From positions 85,952-149,951 of the forward strand of contig MHFR01000037.1 in the NCBI GenBank assembly GCA_001804285.1: 64,000 nt of DNA, given 5' to 3'. Below are positions 1 to 64,000 of this stretch, one piece after another (position 1 is the first letter of the stretch; each line of letters begins with the position of its first letter). Below the pieces are notes generated by a model. That model saw nothing but the letters and a program-made list of their open reading frames with translations, was not told where the DNA came from and made no database searches. This DNA is from Candidatus Danuiimicrobium aquiferis (GTDB taxonomy: Bacteria > Omnitrophota > Omnitrophia > Omnitrophales > Danuiimicrobiaceae). Made by a program: the position numbers and the translations under genes.

Positions 1-8786: not shown

Positions 8787-10169
8787 CTAATTTTCTTTCC
8801 CATCCGATTCGATCCCATATTTTTTAAGTTTATAGTGTAATGCCTGCCGGGTCAAATGAAGTTTCTTGGCCGCTTTGTTCTTATTTCCCTTTTCTTCTTT
8901 TAATGCTTCCTCAATAATATCCCGCTCAAACGACTCCACCGACTGCTTTAAATCATCTTGGATATTTATCGTCTTCCCCTGCGATAAACTTAAGTTGCCC
9001 GCATTAAGCGCATTTCTGACCGCATTGGCATCAATCACATCTCCTTCAAGTAGCGTAATTAACCGCTCCAAAACATTTTCAAGCTCCCGGATATTTCCCG
9101 GCCACGAATGATCCTGAAATACCGCCATTCCTTCCGGTGTCACTTGAAGTTTTTTCTTAACGTTGTTGCGGGCACTAAAAAGACCAAGGAAATAATAGAC
9201 AAAAACCGGAATATCATCTTTGCGGTTCCTGAGCGGCGGCAAAACAATCGGAATCACATTTAACCGATAAAACAAATCTTCTCTGAATTTTTTTGCTTTA
9301 ATTTCTTCATGGAGATTTTTGCTTGTCGCCGCAAGTAGCCTGAAATCCACCGAAATATCCCGGACACCACCAAGACGCTTAAAATTCCGCTCTTGTAATA
9401 CTCTTAACAACTTGACCTGCAAATTAACGGACATATCGCCGATTTCATCAAGAAGAAACGTCCCCTCTTCGGCGAGTTCAAACAAACCTTCCTTCGTCGC
9501 ACCCGCTCCGGTGAAAGCGCCTTTCTCGTAACCAAACAGTTCGCTTTCAAGCAATGTCTCGGGAAGTGCGGCACAATTAATGCTAACGAACGGACCTTTC
9601 GCACGTTTCGAATGATAATGAATCGCGCGCGCCACCATTTCCTTTCCCGTTCCGCTTTCCCCCATGATTAATACGGAACTATCCGTTTTCGCCACTTTTT
9701 CGATCAAGCCAAAAACGCTTTTCATCTCGGGCGTCGCCCCGATAAAATTTTTCAAATTATATTTTTCGTGGAGACTGACATTCTTCCCTGTAAACTCAGG
9801 CATCAGGCGCTTTTGACTGAGCGCTTTTTTGACGGCATTTAGAAGATCATCGATTTTGAATGGTTTGACAAGATAATCACACGCACCGGCACGAATGGCT
9901 TTGACTGCGGATTCAATCGAGGCATAAGCCGTAATCAATAGAATATTGATTTCCGGATTAATCGTTTTTGTTTTTTGAATCAGGCCGATCCCGTCAATCC
10001 CGGGCATGACTAAATCTGTGATAACCAAATCGGGGTTTACTTTTTGAATCGTTGCAATCGCTTCACTCGAATCCGCGAAGCACTGGACATCATAACCTTC
10101 CCCGGTCAGCGCTTCCCGAAGCATCGTTCTGATATTCGCTTCGTCATCAATTACGTATATGTTGGGCAT
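8787..10169 (-). CDS. pilR: sigma-54-dependent two-component response regulator (NtrC family; PilR-like by context)
   Basis: 460 aa. The receiver domain has IYVIDDE...DLVITDLVMPGIDG. The sigma-54 AAA+ domain has GESGTGKE...ESELFGYEKGAFTGA. A C-terminal Fis-type HTH follows. It sits between a PilS-like kinase and the pilin genes. Confidence 0.8.
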   Translation of the reverse strand: MPNIYVIDDEANIRTMLREALTGEGYDVQCFADSSEAIATIQKVNPDLVITDLVMPGIDGIGLIQKTKTINPEINILLITAYASIESAVKAIRAGACDYLVKPFKIDDLLNAVKKALSQKRLMPEFTGKNVSLHEKYNLKNFIGATPEMKSVFGLIEKVAKTDSSVLIMGESGTGKEMVARAIHYHSKRAKGPFVSINCAALPETLLESELFGYEKGAFTGAGATKEGLFELAEEGTFLLDEIGDMSVNLQVKLLRVLQERNFKRLGGVRDISVDFRLLAATSKNLHEEIKAKKFREDLFYRLNVIPIVLPPLRNRKDDIPVFVYYFLGLFSARNNVKKKLQVTPEGMAVFQDHSWPGNIRELENVLERLITLLEGDVIDANAVRNALNAGNLSLSQGKTINIQDDLKQSVESFERDIIEEALKEEKGNKNKAAKKLHLTRQALHYKLKKYGIESDGKEN

Positions 10170-10243
10170 TTGTTAGTTCCGAGTTTAAACTTCAAAGTTT
10201 CGAGTTTGAAGTTTATAGAAGCGGTTTCATAAGCTCAAATTAG

Positions 10244-10438
10244 TGTCATTCCCGCGAAAGCGGGAATCCACAAATAGTGGTTTCCCCCCGGGCAAGCCCG
10301 GGGCACCTTCCAACATCTGGCCTCGCTGGGAATTTTTTCGTTCCCTGCTCGGCTCGCCCTTCGGGCGCCATCCCCCCCGGACAAGTCCGGGGAGCCCAAA
10401 GCGGCGTATGGATCCCCGCTTCCGCGGGGATGACAGCC
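10244..10438. repeat. cluster of family A palindromic repeats plus GC-rich hairpins
   Basis: tgtcattcccgcgaaagcgggaatcc at 10244-10270; the ccccgggcaagcccgggg hairpin; ggatccccgcttccgcggggatgacag at 10412-10438. This explains the overlapping spurious ORFs 10243..10704(+) and 10246..10452(-). Confidence 0.8.
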
Positions 10439-10494
10439 CTTATAAAAACCACTTCTCTTTTCCGGTTTACAGTCCTTCGCCATCATTTGCACCG

Positions 10495-10547
10495 AAAAAG
10501 GGGACAGGCAATCGCTCCAAGGGACCCATATGCCTGTCCCCTTTTTC
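10495..10547 (-). terminator. bidirectional rho-independent terminator (repeat family D hairpin) after pilS
   Basis: aaaaag-gggacaggca-[20 nt loop]-tgcctgtccc-ctttttc. An A-run lies upstream and a T-run downstream, so it could terminate on both strands. The same element occurs inside rimO (21642-21697), and a half-copy lies at 12001-12030. Confidence 0.55.
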
Positions 10548-10548
10548 T

Positions 10549-11787
10549 TCATCCACCCGGCAATATAATTTCAACTCGCGTTCCCTTCCCTGCTTCACTC
10601 TTGACGCGAATGGTCCCTTCATGTTGTGTTACAATTTTATGAGCCTCGGCAAGCCCCAACCCCGTCCCGTTCTTCTTAGTCGTTTTAAACGGAACAAAAA
10701 TTGAATTTAATGTCTCACGGCTCATCCCCGAACCTGTATCTTCAATGATCATTGACACCTGGTTTCGCGACGGCCGCGCATCAATGACCAAGTCCCCGCC
10801 CTCAGGCATCGCCTGATGCGCATTAATCAAAACATTCATCACGGCCTGTTTTAAAAATTCCGGATCTGCCTTCAACCTGATTTTCTTGCCCTTATATAAT
10901 CGGCTAACTTTGACCTGAGGCTGATAGCCATCTTGATGTTCCAGTAAAAGCAGCACCTGATCCATAAACGATTCGAAATCAATTGAAGATAATTTCAATT
11001 CCGGAATCCGCGAATAATCTAAAAGCCCGCTAAAAATTCGCTTTACCCGGCTCGATTCTTCAACAATCGCCGTCATCAGGTTTTGCTGGTTTTCATTTAA
11101 ACGGTCATTCAGCTGCCGGGCCAAAAGTTCTACCGTCCCGCTGATCGACGCCAGCGGATTGCGGATTTCGTGGGCAATACTTGAAGTCACCTGCCCGAGA
11201 AAAACAAGCCGTCTTTGCATTCTGACCTGTTTTTCAAGCCGGAGGATATGCGCGGAAAAATAATAAGTCAAAATTGATACAATCACAAAAACCGTTATTT
11301 TGACATAACACGCATAAAACACATAAACAGCATCCGGCGTACTGATAAAATCGGGAGAAGGTAAAATATACGCAAAGGGAAGCCAGTGTTTTTGATATGC
11401 CAAAACAGTAAAGGTGAAAACAATTCCACTCAGAGCCGCGGCATAAAAACTGGCGTAAGGAAGTAAAACAAAACTCGAGCTAATAATCGTCAGGATATAA
11501 ATCGTCGAATAGACGCTGTCGATTCCTCCGGTATAATAGATCAAAATACTTTCGATCAGCAAATCAAAAAAGATTTGAATGTACGCCAACAGCGTCAAGC
11601 TTTTACCGGTTAGCCACCAAAGAACATAAATAATACTAAGAATCGATATAATTGAAATGATCGCGTAATAGACGGTAAGATTGATTTTAAAAACAAATTG
11701 AGCGCAAAACAAAAAGAACGTCGCAACAAAAAGCCGCGCAATAATGAGCGTTCTGACTCGCGTCGTTTGTTTGAGTGATGGAGCCAT
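10549..11787 (-). CDS. pilS: membrane sensor histidine kinase (PilS-like)
   Basis: 412 aa. About six N-terminal TM helices lead directly into HisKA (SIAHEIRNPLASISG) and a HATPase_c domain (DTGSGM...GTGLGL). It lies upstream of, and was presumably co-regulated with, the NtrC-type regulator. Confidence 0.7.
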   Translation of the reverse strand: MAPSLKQTTRVRTLIIARLFVATFFLFCAQFVFKINLTVYYAIISIISILSIIYVLWWLTGKSLTLLAYIQIFFDLLIESILIYYTGGIDSVYSTIYILTIISSSFVLLPYASFYAAALSGIVFTFTVLAYQKHWLPFAYILPSPDFISTPDAVYVFYACYVKITVFVIVSILTYYFSAHILRLEKQVRMQRRLVFLGQVTSSIAHEIRNPLASISGTVELLARQLNDRLNENQQNLMTAIVEESSRVKRIFSGLLDYSRIPELKLSSIDFESFMDQVLLLLEHQDGYQPQVKVSRLYKGKKIRLKADPEFLKQAVMNVLINAHQAMPEGGDLVIDARPSRNQVSMIIEDTGSGMSRETLNSIFVPFKTTKKNGTGLGLAEAHKIVTQHEGTIRVKSEAGKGTRVEIILPGG

Positions 11788-11868
11788 GCATACTTTCCTT
11801 TACTATTCAAAAAAAGGGACTGGCATGAATGGCGCTGATTTAACAACTTTTTCAGCAAATCCCTACCG

Positions 11869-11968
11869 CTGGATCCCCGCTTTCGCGGGGATGACACTTC
11901 AGACAAACTATTTAGCCTACTGAACTTCCATTCCTTTGCTTGTCATTCCCGCGGAAGCGGGAATCCAG
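11869..11968. repeat. family A palindromic repeats (two inverted copies)
   Basis: ggatccccgctttcgcggggatgacac ... tgtcattcccgcggaagcgggaatcc. Confidence 0.8.
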
Positions 11969-12030
11969 AAAAAACGCTGGATTTCCCTTAAGTCAATGCC
12001 ATTCGTGCCTGTCCCCTTTTTGTAATCATA

Positions 12031-13254
12031 TCACTTAAGAGCTGATGTTAACGTGAGAATCGGCAAAAACATCGCGATCACAATCGCGCCGATCACAATT
12101 CCCAAAAATGCAATGACGAGAGGTTCAATCATTGCCGTCAACCCCGTCACAGCCGTGTCCACCTGAACATCGTAAAAATCCGCAATTTTGGTCAGCATCT
12201 TATCGAGTTCACCGGTTTCTTCGCCAACTCCCACCATGCGAACTACCATCGGCGGAAAAATCTTCTTTCTTGCCAGAGGGCCCGAGATCGTTTCCCCTTC
12301 TTTAATGGAATTTGCCACTTCGCCGATTAAAATTTCGATCAGCCGGTTTCCGGCTGTTTTGCCGACAATTTCCAAAGATCCTAAAATCGGAACGCCGCTT
12401 TTGAGTAATGTCGACAAGGTCCTCGAAAATTTACTGACTGCCACCTTCAGAAAAAGCGGCCCGAAAATCGGCATTTTAAGTAAGCTTGAATCAAACCACA
12501 GCCGTCCTTTTTTGGTATTGATAAACCGAAGAACCAAGAAAATCAACACAACCAATCCAATTGCGATCAAAATAAAATTCCCTCTTAGGAAATCGCTGAT
12601 TGCGAGCAGAATTTTGGTCGGAGCCGGAAGCGGTGCATTCAGGCTTGTAAAAATTCCCGCAAACTTAGGAACGACAAACGTCATCATTCCCATCGTTATA
12701 ATGCCCGCCATGCTCGCAACCACAGACGGATAAACCAACGCCGATTTAATTTTCTTTTGCAGGGCTGCTGACTTTTCAATATAAGTGGCAAGCCGGTCCA
12801 GGATTTCCTCCAAACTACCGCTCGATTCTCCCGCCTTCACCATGCTGATAAATAATTCACTAAAAACCTTGCGATGTTTTTCAAGCGCTTCTGATAAACT
12901 TTTCCCGCTTTCGACATCATCATGCAGCCGGATGATGACGTCTTGCATCGTCACATTCTCAGCCTGTTCGGCTAATATATTTAAAGACTGAACAAGCGGC
13001 ACACCGGCTTCGACCATGGTCGCAAGCTGCCGTGACAAAATCACCAAATCATCCTGCTTGATTTTCTTACGCTGCTTGCCTTTCCCGGGCGATTTCGAAA
13101 AAAGCTGTATTCTCGGCTTGGCTTCGGTAATGCGAACAATTAAATACCCCTGCTGCCGGAGCGCCGCAACAAGGGTATTCACATCCGTCGACTCTTGGGA
13201 GCCTGAAATACTTTTACCTTCCTGATCTTTGACTAAATATTCAAATGTTGGCAT
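12031..13254 (-). CDS. pilC: type II secretion system F family / type IV pilus platform protein PilC
   Basis: 407 aa with two GspF repeats and three TM segments. It lies immediately downstream of the PilB-type ATPases. Confidence 0.85.
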   Translation of the reverse strand: MPTFEYLVKDQEGKSISGSQESTDVNTLVAALRQQGYLIVRITEAKPRIQLFSKSPGKGKQRKKIKQDDLVILSRQLATMVEAGVPLVQSLNILAEQAENVTMQDVIIRLHDDVESGKSLSEALEKHRKVFSELFISMVKAGESSGSLEEILDRLATYIEKSAALQKKIKSALVYPSVVASMAGIITMGMMTFVVPKFAGIFTSLNAPLPAPTKILLAISDFLRGNFILIAIGLVVLIFLVLRFINTKKGRLWFDSSLLKMPIFGPLFLKVAVSKFSRTLSTLLKSGVPILGSLEIVGKTAGNRLIEILIGEVANSIKEGETISGPLARKKIFPPMVVRMVGVGEETGELDKMLTKIADFYDVQVDTAVTGLTAMIEPLVIAFLGIVIGAIVIAMFLPILTLTSALK

Positions 13255-13409
13255 AGGTATCCTTTTGAATTAAAAAAACATAATGACCAAACCCCAATGA
13301 CGCAAAGTATCACAAAATGACAAATTCCAATTTGAAATTTATCTTTTTGGGATTTCCTTGGTCATTGACACTTGGACATTGGAATTTCATCTTCATCCTG
13401 TTTTTGTTA

Positions 13410-15104
13410 TCAATCCTCAATCGCTGCCACTCTCAGAACCTCTTCAAGCGTCGTTTCACCGTTCTCGAAAGACATCAGCGCATCTTCAAATAACGACCTC
13501 ATTCCCTTTTTTCTTGCGACTTGTTCTATTTCCTGAGTTGAGCGATTCTCAATCACCATCTGCTGGATTTCTTCATCCATCACTAAAATTTCCATCGTGG
13601 CAATACGCCCCCGGTATCCAGTATTTCGGCAATAATTGCATCCTTCTCCACGTTTGGCTTGAATTTTCCGGACCCAATCGTGTTTTCCCCCTACCCGTGC
13701 TAATACATCGGCTGAAATAGAATAAGGCTTTCGGCACCGGGGACAAGACCTTCGCATCAGCCGCTGAGCCGTCACGGCAATCAGTGAAGAAGCAATCAAA
13801 AACGGCTCGACATCCATATCCGCAAGCCGTGTCATCGCACCACAGGCGTTATTCGTGTGAAGCGTACTGAATACCAAATGACCGGTCAACGCCGACTTAA
13901 CGGCAATATCGGCCGTTTCGCCGTCACGGATTTCTCCTACGAGAATCACGTCCGGACTTTGCCTTAATAAGGATCGGAGACCGTTCGCAAAAGTTAAGCC
14001 AATATCCGCATTTGCCTGTGTCTGAGTGATTCCTTGGATCTGATATTCCACAGGGTCTTCAATCGTCATAATATTCCGGTCCTTGGTATTAAACTGATTC
14101 AGGATTGAGTACAACGTCGTCGATTTTCCGCTTCCCGTTGGCCCTGTGACCAAAACCATTCCATAGGGCCGTTTGATCGCTTCCTGAAGTTTTTGAACGC
14201 TCGATGAGGTAAACCCAAGGACCTCGAGCCCCAGCTTAACGTTTGACTTGTCCAATATTCTGAGAACCACTTTCTCTCCGTGATAGGTTGGAAGAATAGA
14301 TACGCGAAAATCAATTTCACTATGCTCAAACCGGACCTTGAAGCGGCCGTCCTGAGGAAGCCGTTTTTCCGTAATATCCAAATCGGAAACAATTTTAATG
14401 CGCGTTAAAATAGCATTATACATTTCCCGCGGTGGGGAATGCGCTTCCCTGAGCGCACCGTCAATGCGATATCGGATCCGCAGCCGCGTTTCATAAGGCT
14501 CAAAATGAATATCCGACGCACGGTTTGAAATAGCATCTTGTAAAATTAAATTGACCATCCGTATGACCGGCGCTTCATCCGCGGAAAATTTTTCTTCGGA
14601 AGACACCCCCATTTGCACGCCAACCACTTCGACGGAATCCGCGTCAAAATCCTCGACCAAATCCTCAAATTTCACATCCATCGCGTAGTAATTCTCAATC
14701 GCGGCCTGAATATCTTTAGACGTTGCGATGACCGGCCGAACATGACATTGGGTGATCTCTTTCACATCATCAATAGCATAAATATCCAGGGGATCGCTCA
14801 TCGCAATGGTGACCGTATTCCCAATTTTCGAAATAGGAATCAATTCGTAGCGCTCTGCAATTTTTTTCGGAATGATCTCCACATATCTGGGATCGATTTT
14901 ATACGCATTCAGATTAAGAATCGGAATCTTAAGCTCTGTGCTTAACAACACGCATAAATCCTTTTCCGGGATAATGCCTTCGTCCACCAGAATGTGAAGT
15001 AATTTTTTCCCGCTGGATTGCTGCATTTCATGCAGACGGTCCAGATCCTCTTTCGAAATCATCTTATTTTTCTTAATAATATTAATCAGGCTATCTGTTT
15101 TCAT
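13410..15104 (-). CDS. pilB: type IV pilus assembly / T2SS ATPase, GspE/PilB family
   Basis: 564 aa. N-terminal GSPII_E_N domain; Walker A GPTGSGKSTT; Asp and His boxes; C-terminal tetracysteine CPRC...CNYC. Confidence 0.85.
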   Translation of the reverse strand: MKTDSLINIIKKNKMISKEDLDRLHEMQQSSGKKLLHILVDEGIIPEKDLCVLLSTELKIPILNLNAYKIDPRYVEIIPKKIAERYELIPISKIGNTVTIAMSDPLDIYAIDDVKEITQCHVRPVIATSKDIQAAIENYYAMDVKFEDLVEDFDADSVEVVGVQMGVSSEEKFSADEAPVIRMVNLILQDAISNRASDIHFEPYETRLRIRYRIDGALREAHSPPREMYNAILTRIKIVSDLDITEKRLPQDGRFKVRFEHSEIDFRVSILPTYHGEKVVLRILDKSNVKLGLEVLGFTSSSVQKLQEAIKRPYGMVLVTGPTGSGKSTTLYSILNQFNTKDRNIMTIEDPVEYQIQGITQTQANADIGLTFANGLRSLLRQSPDVILVGEIRDGETADIAVKSALTGHLVFSTLHTNNACGAMTRLADMDVEPFLIASSLIAVTAQRLMRRSCPRCRKPYSISADVLARVGGKHDWVRKIQAKRGEGCNYCRNTGYRGRIATMEILVMDEEIQQMVIENRSTQEIEQVARKKGMRSLFEDALMSFENGETTLEEVLRVAAIED

Positions 15105-15107
15105 GGT

Positions 15108-16847
15108 TTACCGTTCCAGTATTTCAATTTCTTGATCGCCGGCCGTCACACGCACCACTTCATCAAGCGACGTCTCGCCCGCCAACACTCGTTGGATTCC
15201 GCTCTCACGCAATGTCGTCATTCCTTTTCTACGGGCCGCTTTCTTAATATCCTCGGCGTTAGCACTTTTAAGGATTAATTCTTTGATTTCCGGCGTCAAC
15301 ACAAGGATCTCGGTAATCACCGTGCGGCCCGCGAAACCAAGCGACCGGCATTTTGCGCATCCTTCCGGATGATAAAGGGTCGGATGTTCTTTGATGTTAA
15401 TTTTAAAACGCTTCGCCGTTTCCTCATCCAGCGGCTTCGGAACCTTACACACAGGACACAACCTTCGAATCAGCCGCTGCGCCGTCACCATCAATATGGA
15501 TGACGTGATTAAAAATGGTTCAACCCCCATATTGATAATTCGAATAATGGAGCTCGTCGCATCGTTCGTATGAAGCGTGCTTAAAACGAGGTGCCCGGTC
15601 AGCGCCGCTTTGATCGCAATATCAATCGTCGTTTGGTCACGGATTTCTCCGATCAAAATAATGTCAGGGTCCTGACGTAAAATAGATCTGAGCGCGCCGG
15701 GGAATGTGAGCCCGATTTGTTCGCGGATATTTACTTGATTCGCGCCATCCATTTGATATTCAACCGGATCTTCAACCGTGGTAATATTTTTCTCTATCGA
15801 ATCAATGTGCTTTAAAACCGAATAAAGAGTGGTGGTCTTACCGCTGCCCGTCGGCCCGGTCACCAGAATCATCCCGTTCGGCTTAAACGCGCACGATTTA
15901 AGTTCTCCAAGCTCCTTCGCCGAAAAACCCAGTTTATCCAAATTGTGTGCCTGAGATTTTTTATCCAAAATACGAAGACACACTTTTTCACCAAAACAGG
16001 TCGGCAGAATCGAAACGCGAACATCCACTTCGTGGTTCTGTATCTTGACTTTGAAACGCCCATCCTGAGGAACCCGCCGCTCGGCAATATCCAATTGGCT
16101 CATCACTTTAAATCTTGAGACAAGAGCCGAGCCAATCGCCTTGGGTGGTGATTTAAGTTCTTCAAGAATCCCGTCTACGCGGCACCGGACTCTCAGGGAT
16201 GTTTCCCAAGGTTCGATAAAAAGGTCGCTCGCCTTTCGTTTAATCGCGTCGACAAGCAACGCATTCGCCACTTTAATGACCGGGGTTTCCTGAGCTTGTC
16301 TTAAGAGGTCGAGTGTTTTAACTTCTTCTTCCTGGTTTTTTGTTTCCTGGACAATTCGGATGAGATCCTCAATCGTTTCTTCCTGGTGAGGAAGAATGTC
16401 TACATCACTTGCGGGATAATACTTTTGAATGGCTTTCTGAATTTCACCGGCCAAGGCCACAACCGGTCGGATTCGCATATTAGTAATCGCTTTCAAATCA
16501 TCAATAATGGCAAGATCGTTCGGGATTTCCATGGCAACGGTTAAAGAATTATCATAGACCGAAATTGGCATGACTTTGTGTTTATTCACAAACGTCGGAG
16601 GGATCATCTGGATAACTTCTTCCGCAATTTTAAACAGATTCGGATTAACGGGCGGACACTTAAATTCATCGCTCAAAAACAGCATCGCGGCCTGAGCATC
16701 GATGAGTTTCAAATCAATCGCAATTTCGATTTGACTTTTCTTGGCCTTGTTTTTTTCATCCAGAACCAAAGGAAGATCTTCTTGCCGGATCAACTTCTTG
16801 GTGACCAGCTTTTTCAGTATCCCATCATTCCAATTATTCTCATCCAT
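15108..16847 (-). CDS. second GspE/PilB-family secretion ATPase (paralogue)
   Basis: 579 aa. N-terminal GSPII_E_N domain; Walker A GPTGSGKTTT; C-terminal CPVC...CAKC. Confidence 0.85.
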   Translation of the reverse strand: MDENNWNDGILKKLVTKKLIRQEDLPLVLDEKNKAKKSQIEIAIDLKLIDAQAAMLFLSDEFKCPPVNPNLFKIAEEVIQMIPPTFVNKHKVMPISVYDNSLTVAMEIPNDLAIIDDLKAITNMRIRPVVALAGEIQKAIQKYYPASDVDILPHQEETIEDLIRIVQETKNQEEEVKTLDLLRQAQETPVIKVANALLVDAIKRKASDLFIEPWETSLRVRCRVDGILEELKSPPKAIGSALVSRFKVMSQLDIAERRVPQDGRFKVKIQNHEVDVRVSILPTCFGEKVCLRILDKKSQAHNLDKLGFSAKELGELKSCAFKPNGMILVTGPTGSGKTTTLYSVLKHIDSIEKNITTVEDPVEYQMDGANQVNIREQIGLTFPGALRSILRQDPDIILIGEIRDQTTIDIAIKAALTGHLVLSTLHTNDATSSIIRIINMGVEPFLITSSILMVTAQRLIRRLCPVCKVPKPLDEETAKRFKINIKEHPTLYHPEGCAKCRSLGFAGRTVITEILVLTPEIKELILKSANAEDIKKAARRKGMTTLRESGIQRVLAGETSLDEVVRVTAGDQEIEILER

Positions 16848-16879
16848 CTTCGTCTATTTCAGGTTGTCTTATTGAGTTC

Positions 16880-16990
16880 TGCAAATTCCCCCCTCTCCCT
16901 CAGGGAGAGGGTTGGGGTGAGGGTGGATTGAACTCGTTCATAAGCCCCCTCACCTCTATCCTCTCCCCCTTTTAAGGGGGCGAGGAATAT
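16880..16990. repeat. GC-rich hairpin repeat, family E
   Basis: ccctctccctcagggagaggg ... ccccctcacc ... ctcccccttttaagggggcgagg. A similar cccc/gggg hairpin block lies at 22150-22260. Confidence 0.6.
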
Positions 16991-17031
16991 GGGAAAAAGC
17001 GCACAACTCAGGTTTCTTATTACCCTTTCAG

Positions 17032-17553
17032 TTAATCAGACGCTTTCTCTTTCTTGTGTTCCACCGCGGAACGAAAAGAGATGTTCGACACATTTTTATC
17101 CGGCGAACCTTCCTTTTCCATCTTAATATGGAACTGCTGCGAGATGACTGACGTAATCTCCGCGGGCGTTGCGACAAACACCTGAACTTTACATTGAGTC
17201 GCAGCTTCAAGCTCTTCAACCGCTTTTTCGTTTGTCGGATCTGCAATCACCACCGTCAGAAGGTTTCCTATCCGGTCGAGCGGAACACATAAATATTTCT
17301 TCATCAGTTCAGCGGGGATGATACGAAGGACCGTTTCGTTAATCGAAAAATTGGACACCGGCAAATAGGGCACATTAAATTGCGTTGCCAACGCAACCAC
17401 AATATCTTCTTCCGTCACATAACCCATTTGGATTAAAATTTCTCCGATTAGCTTTCCGGATTCGTGTTTTTGCCGATCTAAAGCTGCCTGAAGCTGATCG
17501 TTTGTGATCGAGCCGTGCTCGATTAAAATCTCCCCGAGTCTCTTCATACACAT
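17032..17553 (-). CDS. stand-alone GspE-N-terminal (MshEN-like) domain protein, putative c-di-GMP receptor
   Basis: 173 aa. RLGEILIEHGSITNDQLQAALDRQ closely fits the published MshEN c-di-GMP-binding motif RLGxx(L/V/I)(L/V/I)xxG(L/V/I)(L/V/I)xxxx(L/V/I)xxx(L/V/I)xxQ. The rest is T2SS_E_N-like and has no ATPase core. Confidence 0.6.
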   Translation of the reverse strand: MCMKRLGEILIEHGSITNDQLQAALDRQKHESGKLIGEILIQMGYVTEEDIVVALATQFNVPYLPVSNFSINETVLRIIPAELMKKYLCVPLDRIGNLLTVVIADPTNEKAVEELEAATQCKVQVFVATPAEITSVISQQFHIKMEKEGSPDKNVSNISFRSAVEHKKEKASD

Positions 17554-17701
17554 TCCTCAAAAGGTTGGAAATGAATGAGTTATTTTCGTTTCGATCAAAG
17601 TATAGCTTGCCGGATTTGGCGTTGCAAGGGACGGGAGGACGATTTCGCCCGCTTTCGACATCTTAAATTGCTTTAGAAAGTGAGGGATTAGTCTACGTAC
17701 A

Positions 17702-17777
17702 CCCGGTACCGTTTCCAAAAGTGCCGGGTTCTGGTTTAACGGCATTAGAACCTGGCACTTTTGGAAACGGTACCGGA
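17702..17777. repeat. 76-bp near-perfect palindromic element, family B
   Basis: cccggtaccgtttccaaaagtgccgggttctggtt-taacggcatt-agaacctggcacttttggaaacggtaccgg. It overlaps the 3' end of thpR and the spurious ORF 17557..17745. Further copies lie at 20724-20800 and as a half-copy at 21604-21640. Confidence 0.85.
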
Positions 17778-18353
17778 ACTCGTTTTAAAAGCAAACGAAT
17801 GAATGGGCTCGTAAATTGCCCCTTGAGGAGTCAGTGTACTTTTCATCAAAGACAGAGAGTCAACTTTCTCGCAGGGAAAATCCTGAAACAACGTCGCCGG
17901 AAAATGAACCGAACCAGATCGCACATTGGCTTTTAGACGCGCAATCGTCATGTGCGGTTTGAAGGGCCGGTCCTCAACAGGGAATTTCATCTTTTTCAAG
18001 ACTTGCTCTATCCGCTTCTTAAGTTGGGTCAACATATCAATATTTCCGCCGACTCCGGCCCAAATCAAGCGCGGTTTGCGTTCATCGGGAAACGCCCCGA
18101 TGCTTTCTAATGTCACTTCAAAAGGATTAAATTCGGAAGCCACAGGATCGAGCGCTTGAATGACCTTGTTTTTTTCTTCTTCCGTTATATTCCCAAAAAA
18201 ATAAAGGGTTAAATGCCAGTTTTCGGCCGGAAGAAATCGGAAATTTTTATATTCCAATTTGATCTTTTGGATGCGCTGATCTGCCGATTGCTTGAATTCG
18301 GCAGAAAATGGAATCGAGAGAAATGCTCTTACGGTTTCTTGATCCATGTCCAA
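17745..18353 (-). CDS. thpR: RNA 2',3'-cyclic phosphodiesterase (2H phosphoesterase, ThpR/LigT)
   Basis: 202 aa with two H-x-T-x motifs (HLTLYF and HMTIARL). The last ~13 codons, KTSSGTVSKSARF* including the stop, are encoded by the family B repeat. Confidence 0.75.
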   Translation of the reverse strand: MDMDQETVRAFLSIPFSAEFKQSADQRIQKIKLEYKNFRFLPAENWHLTLYFFGNITEEEKNKVIQALDPVASEFNPFEVTLESIGAFPDERKPRLIWAGVGGNIDMLTQLKKRIEQVLKKMKFPVEDRPFKPHMTIARLKANVRSGSVHFPATLFQDFPCEKVDSLSLMKSTLTPQGAIYEPIHSFAFKTSSGTVSKSARF

Positions 18354-19555
18354 ATTCCGAAAAGCGCTTTATTCACCGACCATTCCCGGACACGATCGCG
18401 CTCGCCGGGAATCTGTAAACGAACTACTTTTGTCCTCTTCACATCCGAAAAAGCAACATAAACCAAACCGACCGGTTTTTTAGGCGTTCCACCCGTCGGC
18501 CCCGCAATTCCTGTAATTCCGACTCCCAGCGACGATCCACATTCTTCCCTGATACCCTTTGCCATTAATTTCGCAACGATCGATGAAACGGCACCATGTT
18601 TTTCAATAATAAGTGCCGGAATATCTAAAAAATTAATTTTGATTTGATTAGCATAGGCGCAAACACCCCCGAGAAAATATCGCGATGCACCCGATGGATC
18701 CGTCACCCGTTTCGCAAGCCATCCACCGGTACAGCTTTCCGCAACCGCTAAAGTTTTCTTCTTTTTTACAAATAGTTTCATGATCGCTTCCGAAAAATCT
18801 TCGTCTCCAAACGTATAGAGATTTTCTTTGAAAATAGCCTTTAATTCCCGCTTCAACCTTTCACGCAACACCCGATTCTTTGTTTTAATCCGAATAATCA
18901 CTTCTCCCGGAACCGGATAGATTCCGAAGTCAAATACCCGGCTTTTAAAAAACTGTTTGCCCAGCTTTGTCATCACCACCGGCTCGGAAACTCCGACAAT
19001 TTTTGCCTGTAATTTAAAAAAACTTTCTCGCTTTTTAAATTTTTTGAGAATTAAATTCCTGACGGAGGTTTTAAACATACCGTGGAGTTCTCTCGGAACA
19101 CCGGGGAGAACAACAATCAGCTTCCGGTTGTATTCAATGTAAAAACCAAGCGCAATTCCATAATGATTGAGGAGCGGTGTCCCGATATCCGGGAAAAGTG
19201 CTTCGCGTTTGGTTAACGAAGGGACGCGTTGTTTGATCTTTCGATAAAGGCGGACAATATGACGGTATTGTTCGGAATTAAACATTAAATCGCATCGAAA
19301 CCGCTTGGCAATGGCTTGTCGTGTCACATCATCGGGAGTCGGGCCTAATCCGCCGGTCAAAATAATGAGATCCGAACGCCCTAAGGCTTCGTCAATCACC
19401 CGGCCGATTTCCTCAATTTGATCATGACAGCTCGCCTGGCGAATCACGCAGAAGCCCAAATCGGTCAATTGTTTTGCCAGGTATTGAGCATTCGTATTTA
19501 AAGTAAATCCGCTGAGCAGCTCCGAGCCGATCGTAATAATGTCACAATGGGGCAT
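18329..19555 (-). CDS. cinA: CinA family protein (MocF-like plus CinA C-terminal NMN deamidase domain)
   Basis: 408 aa. N-terminal MoCF-biosynthesis-like domain (DIITIGSELLSG...ILTGGLGPT) and C-terminal CinA domain (LAVAESCTGG). Confidence 0.8.
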   Translation of the reverse strand: MPHCDIITIGSELLSGFTLNTNAQYLAKQLTDLGFCVIRQASCHDQIEEIGRVIDEALGRSDLIILTGGLGPTPDDVTRQAIAKRFRCDLMFNSEQYRHIVRLYRKIKQRVPSLTKREALFPDIGTPLLNHYGIALGFYIEYNRKLIVVLPGVPRELHGMFKTSVRNLILKKFKKRESFFKLQAKIVGVSEPVVMTKLGKQFFKSRVFDFGIYPVPGEVIIRIKTKNRVLRERLKRELKAIFKENLYTFGDEDFSEAIMKLFVKKKKTLAVAESCTGGWLAKRVTDPSGASRYFLGGVCAYANQIKINFLDIPALIIEKHGAVSSIVAKLMAKGIREECGSSLGVGITGIAGPTGGTPKKPVGLVYVAFSDVKRTKVVRLQIPGERDRVREWSVNKALFGIWTWIKKP

Positions 19556-20549
19556 AATGAATCAAAAGTTGAAGGATGATATTCGCGTAGACTCCGGCAA
19601 ACACATCATCAAGGACAATTCCATATCCTTTGTGAAATTTTCTCTCTATCAAAGAAATCGGAAAAGGTTTCCATATATCAAACAAACGGAATAAAACAAA
19701 ACCGGCAAGAATCGTTTGCCACCCGAGAGGAATCCATAAAAAAGTCATCATCATTCCGCAGACTTCATCAATCACGACAATTCCCGGGTCTTCATCTTTT
19801 TCTTTACTTGAAACCACGGTGCCCGCCCAAATCGCCGCAAGCGAGACAAGCAAAAAGGCCGCAGCCAAAATGAATTGATGCATTCCGAATAAAATGACGA
19901 GCGGAAGCGCGCTTAAACTCCCCCATGTTCCGGGAGCTATTTTGGCGTATCCGATTTTAAAAACGGTTGCGATCTGATACGCGATTTTTTCTTTAGTCTC
20001 CCGAGATAAGGCGGCAAAAAACAGGATTCCCGAGTAGATGGTAATCACATTCGCGAAAAAAATTCCGGCATAATTAACCACTTGCAGCACAGAAGTTAAA
20101 TGATCAAAATACCGGGCTAAAATTAAGGACAAAAAGGATATATAAATCGATCCGACTTGAATTCCAACCTTATATTTTCCCGCCTTTTCGGCAGGGATCA
20201 CTTCGCCCTTCCGCAGAAGAACCAACCGCGTCACCGTTACAACCACTTCGCGGATCAAAATCGGAATCACCCAAAAAACGGAATAAATTCCCAAGCATGC
20301 AAAACTGAAAAAAACACCTAAAATCAGGAATTTATCCGCGATTGGGTCCGCTATTTTCCCGAAGGCTGAGACAAGATTCTTCGTCCGCGCTAAATGACCG
20401 TCATACCAATCGGTAATAATCGCCAGTGTAAAAATAAATATCGAAAACCACGGATGATTGAGCGTCCTTTCCTGAAAAAGAAGGATCGGCACCGCTATCG
20501 CCATAAAAAACCGGAGCATGGTTAATAAATTCGGCGTAATGATTTTCAT
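19542..20549 (-). CDS. pgsA: fusion of CDP-diacylglycerol--glycerol-3-phosphate 3-phosphatidyltransferase and phosphatidylglycerophosphatase A
   Basis: 335 aa. The N-terminal CDP-alcohol phosphatidyltransferase motif is DWYDGHLARTKNLVSAFGKIADPIAD. The C-terminal PgpA-like half has IAPGTWGS...DPGIVVIDEV...FRLFDIWKP...GIVLDDVFAG. Confidence 0.7.
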   Translation of the reverse strand: MKIITPNLLTMLRFFMAIAVPILLFQERTLNHPWFSIFIFTLAIITDWYDGHLARTKNLVSAFGKIADPIADKFLILGVFFSFACLGIYSVFWVIPILIREVVVTVTRLVLLRKGEVIPAEKAGKYKVGIQVGSIYISFLSLILARYFDHLTSVLQVVNYAGIFFANVITIYSGILFFAALSRETKEKIAYQIATVFKIGYAKIAPGTWGSLSALPLVILFGMHQFILAAAFLLVSLAAIWAGTVVSSKEKDEDPGIVVIDEVCGMMMTFLWIPLGWQTILAGFVLFRLFDIWKPFPISLIERKFHKGYGIVLDDVFAGVYANIILQLLIHYAPL

Positions 20550-20552
20550 AAA

Positions 20553-22085
20553 TTAAACTACCTTTTCAAAGTCTCCTGTTAAATCGTATTCCTGATAGTC
20601 CGTAACCTTGGCCCGGACGAACTCGCCCGGATATAATTTCACTTGTCGCGGAACCTTAACTCGAAATATTCCGTCAATCTCCGGGGCATCCATATATGAG
20701 CGACCGGTATACCACGCACCCGTACCCGGTACCGTTTCCAAAAGTGCCGGGTTCTGGTTCACCTGAGTTAGAACCTGGCACTTTTGGAAACGGTACCGGA
20801 AGTCATCCTCAATAAGGACTTCCATCGTTCTTCCCTTTAGTCGCCGGTTCTTCTCTCTCGATACTTTCTGCTGAAGAACCATCCCCTCACGATACCGCTC
20901 TTTCTTCACTTTTTCCGGCACTTGATTTTTCATCAGCGCTGCGGAAGTTCCCTCTTCGCGGGAATACGTAAATATTCCGAGCCTCTCAAATCTGACCTCA
21001 CTCGCAAACCGGAGTAGTTCTCTAAAATCTTTTTCCGTTTCGCCGGGAAAACCCACAATCAACGACGTCCGGATCGCAATATCAGGAATTCGCTTTCGAA
21101 GTTTTTCGATCAATTTCAAAATGCTCTTTTTCGTCGTTGTTCGTTTCATCCTTCTCAAAACGGTATCGCTGATATGTTGCACCGGAATATCGATATAATG
21201 ACAAACCTTTTCCAGTTTGGCAATGGCTTCGATCAATGAATCGTTTACATAAGAAGGGTACGCATACATCACCCGAATCCAACGCAGACGCGGGATTTGA
21301 TTAAGATCGTGCAGCAAATCTTGCAATAACAACTTGTGATGCGTATCATAACCGAAATACGTCGTATCCTGCCCCGTCAAAATAAGCTCCCGGGCGCCTT
21401 CTTCGACAAGCTGCGCAGCCTCCCTCAGAATATCATCTATGAAACGTGACCGATACTTGCCACGGTATGACGGAATCGTGCAAAACGAACATTGATGACT
21501 GCAACCTTCTGAAATTTTAATGTAGCGGCTAAAAGGACTCGTCAGAGATACTCGCTTCATTGTCGAATTGTAAATATAGCCCGGCGAGCGAGTTATATGC
21601 ATTCCCGGTACCATTTCCAAAAGTGCCGGGTTCTGATTTCGAAAAAAGGGGACAGGCAATCGCTTACGTTGCGTCATATGCCTGTCCCCTTTTTGCCGGG
21701 TCATCGCCTGTTCCAAAACTTCGTTAATCAGATGATAATCCCCTGTCCCGACAAACGCATCAATTTCCCTGAACTCTTTTTTCATAACCTTCGGATAACG
21801 CTGAGGAAGGCATCCGACAACAACAATAAATTTAACTTTTCCTGTTTGCTTGAGCTTAATCAAATCAAGGATTCGATCGATCGATTCCTGTTTTGCATCA
21901 TGTATGAAAGCACACGTGTTAATCAGCGCAATATCACATCTCCCAACCTGCCCGATAACTTCATACTTGCCCGAGTCAAGCGCACCAAGAATAATTTCAC
22001 TATCAACCAGTGTTTTGGGACACCCCAAAGAAATCATTCCGACTTTCATCCGTTTCGGATTTAAAATTGATTTTACCTGTTTCAT
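20553..22085 (-). CDS. rimO: ribosomal protein S12 methylthiotransferase RimO (MiaB-family radical SAM MTTase) carrying two in-frame repeat insertions
   Basis: N-terminal MTTase domain (MKVGMISLGCPK...NTCAF); radical SAM motif CSHQCSFC; C-terminal TRAM domain (DAPEIDGIFRVKV...EYDLTGDF). The likely start is the ATG at 22085 (MKQVKS...). The track's longer ORF to 22226 runs through the family E repeat. The inserts are at 21603-21692 and 20722-20800. Confidence 0.75.
   Translation of the reverse strand: MKQVKSILNPKRMKVGMISLGCPKTLVDSEIILGALDSGKYEVIGQVGRCDIALINTCAFIHDAKQESIDRILDLIKLKQTGKVKFIVVVGCLPQRYPKVMKKEFREIDAFVGTGDYHLINEVLEQAMTRQKGDRHMTQRKRLPVPFFRNQNPALLEMVPGMHITRSPGYIYNSTMKRVSLTSPFSRYIKISEGCSHQCSFCTIPSYRGKYRSRFIDDILREAAQLVEEGARELILTGQDTTYFGYDTHHKLLLQDLLHDLNQIPRLRWIRVMYAYPSYVNDSLIEAIAKLEKVCHYIDIPVQHISDTVLRRMKRTTTKKSILKLIEKLRKRIPDIAIRTSLIVGFPGETEKDFRELLRFASEVRFERLGIFTYSREEGTSAALMKNQVPEKVKKERYREGMVLQQKVSREKNRRLKGRTMEVLIEDDFRYRFQKCQVLTQVNQNPALLETVPGTGAWYTGRSYMDAPEIDGIFRVKVPRQVKLYPGEFVRAKVTDYQEYDLTGDFEKVV
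20724..20800. repeat. family B palindromic element inserted in-frame in the rimO TRAM-domain region
   Basis: cccggtaccgtttccaaaagtgccgggttctggttcacctgagttagaacctggcacttttggaaacggtaccgg. It is translated as RYRFQKCQVLTQVNQNPALLETVPGT. Confidence 0.8.
21604..21697. repeat. half family B element plus family D hairpin element inserted in-frame in the rimO interdomain linker
   Basis: cccggtaccatttccaaaagtgccgggttctgatttcg followed by aaaaaaggggacaggcaatcgcttacgttgcgtcatatgcctgtcccctttttg. It is translated as KGDRHMTQRKRLPVPFFRNQNPALLEMVPG. Confidence 0.8.
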
Positions 22086-22270
22086 GGAGATATTGTACGA
22101 TTCCGCGGGCGAAAAGGAAGTGAATTTGAAAATACTATAGTTTGATGAAAACTTTTCCAGTGAATTTCCTTCCCCCCTTGCGGGGGAAGGTGCGGATGGG
22201 GGGGGATTCTCAAATCTCACCCCCACCTTTTTCCTCCCCCATCGAGGGGGAGGAAAGTATTCTGCGGGAC

Positions 22271-24634
22271 TTACTGAGATTCGGGAAGAGACGGCTCAGA
22301 GGTAATATTATCAACTAAAATATCGCGGGGTTTTGAACCCTGGGACGGGCCCACAATTCCTTCATCTTCCATCATATCGATAATTCTTGCGGCGCGGCCA
22401 TAGCCGAGACGAAGCTTGCGTTGAAGAACAGACACGGATGCCTGACGGGTTTCTAAAACCACTTGAACAGCCTCCTCATAAAGCTCATCCTTCTCGGCAT
22501 TACTGGCTTTAAGGTTTCCGCTTTGGATCCGTATGAGTTCCTCGGAATACTCGGGCTTTTGCTGGGCTTTAACGAACGCAACAATCCTGTTAATTTCTTC
22601 ATCGACAATCAATGCCGCTTGACCACGGATGGGTTTCGGTTGTCCCGGTTCAAGAAAAAGCATATCCCCTTTCCCAAGAAGTTTATCGGCACCGTTCATA
22701 TCGAGCACCGTTCGGGAATCAACCTTTGATGCAACTTTGAATGAAATTCTTGCCGGAAAATTGGCTTTAATCACACCCGTAATCACATCGACCGACGGCC
22801 GCTGAGTGGCCAAAATCAAATGAATTCCGACAGCTCTGGAAAGCTGTGCTAACCGCATAATAGCCGTTTCCACCCGGTCCTGCGCAATCATCATCAAATC
22901 TGCAAGTTCATCAATCACGACAATGATATAGGGCAACCGCTCTGGAATTTCAATTTCTTCTTCGGCAAATTTCGGAGTATTTTTACTATCGCGCAAATTA
23001 AATGCTTCGATATTTCGGGTCGTGCTGGCGGCAAGAATTTTATACCGTTTGTCCATCTCATTGACCACCCATTGAAGCGTCACGGCCGCTTTCTTCGGAT
23101 CCGTCACCACCGGAGTCATCATATGAGGAATGTCCCGGTAAATCGAAAGCTCCACCATCTTCGGATCAATCATCACAAATTTTAACTCGGCAGGCGTTTT
23201 TGAATATAGAAGCCCGGCGATAATCGAATTCACGCACACCGTCTTTCCGCTTCCCGTTGTTCCGGCAATCAACAAGTGAGGCATATCTTCAAGATCGGAA
23301 ACAATGGGTTTTCCGCTTGTATCTTTTCCTAAAATGAGCGGGAGATTAAATTTTCCACTTTTATATTCTTTCGATTCAATCAACTCGCGAAGCGTCACGA
23401 GAGCCGTCGTCGAATTCGGGATTTCAATTCCGATCGCTGATTTTCCCGGAATCGGCGCAATAAATCGAATACTGGTTGCTTTCAACGCAAGCGCCAAATC
23501 ATCGGATAGCCCGACGATTCGGGTGACTTTCATGCCGGGTGCCGGAAGCAGTTCGTAACGCGTAATCACCGGCCCCTGTTCAACAGCCGTCACTTTGACT
23601 TCGACACCGAAATCCGCGAGAGTTTCCTCTAAAATTTTAGAGTTCCCCTGCAGGTCATCTTCGATCTTCACCTCGCTTGAGTCTCTCGCCCGAAGCAAAT
23701 CAATCCCGGGCAATCGATAATCCTGATACGGAATGGGGGCCGAAACAGAAACCGGAGCATCCTCTTTAGGCTCATCCTTCTTCTTTCCGTCAGAGACACT
23801 GTCTGCCGTCTTTTTCGGCCTTGTCTCTTTTCCCTCGAAATCAGTTTCTTGCTTGGCAGCAGCCTCTCGTTTGGCCTTTAAAATCGCAAGCGCCTTTTCA
23901 TATTTATTGTCTTCTTTTTTCTGTTCTTCTTTCGCGTCTTCGGATTCGCCATATTTTTTTACTTTGGGCGGCACAAAAACCTTTTCCTGCTTGGGCTCAT
24001 CCTCTTTTCCAGGAATGCGTTTGCTGCGTTGCGGAGGAAGTCCTTGCTTTTTCGGAGGTAAGAATTTTTTAAACCATTTTGAAAAATTTGAAAAATATTG
24101 ACCCGCCCATCCCCAAAAGCGGCTCAATGCCGGATAAATCAGAAAATCCGTAGCCAGAATGAGCGATAACGCCAGAAAACATCCCGCAATAATGATCCCG
24201 CCAATCATTCCGACATACTTCCGGAAATACGCTGAAATGAGATATCCCACCACCCCGCCGGCCGAAATTTGCCAATCCTGAGGCACTGCAAGCGAAGCAA
24301 TCGCTGAAACAGAAATAATTGAAACAATAATTCCCAAAAGTTCGACCCACTTTTTGGAAGGAACTTTCTGGAGAAAATAACAACATGCCCAAAATAAGAA
24401 CAATGCCGGAATCGCAAACGAGCTGAGTCCGAATGTAAACCTAAGATAATGAGATAAATAGACGCCGACAATCCCGGTTACATTCCGGGGAGCTGAATTG
24501 GGATGTGAGGTATAAAAAGAAACATCACTGGGATGATAAAATAAAAGGCAAATTAGAGTAAACAGCCCGATGAGCAGACAAAATGTGCCGATGACCTCAT
24601 TTATTCTTTTTTGATTTGATTTGGACGACTTCAT
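22271..24634 (-). CDS. ftsK: DNA translocase FtsK
   Basis: 787 aa. N-terminal TM segments, a low-complexity K/E-rich linker, and a C-terminal FtsK/SpoIIIE ATPase (GTTGSGKTVCVNSII). Confidence 0.85.
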   Translation of the reverse strand: MKSSKSNQKRINEVIGTFCLLIGLFTLICLLFYHPSDVSFYTSHPNSAPRNVTGIVGVYLSHYLRFTFGLSSFAIPALFLFWACCYFLQKVPSKKWVELLGIIVSIISVSAIASLAVPQDWQISAGGVVGYLISAYFRKYVGMIGGIIIAGCFLALSLILATDFLIYPALSRFWGWAGQYFSNFSKWFKKFLPPKKQGLPPQRSKRIPGKEDEPKQEKVFVPPKVKKYGESEDAKEEQKKEDNKYEKALAILKAKREAAAKQETDFEGKETRPKKTADSVSDGKKKDEPKEDAPVSVSAPIPYQDYRLPGIDLLRARDSSEVKIEDDLQGNSKILEETLADFGVEVKVTAVEQGPVITRYELLPAPGMKVTRIVGLSDDLALALKATSIRFIAPIPGKSAIGIEIPNSTTALVTLRELIESKEYKSGKFNLPLILGKDTSGKPIVSDLEDMPHLLIAGTTGSGKTVCVNSIIAGLLYSKTPAELKFVMIDPKMVELSIYRDIPHMMTPVVTDPKKAAVTLQWVVNEMDKRYKILAASTTRNIEAFNLRDSKNTPKFAEEEIEIPERLPYIIVVIDELADLMMIAQDRVETAIMRLAQLSRAVGIHLILATQRPSVDVITGVIKANFPARISFKVASKVDSRTVLDMNGADKLLGKGDMLFLEPGQPKPIRGQAALIVDEEINRIVAFVKAQQKPEYSEELIRIQSGNLKASNAEKDELYEEAVQVVLETRQASVSVLQRKLRLGYGRAARIIDMMEDEGIVGPSQGSKPRDILVDNITSEPSLPESQ

Positions 24635-24636
24635 TG

Positions 24637-25095
24637 TTAGTTTAGACCGGTATGTCCGAAACCTCCTTCATTTCTTAAAGTAACGTCCAATTCATCGACA
24701 ATCTTGAAGTCAATTGCAGTAAACTTTGAAACGATCATTTGAGCAATCCTCATTCCCCGGCTGACCACAAACGAATCTTCCCCAAGGTTCATCATAATGA
24801 TTTTAATTTCTCCGCGGTAATCAGAGTCAACCGTTCCGGGTGAGTTCAACAGTCCGATTCCATGCTTAATCGCAAGGCCGCTCCTCGGACGAATTTGGGC
24901 TTCATATCCGGGAGGGAGGCTGATCGCGATCCCGGTCGGAATAAGCTCCCGCTTACCGGGGTGAATGACAACATTTTCATCCACAGCGGCATAAAGATCC
25001 ATGCCGCTTGCTCCTATACTTTGATACCCGGGAACCGGAAGTCCTTCGTGATGAGGAAATTTTTTAAGTCCAACCTCGACAGCGCTGTTATGCAT
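24637..25095 (-). CDS. dut: dUTP diphosphatase
   Basis: 152 aa with the five dUTPase motifs (AGMDL, RSGL, GTVDSDYRGE and others). Confidence 0.9.
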   Translation of the reverse strand: MHNSAVEVGLKKFPHHEGLPVPGYQSIGASGMDLYAAVDENVVIHPGKRELIPTGIAISLPPGYEAQIRPRSGLAIKHGIGLLNSPGTVDSDYRGEIKIIMMNLGEDSFVVSRGMRIAQMIVSKFTAIDFKIVDELDVTLRNEGGFGHTGLN

Positions 25096-27181
25096 TTTGC
25101 TGTTCTTTGAGTACCTGTTTCCTTGAGAGATTCAGCTTGCCGCGTTCATCGATCCCGATCAATTTGACAGTCACGATATCTCCCTCTTTCATATGATCCT
25201 CTACCCGCTTCACAAACGTCTCCGCCATTTCCGACACGTGCAGAAGTCCGTCCGTTCCGGGAAGGATTTCGCAAAACGCTCCGAACGGCATAATTTTCCG
25301 GACTTTCGCCTGGTAAATTTTCCCGATTTCGGGCTCTTGAGCCATTCCCTGAATCCGCTCGATGGCGATTTTGGAAGCCATCGCTTCGGTTGAACTCACA
25401 ATGACCCGGCCGTCATCCTCAATATCAATCGTCGCGCCGGATTCTTCTATAATCTTCCGGATATTTTTTCCGCCCGGGCCGATCAATTCACCGATTTTTT
25501 CCGGATTGATTTTGATGACCGTAATCCGGGGTGCATAGGCTGAAAGCTCTTCACGGGGGGTTTGAATCGCCTTCTGCATATCGTCTAAAATCTTGAGGCG
25601 GGCCTCTTTAGCGTCCTGCAATGCATCTTGAAGAATTTGATTCGTTACCCCTTCGATTTTAATATCCATCTGAATCGATGTGATTCCCTCGCGCGTCCCC
25701 GCGACTTTAAAATCCATATCACCTAAATGATCTTCAATGCCGGCAATATCCGTTAAAATTTTGAATTTATTTCCTTCTTTAATGAGCCCCATGGCTATAC
25801 CACTTACCGGTTTCTTGATCGGAACCCCGCAATCCATCAGCGCAAGCGTTCCCCCGCAAACGGTCGCCATCGAACTCGACCCGTTGGATTCCATAATATC
25901 GGAAACAATCCGGACAGCGTACGGGAATTCTTCATCTGTCGGCATCACCGCAGCCAAAGCCCTTTCCGCAAGAGCCCCGTGTCCGATTTCCCTGCGTCCC
26001 GGACCTCTGTTGGGTTTTACTTCGCCGACGCTAAACGACGGGAAATTATAATGGAGCATAAATCTTTTAGTATACTCCCCTTCCAGCGCATCAATTCTCT
26101 GTTCATCGCGGCTCGTTCCGAGCGTCGCAACGGCTAAACTTTGCGTTTCCCCGCGGGTAAATAACGCCGAACCGTGCGTGCGCGGCAACACTCCGACTTC
26201 ACATGTAATCGGACGAATTTGTTTAAACCCGCGTCCATCCGGCCGTTCACCGCGATCCAGAATCAGGTTGCGAACATAATGCTCTTCGCACTTATCGAAA
26301 CATGTTTTAATTTGAGCTTCATTAAAATTCGGATCTTCAGGGTTGAAAAGCGCAAGCGTCTCTTTATACAAAAGGTTGCGCCCATCATTTCGCTGCTCTT
26401 TTGTCGGCATCCGGAATACTTTGAGAAACCGGTCGCCCACAAACGATTCAACTTTATTTTTAATATCTTCCGGCAATTCGACAGGCGTCACTGCTTGCTT
26501 TTGCTTGCCGCACTGCTTCATTAAATCTTTTTGAAGCGCGATCACTATTTTAATATGATCTTTCGCAAATTGAATCGCGTCCAAAACAATTTTCTCCGAT
26601 TGTTCCCTCGCGCCGCCTTCGATCATGACAATATTTTCCTCGGTTGCCGCAACAACCATATCAAGATCGCTCTTCTCTAATTGTTCAAAGCTCGGATTCA
26701 CAATCAATTGGCCGTCCACCATTCCGACACGAACGGCACCCATCGGAATCGAAAATGGAATTCCCGAAATCAAAAGCGCTGCAGAGGCACCAATAATGGC
26801 CAGAATATCGGGTTGAACTTCGCCGTCAGCAGATAGCACGGTCGACATAACTTGCACTTCGTTAATATAATGTTCGGGAAATAGAGGACGCAAAGGACGA
26901 TCGATCAAACGCGACGTCAGCACTTCCCGTTCAGATGGTTTTCCTTCACGTTTAAAAAAACCTCCCGGAATTTTTCCGGCTGCGTAAGTTTTTTCGCGAT
27001 AATCAACCGTGAGCGGAAAAAAATCCTGTCCTTCCTTCGTTTCCATCGCCGCACAAGCCGTTGTCAACACAACCGTGCCGCCGCTTTGCACCCACACCGC
27101 GCCGTCAGACTGTTTGGCCACCCGTCCGGTTTCGATCATGATTTCATAATTTCCCAATTTTGTTTGTACTCTCGTCGTCAT
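25088..27181 (-). CDS. pnp: polyribonucleotide nucleotidyltransferase (PNPase)
   Basis: 697 aa with two RNase PH domains, a KH domain and an S1 domain. It lies downstream of rpsO as in most bacteria. Confidence 0.95.
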   Translation of the reverse strand: MTTRVQTKLGNYEIMIETGRVAKQSDGAVWVQSGGTVVLTTACAAMETKEGQDFFPLTVDYREKTYAAGKIPGGFFKREGKPSEREVLTSRLIDRPLRPLFPEHYINEVQVMSTVLSADGEVQPDILAIIGASAALLISGIPFSIPMGAVRVGMVDGQLIVNPSFEQLEKSDLDMVVAATEENIVMIEGGAREQSEKIVLDAIQFAKDHIKIVIALQKDLMKQCGKQKQAVTPVELPEDIKNKVESFVGDRFLKVFRMPTKEQRNDGRNLLYKETLALFNPEDPNFNEAQIKTCFDKCEEHYVRNLILDRGERPDGRGFKQIRPITCEVGVLPRTHGSALFTRGETQSLAVATLGTSRDEQRIDALEGEYTKRFMLHYNFPSFSVGEVKPNRGPGRREIGHGALAERALAAVMPTDEEFPYAVRIVSDIMESNGSSSMATVCGGTLALMDCGVPIKKPVSGIAMGLIKEGNKFKILTDIAGIEDHLGDMDFKVAGTREGITSIQMDIKIEGVTNQILQDALQDAKEARLKILDDMQKAIQTPREELSAYAPRITVIKINPEKIGELIGPGGKNIRKIIEESGATIDIEDDGRVIVSSTEAMASKIAIERIQGMAQEPEIGKIYQAKVRKIMPFGAFCEILPGTDGLLHVSEMAETFVKRVEDHMKEGDIVTVKLIGIDERGKLNLSRKQVLKEQQNA

Positions 27182-27236
27182 ATTTTTCCCTGCCTATTTC
27201 TTGATTTTCATCATATTGAATTTTTCCGGATCTCTT

Positions 27237-27506
27237 TTATTTTCTGAGTTCCAGTTCCTTAATTATTTTCTGATAACGCTCGGGGTAAGTCTTCTGCATG
27301 TAATTGAGCAAACGCTTGCGCCGCTCAACCATCTTAATCAGTCCCAAACGTGAGTGATGGTCCTTCTTATTCACCGCAAAATGCTTCGTTAACTCATTAA
27401 TCCTGGTCGTTAATAAAGCAATTTGGACATCATCGGAACCCGTATCCTTCTCGCTCCGTTGAAATTTTTTCACGACAGTTGTTTTCTTTTCTTTTGTTAG
27501 TGCCAT
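27237..27506 (-). CDS. rpsO: 30S ribosomal protein S15
   Basis: 89 aa; ...DTGS.EVQIALLT.RI..LT.HF..NKKDHHSRRGL... Confidence 0.95.
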   Translation of the reverse strand: MALTKEKKTTVVKKFQRSEKDTGSDDVQIALLTTRINELTKHFAVNKKDHHSRLGLIKMVERRKRLLNYMQKTYPERYQKIIKELELRK

Positions 27507-27590
27507 TCTTTCTCCTTAAACATTGATTAATTTTATCGGCTGTCACTTGCGCATGCTTTAAATGCGTCTATTGCCTTTTTGACTTAAACT

Positions 27591-28598
27591 TCAAGATATT
27601 CTGAAAATAGGATGCTCATCGAGCCACTTCTTGGCTATTGTAACATCTTTTTCAATTTGTTCACACAAAGATTCTTGATCTGTAAATGTCCTCTCGCCCC
27701 GGATACAAGCGCCCACCGTAACCTCTACAAGAGCCCCTTTCAGCTCATCGTGGTAATCAAGAATATGAACTTCCGGAACAGGCTTTCCATCCTTCTCAAA
27801 AGTCGGGCACTTTCCATAATACATGACACCGGACAGCAGTTTACCGGTTTTATTCACCCGAAAGTCATGCCATCCTGCCGAGGATTCCACCATCTCGCAG
27901 TCAATGACGCGAATCCATACGGCATAAATCCCTTCGGGGGGCATGGTTTCACTGTGAGTATCTAAATTGGCTGTCGGATAGCCGAGCATTTTTCCACGCC
28001 CGTGACCACTCACCGCTTCTCCAAAAAATGAGTACGGCTTTCCTAAGAGCATTTGCGCTTTTCCCAAATCTCCTTGCTGAATCACCTTCCGGATCAAAGT
28101 ACTGGAGGCAACTTCTGATCCAACCATAACAGATTTGATTTCATGAAATTTGAAATCACCTTTCGCAGCATATGGCTTCATGAATGCGGCGTTCCCCCGC
28201 CGATCGTTCCCGAAATGCGCATTAAACCCCAAACACACTTCCTTCACTCCCAACGAACCCATCAACACATGCCGAACGAACTCATCTGCTCCCGTTCTGG
28301 CAAATTCGGCCGAAAAATCGAGGAGAAAACAAAGTTCAATCGAGGCTTGGTGCAACAGATACAGCTTATGCATCATCGAGGTTAATATCGTCGGAGCATC
28401 ACCGTGCGCAAGCACTCTGCGCGGGTGTTGTTTAAATGTAAGCACCGCAGCCGTGCCTTTTATTTTTCGCGCTTCATCGGTCACAAAACGGACAATCTCT
28501 TGGTGCCCTCGATGAAACCCGTCGAAATTTCCAAGCGCTAAAACCAAGTTGGGATATTCCATTTTACGATAATGTGAAAGATCCGTAATGATTTTCAT
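27591..28598 (-). CDS. ribF: bifunctional riboflavin kinase / FMN adenylyltransferase
   Basis: 335 aa; the N-terminal FAD synthetase has GNFDGFHRGHQ, and a C-terminal riboflavin kinase domain follows. Confidence 0.9.
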   Translation of the reverse strand: MKIITDLSHYRKMEYPNLVLALGNFDGFHRGHQEIVRFVTDEARKIKGTAAVLTFKQHPRRVLAHGDAPTILTSMMHKLYLLHQASIELCFLLDFSAEFARTGADEFVRHVLMGSLGVKEVCLGFNAHFGNDRRGNAAFMKPYAAKGDFKFHEIKSVMVGSEVASSTLIRKVIQQGDLGKAQMLLGKPYSFFGEAVSGHGRGKMLGYPTANLDTHSETMPPEGIYAVWIRVIDCEMVESSAGWHDFRVNKTGKLLSGVMYYGKCPTFEKDGKPVPEVHILDYHDELKGALVEVTVGACIRGERTFTDQESLCEQIEKDVTIAKKWLDEHPIFRIS

Positions 28599-29362
28599 GC
28601 GCTCAACGCTGCCATGTTAAATCGCTTAACTTTTTCCCGAAAATCACTCGCGCTAATATCTCTAAGTTCTTGTATAGAAATAGCTTCTGCGATTTCATAT
28701 TTTCCGGCCTTGATCCGCCTTAAATCTTCGAGAATCGCGCCGCAGCCGAGCCCTTGCCCTAAATCGTGAACCAGTGTACGGAGGTACGTTCCCTTAGATA
28801 CCTTAGCATAAAAATAAATCCGAGGCAGCAAAATCTTATCAATCCGAAACTCATACACCGTAATCGTTCTCAACGCCCGTTCGACAACCTTGCCCGCTCG
28901 CGCCAATTTATAAAGCCGGACACCGTTGTGCTTAAGCGCAGACACCATCGGTGGTTTTTGCTCAAGTGTCCCGCGGAACTGTTCAAACGCTTCGCGAATA
29001 TTGTCTTCGGTAATGTGATTCCATTCCCGCTCGGCAACTACTTTTCCCTGAGCGTCATATGAATCGGTTTCCGTACCAAGCCGGATCACACCGGAATACT
29101 CTTTATCACATGCAGTGAGCTCGTTTGAACGTTTCGTCGAATGCCCAAGAAGAACGATCAAAAGCCCGGTCGCCATCGGATCAAGCGTTCCCGCATGTCC
29201 GACTTTTTTTATTCGAAATTTTTTCCGGATAAACGCGCAAACATCGTGGGATGTCCAACCGCTTTCTTTATCAACCAAAATAATCCCGTTAATCTCCTGG
29301 CTTTGTTGTTCACACGAAACCAGATTCTGCTTAGCCGCATCCGCACCGAATCTTAGATTCAT
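28595..29362 (-). CDS. truB: tRNA pseudouridine(55) synthase
   Basis: 255 aa; GIILVDKESGWTSHDV...GHAGTLDPMATGLL. Confidence 0.9.
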   Translation of the reverse strand: MNLRFGADAAKQNLVSCEQQSQEINGIILVDKESGWTSHDVCAFIRKKFRIKKVGHAGTLDPMATGLLIVLLGHSTKRSNELTACDKEYSGVIRLGTETDSYDAQGKVVAEREWNHITEDNIREAFEQFRGTLEQKPPMVSALKHNGVRLYKLARAGKVVERALRTITVYEFRIDKILLPRIYFYAKVSKGTYLRTLVHDLGQGLGCGAILEDLRRIKAGKYEIAEAISIQELRDISASDFREKVKRFNMAALSA

Positions 29363-30335
29363 CCTTCATCCTTTCAAGAATTTTATTCCGGACAAACGGC
29401 AGACTTCCGCGCAAGGTACATCCAGCGGCTTTCCGGTGCCCGCCGCCGCCAAACTCGCCCGCAATCTTGCTCACATCACATCCATGCTTTGACCGGAATG
29501 ACACATTTACCAAAGCACCCTTAACGTTTTTCGCTTCGCTGAACAAAATGGCGCATTTGACATCCTTCAAATTTTTTAAAAAATCAATAAATCCTTCGGT
29601 ATCCCGATAAGTTAATCTATTTTTTTTCAAATCATCCCTTGAAATCTCAACCCATGCCAAAGAACCGCCGCTCATCACCCTGATTTTCCCGATCAGAAAC
29701 GCAAGAAACTTAAGCTGCTTGAGCGAAGTCGTCGCGTATAAGTGTTCATTAATTTGTTCAATATTGATTCCGGCCTGAATGAGCCGTGAGGAAACATAAT
29801 GCGAATTTTCCGTTGTGTTACAGTAGCGAAATGATCCCGTATCCGTTGCAATGGCAACGTAAAGCGCCTGCGCCTCCCCCCGGTTAACCGTCATATCGCT
29901 TTCAATCAAAAGATCATAGATCACTTCACCGCACGCTGAAGCATCCGCTTTCACATAATTGAAATGCCCGAAACCGCGGTTCGTAACGTGGTGATCAATA
30001 TTAAATACAGTCATCCGGGACGTTATTAGTTTCTGGACAACCCCGATCCGGCTGATATCCGGACAATCAACGGCTAAAAGCGCGTCAAATTTTTCTCTTT
30101 TTCCTTTTCCGTTGAAATCACTGAATCTCGTCCACCCGTTCTGACGTAAAAATTCGAATTTTTTGGGAAAGGAATCTTCACAAACAATCCTCGTTTTTTT
30201 TCCAAGCCGCTTCAAAAACGAATCCATCGCAAGAACTGACCCGACAGCATCTCCTTCGGGTTTCACATGAGACGTGATCAAAAAACGATTCCGTTTAAGA
30301 AGTTCACGGTAAAATTCGCTTGCAGAATGATTCAT
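29331..30335 (-). CDS. nrnA: DHH-family phosphoesterase (NrnA-like nanoRNase / pAp phosphatase)
   Basis: 334 aa with DHH motifs (HVKPEGDAVGS, DHH) and a DHHA1 C-terminal domain (GGGH..AAG). Confidence 0.7.
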   Translation of the reverse strand: MNHSASEFYRELLKRNRFLITSHVKPEGDAVGSVLAMDSFLKRLGKKTRIVCEDSFPKKFEFLRQNGWTRFSDFNGKGKREKFDALLAVDCPDISRIGVVQKLITSRMTVFNIDHHVTNRGFGHFNYVKADASACGEVIYDLLIESDMTVNRGEAQALYVAIATDTGSFRYCNTTENSHYVSSRLIQAGINIEQINEHLYATTSLKQLKFLAFLIGKIRVMSGGSLAWVEISRDDLKKNRLTYRDTEGFIDFLKNLKDVKCAILFSEAKNVKGALVNVSFRSKHGCDVSKIAGEFGGGGHRKAAGCTLRGSLPFVRNKILERMKDESKIRCGCG

Positions 30336-30340
30336 AAAAC

Positions 30341-30691
30341 CTACTGTTCCTTATGAATCTTCTGAAGAATCACATCGATTTTAAGGCCTTCATCTAACGA
30401 TGGGTCATTGACAAATGTCAGCTCCGGGGTGCACCGCAATTTGATCGCGTGTGCAATATCCCGCCGAAGATACCCTTTCGCGTTCTCGAGGCCGATCTGC
30501 GCCTCATCCTTTTTTTCCTGATTGCCCCGAGCGCTATAAAACACTTTTGCGTATTTCAAATCGTCGCTCACCTCGACATGCGTGACCGTAATAAATCCGA
30601 TTCGCGGATCGCGGATATATTTTGTTAAAACAGAACTTAACTCTTCTTTAATTAATACCGCTACCCGTTGACTTCTTTTTCCCTGTGCCAT
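30341..30691 (-). CDS. rbfA: ribosome-binding factor A
   Basis: 116 aa; RVAVLIKEELS...ITVT.VEVS.DL..AKV. Confidence 0.9.
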   Translation of the reverse strand: MAQGKRSQRVAVLIKEELSSVLTKYIRDPRIGFITVTHVEVSDDLKYAKVFYSARGNQEKKDEAQIGLENAKGYLRRDIAHAIKLRCTPELTFVNDPSLDEGLKIDVILQKIHKEQ

Positions 30692-30838
30692 GATTCAACC
30701 TCCGTCCATCACATCATTTCGTTGTTTAAATATTTCGAGCATCATCCATTTGCCTTGCGTGATCATAATTTTTGAAGATGAGCCACCGATTTAATGAGGA
30801 ATTTACTGCGTGAAAAATCTTCGCAAGCCTTTAAATGT

Positions 30839-32977
30839 TTATTTCAATTTTGACGCAATTTTATCCACCCGATAGGATTCAATAATATCGTCTGCTTGCA
30901 GTAGATTATAACCTTCAACTACAACGCCACAATCATATCCCTCCTGAACCTCTCGAACGTCATCCTTAAAGCGCTTCAAGGAAGCAAGTTTGCCCTGATG
31001 AATGATAATATTATCCCGGATCACTCGAATTTTATGATTGCGCGCCAATTTTCCTTTTTGAACATAGGCACCGCCAATCGTCCCGATTTTGGAAGAACTG
31101 AATACCTGGCGAATAAGCGTCCGGCTTTCCACAACTTCTTTAAGGGTCGGCTCGAGAAGGCCCTCCATCGCTTTCCGGACATCATCAATTGCTTCGTAAA
31201 TAATGTTATAAAACCGGACATCAACCCCCTCAAGCTCGCTCAATCGATTGGCATTTTCATCGGCACGAACATGGAATCCGATCACAATCGCATCTGAGGC
31301 AGCCGCCAACATAATATCAGATTCATTAATTCCGCCCACGCCGCCGTGCAAAATGCGAACGGAAATTTTATCCGAAACCGCCTGTTCCAATGAACGCGCC
31401 AAAGCCTCAATCGATCCCTGCACATCGGCCTTCACAATTAATTTGAGTTCTTTGACTTGTCCTTCTTTCAATTTCCCGTACAAATTTTCAAGAGACATAT
31501 GCTTCGCATGGACACCCGTGATCGCTTTTTCCCTGATTTCGAGTGCTCGTTTTTCCGAAATTTTTCGGGCGATTTTTTCATCAGCCACAACGCTGAATGT
31601 TTCGCCGGCTTCCGGTGTTCCGGGCAGCCCCAATACTTCAACCGCATGAGAAGGACCGGCTTCCTTAACGGTTTTACCACGGTCACTCATCATGGCACGA
31701 ACTTTTCCATAAAATTGGCCGATCACAAGCATGTCACCTATCCGCAGCGTCCCTCTCTGCACGATCACAGTCGCTACATTTCCTTTTCCCTTCGTCAACC
31801 TTGCTTCCACCACAACACCCTGCGCCGGTCGGTTCGGATTTGCCTTCAACTCCAAAATCTCTGCTTCAAGCAAGAGCAGCTCTAAAAGCTCTTCAATCCC
31901 TTTTCCGGTTTTTGCCGACACCTTGACACAAATCGTTTTTCCGCCCCACTCTTCCGGCATCAGATCCAATTTTTGAAGTTCTCCCATCACTTTCGTCGGG
32001 TTTGCCGTGGGCAAATCGCATTTATTCATTGCAACCACAATCGGCGAATTAGCCGCACGCGCGTGATCAATCGCCTCTTGCGTCTGAGGCATCACCCCAT
32101 CATCTGCCGCCACGACCAAAACAACAACGTCTGTCACATGCGCCCCTCGGGCGCGCATCGCCGTAAATGCCGCATGGCCCGGTGTATCCAAGAATGTTAC
32201 ATGCCCTTTGCCGGGAATATCAACACCATAAGCACCGATATGCTGTGTAATTCGTCCGACTTCACGATCAGCAACATTCGTACTCCGGATAGCATCAAGA
32301 AGCGATGTTTTTCCGTGATCGACGTGCCCCATCATCGTCACGATGGGTGGCCGCTTGACCAAATCTTCCGGACGATCATCCCCTTCAGACAATACCGCTT
32401 TTGCAATATCATCTTCTAATTTCTCGATTTTAACACCCAGTGCATAAGCCACTTTCCGGATAATCTCCTCATTCAAAAGCTGATTCACATTCGCAAAAAT
32501 CCCAAGACCGATTAATGCTTTAATCAATTCCGCAACCCGCACATTCAATTTTTCGGCCAATGTACCCACCGTAATCGGCATTTCAATTTTAACGGATTCT
32601 TTTTCTTTCGGCGGCTCAACGATGATTTTTGCTTTTTCCGCGGCCACTTCGACCGGCTGGACTAATTTGGGACTTTCTTCTTTTTTAATGGGAGGGGCGG
32701 AAGATTGACTTTGCTTTTTCGTTTCGGTTTGAACTTTCTCTTCTTTCTTCGGAGAAACGGCTTCGGGCTGGATCTTTTTTTCTGCAGGCGTTTTTTCCAG
32801 AACGGCTGCGGACGGCTTCGACTCTGCTTCTTTTACACCGCCCTTCAGCAATTCCTGAACCATTTTGTCTTCAACAAGAGCCATATGATTTTTAGCGGCA
32901 ACCCCGCGGCCAGCCAAAATGCTGATGAGCTCTTTGCTTGTAATTTTTAATTCTTTGGCAAGCTCATGGACTCTCAT
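30839..32977 (-). CDS. infB: translation initiation factor IF-2
   Basis: 712 aa. The N-terminus is [18 protein letters not shown]. The GTPase has [16 protein letters not shown] and NKCD motifs. Confidence 0.95.
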
Positions 32978-34109
32978 GTTTAGATGTATCCCCCACGACG
33001 GCTTGTTGTGCAGCGTGAATTAATTGCCCGGCACGTTCCGCATCAATTCCTTCGATTTTTTCCAGATCTTCAGGCGTTGATTTCAACAGATCTTTGATCG
33101 CTATGATTCCCGCTTGATTTAAAATTTTTTCGATTTCTGCGGTCATCCCCGAAAGAGCGGAAAGCGGAATTCTCTGGCTTTTGCTGTGAATATCCAGTTT
33201 CCAACCTGTGAGTTTAGAAGCCAATCGAACATTTTGTCCTCTTTTCCCTATTACAAGCGAAAGCTGCTGTTCGTCGACAAAAATCTCGGCGGATTTTTCT
33301 TCCCGGTGAATCTTAATATCGACTTGAGTCTGTTCCGTCAAATTCAGCGCATTTTGAATGTACTCCCGGCTATCTTCACTCCATCGGACAATGTCAATCT
33401 TTTCTCCGCCGAGTTCACGGACGATATTTTTGACGCGTTGGCCGCGCATTCCGACACAAGACCCGACACAGTCGATTTTCGAATCTTTGGAATGAACTGC
33501 GATTTTCGTCCGGGCACCGGCTTCACGCGCGACAGCCCTGATTTCGACAATCCCTTCGCGGATTTCCGGCACTTCCAATTGAAAAAGCTGGCTCACAAAC
33601 TGTTCGTGTCCCCGGGAAACAATCACTTCGGGGCCGCGCTCTGATTTTTTAACATCAAGGATGAACACCCGGATCACCTCTCCTTGACGATAATTATCGT
33701 TCGGAGATTGTTCACGGACAGGCAATATCGCTTCGACTTTTCCAAAATCGATAATGATCATCTTGCGATCGACGCGATGGACGGCACCGCTTGTAATGGT
33801 GCCGATTTTTTTATGAAATTCGTTAAAAATAGAATCGCGTTCCGCCTCGCGAATTTTCTGGATAATGACTTGTTTGGCAGTTTGGGCGGCAATCCTGCCG
33901 AAATCGGCATTGAACACTTTTTCGCCATTTTCAAAGAGTTCAATTTCTGCGGTCATGGGATTGATTTGGACATCGACTTCCCGGGCTTTTACGAAAGTTC
34001 TGCGGCAGGCGGAAATCAAAGCGTGCCGAATGGCATCAAACAAAACTTCTTTTTGGATGTTCTTTTCCCGTTCAAGATATTCGATCGTATCCATCAATTC
34101 CTTATTCAT
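32964..34109 (-). CDS. nusA: transcription termination/antitermination factor NusA
   Basis: 381 aa with an N-terminal domain, an S1 domain and two KH domains. It overlaps the infB start by 14 nt, which is the conserved nusA-infB operon arrangement. Confidence 0.95.
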   Translation of the reverse strand: MNKELMDTIEYLEREKNIQKEVLFDAIRHALISACRRTFVKAREVDVQINPMTAEIELFENGEKVFNADFGRIAAQTAKQVIIQKIREAERDSIFNEFHKKIGTITSGAVHRVDRKMIIIDFGKVEAILPVREQSPNDNYRQGEVIRVFILDVKKSERGPEVIVSRGHEQFVSQLFQLEVPEIREGIVEIRAVAREAGARTKIAVHSKDSKIDCVGSCVGMRGQRVKNIVRELGGEKIDIVRWSEDSREYIQNALNLTEQTQVDIKIHREEKSAEIFVDEQQLSLVIGKRGQNVRLASKLTGWKLDIHSKSQRIPLSALSGMTAEIEKILNQAGIIAIKDLLKSTPEDLEKIEGIDAERAGQLIHAAQQAVVGDTSKHESP

Positions 34110-34125
34110 TGTCTATACCTTCCCG

Positions 34126-34160
34126 AAAATAAAAAAGTGGGCTATCTTCCAGCCCACTTT
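34126..34160 (-). terminator. rho-independent terminator
   Basis: agtgggct-atcttcc-agcccact. On the plus strand an A-run precedes it, giving a U-tract on the minus transcript. It lies downstream of the 34281..34853 gene. Confidence 0.5.
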
Positions 34161-34221
34161 ATGTAAATCTAAGGCTTAATTCATGTTACGTAAATTCTAC
34201 TTAAAAAAGCCATGTTGTCAA

Positions 34222-34262
34222 GAAAAAAGGCAACCCAAATTGAAATTGAGTTGCCTTTTTTA
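34222..34262 (-). terminator. bidirectional rho-independent terminator
   Basis: aaaaaaggcaac-ccaaattgaaattgag-gttgccttttttat. The 8-bp stem is flanked by an A-run and a T-run. Confidence 0.55.
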
Positions 34263-34280
34263 TGATTTTTGTTTTAAGTT

Positions 34281-34853
34281 CTAATTTTGATTACCTTTAC
34301 GCAAACCTCGAATAGCACCACGAACATGTTGTACCTTCTCCGCAGCTTCGCCCGATAGTCCCGAACCGGTATCCACGAGCATTGCTTCTATTTCTTCCAA
34401 CGCAGCGTCCCTCTGTTTCAAATACCGGATCAGACCGTTCATATCAACAGCCGTTTCTTTGAAAAAATCGCGAGAACGAAGAGTCATTTCATTAGGAATT
34501 TCACCGTCACATATTCTTTGAAGCATTCGTCCAAAACGGTAAATCGGCCCAGCCACCCGGTGAAGAAGCAGGATTCCCAGGAATCCGGTAACAATCACCG
34601 CCGCGGATATAATAATCACTGCCTCCCAAAGCAATGTATACCGAATGCCCGATAACGTTTGTTCAAATGTCTGACGAGTCATCACCTTGGGTGCTGATTG
34701 AACGGCATCAAACAACGTCGTATGAATCATCGCCGCGACCAAAAGCCCGGTCACGGCCATGACGGCTAATAAAACGAATGTGAACTCTCGTTGCAACGGC
34801 CGGTTGATTAAAATGTTTTTGATGGAACGTTGATTTGAATCAGCCATATTCAT
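34281..34853 (-). CDS. hypothetical membrane protein (two TM helices plus a cytoplasmic coiled-coil/HAMP-like region)
   Basis: 190 aa with two hydrophobic segments (FTFVLLAVMAVTGLLVAAMI and AVIIISAAVIVTGFLGILLL). It is followed by two terminators. Confidence 0.5.
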   Translation of the reverse strand: MNMADSNQRSIKNILINRPLQREFTFVLLAVMAVTGLLVAAMIHTTLFDAVQSAPKVMTRQTFEQTLSGIRYTLLWEAVIIISAAVIVTGFLGILLLHRVAGPIYRFGRMLQRICDGEIPNEMTLRSRDFFKETAVDMNGLIRYLKQRDAALEEIEAMLVDTGSGLSGEAAEKVQHVRGAIRGLRKGNQN

Positions 34854-34912
34854 TCCTCTTTGCGATTATCGTGTCTATTTAGCGTTTTGAAGTGGCGAAC
34901 ACGCCAGGTTTA

Positions 34913-34978
34913 TGTCATGCCCGCATGCTTAAAGCGAGCATCCACACTTTCTGGATTCCCGCTTTCGCGGGAATGACA
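34913..34978. repeat. family A compound palindromic repeat
   Basis: tgtcatgcccgcatgcttaaagcgagcatcc...ggattcccgctttcgcgggaatgacaaa. It is preceded by the conserved flank agcgttttgaagt, which also flanks the copies at 2144 and 51752. Confidence 0.85.
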
Positions 34979-35133
34979 AAAAAACAGATGCTCTTTTACA
35001 GATAATCGCTTCAAAGCGCTAAACAAATACCAATTATCAGGGATGTTCTTAATGTTCTAAAATTAAAGAACTTATATCAAATTATACTAAGTTATCGACG
35101 GCTTTTCCAAATATATTAAGGAAAAGTTTATAG

Positions 35134-38100
35134 TTAAGCTGCGGCTTCTATTAAACGCTGAATCTCCGGCAAAGATTCCAAGTATTGCCAAAATTCAACA
35201 TACGCAATTGACGGATAGCCGTTTTGCTCGCCCAACGAGAAGCCATGCGCCTGAGTCGTGAAATATTGCTTCAGCAAAAGGCCGTATTCATCCGCGCCGA
35301 TCTTAATTCCCTTCATATACGCCGATAGATGATTTAACGCTAAAATTAAAGAAAAAGCAGTGGTCACTTTAGAAAGATGATCAAGCTCCTGGAATCGCTC
35401 CCCATCACCGATTAAAACCAGCAGATATTTAAACTGGCTTGCCTGTTCAGCGGACCCAACCAAAATCGCGGCCCCGTGCTGGCGCCCGTCCATCATGGCA
35501 TTTTCCGCAAATTCCGAATCCGTGAACTTGATCACCCGGTAAAGTTGTGCTCTGGAAATCCCGCTTTCAATCACGGTCTCTGCAAGGCTACTTGCCTTCT
35601 TCCCTGAAATCGTAAGCCATGGTTTTCCGTCATCACGCTGAAATCGAATCAAAATTCTTGCAAAATCCGGAAATAGAGTTTTATCGGAAAATATGGGATC
35701 CTCCGATGAAAGATGCACAAATCCTTCGGGGGTGAATAGTAATGCTTCCGTCATCCTGAGCGCCAGCGAAGGATCCACGCCCGTCGATTCAGAAGAATTC
35801 GTCGCAAGCCCACTCAACCGATTCGCAAATATTTCTGTCACCGGCTCCGGTGTTTCCGCAAACGCTTCAGGAATCAGCGATCGAAGAATTTGATCCTTCC
35901 CGAATCGGCTCACCGCCTCCGGTGCCACAGTCCTTTCTGCCACTTCTTTCGCCACCGCGAGGACGCTTTCGAGAGAAACACCACGAATGTTGTCATTGCG
36001 AGGAGTCCCGCCAAAAGCGGGACGACGCGGCAATCCATACTCGGGGATTGCTTCGCCTTCGGCTCGCAATGACACCTCTTGTTGGCGTGCACGATACCCT
36101 TTTTCGCCCCCAATTTTTTCTTTTTTACTTTCCGCTTTGCGACCCTCCGAGCGGGCTTGCATCAGAAGATCATGTACTTGAGGCTGTGCCGTGATAAGGG
36201 CTGAGTTTACGGTTGGTTTATTGTCAACAATCTTCAGGCGGTTAAAATCCACAGGGAAGAAATCACGGGAATTTTCGTCCGTCACCTTTGCTCCAAGCGC
36301 AAATCCGACATGTGCGCCCCCAACCACATCCCAAAGGTTCGAGCCGCCATCCAAGTAGGCATCATAAACCCCAAAAGCGACCAACAGCGCGCTGATGATC
36401 CCAGATCCAGGACTTGGCTCTGCGTTGATCTTTTTCTTGGTCACCAATTGATAATGCCGCGCAGAAAACTTTTCAATGCCCGGAATAAATATTGCATTTA
36501 CTTCTGAAAGCGTCGTAGCCTTCGAAGCCGGAGGCATAAATTTCTGGCCGTTTAGAAATACACCTCCCGAATGGACTTCCACCATAACCGACTGGGCCCC
36601 ATTCATTTCGAATTCGGGCGCATAAATAACGGTATAAACCGGATTGCCCTTATCTAAAAGCGACAGGGTGAAACAATAATTTTTCCAACCGTTGATATAA
36701 GGCCGTGTTCCGTCAAGCGGATCAAGCACCCAAACAAACCTCGTTTTTTTTGCGCGTTCCAGAACCCCCATATCCCGCTCAAACATTTCTTCGCCAATCA
36801 CCAGAGAATCCGGAAGCAATGCAGACACCTCTTTCCTCACCATCTCTTCAATCACCGGATCCACGCCTATTGCAATATCCGAACCATCAAGTTTCCTCTG
36901 TGCTTCGATTTTACTGGCTTTCACCCGAAGCATAATTTTCCCGGCTTCTAACGCAAGGCGCTTCATCGTATGAAGGACTTCCCATTCCTCAAATGCCTTG
37001 GCAAAATTTTGAACACGCGGCTGGAATGGATCGGAACGTTTCGTCGCGATAGTGTCTATAAAATCTGCCGCAATTAGTAGCGTCAGGACGTCTTTCGCGT
37101 CAACATCCGGGTTGATTTGATCGACAAATTTTTGGAATACATCAAGCGACGGGACACCCTTAGACACACCCTCAACGAAATATAACGCGCCATGAAGCCG
37201 GACAGCTTCTATTAATGTTTCCCGATTCGCAAGCCCTTCGGCCAATAACGGATTACTTCTTAACAGATTTGTCGACGCGGCCTCATGATCCGGGTAAAGC
37301 ATTAACGTCCTGCCTTCTTCAATAATTACTTTCGCAGGAACAGTTATTTTGCCGATATCGTGCAGTAAAATAAATTCTTCAAAAAACCGACGGTTCGCAG
37401 GATTTGATAAAACGGCCCGGAATCTTTCGGGTATTTCACCGTACGACGAAGCATAATTCAGAACATCTACCATGGCCCGGAGATGATCCCGCAGTAGCGG
37501 CCCTTCCTGATGAACTTGGAGCGGATAATTTGGAATATTGAACCGGTCATGAAATTCCAAAGGAAGCCTCTCTCGAATCAGTGCCTCAATCGAATCCGCC
37601 CTCAATTCCGATCTCATAAAATCATACTGCGTATTCTCACCGCCAAATGTAGAAAGCCATTCATGTTCAAGGAGTAAATGCATATCGTTAACCGTATGCC
37701 AGTACGCGCGCGAAGGTTCTGCCACATTCAGATTCCAATCATCTTCAAATCCTTGGGCCGTTTTACGCACAAGCGCCAGCACTTTTGCCCGTTCTATTTC
37801 CCGAATCGCAGGATCGTCCGAATACGGAAGCTCCATAATCCGTCCGATTGCCATGTGCCCGAATTTCGGCCGTGATGTGATTCTATTTTCGCCGATGAGC
37901 CGCTTCGCCTCGCTATTTAATTGTTCCATAAAAGGATGAAAACGGTCTTCGGGGTCGGCAAAAAATCCGACAAACCCACCGTCGGCCGTTACTCCATAAC
38001 CAAGTTGAAATAAACGAAACACTTTTGTGCTTTCCGTATTCTGCTTGACCATGCCGCGAATCGTTTGCTTTTCATCTTCGTTGAGCGGAACAAATGTTTT

Positions 38101-41100
38101 CCGGTCTTTCCTCGAGAACAACTGCTTGTGCTCCTGAAAAACGCCCATGCTCAAATGCACATTATTCTCGCCAACTTCCCAATAACGGATTTGATCTTCA
38201 CGCCCCGGAAAAATCTTTTTCAGTTCATTTAAATAACGGTGAAACGACTGATGAGCTGCCGTAACAAATGGTAATCCTGGATCCAAACGGTGAATAACTG
38301 CAAACGCACCCGGTTCAAAATATTGCTGATGATAATTTCCGTCCTCCCCCTTCTTAAGCCCGCGCAGAATAATTCGATACCCCTTCCCGGGATATCGACG
38401 CATGGTACGTAATCCCTTCTGATACTTCTCATGATAAAGCCGTACCGGATCCGGCGTTTGCCTCACCTCAGCCCGCGCCAAAGGCGGCGAGAAAACGTGC
38501 GCATTCCGGCCCAGCAGTTCCTTCGCAATATCGCGAGTTTTATAAAATAAATTTTTTCCCGAAACACCAAGATCCGTTCGGGTTCTTGCTGCCGTTTCGG
38601 CACGGACAGGAATTTGAGCAATTGAATTTTCAATATCGACCTGTGCCGTTGCTATTCTGAAATTGGGGAGCAAACCTATCGCCATTTCGGCAGTTCTTGT
38701 AAAACTGTCCAGCCGGCCAAAATCGGTGACTGAATCAAAGTTGGTTTCTGTTAACTTGAAAAACGCATATTCTCCAAGTTGAGAAAGATATTGTTCCGCT
38801 CGATTTTGAATTTTCCCGGATTCTTTCAGTAATGTTGTCCGGTTCAATTCAATCAATACCGCCAAAGTTCTTGCAGTCAAAAGAGGGTCGAAATCAGCAG
38901 TTCCTGCGTTCCCGCTTGCTTCCGTTAAAAATTTCTCCGCCCGTTGATCAAAAAAATGAATTAATTGCTTATAAGCCGCCATCACTTCCGCGGGAATGAT
39001 GACGGGAATGGTATGCTTTCCTTTGTATGCAATATTTAAACGATAAATTTCTCCAATCGCAATCCCGGCAAGTTTAATTCGGTCGCTATCAGTCAAATCA
39101 CGACTATTGAAATCATGACGGTACGGCGCGTATCCGATGACTTCTTCAAGTTCAGGCCACACAGCCTGCTTGATCAGAGTTGCAGCCGCACGTTTCTGAA
39201 GCCATGGATTTTCAATGACAAGAACACGTTTTGGATAAAATTTTTCGGCATCGAGAATTTCCTTCGCATTTAGAACATTCTCGCCGGTGTTGGTAGATTT
39301 ATTTTCCACCGAATCAACTGAAACTCCGTTTTCTTCGAGTCGCGCTTTATAAAATTCAGATTCGGCAATCCGCTCGCCGTCCGGCGTATAATAATATCCG
39401 CCGAAATGCGCGCCATACATTCCGACCGTCATCACCGGCAAATCAGGCTGGTTCGTCTTCAATTTCTTAATCAGGATAGCTGTTTCTTCCGGGACCCGTT
39501 CGTCTTCCGTGCCAAGCACCATCACGAAATCAAAATCCTTTTGAATCAATTCTTCTTCATTAAGCGGAACGGAACCACGGTTCGCAGTTTTCACATCATA
39601 AAATTCCCTCGCCGCAAGAAAATTCGTGATCGGCTGGGTGAGCCGGTTCAACAGAAGTCTATCGGAATAAGACAGCCCTACCGACCTTGTCTCCGCGCGG
39701 ATTTTTGATTCTTTCGGAATCGTGATTGACCAATGCGTTGTGTAGCGCGGCTTCCCGATCAGTTGGCGAATCCATAGCTCCACCGCAACGAAATGATTGA
39801 TTAATATTCCCCGTATCAGAAAATTTCCCAAAGACCGTTTGAGCTCAAACAAGGTTCCTTCCCAATCCCGCAGCGGGTGGAAACGCTTCATGTACCATGC
39901 AACATAAAACACCCCATAATGAGCCCAGGCTGTTTTCTTTTTTCCCGGACTGAGCAAACTTTGCACCCAGCGGTCTCCCAACTCCCACCGGTATTCTTGT
40001 TTTAAATAGCCCACAAATGTCTCTGCAACAGAAAATGAAATCACCGCATCCGGATTTGCGAGAAGCCGCCAGAAATAATTTCTACCCTTTGTTTTCGCCT
40101 GCGGATCAGCAAATACGAATTTCAGGAAATAATCTTCGTTAATAGGAAGCGAAGGCAACGGCGGCAAAGAAAATAAATAGGCGAACATGCTCGTTCCGCG
40201 GACGCTATTCGGGTTAGAACCTTGTCCGACCGGTAAAACTCTTCTCGTCAACGTATGGCCCGGATGAATCTTATATGATGATCCAATCAACATCGGCACG
40301 CCGTTTTCTCGTGATTTCGTCAAAAGAAAATCGATATTGGACTCAATATTCCCCGGCGAGAATTCGATATCATCATCCATCATTCCGATAATCGAAGCGT
40401 TGATCGATTGCGCGTATTCCCGGATAGCATTTACCGCATTGGATTTTCCGGACAATTTCTCGCCCGGAAGCCGCCCGCCGAGCGGCATATGCATCACCGT
40501 AATCGGAACTTCAGGCGTTGAATATTGGCGCTGAAACTTGCGGACTTCTTCGAGATACGCTTTTTGATCCAAGCCGTTGATATTAATGACCAATCTCACC
40601 GGCCAATTCCGGTAAGGCCCGTCTTCCCGCTTCATCCGCGCAAGATCAGCTATGATCTTTTTAAAATGAAGAATCCGCTCGGCCGGATCACCGTGAATAT
40701 TCGCCGTCGGAACGCCAATCACAATCGATTGATGCTCCGCATGAATAAGTTCCTTTACTTTCCCCCGCAAATCTTGCGATTCGATATATTTATCCACATC
40801 GTCATAAATCGGCTCAAAATATTCTTTATATGCCCGCTGCTTCGGCGAATTCTCACCCGGCTCATAAACTCGCATCTCCACCGTCCGGGCATCTTCAGGC
40901 CCCGGCACAAAAAATCCGCCGTTCATATTTACACGATAGTCTAAAATGGGGACAGGTTCTGGTTCCATTGGCGTAGAACCTGTCCCCATTTGGGATGTAA
41001 TGTTACGCACTTCAGATCGAGGCAATGCAACTTCTCCATTTTGATATGGAACTCGAATCCCTTTTTCAATAGACGGTTTACCTGCAAGCTCTGGGGGAAA

Positions 41101-44100
41101 CGAATCTGAAATTTTTTCACGCGAGGTTTGCGGAATGACTATCAATGCGGAATGATTTTCTCTGGCGCGGAAATTCTCTGAGCTTTCTTCGGAAACGGGT
41201 ACGCCATTTTCATATTTCATGACGTCCACACTGTTGGCGAGCAAGAAAAGTTCCCGGATGGGATCCCCGCGTGTTTTTGTGACTTCCAACACCATCTTTT
41301 GAACTTCTTCGATCGTATAACCAATTTTTTTACGTTTATTCCCCGTTAAATTAATAGCCACTACGCGGCCGCTTTCAGTAATCCCGATTAAATTGTGCGG
41401 ATATTTTGATTTGATTAATTTGACTTGAAGTTTTTTCTGATGCGCCCCGCCGACAATCCGGTATTCCCCTTCGGCAAGTGGCCCGTCGCCAACTTTGGGC
41501 TTATAGCCTCGCGTCTTCAATGCTTTTTCTTCAATATCCGCGATCGAATATCGATTCGGCTCCTGATTTAAATATGGCGCTAAATCAAATTCCGCTTCGC
41601 CGTCATTCGCCAACACTTTTTTCAGCAAACGCCGGTCCACCGGCCGGCCGGGCACCGGCAAATCCACAAAAAATTCTTGAAATCCGATGGCTTGCCCGTA
41701 TTGCGGCTTACCCTGTTCGTTATAAGTAATAAACTGCGGAAGCACATATAAGTGGTAAAGATCATCAAATTGATTTGCGATATCCTGAACCGGCGTTGCC
41801 GCCCCATGATGAATGAGCCTCTGACCGAAAAAGGCAGTTTTAACCTCAGCTGCTCTGTTTTCTGTAGAGTCACCAATCAAAACCTTGACCTGCCCGGAGC
41901 CGTCAACTTTTACGAACCTTACATCTTCCGATGTAATTGCTCCGGTATTCCACGCAACCATCATGCTATATATCCTCTCAAAGACCGGCTCATCCTTCCG
42001 GTGATAAACTTGCTGACGCGCCCCGTCATAAATCACAAACCAGTCATTATGCAAATAATTGCCGTAAGAATAAACGGTCACCGCGCCATATTTCCCGCCA
42101 ACCTGATCCTCAACCGGCTTCAGCGCACTTTCTACATCAAACACCGTCGGCATTTCATTGGAATTCAATATGCGCCCGCCCAACATTCTCGACCCTCGCC
42201 CCCGGTTCCATACAAATTGTTCCGCCGCTTCTTCATTAAAAACCAGGGATAAATCAATCACTCGCGGACTGTAAAAATCGAATACAGCCGGATGTTCAGT
42301 CAATGTTTCCCGCACTTCAGAACGGGTTTGGCTGGCTGGCTGTGATTCGAACTGACCTTGCTCGTCAAACAACTCGAGAAGCGCGTCATTAAAAGCCTTC
42401 AGGTTTTTGGGAAGGCCGGACAAAACAGTCGGGAGATCAGCCGGGAAATCAGACCGGCGTTTTCTCAGCCCTTCGATCATCCCACTAAAAAGCTCCCGTA
42501 ACTTTGCCCTGTTTTCATCGTTTTTCGAAAATCCACCAAGCAAATCGGCGGCCGTTTTCCAATAAATCTCCGGAATTGCAGAAAGGCCGTTTTGACCGTT
42601 ATAAATCGGCCGGACATCTCCGGAGCGAGTAAAAATAATGAGCGCGAACATCTCGCGCAACATATTAAGTTTAACTGTTTTTCTTCCAAGCCCGTAAATG
42701 TCGTGGTCCAGTGCATAACTAACCCCTTCGATTTTTCCATCTCTTATTTCATCGGCATAAGAAACAGCAAATGTTCCCTTCGTCCGAAATTGCTGGACGG
42801 GGTCGTGCATGTACGCAACAACCAATGGATCGTTATTACTTAAACCAAGCTCCTGGTGAACTTGCTTTAATATCGGTTTAGTCTTCTCAAAATATTCTGT
42901 AATGATTGACGTTTCGGTTTCAAGAATAATATCTTTTTCATCAATCGGAACCGGACGCGGGTTTCCTTTTTGGTCAACCCTGTTACGCGCCATATGCAGA
43001 ATAATCTCTTTGATAATTTCTGCCTCCCTCCGTTTAAGCGCCATATCGAGTTTGCCAGCCTTCCTCAGAGTTTCAAGCCGTTCGATCTGGCTTTCATGCG
43101 TAATCACCTCATCATCCGAAATATGAACCGGAATTCTTTCCAAAACCGCATTTCGAATCAAAGACAACGTCCCTTTGCCCAAACCGCCTGAAATGAGAAT
43201 CTTTGAAATTTTATGAGCATTATATAATTCCACCGCTTCCTGAAAATTATCCAGGAAATCATTGCCGCAGATGAGAAGTACATGGGCTTTTAACTCCTGG
43301 CGTTTTTTGTCCCGGCTGTTCAGCAACTCTTTAAGTTTTAGCAAACTCAGTGTATCTCGCAGAAATACAATTCTATCCCGAAGACGCTTCTCTTCCCTTT
43401 GGTAATATCTTTTCACCCGGTCGACATGCGCCATGGATTCTTGCCGGCGTAAAATTTCAAAAACCTGCTCAAGCTCTTTTTCATACTGTGCGACGGCTTC
43501 TTCAGGTACCGATTTCCAACCCTCGCTCAGTCCGTCTTCAGCTTTCTTAAACAACCTGTTTCGATTGAATGTTTCCCCGACATATGATGGGTCCGAGTCT
43601 TTAAACAAGGCAACTACCTCATCCGTGCCAATGTCAAAAATTCGTTGAGGGACCCCCAAAATTTTTAAATAATTCTGGGCCGCCTCAAGCATCATACGAG
43701 CGACTCTTCGCTGAAGAGGCGCAATCACATGATGGCCGTCTTCACGAAGGAGAAACTCCTGATGAGACAAAGACATGGTTTCTTTAAGCTGCGGATATTC
43801 GGTGAGGGCTCTTCTCGCCGTCTTCATTTTCGCGTTCTGGTTCTCGATTACCTTCTTGATTTTTTCAAGCGCCAGTCCAAGGCCCGCATCCACTTCTCGT
43901 GCGGAAACCATCCATGGTTTTCGAGTCCCTGCGCGTGCAACCCTGACGAATCCCCGCATCAATAAATTCAAGTTCTCGTCTTTTGTTAACGATTGAAGGC
44001 TTAATTCCTCTTCCTTCGTTTTCTCAAGATGTTTCATGCACAAGGCCGCAAGAAATTCTTCCGTCACGCTTTTGCCTTCTAAAATACGGCTTCTGATGTC

Positions 44101-47100
44101 CTCCAGATAAAAAAGGGTATCTGAAGGGTCATCGAGATGTTCGCTCGTCTTTTTATATTTCGTAGACCACTTTTCAACGATGTCATAAATCTGCGGATAG
44201 TGTTCCCTCAATTTCTCCGCCAGTTCGGCAGGATCTTTATGGCGCTCGAACATTTCACTTACCGCCGGACTGCTCCACACCCGCTCAATCAAAGCATAAA
44301 ATTCCTTATCTTTCTGCCGCGAAAGCTTGAGAATAAGCCCCTTCGGAATATCTTTTCTGTTTTCGTCGATACTGAACTCGGCATGAAGACCGACCGCCGC
44401 TTCATCTTTCATAATTTCCCGGAAATTTCTGTCAATATATCTTGCCTGATCGAAAGCAAAAATATGATTCACCGTCACATCAAGCCAGAAACCAATATGC
44501 ATCCAGACAAACGCATCGATGATTCCGTCAACCATCGTCTCAACATTGTCCTTCGTAATCATACCGTTCATTCCGGATATCACCTCACCAAACGTCTTGA
44601 GCCCGGTCCACCGCGCATTAAAAAGCTCTTGCAAATCGTGTGCTCTAAGATTCCGCACATTTTTAACGAAATAGAAAATGCTGTGTGGATCGTTCCGGGT
44701 TATCCGTTGATATAAATACATCCGTACCGTGTCAGGTGGTTCATCGGGATTGTGAGTTTTATATGTGGAACTGCTTTTAAAAACGCGTTCCTGGGTTTCT
44801 AATTTCCACGGCGTTCGTCCGACAAAGAATCTCTCGAAAACATCCGTCAGACGGTCCCATGCCTGCCAATAGTAGTCGAGCTCAAACCACCGGTAAACAC
44901 TCGATCGCTTGCGCAAATGTCCGTCTTCCGGAAAGTCTTGATAGACTTCGGAGCGACGTATATGCATCATGCTCCAACGTTCAAAAATTTCATGGGGTTC
45001 CATTTCCCTGAGAACCTCTTCCGGAGTCATTTTTTCATCGGATCTGTAAATCCCGACCGTCCGCCTTTCTTCCACAATCGGGCCCTTGCCGAGATAAATC
45101 GTCCGTCTTCCGGAATCAAACGTCACCATTTGACCGTCATACGCAGCAAGCTTTTCAAAAGCATCCGTTGCCCCCACCAGACACGGAATCTGCAGCGGGA
45201 GTGAATTCTGCGCGGCATGCGATGTGCTGCCCCCGTCAGTTGTGATAACACCGGCCAGCTTCGCAAACACATCGTTAAACTCATTGTTGGTGTGATGCGC
45301 GACTAAAATGACGCCCGGTCTTACTTGGGCCGCCAGATGCTTATCCTGAGTTTCGCTGCCGCCTTTCTGCCCTTTCAATATCTGAAGCTGCGCATACACG
45401 GCACCGTGAGTCGCCGCAGTTGCATTAGAATCCAGAACATGTCTTCTCATGGACGGAACTTGGCTTTCATCAACTGTCCGCACGACGAAAACGGCTTGAT
45501 TTTCCTCACGTTTGGCTTCCGAAATGATTTTCGCGCGCGCCTGAACAATAAAAATTTCTCCATTCTCATCCACCGCAAATTCTATATCGATATTGTTTGC
45601 TAATCCTCGAGCGCGGTAATGCCTGCAAATCAACTTGGTCAAGCGCGCCACCTCAAGAATTTCGGCATCCAACAAGCTCGGAAGGTCAGCTTCTTCATCC
45701 GAAAGGTCCACCGTTTGAATATCACCGCCCGGTTTCGTAGTGACCTTTTGCTTCTTCCTCTGGATTTTCTTTTCTAAAATCGCATCCGCCATCGGACCAA
45801 CCTTCCATTTATCAACGGGAATCTTCCCGTCCACAATCCCTTCGCCGATTCCATGAACCGCATCGATTTTGATAATCGGCCGGTTAATCGAATCATCGGG
45901 ATCCACCGAAAATGCCACGCCGGAGCTGCGGGGCTCGATAAACTTTTGAAGCAGAACCGCCATCCCTGCCTTGGCGACACTGAGGCCAGCCCTCCTCCGG
46001 ATGGTCACAAATCCATCGTCAAAGAGACTGGCCCAAACCACTTTAATTGATTTCAACGTTTGATTAACCGATAGTTGGTACAATTTGGTTTTCGCCTGTC
46101 CGGCAGCCGCAAAATTTTTGAGGTCTTCAACCGTCGCGGAACTGCGCACGGCGATTTTTCCGCCCAATCGCTTAAACTCTCTGGCAATTTGATTTCTAAG
46201 TGGTTTCGGGAACTCCAATTTTCCGATCCGGTCCCTGATCTGTTGGCAAAGCATGCGGATTTCGTCTTCATCCTCCGTTTTTTCAAGACGTTCGACTAAC
46301 TCTTTGATCACCGGATCGCCGAAAACCATCCGCTCAAAAGCGTGCGTCGTCAACACAGACGAATCAGGCACTTGAAGCACCGGCACTTTCCCAGAATTCA
46401 TCAGTTGACGAAGAATATGAGTGTTTGCGCCTTTTCCGCCCGCAACCTCAACCGACGCGGCGGCCTCGTCATCGACATTTAGGATATCAGGAAATATCTC
46501 TTCCCAAATTGCTGAATCACTGACATACGGACCTGTGAGATCTAAAGCAAACGCCAATGGATTCGCCTGAAATTCGCTTTCAATCTCCTGCCTGGTTTTA
46601 AAAACCATCTCATCGGAATCAATCGTTTTAAAAATATTCGAGCCACCATCAACCAACTGTGCTTCCGCATCCCGCCGATCGCGCTCTGCCTGCTCCATTT
46701 TTTTCTTTAAGAAGGCTGCATCTTCTCCCGTTAACTGGTAGACAAAAAGCCTTTCTTCGTTCTTATCAAAAACCGGATAGATTCCGGGGATATTGGTTTC
46801 CCGTCTGATCTGACCGGCGATTTCCCGAATTTTTTCTCGCACATTTTTCCCATCAACCGAAAGCACACATAACGATTTTTTTCTGGCGTCCCAATCCATC
46901 AAAACCCCATCTGCCCGGTATTGATCTTGATGCGCCGTTTGGTATGCGACAAGTTTTTTTTCTTCTTTCTCGTTCAACGCATAAAAATCGTAACTCGCCA
47001 GCCATCCGGAACGCACTTTCCCAGAATCAATTTTATGTAATTTTTCAAACGGGATTCTCAGTCCGGTCTCATTTTCAACCGCAGCCGCAACCATCGCCCG

Positions 47101-50100
47101 AAGATCAAAAACAGGATGAATCCACGGAATCCCTACCTTTTTTCTGATTTCTTCAGCAGCTGCCTTCACTTGGTCCGCAGTCACCTTCCCATCAATCGAA
47201 ACAAGGTGTAATGATCTTTTTTCCTGATCCCATACCAGATCGATTCCATCAGCATGAAACGCAGCCTTATTCGTTTCATAATATTCATGAAGCCTCTGCT
47301 CTTCCGCATCGGATAAAGTATAAAAATAATAGACGGGATCCCCCGGAGCATTTTCGCCCAAGCGCACATCTTTGAGTCGCGCGAGCGGAATCTTGGCGCC
47401 CGTCTCTTTCTCAATAGCATCAGCGGCTGCGGTTAATACAGTTTCTTTATTCACTTTAGCGTTGGCAGATACCGTCAGTTTTCCCGCAAAAAGCCTTTTA
47501 TACGGTCCGCGTTTTTGGAAGAGAATTTTCTTGCCGGATTGATCAATCAAGAAGATTTGCGCAGACGGAACCCGTCGCGGTGATTTAGATGGTCCGCGAG
47601 TCCCACCGACAAATTTATTCATTACCTGGGCCATATACAATAGAGACAAGAATGGGTCATCGGAGTCAACCCCCACAGACAATACGGAACGGATATCTTT
47701 CAAAGCCTCATCAATTAACTTTCTTGAGTGGCTACGCGCCGCCTCATCCCATGGCTTTTCTTGCGAAAAGATCTCTCTAACCTCCATTATTTTTCTTACC
47801 ACCTCTTCACGATTGACTCGGGCAGCCGCAACAGATGATTTCAATTTATCCACCACGGCTTTATCCGCCAATAGCGGCTCAAGAAGGTCATCCGTCAATT
47901 TCACATTCCATTGCTGGACGCCGTCCTTAAAAACATCTTCTTTTATTACATTCTCTCCTCTCGCAGCTTGCAAAAGCTCTTCCAGCGTAAGTTCATAAAT
48001 TGCCCAGGTTTCTCCATTTCCTGCATGGCGCGTTTGTTCCCGTTCAATCCAGCGTTTAAATTTCTCGCGAGTCATCGAACGTTTTTTTTCTTCCAGCCAC
48101 CGGCCATATTCAAGGGCCTTTTCAACTTCTTTCGAAGTCGCAAAATACATATAATTGGTAATTTTTTCTCGATTTGGCGGATCCGTTCGGTCCGAAGAAT
48201 ATCCGTTTTCTGCGCCAATCAGTTTCCATGTCCCTTCAAGGACTCCGTCCTTACTCATACCGGCCTCTTCGGCCAATTCATCAATCGCAGTCCGATAAAT
48301 CGTCTCTCCGGCCTTTACATGCCCGCCAAAGATCGTCACATCTAACGGTTTGACTTTATTGTGAACTCGACGCTGAACAAGAATCGTTCCTTTGGGCGTA
48401 AAGACAATCGCATTCGCGCTATGGTGCAATAGCCGGTATTCGTGAGCGATCCTCGCGTCAATCACACCGATGGTTTTAATTTCACCGGCAGCCCCTTCGG
48501 CGATAATATTCAGATCTTCACCGCTCAGTGTAATCTTCCCATCTTGAACTCTTTTGAGAATGCTTTCGATCATATCCGGCGTAATTCCCGATCCGGGAAA
48601 TCCGGCCAAATGTTCGAGCTTGTACTTTAATGTTGCTGACGGTGGAACGAGTAAAGACGGCCAATCGTATAAGCCTCTGTGATGCAATCCGCTGTTATAA
48701 AACAGATGCGCCAAAATCATCCACGTCGTTGCGCTCACACCAACCATGAAGGAAAGTGCAGGGCCAATCGAAAACGTCGCTGGAAAAAAAACGAAGTAAG
48801 GCAGATATAAAAACAGGCCCAGAACAAACAATCGTCCCCACATCGAAACACGTTCATTGAAGCGATAAAACTTTTTAAATACCGGAGGTCCGGCTTTGTG
48901 AGGCATATAAACACCGTTCCAATGAAGAACAGCATAAAACACATTGCTGACCAACCCGGCTATCACACTCGAAACCAAAATGCCATGAGCACCGGCTAAA
49001 TAAAAAACCAATAACGTATAAAGGCCTGTCACGGCTACCGTTCGCGCAAATGGCGCAACTTTCAGAGCCGTACCTTCATCTACCTTAAACTTCTCCCAAA
49101 CTGTCCGTACAGGTGAAACATTCAAAGTACTCTTGCGCGTTTCTGCCAAAAACTCCTCGGCACTGCTGCCATTATCGCGCGCTTCGGCCCTTGCAGCGGC
49201 ATTCTTTTCCCTCTGCCGCAACCGCAAGGACTCCTGTACGCTTCGATTCCCCAAAACGGGGACAGGTTCTGGTTTTATTGTCTTAGAACCTGTCCCCATT
49301 TTGGGTGCAAGGTTGCGCGCTTCGGCACGTTCTGATGTTTCAGAAGAAACATCAGAAGTACTGCCTTCGGCTGCCCTCGCTCGCTGCATTCCTGGACCTC
49401 GCAAGAGCACAGGAGCATAAGGCACAGGCGCGGAAGCTTTCATCTCTACTTGTGTCCCTGTGCGCGTGTGTTCTTGTGTACTCGTCTGGCGCATGTTGAA
49501 AAACATGCTGTCATGCAATTTAAGCGCCGGGCCGTCAGGCTGTGCAGAAGTCTTGAGTGTCGCCTGCATGTCTTGGATTCCCGTTTGAATATCATCCGCT
49601 AAATACTGTGCTTCAGCGCGGCCAATCTTTGCAGCTGTTTCGTGCATCGGATTAATGATTTGCGCTGGTGCAACGTTTGACGCGGGAGAAAGAAAAACAG
49701 GTTTTAACGTCATCCGGTTCACATAAAGTTGACTGTCCTGAATTTCATTGATCTTCGGCATAATCGACAAATACGAAAAACCTTTTTCCTTCGCAATCGC
49801 TTCGATTCCTTCTTGATGGAAACCGCCGGTAACGAGAACGGCCTTGTCCTGCTTGGTTTGTTTTAACGTACTCAAAACGTTTTCGAAGATAACTTGTTCT
49901 CGTTCATTGGCGGTTTGATAGAATTGAAGGCAGCGGCGGAAGAGGTTTTGTACAGGCCCCTCAATGCCCCTCTTTGTCATTCCCGAAAGCTGTTCTCGGG
50001 AATCTCCTAACAATGGATTCCCGCTAAAAACATGCGGGAATGACAAACGCCCTTGATTGTTTCGTTGTTCTGATTTTACGAGGAATGACACAGTCCCTTG

Positions 50101-64000: not shown

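Follow-up and report, generated by a model that had tools for sequence, protein, structure and literature searches.

The window analysed here, 64,000 nucleotides of an Omnitrophota genome, carries on its minus strand a run of genes in the order S, A1, A2, PilC, PilS/PilR-like regulators and two pilins. The three open reading frames at its head, on which the original prediction was built, are all present on that strand: S, a 173-residue stand-alone MshEN protein (17032..17553; Pfam and NCBIfam matches and an AlphaFold2 model), and two PilB-type assembly ATPase paralogues, A1 (579 residues, 15108..16847; T2SSE 456.8 bits plus MshEN) and A2 (564 residues, 13410..15104; T2SSE 474.7 bits plus MshEN). 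The same strand then encodes a 407-residue PilC/GspF platform protein (12031..13254; T2SSF 214.6 bits) that scores higher with a Thermus-type PilC model (436 bits) than with GspF (395), a PilS-like histidine kinase (10549..11787; HisKA, HATPase_c and a weak 6TM_PilS match) and a PilR-like sigma-54-dependent response regulator (8787..10169; Response_reg, Sigma54_activat and HTH_8). The first minus-strand pilin, listed as 217 residues (8165..8818), has its prepilin N-methylation domain at residues 65-87 and probably starts at Met62 (8635), leaving 156 residues, the length of its homologue in the related locus L001; its 5′ extension crosses a repeat element, with a repeat copy at 8722-8759. The second, also on the minus strand (143 residues, 7514..7945), has a TIGR02532 prepilin domain at residues 7-30, a weak PilA/GspG match and a 63% identical homologue in L001. 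With PilC, the PilS/PilR-like genes and two prepilins directly downstream, A1 and A2 are encoded together with PilC and pilins, as PilB proteins are. The window locus contains neither a PilM gene nor Gsp-specific genes, and searches of the window and of related loci turned up no PilT. In Geobacter and Myxococcus, the gene order is pilB-pilT-pilC-pilS-pilR-pilA; the succession of PilC, PilS, PilR and pilin is common to these and to the window, and the slot held there by pilT corresponds to a second full-length PilB in the Omnitrophota locus.

In S, an MshEN_N four-helix bundle that carries two c-di-GMP motifs is followed by an MshEN_C/N1 subdomain and a disordered tail (residues ~145-173). The proposal that it is made of GspE N-terminal-type domains only was borne out by Pfam, where MshEN (PF05157) covers residues 59-140 (E 2.9e-18) and no other domain was found. 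Translation probably begins at Met3 (17547), which has AGGA 6 nt upstream and gives the 171 residues of the NCBI model. The MshEN motif has the consensus RLGxx[LVI][LVI]xxG[LVI][LVI]xxxxLxxxLxxQ, with 11 fixed positions over 24 residues, and occurs as two copies in tandem (Wang et al. 2016). Motif I of S, at R5-Q28 (RLGEILIEHGSITNDQLQAALDRQ), fits 10 of the 11 fixed positions, with Ser15 at position 11 as the sole deviation, in agreement with the near-perfect match first claimed for the N-terminus. Motif II follows after a 6-residue spacer at L35-Q58 (LIGEILIQMGYVTEEDIVVALATQ) and keeps G3, G10, L21 and Q24; its positions 1, 2 and 17 are L, I and I. The NCBIfam model NF053729 ('c-di-GMP_motif', curated cut-off 38 bits) matches residues 5-58 over all 53 model positions with 71.6 bits (E 3.3e-20). 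[quoted passage not shown] The AlphaFold2 model of S (mean pLDDT 87, above 90 over most of residues 1-145) has four helices within residues 6-58, then an alpha/beta subdomain that extends to residue 141, and its best Foldseek match in the PDB is Vibrio cholerae MshE with c-di-GMP (5HTL; TM 0.81, rmsd 2.5 Å, 137 columns). S is thus modelled with the complete MshEN fold, a MshEN_N bundle plus an alpha/beta MshEN_C, and on the strength of its motifs is predicted to bind c-di-GMP, for which MshEN domains have nM to uM affinity.

A1 and A2 are 44% identical and represent an old duplication. Both carry a Walker A and a tetracysteine, as had been noted (GPTGSGKTTT and CPVC...CAKC in A1; GPTGSGKSTT and CPRC...CNYC in A2). 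The MshEN/N1 domain, Walker A, Asp box, Walker B, His box and tetracysteine are present in A1, A2 and 65 compared orthologues, and judged by these motifs both motors are catalytically intact. That neither is a PilT also holds, with TIGR01420 scores of 194.8 (A1) and 200.7 (A2) bits, far under the 319.1 cut-off; PilT/PilU, at ~350 residues and lacking both an N-terminal MshEN domain and a tetracysteine, was rejected for these ~570-residue proteins, which have an MshEN domain and four Cys. Both score best with TIGR02538 PilB, aligned over the full length (622.2 bits for A1, 659.0 for A2), with neither reaching the equivalog cut-off of 675.65 bits and both being near misses. GspE was rejected since the TIGR02533 scores (587.8 and 609.3 bits) are below both the 630.25 cut-off and the respective PilB scores, and since the locus has no Gsp-specific genes, whereas GspE is encoded with GspC-M. 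The closest solved ATPases are PilB proteins of Geobacter and Myxococcus; the best PDB matches are Geobacter PilB 5TSG for A1 (500 bits, against ~397 for EpsE/GspE) and 5ZFR for A2 (556.6 bits, against ~405 for GspE). The expected division into one GspE and one PilB was therefore not found, both paralogues being PilB-like by profile and PDB scores, and from this assignment they are predicted to power pilus extension. The first ~55 residues of the MshEN_N-like region are still present in both, with the binding residues altered: A1, whose degenerate MshEN_N has Leu at motif I position 3, gives no match to NF053729, and A2 reaches 27.3 bits.

A 184-nt spacer of GC-rich hairpins (16848..17031, minus strand) separates S from A1. 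Its RNA fold has a free energy of −78.8 kcal/mol (z = −5.5), and it contains no terminator-like site and no Rfam family at threshold. The spacer probably represents an inserted repeat element; the S-A1 gap in relatives is 1-64 nt or a 4-nt overlap. This unusual repeat-bearing gap, together with the N-termini of PilB proteins being the nearest characterised relatives of S, could be taken to mean that S is what remains of a third PilB gene after its degradation, or an artefact of annotation or assembly. We give this explanation practically no credence, as it is refuted by the conservation of S: S-like proteins form at least 120 clusters of 140-190 residues, those with a named source all from Omnitrophota, a stand-alone S is present in 34 of the 36 retrieved species genomes, the functional residues are invariant, and the predicted fold is compact and confident.

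Among 38 related loci, 36 of them from GTDB species genomes of Omnitrophota, two layouts were observed: S-A1-A2-PilC (type A) and Sa-A1-A2-Sb-PilC (type B), the latter with two stand-alone proteins. The S-A1-A2-PilC order is kept down to ~40% S identity, with gaps of mostly 1-64 nt, and wherever a locus reaches far enough, PilC comes next after A2 in type A and after Sb in type B. Type A loci have one S for two motors and syntenic PilS/PilR-like genes; type B loci lack PilS/PilR, and their stand-alones still adjoin the ATPases and PilC. The split between sensor and motor, which had been thought unusual, is supported and is not peculiar to one genome: it recurs in the 38 related loci, as an architecture that spans the phylum and became fixed long ago, in some cases with two stand-alone sensors. 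At one locus, a related stand-alone MshEN gene adjoins an enolase gene, away from pilus genes.

Motif retention in these loci is complementary. In the comparison set (the 38 loci, with 52 stand-alone MshEN proteins and 65 adjacent ATPase N-domains), the four residues Gly3 and Gln24 of motifs I and II are all kept in 52/52 stand-alones, while 64 of the 65 ATPase N-domains keep none or one and the remaining one keeps two. Position 3 of motif I (I.3) is Leu in A1 of all 18 type A loci examined (18/18), equivalent to the G11L change in MshE, which abolished detectable c-di-GMP binding (Wang 2016 supplement). The full motif is retained in a PilB that belongs to another Omnitrophota pilus cluster and has no stand-alone protein next to it. 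All 52 stand-alones score at about the NF053729 cut-off or higher, as do 17/64 ATPase N-termini (~38 bits or more, maximum 57; mainly type B A1), so the model is not fully specific and does not separate the groups cleanly; loss of binding in these high-scoring N-termini would rest solely on the absent Gly and Gln. Gln-to-Glu replacement in the ATPases is not disabling alone, since Q-to-E mutants of PilF GSPII-B still crystallised with c-di-GMP. A ligand-independent role, with S as a structural subunit or adaptor of the motor and the motif conserved for the four-helix bundle rather than for a nucleotide, would suit the many motif positions that are core hydrophobic residues (Wang 2016), as well as the type B stand-alones, which have Gln or Leu in place of Arg/Lys at I.1 and, in Sb, often lack the turn Gly at I.10. 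Such a role appears quite unlikely, however, because the ATPase N-domains retain the fold-forming hydrophobic pattern (several at 40-57 bits) but have lost the ligand-contacting Gly and Gln, which the stand-alones have never lost; this selective loss indicates ligand contacts.

S and A1 are also found joined. The 765-residue protein P0133 consists of an S-like MshEN fused to a complete A1-like PilB, and in its syntenic locus an A2-like ATPase comes next, followed by PilC. Only three fused clusters (P0133, P0268 and P0269), from a rare Omnitrophota lineage, were found against more than 100 unfused orthologues. These three alone have the PilF-type layout of MshEN domains and ATPase in one chain; for the window, a PilF-type polypeptide with multiple GSPII domains was rejected, as S and A1 each have a gene of their own, in different reading frames and 184 nt apart. 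The A1 N-domain is the one that S distances follow most closely (partial r 0.70, weak evidence).

Most bacteria have the c-di-GMP-binding MshEN domain as the N-terminal part of the motor. In the window, both motors retain an MshEN-like N-domain minus its nucleotide-contacting residues, and the intact MshEN is encoded in the same gene cluster as a separate protein of 171-173 residues. We therefore favour, with somewhat better than even confidence, a reading in which S serves as c-di-GMP receptor module to a type IV pilus machine with two PilB-type ATPases as its motors. c-di-GMP would be bound between the two 24-residue motifs of S, and liganded S would dock on a motor, most likely A1, given that the S gene abuts A1 and is fused to it in the rare lineage; an alternative docking site would be the PilC/PilM platform. 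Docking may then license or tune pilus assembly, as the cis MshEN domains of MshE and PilF do. The comparative evidence supports the suggestion that such a detached sensor could act in trans on two assembly ATPases.

Binding of c-di-GMP by S could also serve a decoy or brake, in which its MshEN_C (N1) and the N1 domains of the two motors compete for docking on a PilM/GspL-like platform, so that S gates or swaps access of the motors instead of activating them. S does have a complete MshEN_C subdomain (Pfam residues 59-140), the equivalent subdomain of T2SS ATPases binds GspL/EpsL (structures cited in PMC8389850), and type A loci have a single S for two motors. We consider competition unlikely, as the S::A1 fusion better fits a cis-like accessory domain than a competitor and the locus has no PilM gene. 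A c-di-GMP receptor with its target elsewhere (in PilS/PilR signalling, for example, or in an unrelated process) that adjoins the ATPases incidentally would be in keeping with the stand-alone gene beside enolase and with the many output domains with which MshEN domains pair (Wang 2016). It is very improbable in view of type B loci, whose stand-alones adjoin ATPases and PilC in the absence of PilS/PilR, of the fusion to A1 and, as weak evidence, of the distance correlation with the A1 N-domain.

Pattern searches gave no GGDEF, EAL or HD-GYP motifs among the ORFs of the 64-kb window, and a search for GGDEF among ORFs of the related loci (~0.5 Mb) was likewise negative, so c-di-GMP synthesis in this genome is an assumption. 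GGDEF domains and PilZ genes have been reported in the phylum (preprint 10.1101/2023.11.21.568195), and c-di-GMP signalling thus exists in Omnitrophota.

Several characterised systems share parts of this arrangement. V. cholerae MshE (5HTL; Wang et al. 2016, PMC5013675) has the same two-motif, 53-residue site and MshEN_N plus MshEN_C fold as S, with a spacer of 5 residues rather than 6, and is likewise tied to a type IV pilus assembly ATPase; its domain is the ATPase N-terminus, whereas S is a separate polypeptide whose ATPases have degenerate copies. Thermus thermophilus PilF (PMC11731258), which the fused P0133 resembles in its double-MshEN layout, also combines binding and non-binding domains on one motor, with three GSPII/MshEN domains, but in one chain with one ATPase, while Omnitrophota have a detached binding domain and a pair of ATPase paralogues. 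In the PilB-PilZ-FimX system of Xanthomonas and Pseudomonas (PMC8389850), the PilB N-domain is MshEN-like and non-binding and receives the signal from a separate docking protein, as proposed here; there the sensor is the EAL domain of FimX (GGDEF-EAL) acting through a non-binding PilZ adaptor, and in Omnitrophota it would be an MshEN domain. Neither a FimX nor a PilZ gene was noted at the Omnitrophota locus (PilZ without a systematic search), and with GGDEF/EAL patterns absent from the window ORFs, the resemblance is in logic only. Acinetobacter baylyi uses two PilB-family extension ATPases, PilB and TfpB, in one pilus system, and no detached MshEN partner is described for it (review PMC11656802); TfpB is a distinct family from A1 and A2, which score 478 and 472 bits against NF053534 (TfpB), far under the 850 cut-off. 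No description of a detached MshEN sensor beside two PilB motors was found in our literature search, and the arrangement is best read as a variant of known MshEN/PilB regulation that is novel with respect to that literature.

The presence of two motors raises the idea that the paralogues are opposed or alternating on one PilC platform, with detached MshEN proteins as c-di-GMP-dependent motor selectors. The locus has no PilT, and the motors might divide extension and retraction, or priming and processive assembly, possibly as a hetero-hexamer; type B would then provide one selector per motor (Sa-A1 and Sb-A2). We regard this idea as unlikely. How MshEN/N1 governs PilB-family motors is not yet well understood (review PMC11656802), and the Omnitrophota loci would offer a natural system with two motors, both blind to the signal, and a separate sensor protein that could be titrated, mutated or localised apart from the motor. 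The Omnitrophota, an uncultivated phylum, are very small bacteria that may live as predators or parasites; their pili are candidate host-attachment devices, for which S would offer a testable c-di-GMP output. Our results also suggest that database entries for 'stand-alone MshEN' proteins can be true subunits of secretion or pilus machines.

Directly upstream of S lies an 81-nt palindrome with perfect arms (17701..17781), for which Rfam returned only sub-threshold hairpin look-alikes. It overlaps the 3′ end of a LigT-like gene, and a weak sigma-70-like site (17627-17599) lies between it and S.

The original prediction placed a near-perfect MshEN motif (the c-di-GMP-binding type of N-domain found in MshE and PilB) at the N-terminus of the 173-aa protein S (17032-17553, minus strand), and profile analysis bore this out. 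S scored 71.6 bits against the curated NCBIfam model of the MshE-type c-di-GMP site (cut-off 38 bits), with all 53 model positions covered. Motif I (R5-Q28) matches 10 of the 11 fixed positions of the published 24-residue consensus, and motif II (L35-Q58) retains Gly3, Gly10, Leu21 and Gln24, with conservative Leu/Ile changes elsewhere and a Leu in place of Arg at position 1. HMMER aligned S residue for residue with the GSPII-B domain of Thermus PilF, whose two motifs have Lys and Leu at position 1 and whose Kd for c-di-GMP is 6 nM (PMC11731258), so the Leu in motif II of S is no defect. A confident AlphaFold2 model (mean pLDDT 87) predicts four helices (residues 6-58), an alpha/beta subdomain to residue 141 and then a disordered tail. 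Its top structural match in the PDB is Vibrio cholerae MshE with c-di-GMP (5HTL; TM 0.81, rmsd 2.5 Å), followed by PilB/XpsE N-domains and PilF GSPII domains. The tail (residues ~145-173, 17032-17120) features a short peptide, (V/I)SFRSAV, which is conserved within a subclade of relatives from type A loci (described below) and may be a docking motif.

S belongs to a single minus-strand gene cluster that extends from S through two prepilin genes (7.5-17.6 kb of the window). By Pfam analysis, S consists of MshEN alone, while two ATPases of ~570 aa, A1 (15108-16847) and A2 (13410-15104), each feature MshEN and T2SSE domains. These are followed by genes encoding PilC (12031-13254; T2SSF), a PilS-like kinase (10549-11787; HisKA/HATPase_c), a PilR-like sigma-54 activator (8787-10169; Response_reg/Sigma54_activat) and two prepilins with prepilin N-methylation domains (8165-8818 and 7514-7945). 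A database record from Omnitrophica bacterium RIFCSPLOWO2_12_FULL_44_17 is identical to S but starts two residues later. Downstream of the pilins, the minus-strand region 1121-7443 encodes two PMT_2 proteins, one of them a PMT_2+TPR membrane protein that is syntenic in two related loci (L001 and L003), along with a methyltransferase and a B12-binding radical SAM enzyme; together, these genes may represent a pilin glycosylation or modification block. On the other side of S, a 335-aa ORF (19542-20549, minus strand) appears, from gene order and size, to be a fusion of a PgsA-like CDP-alcohol phosphatidyltransferase and PgpA, whose genes are separate but overlapping in L001 and L003.

A1 and A2 share 44% identity, and it had been suggested that one might be a type II secretion GspE and the other a PilB. 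This was not the case: PilB was the top-scoring model for both (622 bits for A1 and 659 bits for A2, just under the cut-off of 675.65 bits), with lower scores for GspE (588 and 609 bits, respectively), and their closest solved relatives are the PilB proteins of Geobacter and Myxococcus (500 and 557 bits, versus ~400 bits for EpsE/GspE). The proposal that neither is a PilT was upheld, since PilT scores were far lower and the four cysteines are intact, which rules out a disguised PilT. The Walker A, Asp box, Walker B and His box motifs, together with these cysteines, are intact in A1, A2 and all 65 orthologues examined, which rules out an inactive ATPase. Given the PilB-like scores and intact motifs, A1 and A2 are neither GspE, PilT nor dead enzymes. 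Against the c-di-GMP-motif model, A2 reached 27.3 bits, which is under the cut-off, and A1 gave no match.

Relatives of S (140-190 aa) form at least 120 protein clusters. A search of GTDB species genomes returned 36 loci, all from Omnitrophota, with some carrying the label 'uncultured Planctomycetales'; this conservation across the phylum rules out S as a fragment or pseudogene. Comparison of these loci and two further contigs revealed three classes. Type A, to which the window belongs, has the order CinA-LigT-S-A1-A2-PilC-PilS-PilR-pilin. Type B (L019-L036, such as L023, 7974-13539) is found in a deep Omnitrophota branch and encodes two stand-alone MshEN proteins, Sa and Sb, around two ATPases (Sa-A1-A2-Sb-PilC...pilin), with no PilS/PilR nearby; position 1 of motif I in Sa and Sb is Gln or Leu rather than Arg or Lys. 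The third class consists of two loci (L038 and L039; 3454-11001) with a separate pilus cluster (PilM-PilO-(unknown)-secretin-PilB-PilC), in which there is no stand-alone MshEN protein and the single PilB has an intact c-di-GMP motif very similar to the one in the stand-alone proteins. In a tree of ATPase cores, the A1 proteins of both locus types group together, as do the A2 proteins in a clade of their own, so the A1/A2 duplication is older than the split between types A and B and neither copy has been lost since. Type A S may be the orthologue of either Sa or Sb: it falls beside Sb in a neighbour-joining (NJ) tree, yet its mean identity is slightly higher to Sa. Stand-alone MshEN proteins are not all linked to pili: a related 172-aa protein (L042, 6001-6519) is encoded beside enolase and away from pilus genes, and an FHA-GAF-HD-domain protein is encoded ~5 kb away.

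The ligand-contact positions, Gly 3 and Gln 24 of each motif, which contact c-di-GMP via backbone or side chains (Wang 2016), were read from an alignment of all N-domains. All four contact residues are present in 52 of 52 stand-alone proteins and in both single PilBs, whereas 64 of 65 ATPase N-domains from two-ATPase loci keep none or one of them and the remaining one keeps two. In all 18 type A loci, A1 has Leu at position 3 of motif I, which is the same change as G11L in V. cholerae MshE, a mutation that leaves no detectable c-di-GMP binding; G40I in that protein causes a 72-fold loss (Wang 2016, supplement). An NJ tree of the domains likewise places the stand-alone proteins and single-PilB N-domains together and the A1/A2 N-domains apart. 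The curated HMM does not discriminate as cleanly, as 17 of 64 ATPase N-termini, mostly from type B A1, reached roughly the cut-off or higher, with a maximum of 57 bits. In these high-scoring N-termini, the helical and hydrophobic pattern is preserved and the Gly and Gln contacts alone are missing, and the contact residues were therefore used as the criterion. As crystals of PilF GSPII-B with Q-to-E mutations still contained ligand, the loss of glycine is a stronger argument than the loss of Gln.

MshEN domains proved very common when 1.84 billion representative proteins were searched with a profile (41,482 matches, many of them short or repeat-only proteins). Among these, a 765-aa protein (P0133) begins with an S-like domain (39% identity to S) and continues as an entire A1-like PilB, degenerate MshEN domain included. 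On its contig (L043, 8001-13263; JGI 3300009514, GC 62.5%), the fused gene is followed by genes for an A2-like ATPase and PilC, and the parts of this locus most closely match Sa, A1 and A2, in that order. Only three fused clusters were identified, versus more than 100 unfused orthologues of ~574 aa, so the fusion is a rare secondary event; those with a named source are from Omnitrophota. Such a fusion would tie S functionally to A1. A mirror-tree analysis weakly favours the same pairing: pairwise distances of S correlate most closely with those of the A1 N-domain (partial r 0.70, versus 0.35 for the A2 N-domain), a comparison that phylogeny confounds.

The simplest account of these sequences would be that S is the c-di-GMP input of the pilus machine, acting in trans on motors that have themselves lost the ability to sense the ligand, and that it docks on A1, perhaps on A2, or on the platform. 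Docking on the motor would be much like the arrangement in PilF, where extra GSPII domains sit on the ATPase. The logic also resembles the Xanthomonas PilB-PilZ-FimX system, in which PilB likewise has a non-binding MshEN-like domain and takes c-di-GMP information from separate proteins (PMC8389850), but the putative sensor in Omnitrophota is the MshEN domain itself. The sequences are compatible with S activating, inhibiting or selecting between A1 and A2, and do not decide between these roles. c-di-GMP signalling has been reported in Omnitrophota, including GGDEF domains and PilZ genes located close to giant genes (preprint 10.1101/2023.11.21.568195). Neither a GGDEF motif nor a PilT-like ATPase was detected in pattern searches of the window and related loci, and the window has no apparent PilM gene. 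Control of PilB by c-di-GMP, sometimes via separate proteins, and the occasional presence of two extension ATPases are already known. In the open-access literature, where absence is no proof of novelty, we found no account of PilB with a stand-alone MshEN partner, of a tandem PilB pair in Omnitrophota or of PilB under trans control by a detached MshEN sensor. The components and general idea are thus known, while this combination appears to be new.

In related loci, the S and A1 genes lie 1-64 nt apart or share a 4-nt overlap. The corresponding gap in the window is 184 nt; its predicted fold (-78.8 kcal/mol, z -5.5) comprises three GC-rich hairpins, with no terminator or terminator-like T run. 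It lies outside the conserved locus design and appears to be one of several repeat elements scattered through this genome. A search of 7000-18500 for c-di-GMP riboswitches or other known RNAs returned only sub-threshold hairpin look-alikes. The RimO/MiaB-like gene (20553-22226, minus strand) encodes 557 aa, compared with 462 aa in a relative, and features two in-frame insertions (~24-28 aa) at the positions of two copies of a 74-81 nt palindromic repeat (20724-20804 and 21604-21646), translated there as NQNPALLE(T/M)VPG. A third copy is located at 17701-17781. These insertions are reminiscent of the Rickettsia palindromic elements inserted in coding genes. A second, REP-like family (TGTCATTCCCGCGAAAGCGGGAATCCA; ~30-45 nt per copy) occurs in both orientations at 2216, 8722, 10244, 10398, 11859, 11941, 34941, 50832 and 63039, with copies between pil genes, within a giant ORF and in the spurious 5' stretch of the pilin ORF 8165-8818. 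The window encodes two giant ORFs, both on the minus strand: one of 3695 aa (51881-62968) with no Pfam match, and one of 5523 aa (35134-51705) with palindromic repeats at 40934-41013 and 49244-49323. Giant genes are a reported trait of Omnitrophota (preprint 10.1101/2023.11.21.568195).
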